Shown here one piece after another: positions 1 to 20,420 of a stretch of DNA of 20,420 nt. The stretch is taken from the NCBI GenBank assembly GCA_002269645.1, contig NIVC01005222.1, forward strand, positions 1 through 20,420. Reading direction: 5' to 3'. The notes under the pieces were generated by a model. It was not told the origin of the DNA. It was given only the letters and a program-made list of their open reading frames with translations, and did no database searches. This stretch comes from Macrostomum lignano. Taxonomy: Eukaryota. Within the stretch, counting starts at the first letter, position 1. Each line of letters opens with the position of its first letter. The position numbers and the translations under genes are program-made.

Positions 1-673
1 CTGGAAGGCATGAGCCCAGAAGTTATTGGTACCACTGACAGTGTGACCACCAGATACGCGATTCTAGACAATGAAGATGAGTGACAGGCTCTCGCGTGTT
101 TACGGCAGTGGGATCAAGTGTTCACCGGTGGCGAAATTGATCTCACGGTCGACCCTGTCTGACGGGCATTTTGCACTCGATGGCACCCCCGTTTAACAAC
201 AACAGCTCCCTCTGCCCTTTTCATCCGATTCGCTTCAGGCGATGCACTTTAAGGCTTGTTCACATCGCCATCAAATAGACGCGACGAACCCACGAACGAC
301 ACGATGGCTGACAGAAAACTTTTGCCCCCAGATGCCTTGGCTTCGGCGTCTCTTTTCTGGCCGGTTTGTTTACGATTGCTGGGGTCAGCTCGGTGCAAAA
401 TGCGAAGAAGACATGCCTGGTAGGTTAACAGCTAGGAGATGACCGAAGTCTAGATAGTAGAGAATTAGCAACGGAATAAGATAAATAATTAAAACTAAGG
501 GTAGAAGACGCTTCAGTTCAAATTCCAAAGTCTACGTAGCTGCATGTTGTTTGCATGCAACGTGCAGCCAATTATCAGATGAAAGTTTATGACGCGGGTA
601 AATAAATGCTTCAAATGTGCGACCCCGAACTGAAATGCATGTGGGCTCAATCCTGCACTGAAATCTGAACGCA

Positions 674-2210
674 ATGATTTTCTCTGCAAGCTTGACATTG
701 CTGGCCGCAGTCGCGACTGTTGCTGCCCAAGAGGACGCCGCGTCGCTGCGGAGGACGCACGGATGCACCGAGTTCCAGATGGTGAGCAGCGATGGCTGCG
801 TCCCCTGTCCCGGGCGGGGCTTCGCCAGGCTGCCGCTTAACAAAGACTGCTACGGTGAGCACATGACGAGCTCTTGCGCTGTCCTTAACCGTGCGTTTTG
901 ACATAATCCAGATGGTGTCCGATTTTTTCATACCAATTTCCTCAGCTGAAGCTGAAGTTTACTGTACTAGTGTAACACCATGAACTCTTCTCTTTTATAA
1001 GGCATTGATGATAGTAATGTTCACAGGAGTGCTGTGGGCTCCCTGCCGCAACACGCCTTCGACAACAGCCCACGTCCCACAACGATGCGGCAATTTTGTC
1101 CATTCCGCTGATTGCTGATCACCTATAAGAGGGGGTTGGCCCTAATGGGTGTGATTCGCCTGTCAATCCCCCAGCCAACTTTCATGCACAGGCCTCAAAT
1201 GAATGTTGGTCACGTCACCTATAAGAGGGGGTTGGCCCTAATGGGTGTGAGTCGCCTGTCAATCCCCAGCCAACTTTCATGCACAGGCCTCAAATGAATG
1301 TTGGTCACGTCACCTGTGAGAGGGGGTTGGCCCTAATGGGTGTGAGTCGCCTGTCAATCCCCAGCCAACTTTCATGCACAGGCCTCAAATGAATGTTGGT
1401 TACGTCACCTATGAGAGGGGGTTGGCCCTAATGGGTGTGAGTCGCCTGTCAATCCCCCAGCCAACTTTCATGCACAGGCCTCAAATGAATGTTGGTTACG
1501 TCACCTATGAGAGGGGGTTGGCCCTAATGGGTGTGAGTCGCCTGTCAATCCCCCAGCCAACTTTCATGCACAGGCCTCAAATGAATGTTGGTTACGCACG
1601 TAGTCAAACCAGGGGTCGTAGCACGAAATTCAGACCTGTTTTCTATTTCGACTTTCGATAGAAAACTCGTCTGACTGAACTCAACGCATCTTGCAGACGC
1701 TTTCGAGGTTCTGTCTGCCTTCACGGGCGATTCCTACATGAACTCAATGATTGACAGGGATAGCAACAGCTCTAGGAGCATCTTCAATCCCACCATCATG
1801 AAGGCCATTGACGGTATCCGTGAGGACAACTTCGGTCCAGACGAGAACTCAAATATGACCATCGGCAGCTCATTGCAATTCAACTTTGGCAGTTTGTCGA
1901 CAAAAAGGTTTGTGGAGAAGATCGTAGTCTGGAAGCGGAAAGGGAATGACTGCAGTTTCGACCCAATGACTACACATTCGACTCCGTGGTGCGCAGATTA
2001 GGCAACGTCATGTACATGGGCTTCTGCTTGCCAATTGACAAGGGCGAATACTTCGTTGTGAGCTGCTCCAGGATGCTCATGGTGAGTATCAGCGTTAGTC
2101 GGCGAGATTCGCGGCCAATGACCGCCTGCGATGTGCCGGCAGAGCTGGAGGTCTACGGCAGCCGGCCCACTCTGATCGCCAATCTGGAATACTTTGATAG
2201 GAATGGATAG
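674..2210 (+). CDS. Secreted protein with galactose-binding-like / F-type-lectin (FTP/discoidin)-like domain; 2 exons (674-854, 1697-2210), one apparent -1 frameshift at ~1956
   Basis: ATG 674 gives a signal-peptide-like N-terminus (MIFSASLTLLAAVATVAAQ). Donor tacG|gtgagc at 854/855 and acceptor ttgcag|ac at 1696/1697 are both phase 1 and join in frame to the 1738 ORF (DCY-D-AFEVLSAFTGDSYMNSM). Adding one T in the ttt at 1956-58 joins the 1986 ORF (VWKRKGNDCSFRPNDYTFDSVVRR...). Motifs KAIDG, VEKIVVWKR, GEYFVV and ELEVYG parallel the F-type lectin/discoidin fold consensus (AIDG, VxIxNR, GRYV, EVEVY). About 231 aa. Confidence 0.7.
1120..1597. repeat. Intronic tandem array, 96-bp unit (two 95-bp variants), 5 copies
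   Basis: Unit cacctat(a/g)agagggggttggccctaatgggtgtgagtcgcctgtcaatcccccagccaactttcatgcacaggcctcaaatgaatgttggt(c/t)acgt starts at 1120, 1216, 1311, 1406 and 1502. It lies inside intron 855-1696. Confidence 0.97.
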
Positions 2211-2374
2211 AAAACTCATTGGAGGACTCTTTTTATAGCCCACAGACATTGTGCAACACTAACATTTTTTATTCTGATGGTCAGCAAGCCAAATTTAAGT
2301 CTTTGTTTTCCAGTTATCTTCTGCTTACATGTCAGAGAATTTCAAACACTGGCTTGTAAAGGCCATATCAAAAC

Positions 2375-2480
2375 AAGTGCATGGATAGCGCGATGCTCTG
2401 GAGTGCCAGCGGCCCAGGCTCGATTCCAAGCGCAAGTCAGGTCAGGAGCTAAACTAAACATGGTCTGTCGGTATCAATTT
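2375..2480 (+). mobile_element. Possible decayed tRNA-derived SINE-like segment
   Basis: A-box-like aagtgcatggatagcgcg (~2375-2392) and B-box-like ggctcgattcc (2417-2427). The 16-mer caggctcgattccaag recurs exactly at 10521-10536. No good cloverleaf can be folded. Confidence 0.25.
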
Positions 2481-3130
2481 AGGTAGGTAGGTGGGTATGT
2501 GATCGATTTTAGCAAAAACGGCTCAATCGATTTTCTTCGAACTTGCACTGATCGTTTAGAAATTTTTCCGTGATGGTATGATTGCTTACATGACGCTTCT
2601 ATGATTCTTTCATGACGCTTCTATGATTTTATCATGACGCTGCATTTCAAGTCGAAAGAGCTGCTTGACCTTTGCAAAAAATATGTTTTTCGAATATTTA
2701 ATCCCTTTAGCATCGAGCAATTTCTTAGCCACGATGCAAGTAGAAGCGTCATGAAAGAATCATAGAAGCGTCATGTAATAAGTCATAGAAGCGTCATGTA
2801 AAAATCATAGAAACGCCATGTAAAAAATCATAGAAGCGTCATGAAGGAATCATAGAAGCGTCATGTAATAAGTCATAGAAGCGTCATGTAAAAATCATAG
2901 AAACGCCATGTAAAAAATCATAGAAGCGTCATGAAGGAATCATAGAAGCGTCATGAAGGAATCATAGAAGCGTCATGTAAAGTCATAGAAGTGTCATGTA
3001 AAGTCATAAAAGCGTCATGTTAAATCATAGAAGCGTCATGTAAAAAGTCATAGAAGCGTCATGTAAAATCATAGAAGCGTCATGTAAAATCATAGAAGCG
3101 TCATGTAAAAAATCATAGAAGCATCATCTA
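2481..3130. mobile_element. Candidate non-autonomous element (Helentron/DINE-like or foldback) carrying the 20-bp arrays
   Basis: Starts with a (ggta)n microsatellite followed by aaaaacggctcaatcgattttcttcgaactt, a layout I recall from DINE/HINE-type elements. Contains inverted 20-bp arrays. No coding capacity seen, and the family call is inference. Confidence 0.3.
2586..3127. repeat. ~19-22-bp minisatellite (aatcatagaagcgtcatgtaa) as an inverted pair: ~3 copies on minus (2586-2640), ~19 copies on plus (2741-3127)
   Basis: 2586-2623 is the exact reverse complement of 2741-2778 (38 bp), with a 117-bp spacer between them. Confidence 0.95.
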
Positions 3131-3131
3131 A

Positions 3132-3715
3132 GGCCGCTGTACACAGTCTGTGACTGCGCACGCATCCGTGTGCTTGTGTGCCTACTCAGGGGAGTTGGCA
3201 GAATGGGTTATGTGACAATCCCGCTTAAAGTGCACCAGGGTGTGAAAAATGGTGAAGAAAAATTTCCCAGATCGACTTCGATCGTTTTTTATTTACTTCT
3301 TAATAACATCAGTAGTTACATCAGTAGTTACATCAGTAGTATATACGTGTTTTCTTTCTTTAGATACTTGACTCTTCGTAAAATTGAGCACGTCTTGAAC
3401 ACGATTCTCTATTTAGCTGAAACACACCAGGCTAGGCTTAGCCTCTTTTCCTTATCTCTGAATCTCTGAGGGAGGGAACTGTCCTCCTGATCCTCGCAAA
3501 TTTGACGTCATTTATACCAATTTTTGGTTCGTTTAAAACAACAAATACTTGTTAATTTATCGTTTTATACTGAATATGGTGCTCACTAAAACAAAAACTT
3601 ATCATTAGTAGTGTGAGATTAAATTAAATTGTGAAAAATAGAAAGATTTGTTGATTTCGAGAAGAACAAGTTGACCTTCCACAAAGACTACTCAATTAGA
3701 AGGATGGGAGCTAAA
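3132..3715 (+). repeat. Dispersed repeat, copy A (diverged homologue of 10647-11225)
   Basis: Collinear shared blocks: ggcc(g/c)ctgtacac; 29/31 identity 3177-3207 vs 10681-10711; exact tgaaacacaccaggctag 3418-3435 vs 10904-10921; atctctgaatct; gagaagaac; ctactcaatt. Contains a local 12-bp x3 expansion (acatcagtagtt, ~3306-3340). Confidence 0.85.
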
Positions 3716-3984
3716 TTTCTAGGAATTTTTTGAAGGCAGGTTTCCCGAAAAAAATGCTTTACGGAGAGGGGAGATTAAATTTTTTTAGCCAAAAAATGTT
3801 ATTTCTTTTGATAGGGGGCAGACCCAATGTTCATCTTTTGATATGTGTATCTCATGGCTCTATTGATATTTATAAAAGTTTTTTGTTTATAAAATTAGGA
3901 TTCGATGTTAGTTCTACATCCAACGTCCAACACTAAAAACAAAATGTGTAAAAAATACGCAGCCCTGAAGGCAAGTCACAGTTA

Positions 3985-4640
3985 GAGCAGGGTGTCTCAG
4001 CGTCGCATAGCAGGCAGTCCACTTATCGACGGATTCGGGACTGACCCCGCCTGAACTGAGCCTGCAAGGTGAGCAGCAGGACGTCCTGAACAGGTTGGCG
4101 GCAGTAGCCCTCGCCACGTGACTCGCCAGTTGAAGTCGCCGCCGGCGCAGGATGGTGGACGGGCGCTGCAGCTTGACCCGATCGTACAGGGCCTCGGTCC
4201 CGACGCTCTCGTCAGCTCGAAAGGCTCCAACCGCCGCTCGCTCCAGCGTACCCGTCAGCGTCCATGTGTCGACTACCGCCTGCCACAGCCGAGCCCTCTG
4301 GCGGTCGGGCAGCGCTTCGGACGGAGGCAAGTCCTCTGCACCGCCGGAGGTTCTTCACGTGAAGCACCAGACCGCCGAAGTAGGTGAGCCGCTGGCAGCA
4401 TGCGAGCCTGATCATCTGCTGATCAGATGAGCCTGATCACCTGATCAGCGTGCGAGCTGCGGCACGTCAGGTCCTCTGGGATGTCGGCCGGCACAGTCAG
4501 CACCTCGGTCTTCAGCATGTTGACAATCAGACCGACGCTCGATGCCACCTCGACCAGCCTGTCGATCTGGCGCTGGGCGCCTTCAACCGACGATGACATG
4601 AGGCGAGGTCGTCGGCGTAGCCAAGCACGCTCAGGCGCTT
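3985..4640 (-). mobile_element. 5'-truncated, decayed non-LTR retrotransposon (RTE-like LINE) reverse transcriptase C-terminal fragment
   Basis: The minus strand reads KRLSVLGYADDLA (YADD at 4619-4608), then with frameshifts SSSVEGAQRQIDRLVEVASSVGLIVNMLKTEVL, RLACCQRLTYFGG, SEALPDRQRARLWQAVV, LYDRVKLQRPSTILRRRRLQLASHV and QPVQDVLLLTLQAQFRRGQSRIRR*VDCLL. Multiple frameshifts, internal deletions and a nonsense codon are present. Confidence 0.92.
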
Positions 4641-4707
4641 TTCGCCAGCTGGAACTTTGAACTTTGGCTCAGAAGTTCAAAGGCTCAGAACTTTGCCAGC
4701 TGGAAAG

Positions 4708-4911
4708 TTGCCAGCCGAGAAAACTTGCAGCAAGGAAGCAGCTAAGAAAGTTCAGTAGCTGTCTAACGTTACAATTATAAATCAACAATAAAAGCTAAAC
4801 TATATCGGATAAATTTATTTATTGCACTTATTATTGCAGTACTAGGCTGCATAACAGACCTGTATTTTAAAAACGCTTTAGCAACTTGCTGCAAATTTTC
4901 TCGGCTGGCAA
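4708..4911. mobile_element. MITE-like element: 27-bp inverted repeats around a ~150-bp AT-rich spacer
   Basis: ttgccagccgagaaaacttgcagcaag (4708-4734) matches the reverse complement of 4885-4911 at 26/27. No clear TSD identified. Confidence 0.6.
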
Positions 4912-5154
4912 AGTTTTTACACCCGTTCATAACTGCTTCTTGTGACTGACTTACTGTAACCGACTTGATGTGTGAGTATTCAATTATAAGTGCTTCAATT
5001 CAGATCATCAGTTCGAAGAGAGCTGGACTAGATCTGAACACACTGAACTGCTAATGTAGCGACCTGGTTTCAAATTTTTAAAGTGTATACATTTTTATCA
5101 AAATTATTTTCAATGTCAAGAGCTGTAAACTCCACGAAAAACTAAAGAATAAGG

Positions 5155-5370
5155 AAGCGTCATGTCAAACATAAAAAGCGTCATGTCAAACATAAAAAGC
5201 GTCATGTCAAACATAAAAAGCGTCATGTCAAACATAAAGGAAGAGTCATGTCAAACATAAAAAGCGTCATGTCAAACATAAAGGAAGAGTCATGTCAAAC
5301 ATAAAAAGCGTCATGTCAAACATAAAAGAAGAGTCATGTCAAACATAAAAGAGGCATCATGTAAAACATG
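5155..5370. repeat. 21-bp tandem array (aagcgtcatgtcaaacataaa), ~10 copies
   Basis: gcgtcatg recurs every 21 bp from 5157, with gagtcatg variants. Confidence 0.95.
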
Positions 5371-5644
5371 AAAAAAACCTCGACGCAGCTGGCGTGTCAA
5401 GGTATCGACTTTGTCAGACATCAATGGCAAACAGGTTCTGTGCGTTTTATTTTTACTGACGCTCGGACATTGCAAATTTTGCTTTTCTCTCCGTCTCAGG
5501 TGCTTTCTACTAGCGAAATTTAACATACACATTTGCCATCGATGTCGGCTTGTTGTCCGGAATGTACTGTGCATCTGTAGTTACTCTGTCATTTATCCAG
5601 AGACTGTAGAAGGGCGCAGTGTGGTCCATCAGCTCAGGTACAGA

Positions 5645-6459
5645 TGCATGTTAATGTTAAGCCTTAAAACTGGCTGTGTCTACAGTGTCCAATGAGACAA
5701 ATGGCATGTTAATGTTAAGCCTTAAAACTGGCTATGTCTACAGTGTCCAATGAGACAAATGGCATGTTAATATTAAGCCTTAAAACTGGCTATGTCTACA
5801 GTGTCCAATGAGACAAATGGCATGTTAATGTTAAGCCTTAAAACTGGCTATGTCTACAGTGTCCAATGAGACAAATGGCATGTTAATATTAAGCCTTAAA
5901 ACTGGCTATGTCTACAGTGTCCAATGAGACAAATGGCATGTTAATGTTAAGCCTTAAAACTGGCTATGTCTACAGTGTCCAATGAGACAAATGGCATGTT
6001 AATATTAAGCCTTAAAACTGGCTATGTCTACAGTGTCCAATGAGACAAATGGCATGTTAATGTTAAGCCTTAAAACTGGCTATGTCTACAGTGTCCAATG
6101 AGACAAATGGCATGTTAATGTTAAGCCTTAAAACTGGCTATGTCTACAGTGTCCAATGAGACAAATGCTGGCTAATGTTAAGCCTTAAAACTGGCTATGT
6201 CTACAGTGTCCAATGAGACAAATGCTGGCTAATGTTAAGCCTTAAAACTGGCTATGTCTACAGTGTCCAATGAGACAAATGCTGGCTAATGTTAAGCCTT
6301 AAAACTGGCTATGTCTACAGTGTCCAATGAGACAAATGGCATGTTAATATTAAGCCTTAAAACTGGCTATGTCTACAGTGTCCAATGAGACAAATGCTGG
6401 CTAATGTTGAGCCTTAAAACTGGCTATGTCTACAGTGTCCAATGAGACAAATGCTGGCT
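5645..6459. repeat. 58-bp tandem array, ~14 copies
   Basis: Unit ggcatgttaat(g/a)ttaagccttaaaactggctatgtctacagtgtccaatgagacaaat starts at 5703, 5761, 5819 and so on. Confidence 0.98.
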
Positions 6460-6503
6460 AAAAGAGCTGGCGTGTAATTGGTGATTGCAGCGCTTCAAAA
6501 AGA

Positions 6504-6506
<3 letters not shown>

Positions 6507-6535
<29 letters not shown>
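6507..6535. repeat. (TA)14 microsatellite
   Basis: Pure TA run about 60 bp upstream of ATG 6597. Confidence 0.99.
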
Positions 6536-6537
<2 letters not shown>

Positions 6538-6596
6538 GCATAACGCAGTGGAGCGCCAATCCAGCAAGTTCTGATAAAACAGCAGCATATTTTGCA

Positions 6597-7903
6597 ATGT
6601 TAGTTGGTGTAATATCGCTATTGTTTTTGTGCTACCCAGCTGTAGCATGCGAGCAATGCTCTGCCGTGTATGAGCTTCTGACCAACACCTGTCCGAGTGC
6701 TCTGTCTGGCCTGGAGCCCGCGACCGCTGCGGTCGAGTCCGAGTGCGTGCTGCACTGCACTCTGAATAGTTGGTGCCGACTGTCTGTGTACCTGACAGAC
6801 AGTGGTGCCTGCTACAGCCTGCCTAACGTGACTTTAGTGACTGGCAGCTGCGGCCTGGTGCGAAGGAAACTGGCCATCTTTTCCGGTGAGCTTTTAGCAT
6901 GGCAGTTGATGCAGACATATTTGTCTCGCACAATATGTGTGAGAATAATGTGTGAACTATCATCATTTCAGACGCATCAACGTCTGCAACTGCCTCAACG
7001 ATCGGATCAACTGGTTCCACGACCAGCTCGACCAGCGCAACTGGGACTCAATCTCCAGTCACTGTAGCATCGACCACAATGATGCAGAGTGTCACCACGG
7101 CTGCCATTTCGTCCGGATTGTCGAACCTGAGCTTCGCCTCAAGCGTACTGCTTTGGTACAACTTTCGAAAGGGTTTTATGAACCTGGCGAACCCGGGCCA
7201 TTTCGATGCCTCACCTTTTGGTGTTGCAGATCAGGATGCACTCAAAGGAGTTCGCCTCAACGGGTCCTCCGGTTCCTATCTCGAGATTCATTCGACCAAC
7301 TTTTTCAAAAATTTTAAATCAGGGAAAAGCTTCAGCTTCTTTTTTCAAGGGACTTTTGCTAACAACGCCTCGTGAGTTTTCTGCGAATTCAATACTAATA
7401 TAATGTATTCGAAATTTTAACGCGTTATTACTCATTATTAACCACACAGCGGTTGCATACATTGCAGGCTTCGATGCATCAGTTCGTTTAGCAGCTGCTC
7501 GTACAACACCACCGTCAGCCACTTCAGCACTGACATCGCTGCCAGGATTTACTCCAAGACCTACTTTTCAGACGGCTCCGAAGAATTCGCGTCTGTGGGC
7601 GCAGAAGCAGCTCTTCCGAACAACGGTTCTGAGCAAGTCCACTCTATTGGACTGGCCTTTATTGGAGAGGATAATGAGTACCTGGACGAGTGGTACATGA
7701 ACGGAAGTTTCTACGACACGGAATCACCGAACAAAGACGGCGACAGTCCAGCCGCCAACTCGACCTTCGACTGCCTGCGCATCGGCAACTGCTTCAGCGC
7801 CGGCCCTCGGCCCTACAACGGCTGGCTGCAGTGCTGGGGCTTCGTCAACGGCACCCTCGGCCTGTCCGAGTTTAACGGCCTTCGCCACTTGTGCAACTCT
7901 TAG
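6597..7903 (+). CDS. Secreted PAN/apple-like + Ser/Thr-rich linker + LamG/ConA-like (pentraxin-like) domain protein, 374 aa; exons 6597-6885, 6972-7371, 7468-7903
   Basis: Signal peptide MLVGVISLLFLCYPAVA. PAN-type Cys pattern CVLHCTLNSWCRLSVYLTDSGAC. Introns G|gtgagc..tttcag|AC (phase 1, 86 bp) and TC|gtgagt..ttgcag|G (phase 2, 96 bp) give an uninterrupted 1125-nt CDS. Linker DASTSATASTIGSTGSTTSSTS. LamG-like motifs WYNF, GVRLNGSSGSYLEI, SFSFFF, WYMNG, LRIG and YNGWLQCWGFVNGTLGLSEF. Confidence 0.85.
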
Positions 7904-7932
7904 ACTGCGCGCTCTGAATCCACGGCGCAGCC

Positions 7933-8006
7933 AGAATGGCCAGAACTTTGTAAGAATGGTCAGAACTTTGTAAGAATGGCCAGAACTTTGTAAGAATGGC
8001 CAGAAC
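7933..8006. repeat. 20-bp tandem repeat (agaatggccagaactttgta), ~3.7 copies
   Basis: Directly visible 30 bp after the stop at 7903. Confidence 0.95.
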
Positions 8007-9319
8007 CTCTATCGCTAAAATAGCATAGAATTGTCAACAGGCGTCCAAAGCGTCTTGAAAATGTAAATCAGTGAGTGAATCCAGTTGTTAGGCAAATAGC
8101 AAAGAATTGTAACAGCTTGGTAGATGCTAGGAAAAAAATCTGATAGAAGTGCAGAGAAAACGTGATGTAGAAATGATGCGGTACTGCTGACAGTTGCTAA
8201 GTTTGAGAAGCAGTCTAAGAAGTCCTCCCTTAACTCTTATACAACTGCCTAGCTGTCTATCCTTGCAGTCTTACTTTCTTTTCTATTTCTTGATTTTCTT
8301 TTCATCTATCTGCAGTTTTCATTGTTTGCTGAGATAATTGAAGAAACTTTGAAGAAAACATTTGCTGCTCCCAAAATCGATTTCTAAGACTGAGCAAAGT
8401 GAAACAAAGGCCTGCAACAGTTATTGCGGCAAACGAAGGCTCCGTTCTGCTTGTCTGCTTCCCTACAATAGAGCGACTTTTCTCTAGTTGGGAACAATTT
8501 TCATCATCAAGGATGCTGAGCTTCCGATCACGGGGCTATAAATTTCAATCGATCGGTTCTGAAAAAGCTTTCCCAAGTCAAAGTATCCGGAGGCCGTTAA
8601 ACACACGAGAGACTCCAGGCGGGTCTGTGGCTGTTGAATCCGACATGCACAAAACTGAAGCAGTGGAGGGAGCTGTTGCAGTAGATCAAAAAGCTTCTTT
8701 TCAAAGCCAGCTGTTTTAGTAGTTTTTTTGTTCTGGTCACACTGATTGATTTATTTACCAGATTACCCAATCCAGAATTTTTATAATTAACGCCAGTCTA
8801 TATTTTTAGCGCCTCGCATTCTGCCGTTTTGTTATTTTTTCTTATTCTGCAATCGTGTTGAGTTTCCAACTGTTTTTACGCACAGCGCGATCTAAAAGTC
8901 ACGCATGCCAGGTTTTTAATTCTGAGTTTGGACAAAAAATGGTGTTGACAAAAACGGATCCCTGACTTGACCTGATCCTGATTGACAGCCTTTTAAGCAC
9001 GCACAGATGTTGTTGGTATTTTTTGCCAAGCTGGTACGTGTTCCTCTTTACAAACCATTCATTCTATTTGCTATGCTTTAAATCTGCTCACTTTTCTCGA
9101 TTTCCTTAGATAGATATAAACATGCGTAATTATGCATATTTGCCTTCTTATCGTCAGCGAACTATCCTGTTAAGTCTTAATATAATATGCCTATTTTTGT
9201 AGCCCAGTCCCTTCTGTCGGCTCTTGAATTTAAAGTAGTGAAAACCAGACACTCATATTCTAAAAAAACTCTACCTTAAATTAATTTATACGTGACTGAA
9301 TCAATTGCGACTAGCGAGC

Positions 9320-9475
9320 CCTGGCTGTGAAACAAACATGACGTGATGCAAATCGGACTGCTTCTCAGCAGCAGAATCATGGAGTAAAAATTTCACTTCA
9401 CAATTTTCCTGCTGATGAGGAACTATTGGCTACAGAATCCATCCCGTAGATCTTCGGGCACAGGAAAAAACTGAC
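9320..9475 (+). pseudogene. Possible decayed THAP zinc-finger fragment (P-superfamily-type transposon relic?)
   Basis: Across three frames: PGCETN (9320-), ANRTASQQQNHGVKISLHNFPADEEL (9348-9425) and YWLQNPSRR (9424-). This resembles THAP C-x-x-x-GC-x-N...S-[FL]-H-x-F-P-x-D...W...R. Stops and frameshifts are present, and the C-terminal CSxHF motif is not recoverable. Confidence 0.3.
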
Positions 9476-9551
9476 TGGTATGGTACGGCAGTTTTATATG
9501 AGAGTTTCTGTTCCAGATGCTAAGGTCTACATTTCTAGGGGCGCGGCCTGC

Positions 9552-10517
9552 TGTGCACTCTGATGTGCCTGATGTGCCTGATGTATGGTCTGATGTGCCT
9601 GATGTACCTGATGTGCCTAATGTATGGTCTGATGTGCCTGATGTACCTGATGTGCCTAATGTATGGTCTGATGTGCCTGATGTGCCTGATGTGCTTGAGG
9701 TGCCTAATGTATGGTCTGATGTGCCTGATGTGCCTAATGTATGTTCTGATGTGCCTGATGTGCCTGATGTGCTTGAGGTGCCTAATGTATGGTCTGATGT
9801 GCCTGAGGTGCCTAATGTATGGTCTGATGTGCCTGATGTGCCTGATGTGCTTGAGGTGCCTAATGTATGGTCTGATGTACCTGATGTGCCTAATGTATGG
9901 TCTGATGTGCCTGATGTACCTGATGTGCCTAATGTATGGTCTGATGTGCCTGATGTGCCTGATGTGCTTGAGGTGCCTAATGTATGGTCTGATGTGCCTG
10001 ATGTGCCTAATGTATGTTCTGATGTGCCTGATGTGCCTGATGTGCTTGAGGTGCCTAATGTATGGTCTGATGTGCCTGAGGTGCCTAATGTATGGTCTGA
10101 TGTGCCTGATGTGCCTGATGTGCTTGAGGTGCCTAATGTATGGTCTGATGTACCTGATGTGCCTAATGTATGGTCTGATGTGCCTGATGTACCTGATGTG
10201 CCTAATGTATGGTCTGATGTGCCTGATGTGCCTGATGTGCTTGAGGTGCCTAATGTATGGTCTGATGTGCCTGATGTGCCTAATGTATGTTCTGATGTGC
10301 CTGATGTGCCTGGTGTGCCTAATGTATGGTCTGATGTGCCTGATGTACCTGATGTGCCTAATGTATGGTCTGATGTGCCTGATGTGCCTGATGTGCCTAA
10401 TGTATGGTCTGATGTACCTGATGTGCCTAATGTATGCTCTGATGTGCCTGATGCACGCTCTGATGTGCCTGATGTGCCTTATGTGCGCTCTAGTGTTGCC
10501 TGGTGTGCACTCTGATG
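9552..10517. repeat. Compound 9/12-bp minisatellite (gatgtgcct variants plus aatgtatggtct) with a 273-bp higher-order repeat
   Basis: The diagnostic tgt variant recurs at 9742, 10015 and 10288 (273-bp spacing). The array is bounded by a 14-bp direct repeat tgtgcactctgatg (9552-9565, 10504-10517). Confidence 0.97.
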
Positions 10518-10646
10518 GCACAGGCTCGATTCCAAGTTCTGTCACATTAATCTGGGGGCTAAATCAGAATCTCCGCTTGGGTCTGCTCGTACAATTAATT
10601 ACAATTAATTGAGGAGCCAAAGCACAGTGAAGTGAACATGCCTAAC

Positions 10647-11225
10647 GGCCCCTGTACACTCCTGTGTGTCCGCGCGCTTTTGTGCCTGCTCAGGGGAGTC
10701 GGCAGAATGGGCTGTAATGCCTCGCCGGTTGTGTGACAATGTCGCTTGAAGTGCGCCAGGGTGCACACAGCCCCCGGCTCTAATAAAAATCACTTCGTTC
10801 ACTTCGATTTCCTTCTCAGTATTCTACTAATCAGTAGTATAGACGTTATATTTTCATTCTTCTTTCCACTTTTCTTCCCTTTTACGATTCTCCATTATTT
10901 TCTTGAAACACACCAGGCTAGACTCGTCTTCTTTGCTAATCTCTGAATCTAGTCGCGCCGGGCGGATCTTGGAAAAGCTCTGGTCCTGGACAAATTGTTG
11001 TCTATCTGTTTTAATTTTTTGACTCGCTTAGAAAATAATTATTCGTTCCATTATGAAAATGGTGCCTGAATTTGAAAATTATGAAAATCTAATTTGTGAA
11101 TAGTAATTTTATTAATTGCGAGAAGAACGCCTTCCGCAATATTCTTTTAAGTTGTCTTGTCTACAGAAAAGTACATCAATGCACTTTCGAATGCTACGAG
11201 CGTAGCTACTCAATTGAATAAAGAT
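10647..11225 (+). repeat. Dispersed repeat, copy B (diverged homologue of 3132-3715)
   Basis: Same collinear blocks as copy A. Confidence 0.85.
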
Positions 11226-11589
11226 TTCAACTGGATTCGACCTTCAACCATCAGACTAAAAACAACTGAACTCATTTTCAACAAACGCAGCTATTTCTAC
11301 TTATAGTAGTTCGTAGCAAAATAGTGCAGTTTGTATCTACGTGTACTGTTTCGCTATAACTGCTTCATTATTCTGACCATTTGTATAATATACTGTCACC
11401 CAAACACCATCACACATGACTTCTTTCCCACACGTTTATTATTCATCAACTCTTCCTTACATTGGCCTGAAAAAGGTGGAATAATGGCCACGAATGTGTG
11501 GAATATTGGCCTTAAATGTGTGGCATCTGTGCTGGACAAAATGCAGATAAAATGCACTTGTTTAGCATGCAGCTTGACTGGAAAACTCG

Positions 11590-11665
11590 GACGCTAACGC
11601 GCGCTCGTATTTCGGCTCGAGCTCGGCTACATGCCTGCCATTGGCTGAGCTCTTCTACCCAATCA
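11590..11665 (+). promoter_or_regulatory. Candidate proximal promoter of the ANK-cGLR gene (CpG-rich patch with two opposed CCAAT boxes)
   Basis: attgg at 11640-44 and ccaat at 11659-63, following a CpG-dense stretch about 125 bp upstream of ATG 11789. Motif evidence only. Confidence 0.25.
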
Positions 11666-11788
11666 AATTCTGTTCGCGCATTTAAACCGCTCTCACTCGT
11701 AATTTTCTCTCCGTTTCGCTCAAGCCTCTCCAAATGAGATCGAAAGCTGCCCCTACAGTTTGCTCAGCTTGTGCTGTCTGAGTTGAAA

Positions 11789-14700
11789 ATGCTCCAGACA
11801 ATTCTGTTGCTGCTCATGCAGACTGCTGGCAAGTATGCGGAACAGAGAGACAATGACTGCTCATCTCAGCTCAGCGCAGCCATATTAAATGGCAACATTG
11901 AAACCGTGGACAGTTGCCTGGTCAGACATGTCGACGTCAACAGGCTCGCGCCATTCAAAGGCAGCTGGCTGGCTCCTGTGCATCTCGCGTGTGCATTCGG
12001 ACAGAGGGAGATTCTCGATAAGCTAATAAAAGCAGAAGCCGATGTTGACCTTCAACTCAGCAACGGGATGTCGGCCCTCTTCATCGCGTCTGGTAATGGG
12101 CAGGTGGAAGTTGTGGACTTGCTCATCAAGGCTCAGGCGGATGTGAATCTTCGGGAAGCAAGCGGGCGCTCGGCCCTCAACGTCGCCTCACAAGAGGGCC
12201 ATTTCCAGGTAGTGGAATCCCTGATCAAAGCGCATGCGGACCCCAACTTACAAGACAATGCAGGCTATTCACCTGTTTTTATCGCATTGCATTGCGGGCA
12301 CCAGAGAGTGGTGAAGTCCCTGCTTAAAGCGAGTGCGGATCCCAACTTGGGCAGGAAAGATGGTGTCTCATCTTTGCACATCGCATCGCAACTGGGCGCT
12401 AAAGATGCGATGCAACTTCTTGTCAAAGCACTCGTGGATCTTGACATTCAGGAAGCACATGGCTGCACACCTCTTTACTTGGCATCGCAGAGCAACAGCA
12501 TGGAAGTAGCGAACTGCCTACTGACCGCACAGGCGGATCCGAATCTCCAGGTCGTTAGTGGAATTTCACCTCTGGCATTCGCAGCTCAGAAAGGCGGCTG
12601 TCGGGTAATTGAGGCGCTCTTGAAAGGGCGCGCTAATGTCGACATTCAAGAAGTCTATGGGCGCGCGCCGCTGTACGTTGCCTCCGAAAATGGCCATCAC
12701 CAAATTGTAGACTTACTCATCAAGTCTCAAGCAAGCATCGATCTTCAAGAATTGAGGGGTCGGACGCCTCTCTACATTGCAGCAGAAAATGGTCACGAAC
12801 GGGTGGTAAATTTTCTTATTGAGGCGCAAGCCGATTTAAACCTGCAAGAAATTGAAGGGTGCTCGCCTCTCTTCATTGCCTCACAGCAGGGGCATCACCG
12901 AGTTGTCATTAAGGCGCAGGCTGACGTCAATTTGCAGGGAATCGGCGGAGGATCGCCTCTCTTCATAGCATCGCAGAATGGTCATTGGGAAGTGGCTGAA
13001 TCTCTCATAAATCAGAATGCCGACGTCAACCTGCTAACAGACGAGGGAATATCACCGCTTTATATCGCCGTGCAGAATGGCTACTACAGGATAGCTAAAC
13101 AACTGATTGAGGCCGATGCCAAAGTCGATCTTCAAGAGAAGCACGGTCGCTCTGCGCTTCACATTGCAGCTCATTCCGGTCAACGCCTAGCGGTAGAGCT
13201 GCTCATCAAAGGCCAGGCTGATGTCAACCTTCGTGAAAGCGACGGATCTTCACCTCTATTTGCGGCAGCATTGCGGGGACACCACAGTGTAGTAAGCGCT
13301 CTTATCGAAGCTAAGTCAGAAGTCGATTGCGTGCAAAGGGACGGTGCAACTTCGCTCTTTGTTGCCTGTCAAAATGGTTTTATAGAAGTAGCGCGTTCGC
13401 TAATCAAAGCTCGGGCTGATGTCAATCTCCAGAGAGACAATGGTGCATCGCCACTCTACACTGCCTCCGAAAACGGACATACTGCAGTGATTGAATTGCT
13501 GATCATGGCGCAGGCTGATATTAATCTTCAAAGGAAAAACCGCATGTGCCACTGCATTGCTTCTCAAAATGCAAGCGGAAATGGACTTTCTAATCAAAGC
13601 GCTCGCTAATGTCGATGCCGTCAGTGACACTGGGTCTTCACCTATTTCACCGCTTCTCAAAATGGCCATCATCGAGTAGTGCACTTACTTATTAAGGCTA
13701 ATGCAAGTGCTAATCAACAACTCCTCAATGGCTGCTCTCCCCTGTACGCTGCATCGGAAAGCGGTCATCGGCAGGTCGTTGGGCTGTTAATTAAGGCTCA
13801 AGCCGACGCCAACTTGCCCAGTAGGAATGGCTGCTCACCTCTTTTCGTGGCATCGCAGAACGGCCACGAGCAAGTAGTAAAACTGCTTATAGAAGCCGGG
13901 GCCGTCGTTAATCTTCAAGACATCGAAGGACGCTCAGCCCTCTTCATTTCCTCACAGCAGGGTCATCATCAAATAGTGGAAAACCTCATCAAAGCAGAAG
14001 CTGATCTAAATGCTCAAGATTTTCAAGGCTGTTCACCCCTATACATCGCATCGCAGCAAGGGCATTCAAAAGTTGCACTTTCGCTGATAAAGGCAAACGC
14101 GGACGTGAACCAGCAAAAGCATGACGGAGTGACGCCACTTCATATCGCATCACAGAACGGTTTCGCTGAAATCGTGGAAGCCCTGCTCGAGGCAAGAGCA
14201 GAAGTCGGTCTTTTATCTGAATCAGGTCAGTCGGCTCTAACGGCTGCATTTCATGGTGGCCATCGTGCTGTGATGTCTCTACTGATCAAGTCAATGGGAG
14301 GCAGGATAGTTCCCAATACAGGTAGTGTCGTCTCAAAAACAGGCTCTGCTAATTTCTTTGACGAGTTACTTTCGGGGTGAGTTTATTGCGAGCGTACATA
14401 AATTCGCTATAAAAGTTAAATAGGAATTACAAACACGATTAAAACTTGTTAATTTCCATCTCCTAGCAAACTTTGCTCACTGATAATCCTCTTCATTTTT
14501 CAGGTCGGCTCTCGTTGAATACCGACTGAGCCAGCGGCTCTCTTCTGCTCTGTGTAAGTCAGGATTTGTTGATTCCAGAGCCGCCCTACAGAGTGCAGTC
14601 GCCGATGTCTTGCAAGCAATACTGCAGAATCGGCGGTCGGACAAGTCCTTTGTTGTCGGAAGCTACTCAGAAGGCTGGGGCAACAATCTGAAGACGCTGG

Positions 14701-16366
14701 ATGGCCGGACGGACTCGGAGTCCGATATTGACGTGATGAGTCTAATTCCTGGTAGGCTGTACCATCTGAGGGGCATCTGCAGTGCTGATTGTAGCGATGC
14801 GAAGGAGCACGTAGATTACATTAACGGCCACGTAAAAATACCCGGATATGGTAAATAAGCAAACAATTTGTGTTGAAACCAGCAGTATCTGAGTAAAATT
14901 TCTGCAGTAGAATTTCGTTTACATTTTAGCCTCCAGCCCAGCGACCCCCTTTCACGGATCTTCACTCAAGCCAGCCGTGGATCAGGTCGATGCCAGCCGT
15001 CTCTGCCGCTACCCGCCCATCGCTCCTCTTCAGCCTGACAGAGTCATCAAATCCAACATCCCTCAGCACCTACTGGAGTCACTGAGGCAGGAGCTGCTGG
15101 CTTCGCCATGCCACGTGGTCCATGCTGCTTCTCCAGGTCAAGACGGCGAACAGCTTCGTGTGAGCACCACATTCCTAGAGAAGCGAATGCTCAGAAGTCT
15201 CTCCACCCTACAGGGCCAGCTATTTATCGTACTAAAGTATTTGATTAAGAAGATTATTTCAAATAAATACGGCTTCAACGTGGCCGGATTCAAGTCTTAT
15301 CATGCCAAAACTATCACATTCCGAATGGTGGAGGAAACACCAAGGGAACTGTGGAAGCCAGAAAACCTCTTGAGCCTCGTGAGAAGATCGCTGCACATGC
15401 TACTTGACTGTGTGGAAAGCAGTCATACCCCGATAATGCTCATGGCCGGGTCATGAACCACTTCTTTCTGTGCAATGCAGACATTTACCTAAAAGGAGTG
15501 GAGCAGAAGGGTAGTGGTGTGAGCGCAGCTTTTGAAAAAGCCGCAGTTACCCTTTGATCGACTACCTGCCCCAGCTGCTGCTTCAGTTCCAAAGCAGTCT
15601 GAAGCCGGCCAGCAACTCCGGCAGGTTCTACTTTCACCCGTTCCTCCTCTTGCCACATTTCTGCATGTCCCAGAGACCCGCGTTGAGTTCTGGCAGCCTT
15701 GAATTTCACGAGATCTACTATGTGGTCAGAGAAGCCATCGAGCGACTTTCTCACGGAGACTGTGGCAAGGAGTCCCAAGAGACTCTCACAGCACTGCTTG
15801 CCAGACTGCCAGACTGCGCCTTCTCAGCTCGAGAAGCACTCAGAATTGTTGCCAGTCTGAAATTCGGCTACCGAAGCACCGCGAAGAGAATAATTGACAA
15901 CTGCAGGGGCCATGTAGTGAGCCGCGGCATCGACTGGTCCACTGAAAGGACCGCAACTGACGCCACCGTTGAGTTCGTGTGGCGACATCTGAAAAGTCGA
16001 GACTCACTGTGGAGATTTTGCTTTGAATTCAGCCAGCGACCGGCATTAGTAAGAGAATTGTCTGCGGATATCTCAGAGTGCTTTCCCATCAGGATGAGCA
16101 ACTACGAGACATATTTCTATGTGAACTTCGACGCTCTGCTGCAGTCGCTTCGCCTGGAGTTGTGTGGAGTTGGTGACGCGGATGCGCTGGACTGGATCCG
16201 GGATATGGCCCGGCGTGAGGATGCGGATGAGCAGGAGCTGCTATCAGCTGCTCTCTACTCACCGGACTCCGAGCAGGTAGCGTCACTAACACTGAAGCTG
16301 AGACACCTGGTCGGCCCAGTTCCCGCCTGGTTTCTGGACCGCCTGGCAACCAAATGGCGGCTGTAG
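11789..16366 (+). CDS. Ankyrin-repeat (~25) + Mab-21/cGAS-like (cGLR) nucleotidyltransferase fusion protein, ~1,460 aa; exons 11789-14376, 14504-14850, 14930-16366; small frameshifts at ~13571/13646, ~15430, ~15553
   Basis: About 25 repeats of type GxSPLxxAxxxGHxxVVxxLIxAxADVNL. Phase-2 intron GG|gtgagt..tttcag|G and phase-1 intron G|gtaaat..ttttag|CC both join in frame. NTase motif VVGSYSEG-x17-DIDVM, third acidic residue in AVDQVDA, and Mab-21 motifs LRVSTTFLEKRML, LKYLIKK and KSYHAKTITF. A C-terminal helical extension ends LATKWRL*. The start codon is uncertain (11789 or 11816, or an upstream exon spliced at 11821/11822). Confidence 0.9.
14504..15560 (+). other. Mab-21/cGAS-like nucleotidyltransferase domain of the fusion gene
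   Basis: The GS and DxD motifs are in exon 2. The third Asp and the Mab-21 helical lobe motifs are in exon 3. Confidence 0.88.
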
Positions 16367-17470
16367 AGTTTGTGAAGATGTAGAGAACTGCGGTCTGTCG
16401 GCAGCGCTCTTTTGGTGACGCTCTTGTGATCATACGGTTAACTGATTTCTTCTTTAAAAACACATGTTTTCCTTCAGAAATTCCCTGTTTAAAATGCCAA
16501 CATTCTCCTTTAACAACTGAAAACGCCTGTAGAGTTGTAGATGGTAGACATCCTCATCCAAAAAGAACAGTGTACATGTACAGATGCTAATGTGCATATG
16601 TGGATACTTGTATGGCTATTTTTTCTTTCGCTTCCTATTCCCAACGCCCCAGCTACAATTTCCCAAATCCTTAGTGTATGTGCACTACAGTACAGTATTT
16701 GCACCAGCGCTTGTAATTGCTTTAAAATCGCGTCATTTTCTAATGACGACTGGAGCATTGCGGCAGTGCGGCCTGAGTTGGAGTAGCTGCTCGCCAATGC
16801 GTAAACAGGTAGAGTTTTTATGTACATTCATACTGTGCCTTCTGTGAGTATAGTACAGCAAAACGAAAAGCCATGAGCGCTGTTTTGAACCTTATAATTA
16901 GAGCAGCTCACAAGAGTACAGCAAACTCAGTCTAAAGTTATAGAAACATTTGCTGCTATACGTACGCAGCTGGGCAGACTGACGCTCAGGCGGCAGGGTA
17001 AGAGCTGCACTGCATCACCATGATCGATAAGCCATAGGCGTAGGGTGATGGCATGGAGTTGCAGGTACATTTGAGCCCCATGATACCGTGTGCACGGTGC
17101 AGCTCTTTAACTGGTGCATGTACTCAGTGCTTGCTCTTGCTGCAAAGTTAAACACTTGTATACTAGGGTACTGTAGCTATAGCAGAGTGCCGACACTGAC
17201 TAGTGGCGAGAAATCCGAAAGTTGCACTATTATGCATGTAGCTGCTGTACGCGAATGCACATGTGTGGCTTCGGGTACATGTAGGTCTCATGTACATGCA
17301 CTAATTTTAATGTCCCTAACCATGTACCTGCAGTTCAGGGAAGCAGCCAGACTGACAAAAAACCGAGAACTCAAACCGCTCCTGGCCTATCGCCATTTCG
17401 AATCTCACTTTTGGACACATTTCAAAGCTTACATACGCAACAGCATGTAATAAAATGTTTCTATCCCTGC

Positions 17471-18218
17471 GACATGCTTTTGGCGCCATTGTCAGAAACC
17501 CTTGACATGCACTGGCGCCATGTACTGTCAGAAACTCCTGACATGCTCTGGCACCATTGTCAGCAACCTCTGACATAATCTGGCACCACTGTCAGAAACC
17601 TCTGACATGCTCTGGCACCATTGTCAGAAACATCTGACATGCTCTGGCACCATTGTCGGAAACCTCTGACATGCTCTGGCACCATTGTCAGAAAGCTCTA
17701 ACATGCTCTGGCACCATTGTCAGAAAGCTCTAACATGCTCTGGCACCATTGTCAGAAACATCTGACATGCTCTGGCACCATTGTCGGAAACCTCTGACAT
17801 GCTCTGGCACCATTGTCAGAAAGCTCTAACATGCTCTGGCACCATTGTCAGAAACATCTGACATGCTCTGGCACCATTGTCGGAAACCTCTGACATGCTC
17901 TGGCACCATTGTCAGAAAGCTCTGACATTCTCTGGCACCACTGTCAGAAACATCTGACATGCTCTGGCACCATTGTCGGAAACCTCTGACATGCTCTGGC
18001 ACCATTGTCGGAAACCTCTGACATGCTCTGGCACCATTGTCAGAAACATCTGACATGCTCTGGCACCATTGTCAGAAACCTCTGACATGCTCTGGCACCA
18101 TTGTCAGAAACTCCTAACATGCTCTGGCACCATTGTCAGAAAGCTCTGACATGCTCTGGCACCATTGTCAGAAAGCTCTGACATGCTCTGTCACCATCGT
18201 TGGAAAACCGTTACATGC
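17471..18218. repeat. 32-bp tandem array, ~23 copies, each with an internal 7-bp hairpin
   Basis: Unit tggcaccattgtcagaaacctctgacatgctc at 32-bp spacing (17581, 17613, 17645...). tgtcaga/tctgaca are reverse complements around a 4-nt loop. There are no spacers. Confidence 0.98.
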
Positions 18219-18720
18219 CTTAATGAAGGAGGCTTCACCCGAAGATAATTATACATTTATGTACCAAAAAACGAATTTGTATTTCATCAAACAGCAAAAA
18301 TGAAAAAAACATTTCGCTTCAAACACGAGAGCAGACATTTACAGTCAGAGAAACAAAAATATTCATAGAAGTCAAACAAATAAGAACACAAAAAATATTG
18401 TCGACGCATCAGCTTCACACCCGCTACTTGCTACTGAAGCCAGTAGTGTAATCGAGACAGAAAAATGGAGAAGCACTCAGTCAGGAGGATATTAGAATTC
18501 TGGCTTTGTGTACAGGCGGCATGGCAGGTTGGGTCCACGCGAACAGTTCAGACCTGCCAAGCTGAATTTTATGTACAGAAATTTTTACTGAGAAACAAGC
18601 TAAGGAGGCATTGATGAGTAAAAAATAAAGATACTGTTTGCTGCTCAGTTAACTGAAAATGTCTAAAAAACGAGTGCACACAATCACACATGCTCAGCAT
18701 TTCAACGGTATGTACATGCT

Positions 18721-18850
18721 CAAATATTGGTTGTCAATAGGGCCATTCGGTTGCTAAGGGCGTTAATATTGGTCAAATATTGGTTGCTAGGGGCACCACA
18801 AGTTTTATTGGCTTGCTAAGTATATTAAAGTGTTTATCCGTTGCTAAGGA
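18721..18850. promoter_or_regulatory. Cluster of 4 ATTGG (CCAAT) and 4 TTGCTA(A/G)G (RFX X-box half-site-like) motifs
   Basis: attgg at 18726, 18768, 18779 and 18807; (g/c)ttgcta(a/g)g at 18750, 18783, 18812 and 18840. Function not shown. Confidence 0.3.
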
Positions 18851-18865
18851 CGCTGTCGAAAGCTT

Positions 18866-18871
18866 TTTATT
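18866..18871 (-). terminator. AATAAA polyadenylation signal of the minus-strand gene
   Basis: tttatt on plus, 11 nt beyond the TGA at 18885-18883. A second copy is at 18804-18809. Confidence 0.5.
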
Positions 18872-18882
18872 GCAAAGGCCGG

Positions 18883-19347
18883 TCACCAAGGTCTCCAGAG
18901 GCTGTCTCCGGTGGGCACGCCGCCGCTGTCGTCAAGGCAACAACGGTCGCCGATCACCGTCGGCTCGTACGGCCCGGGCGAAATCGGCTCGTAGCGCGGC
19001 TGCTCCGGCGGCGGCGGCTGCTCGCGAAAGGCGCGCCGCTTCTTCGCCGGCGGCTGCAGCTGCCGCATCGGCGGGGCGGCGGTGCCGACCGAGGGTTCGG
19101 CGAGGCCGACAGCTCAATGAGCGCCGCGGCGGCCGTGGCGGTGGCGCTGGCTGCGGCCAGCGAAGTTGTCGACAACTTCTTCGGGGTCGGCGGGGTCGCC
19201 GAGTGCTGATTGGACAGATCGCCCAGGGCCGGCCGGCTGGCGGCGGCGGAGAGGGCGGATATGGGGGAGGGCGCGGGAGCGGACGCGAGCGCGGCCAGTT
19301 TCTCGCGCCCGATAGCCGCAGGCGAGTCCGCATTGTCCAGATAGCCC
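18883..19347 (-). CDS. 3' terminal coding exon of an unidentified Pro/Ala-rich, probably nuclear protein (upstream exons beyond the window); one apparent -1 frameshift at 19073-76
   Basis: GC-rich island. Acceptor gctgac...aacccgcag|G at 19348/19347. Reading: GYLDNADSPAAIGREKLAALASAPAPSPISALSAAASRPALGDLSNQHSATPPTPKKLSTTSLAAASATATAAAALIELSASPNPRSAPPP, then after one added C: PPMRQLQPPAKKRRAFREQPPPPEQPRYEPISPGPYEPTVIGDRCCLDDSGGVPTGDSLWRPW*. AATAAA follows. Confidence 0.55.
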
Positions 19348-19433
19348 CTGCGGGTTGGGTTTGAGCTCAGTCAGCATCTGACTGTTCTGCTTTTGCTACT
19401 GTAAGTACGAGCGGTGAAATGTAAGAAAATGTC

Positions 19434-20420
19434 TCAGGCCATAGACTAATCAGACACATGAGCATACAGCTCAGGCCAGACTACTCAGACACATGAGCAC
19501 AAAGCTCAGGTCAGAGACATCACACAGACACTGATGAGCACACAGCTCAGGTCAGAGACATCACACAGACACTGATGAGCACACAGCTCAGGTCAGAGAC
19601 ATCACACAGACACTGATGAGCACAAAGCTCAGGTCAGAGACATCACACAGACACTGATGAGCACACAGCTCAGGTCAGAGACATCACAGAGACACTGATG
19701 AGCACACAGCTCAGGTCAGAGACATCACACAGACACTGATGAGCACACAGCTCAGGTCAGAGACATCACACAGACACTGATGAGCACAAAGCTCAGGTCA
19801 GAGACATCACACAGACACTGATGAGCACACAGCTCAGGTCAGAGACATCACACAGACACTGATGAGCACACAGCTCAAGTCAGAGACATCACACAGACAC
19901 TGATGAGCACACAGCTCAGGTCAAGAGACATCACACAGACACTGATGAGCACACAGCTCAGGTCAGAGACATCACACAGACACTGATGAGCACACAGCTC
20001 AAGTCAAAGACATCACACGGACACTGATGAGCACACAGCTCAGGTCAAGAGACATCACACAGACACTGATGAGCACACAGCTCAGGTCAGAGACATCACA
20101 GAGACACTGATGAGCACACAGCTCAGGTCAGAGACATCACACAGACACTGATGAGCACACAGCTCAGGTCAGAGACATCACACAGACACTGATGAGCACA
20201 AAGCTCAGGTCAGAGACATCAACAGACACTGATGAGCACACAGCTCAGGTCAGAGACATCACACAGACACTGATGAGCACACAGCTCAAGTCAGAGACAT
20301 CACACAGACACTGATGAGCACACAGCTCAGGTCAAGAGACATCACACAGACACTGATGAGCACACAGCTCAGGTCAGAGACATCACACAGACACTGATGA
20401 GCACACAGCTCAAGTCAAAG
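19434..20420. repeat. 41-bp tandem array (gagcacacagctcaggtcagagacatcacacagacactgat), >22 copies, runs off the window end; probably intronic to the minus-strand gene
   Basis: gatgagc recurs at 19533, 19574 and onward. There are 40/42-bp variants and a degenerate lead-in from ~19434. Confidence 0.98.

Follow-up and report, generated by a model that had tools for sequence, protein, structure and literature searches.

Gene structure of the ankyrin-nucleotidyltransferase locus

The window, by which we mean the whole 20,420-nt stretch of Macrostomum lignano contig NIVC01005222.1 that was analysed, encodes on its + strand between positions 11789 and 16366 a single fusion protein of ~1,445 aa. The coding region opens with an ATG at 11789, closes with a TAG at 16364-16366 and is divided into three exons, all on the + strand. 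Exon 1 (11789-14376) begins with the start codon and a short N-terminal cap, continues with 24-25 ankyrin repeats (ANK) and closes with a linker ending in FFDELLSG. It is separated by intron 1 (14377-14503, 127 nt, GT..AG), which lies between the ankyrin array and the enzyme domain, from exon 2 (14504-14850), which encodes the N-terminal spine helices, the first strands of the nucleotidyltransferase (NTase), G903-S904 and D925-I-D927. Behind intron 2 (14851-14929, 79 nt, GT..AG), exon 3 encodes in its first part (14930-15574) the remaining NTase core and the Mab-21_C helical lobe and in its second part (15575-16366) a family-specific C-terminal domain of ~260 aa, up to and including the TAG stop.

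The ankyrin array was recognised by Pfam in the two large ORFs (Ank_2, E=2e-124 and E=1e-39; Ank, E=4e-96). We counted 22 regular repeats at an exact spacing of 33 aa; a further repeat is disrupted, and one or two more cap the N-terminus. The resulting 24-25 tandem 33-residue repeats agree with the approximately 25 given in the initial annotation.

Both exon joins are canonical GT-AG junctions that keep the reading frame, as that annotation had proposed for 14376/14504 and 14850/14930 within the same gene coordinates. At 14376/14377 a terminal G of exon 1 is followed by the donor GTGAGT; exon 2 likewise ends in G before the donor GTAAAT, and exon 3 begins at 14930 behind TTTTAG. Each of the two introns is crossed by three protein models, namely P0001 (PAA59246.1), P0036 and P0037. 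PAA59246.1 is a GenBank gene model of M. lignano that covers both junctions, its locus is 98.6% identical to the window, and the annotation that carries it rests on a genome-guided transcriptome of RNA-seq data (PMC5730564). The spliced fusion also agrees with two UniProt models of the ML2 assembly. Compared with this GenBank copy of the locus (L001), intron 1 shows 7 differences in 127 nt and the exons differ by 1.2%.

The splice sites, together with PAA59246.1 and the two UniProt models that span the junctions, thus uphold the claim that the ankyrin array and the nucleotidyltransferase belong to one gene. That the array and the enzyme are instead two adjacent genes, the ANK transcript stopping at the in-frame TGA at 14378-14380, is highly improbable: this TGA overlaps the donor of intron 1, and a retained intron would yield an ANK-only product, but the junction is crossed by the RNA-seq-derived GenBank model and two further models, the ANK-intron-NTase layout recurs in many paralogues, and exon 2 offers neither a start codon context nor a separate N-terminus for an NTase-only gene.

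The fusion had been presented as five ORFs connected by splicing, which holds for only part of the breaks. The break at 14377-14503 is purely an intron and the second intron (14851-14929) sits in the gap next after it, but three of the four breaks are frameshift patches, to which the initial annotation pointed only by calling the spliced protein frameshift-corrected. The expectation that automated annotation could miss the fusion did not hold, because PAA59246.1 and the UniProt models already unite both parts.

Elsewhere in the window, Pfam searches with the upstream ORFs at 674-8716 returned no matches, and the long ORFs at 9.5-10.6 kb were rejected as genes because they are minisatellite artefacts.

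Fold and active site of the enzyme domain

According to its AF2 model (pLDDT 81.6, pTM 0.85), the enzyme domain is predicted to adopt the bilobal cGAS/Mab-21 fold. A Foldseek search of the PDB with this model supported the proposed fold assignment: the matches listed (best 50 of 53, E<=0.001) were all cGAS, MAB21L1, MB21D2, Cv-cGLR1 or Sp-cGLR1, with E values down to 2e-6. The domain passes the Pfam cutoff for PF20266 (Mab-21_C), which is 24.1 bits, with 24.8-26 bits in the window protein and in PAA59246.1, and the same profile matches 12/12 family members (best E=3e-7). The proposed match to PF03281 (Mab-21), by contrast, was absent even at E<=1 from the window protein and 12 paralogues, leaving PF20266 as the only profile that passes; PF03281 does match more distant relatives of the family.

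When the PDB was searched with a sequence profile, the match was confined to the C-terminal lobe of cGAS (E=2e-5) and did not reach the catalytic triad; we therefore mapped the triad through an alignment with canonical PF03281-positive relatives. G903-S904 (encoded at 14658-14663), D925-I-D927 (14724-14732) and the third acidic residue D984 (14980-14982) aligned with invariant residues of the canonical Mab-21 motifs, D984 pairing with the D of D-x-V-x-A-x-R-C-x-x-W-P, so the assertion that all three acidic residues are retained stands. In this alignment S-D-x-D, the third D, W/L-R-x-S-x-x-x-x-E and S-Y-H-x-K were invariant, and conservation of G-S and of each of the three D residues reaches 90% or more across the paralogues. 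The first part of exon 3 also encodes S-Y-H-A-K (15295-15309) and an MNHFF motif. The four motifs initially read from the DNA (GSYSEG, DIDVM, AVDQVDA and KSYHAKT) all occur in the spliced protein.

The motif used by Li et al. 2023 to define cGAS-like receptors (cGLRs) reads h[QT]GS, 8-20 residues, [DE]h[DE]h, 50-90 residues, h[DE]h. Its spacing is matched by the window protein, with G903-S904, 20 residues, D925-I-D927-V, 54 residues and V-D984-Q. The Q/T directly before G-S is absent, the sequence being F-V-V-G-S, and the strict regular expression gives no match. However, the M. lignano proteins accepted by these authors carry M, L, F or T directly before G-S, and the Q/T feature was evidently not applied strictly.

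Vertebrate cGAS is the best structural match (4k9b, E=2e-6, TM ~0.5 on the target). It shares with the window protein the G-S / acid-x-acid / D logic and S-Y-H-x-K, and its Mab-21_C lobe aligns by sequence, but the two proteins are only 14-16% identical. They also differ in the distance from G-S to the acidic pair (20 residues in the window protein versus ~11 in cGAS) and in the large N- and C-terminal additions of the window protein. No DNA-binding features, zinc thumb or others, were detected in the window protein. Triggering by a protein instead of nucleic acid, put forward in the initial annotation, is a conjecture; at a predicted pI of 8.7, the NTase core might sense nucleic acids.

The ~260-aa C-terminal domain is mostly helical with a few short strands in its AF2 model (pLDDT 83, pTM 0.85) and is conserved in the paralogues. 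Foldseek with the isolated domain against the PDB gave no significant fold match (best E=0.7), Pfam gave no match to it, and the profile positions that cover it (340-590) were matched by M. lignano proteins only.

Frameshifts in the window copy

The window departs from PAA59246.1 by seven indels and contains two in-frame stops. The most severe lesion is a patch at 13548-13645 (+ strand) within one ankyrin repeat, where the window differs from L001 by five deletions totalling 9 nt and 4 clustered substitutions, and where a straight read-through meets two stop codons. Two further frameshifts on the + strand result from the loss of one C from a C run at 15428 and of 7 nt at 15554. At every one of these sites PAA59246.1 and P0037 are in frame.

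Over the ~10 kb that precede the patch (3501-13547), the window and L001 differ by 20 indel events and 0 substitutions; because indels accumulate here without any substitutions, such indels look like noise of the assembly. The patch at 13548-13645 coincides with the change from substitution-free to 1.2% diverged sequence relative to L001. Our preferred reading is that the frameshifts are probably consensus indel errors of the long-read assembly combined with a copy switch, without pseudogenisation.

It is unlikely, in our judgement, that the window copy is a recent pseudogene in which the frameshifts are real mutations of one of several near-identical, redundant copies. This reading would account for the seven indels and two stops, and two of the lesions, the 7 nt missing at 15554 and the scrambled stretch at 13548-13585, go beyond simple errors in homopolymer length. 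Moreover, the DV1 genome holds 180 Mb in blocks that are >=95% identical (PMC5730564), hence spare copies would be free to decay, and two amino-acid changes, to Y and M, are private to the window, being absent from PAA59246.1 and P0037. Against decay stand the 20 indel events in a 10-kb haplotype shared within the same pair of assemblies, the two single-base frameshifts that L001 itself carries in an ANK region otherwise identical to the window, and the position of the worst patch exactly where the copies switch. P0037 has the allele states of the window and yet is in frame. Between copies we counted 15 synonymous and 14 non-synonymous differences (pN/pS 0.29, binomial p=0.001), a ratio that shows purifying selection between them and also counts against decay.

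The Macrostomum lignano family and its possible function

Taken together with its paralogues, the locus is probably one copy in a large, lineage-specific M. lignano family of ankyrin-fused cGLR/Mab-21 nucleotidyltransferases that possess a complete active site and a family-specific C-terminal domain. We found at least 86 paralogue clusters, and every named cluster that we checked was from M. lignano. Many of the paralogues (870-1,575 aa) have N-terminal ANK repeats and a C-terminal enzyme. Because so many share this layout and the intron at the domain boundary has an identical position in P0013 (49% identity), the ANK-enzyme architecture appears, from these sequence comparisons, to be ancestral within the family.

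The fusion is real, but its family had been catalogued before among candidate sensors of innate immunity. ANK-cGLR fusions form a class of their own in the list of Li et al. 2023 (Cell; preprint PMC9980059), and Table S2 of the preprint includes ANK-containing M. lignano entries, so the architecture, whose novelty the initial annotation had left open, had already been described. The authors cloned five M. lignano family members, among them PAA45980.1 (#90 in Table S3); the cluster containing this protein matches our family profile with E=9e-116. PAA59246 and five paralogue accessions were not found in the available parts of the supplementary tables of PMC9980059, nor was M. lignano in the available part of its species table. 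The main text does not mention M. lignano and gives no activity for its members. The interest of the finding lies in the family; taken alone, this locus contributes little that GenBank, UniProt and Li et al. 2023 do not already contain.

The catalogued ANK-cGLRs of M. lignano and Stylophora pistillata have, like the window protein, an ANK array fused to a cGAS-like NTase, and those of M. lignano also have species, family and motif logic in common with it. Its array of 24-25 repeats and its extra C-terminal domain are not discussed in the text of Li et al. 2023. The nearest relatives outside Macrostomum that we found are TPR-fused invertebrate cGLRs with 24-27% identity to the window family. 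They resemble it in placing a Mab-21 + Mab-21_C core next to a repeat-type protein-interaction module, but they match PF03281, have C-terminal TPR-like regions and lack the C-terminal domain of the window family. The orphan human Mab-21 proteins MAB21L1 and MB21D2 share the fold (5eom, 7lt1). Mab21L1/2/3 are described as having no predicted functional active site (PMC9980059), whereas the window family keeps the triad and adds the ANK and C-terminal domains.

In a sensor of this design, the enzyme would stay inactive until a ligand is recognised. The ankyrin solenoid would serve as a protein-interaction surface, either binding the activating ligand or recruiting partners, and the activated enzyme would use the G-S / D-x-D / D site to join two NTPs, forming a nucleotide second messenger like the characterised cGLRs do.

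A somewhat doubtful alternative is that the protein is a non-enzymatic scaffold of the Mab-21 type, which keeps the fold and signals by protein-protein contacts through its ankyrin and C-terminal domains. MAB21L1 is a precedent for such a scaffold, and shrimp Mab21 proteins are reported to activate IKK-epsilon outside nucleic-acid sensing (PMC12928593). The enzyme is flanked on either side by large protein-interaction modules, which would suit this role, as would the undetected PF03281, the V in place of Q/T before G-S, the lack of any reported family activity in the main text of PMC9980059 and the absence of STING from flatworm relatives, the planarians (PMC13563047). What speaks for an enzyme is that G-S, D-x-D, the third D and S-Y-H-x-K are kept across paralogues of only 37-60% identity, a conservation that would be difficult to account for unless the protein were catalytic or at least bound nucleotides. 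Among the paralogues examined, the third D is missing from P0023 alone.

The ankyrin-fused cGLRs are orphan receptors, and M. lignano, a laboratory flatworm open to transgenesis and RNAi, carries a very large expansion of exactly this architecture. It thus offers a practical system for finding out what a cGLR gated by a repeat domain detects and how its signal is read. Elsewhere in the phylum, cGLR and STING signalling are reported to have been lost; planarian flatworms are without both STING and cGAS (PMC13563047), and a literature search for STING or cGAS of M. lignano returned nothing specific. Speculatively, and we regard this as quite unlikely, M. lignano might possess a cGLR system that works without STING, in which a new receptor or effector of the nucleotide signal, or a new ligand-sensing module, would be provided by the C-terminal domain or by a binding partner of the ankyrin array. 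The observation that gave rise to this idea is that flatworm relatives lack STING and cGLRs, yet the ANK-cGLR family of M. lignano, with ~100 copies, always bears the ~260-aa C-terminal domain.

Gene model and its paralogues

The region 11789-16366 (+) contains five large ORFs, the first two of which (11771-13609 and 13679-14380) encode ankyrin repeats almost throughout (Pfam Ank_2, E=2e-124 and 1e-39). From three-frame translation and splice signals we built a single gene model on the forward strand, which starts with an ATG at 11789 and comprises exon 1 (11789-14376, donor G/GTGAGT), intron 1 (14377-14503), exon 2 (14504-14850, donor G/GTAAAT), intron 2 (14851-14929) and exon 3 (14930-16366, stop codon TAG at 16364-16366). 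The in-frame TGA closing the ankyrin ORF is part of the exon 1 donor. Because the splice signals are present and the frame is kept at both joins (...FFDELLSG/SALVEYRL... for exons 1/2 and ...HVKIPGY/ASSPATPF... for exons 2/3), the coordinates and junctions proposed in the initial annotation are correct. Its ~25 ankyrin repeats agree with the 24-25 that we counted by the 33-residue register, namely 22 at exact spacing plus a disrupted one and, at the N-terminus, one or two capping repeats. The conceptual protein has ~1,445 residues.

When the joined enzyme part was used as a protein query, all 35 matches came from Macrostomum lignano, the best being PAA59246.1 (BOX15_Mlig031899g1, 890 aa; 97% identical). 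Its gene model spans both junctions, as do the ML2-based models P0036 and P0037 (A0A1I8I0B1); the Mlig_3_7 GenBank annotation rests on a genome-guided RNA-seq transcriptome assembled with StringTie, TACO and TBONE (PMC5730564). The original observation holds, and this is a real gene.

An N-terminal ankyrin array followed by the enzyme is common to many M. lignano paralogues, including P0005 (871 aa), P0013 (931 aa), P0047 (1,378 aa) and P0057 (1,575 aa). Because P0013, which is 49% identical, has its intron between array and enzyme (11027-11455 of L002, its locus on NIVC01001673.1) at the position of intron 1, six residues before a conserved (E/R)LSQ, the fusion is old within the family, with the domain boundary coinciding with an exon boundary. 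BOX15_Mlig003740g1, g2, g3 and g4 are the four gene models of the P0013 cluster, and the location of at least three of them on a single 252-kb contig suggests that they are tandem copies.

Fold and active site of the enzyme

The only Pfam match in the enzyme is Mab-21_C (PF20266, the C-terminal lobe), which is just over threshold in the window protein and also matches 12 of the 12 paralogues scanned. The Pfam nucleotidyltransferase (NTase) model PF03281, named as a check in the initial annotation, matched neither the window protein nor any of these paralogues. The cGAS-like fold claimed there was recovered in a confident AlphaFold2 model of PAA59246.1 residues 291-890 that was based on 12 paralogues (pLDDT 81.6, pTM 0.85). 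A Foldseek comparison with the PDB gave 53 matches at E<=0.001; the 50 listed were all cGAS, MAB21L1, MB21D2, Cv-cGLR1 or Sp-cGLR1, with cGAS 4k9b as the best (E=2e-6).

Exhaustive searching with HMMER yielded 848 relatives at E<=0.001, of which the remote ones are canonical PF03281 plus PF20266 proteins, some with TPR regions. To map the active site, we aligned the flatworm family with six such canonical relatives. Among the invariant columns of this alignment were S-D-x-D, the P of G-P-A, R-x-S-x-x-x-x-E, S-Y-H-x-K and the D of D-x-V-x-A-x-R-C-x-x-W-P. The three acidic residues previously described as retained fall into these invariant columns, D925 and D927 in S-D-x-D and D984, the first D of AVDQVDA, in the last motif. 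Like G-S, they show conservation of at least 90% among paralogues with just 37-60% identity. The spacing agrees with the published cGLR motif (PMC9980059), with 20 residues from G-S to D-I-D and thence 54 to V-D-Q; the one departure from it is the V instead of Q/T preceding G-S. Because G-S and the three Asp are conserved at motif spacing, the predicted active site looks complete, and the cGLR assignment is well supported by fold and active-site residues.

A conserved region of ~260 residues (window 15575-16363) follows the Mab-21_C lobe. Modelled alone, it reached a pLDDT of 83 and a pTM of 0.85, with no significant PDB fold match in Foldseek (best E=0.7) and no Pfam match. In the exhaustive HMMER search its profile positions were covered by M. 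lignano proteins alone, and the domain appears restricted to these proteins.

Possible role and catalogued relatives

If it works as characterised cGLRs do, the enzyme would stay inactive until ligand binding and then produce a nucleotide signal, cyclic or linear. The ankyrin solenoid would be the obvious protein-interaction surface, for a ligand or for partners, and like speculation was already made by Li et al. 2023 (PMC9980059). For the sharper claim of the initial annotation, an enzyme triggered by protein and not by nucleic acid, we found no support; the predicted pI is 8.7 for the NTase core versus 5.9 for the ankyrin array, and Li et al. tied basic surfaces to nucleic-acid sensing (PMC9980059). 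A non-catalytic scaffold, for which MAB21L1 and shrimp Mab21 proteins (PMC12928593) provide precedents, would be a possible but rather unlikely role.

Li et al. 2023 catalogued ~3,000 cGLRs (preprint PMC9980059), of which 13% carry extra domains, ankyrin and TPR repeats among them (Fig. 1C), and reported none besides Mab21-like proteins in nematodes and 'most' platyhelminthes. Their Table S2 gives Ank_2 matches in PAA67649.1 and PAA58690.1, both within the M. lignano accession block, and Table S3 includes five M. lignano proteins cloned for an activity screen, for which the main text gives no activity. One of the five, PAA45980.1, is in a cluster that matches the present family profile at E=9e-116. 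The planarian S. mediterranea is without cGAS and STING (PMC13563047). Because the architecture and the present M. lignano family are already recorded in literature and databases, the locus is an uncharacterised further member of an established type. The interest lies with the ANK-cGLR family as a whole, not the single locus.

Frameshifts and surrounding sequence

Besides the introns, the ORF breaks are frameshifts at three sites (+): a patch at 13548-13645, where the frame changes 2 -> 0 -> 2 and a straight reading meets two stops; 15428, where one C is absent from a C run; and 15554, where seven bases are absent. The locus of PAA59246.1 (L001, NIVC01002284.1) is 98.6% identical by alignment to window 3501-18197. 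Over 3501-13547 (~10 kb) we counted 20 indel events and 0 substitutions, so that the two are one haplotype up to 13547 with indels as the sole difference; from 13548 on, substitutions amount to ~1.2%. Indels without any substitution over ~10 kb are a signature of long-read consensus error, and PacBio data underlie both public M. lignano assemblies, which come from a genome with 180 Mb in blocks at least 95% identical (PMC5730564). The changeover to a different copy sits exactly within the worst frameshift patch. This onset of substitutions at 13548 indicates that one assembly switched between copies or haplotypes inside the ankyrin patch. PAA59246.1 begins at an internal Met because the ankyrin region of L001 has two single-base frameshifts of its own, at window 12139 and 12990.

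A0A1I8I0B1 carries the window's allele-specific residues and is in frame at all three window frameshift sites. With the frameshift patches set aside, 15 synonymous and 14 non-synonymous changes separate the window from L001 (pN/pS = 0.29, binomial p=0.001), and intron 1 shows 7 differences in 127 nt. We conclude that the gene is under constraint. The indel-only pattern, the intact reading in A0A1I8I0B1 and the low pN/pS all speak against a recent pseudogene copy, which we regard as improbable; the window frameshifts are most likely assembly artefacts.

A0A1I8I0B1 (3,199 aa) is itself a chimera that runs past the cGLR stop into GC-rich window 18850-19304 and then into unrelated sequence, and it omits several ankyrin repeats. 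L001 contains, downstream of the cGLR gene and in opposite orientation, a gene for a 352-aa HLH-domain (PF00010) protein (15497-18842, minus strand), which corresponds to window ~18900 to past the window end. Several ORFs of 98-156 aa at 6597-7903 (+), which start with signal-peptide-like, Cys-rich sequence and have no Pfam match, may represent exons of a gene that lacks annotation. At 9517-10612, three reading frames on both strands contain ORFs of 332-349 aa, which are not genes and were rejected as repeat artefacts of a minisatellite at 9560-10484 (periods 78/195/273 nt). Further tandem arrays lie at 1119-1596 (96 nt x5), 2741-3131 (22 nt x18), 5646-6453 (58 nt x14), 17471-18197 (32 nt x23) and 19451-20417 (41 nt x24); this unusual abundance of minisatellites agrees with the reported 15% of simple and tandem repeats in the M. 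lignano genome.
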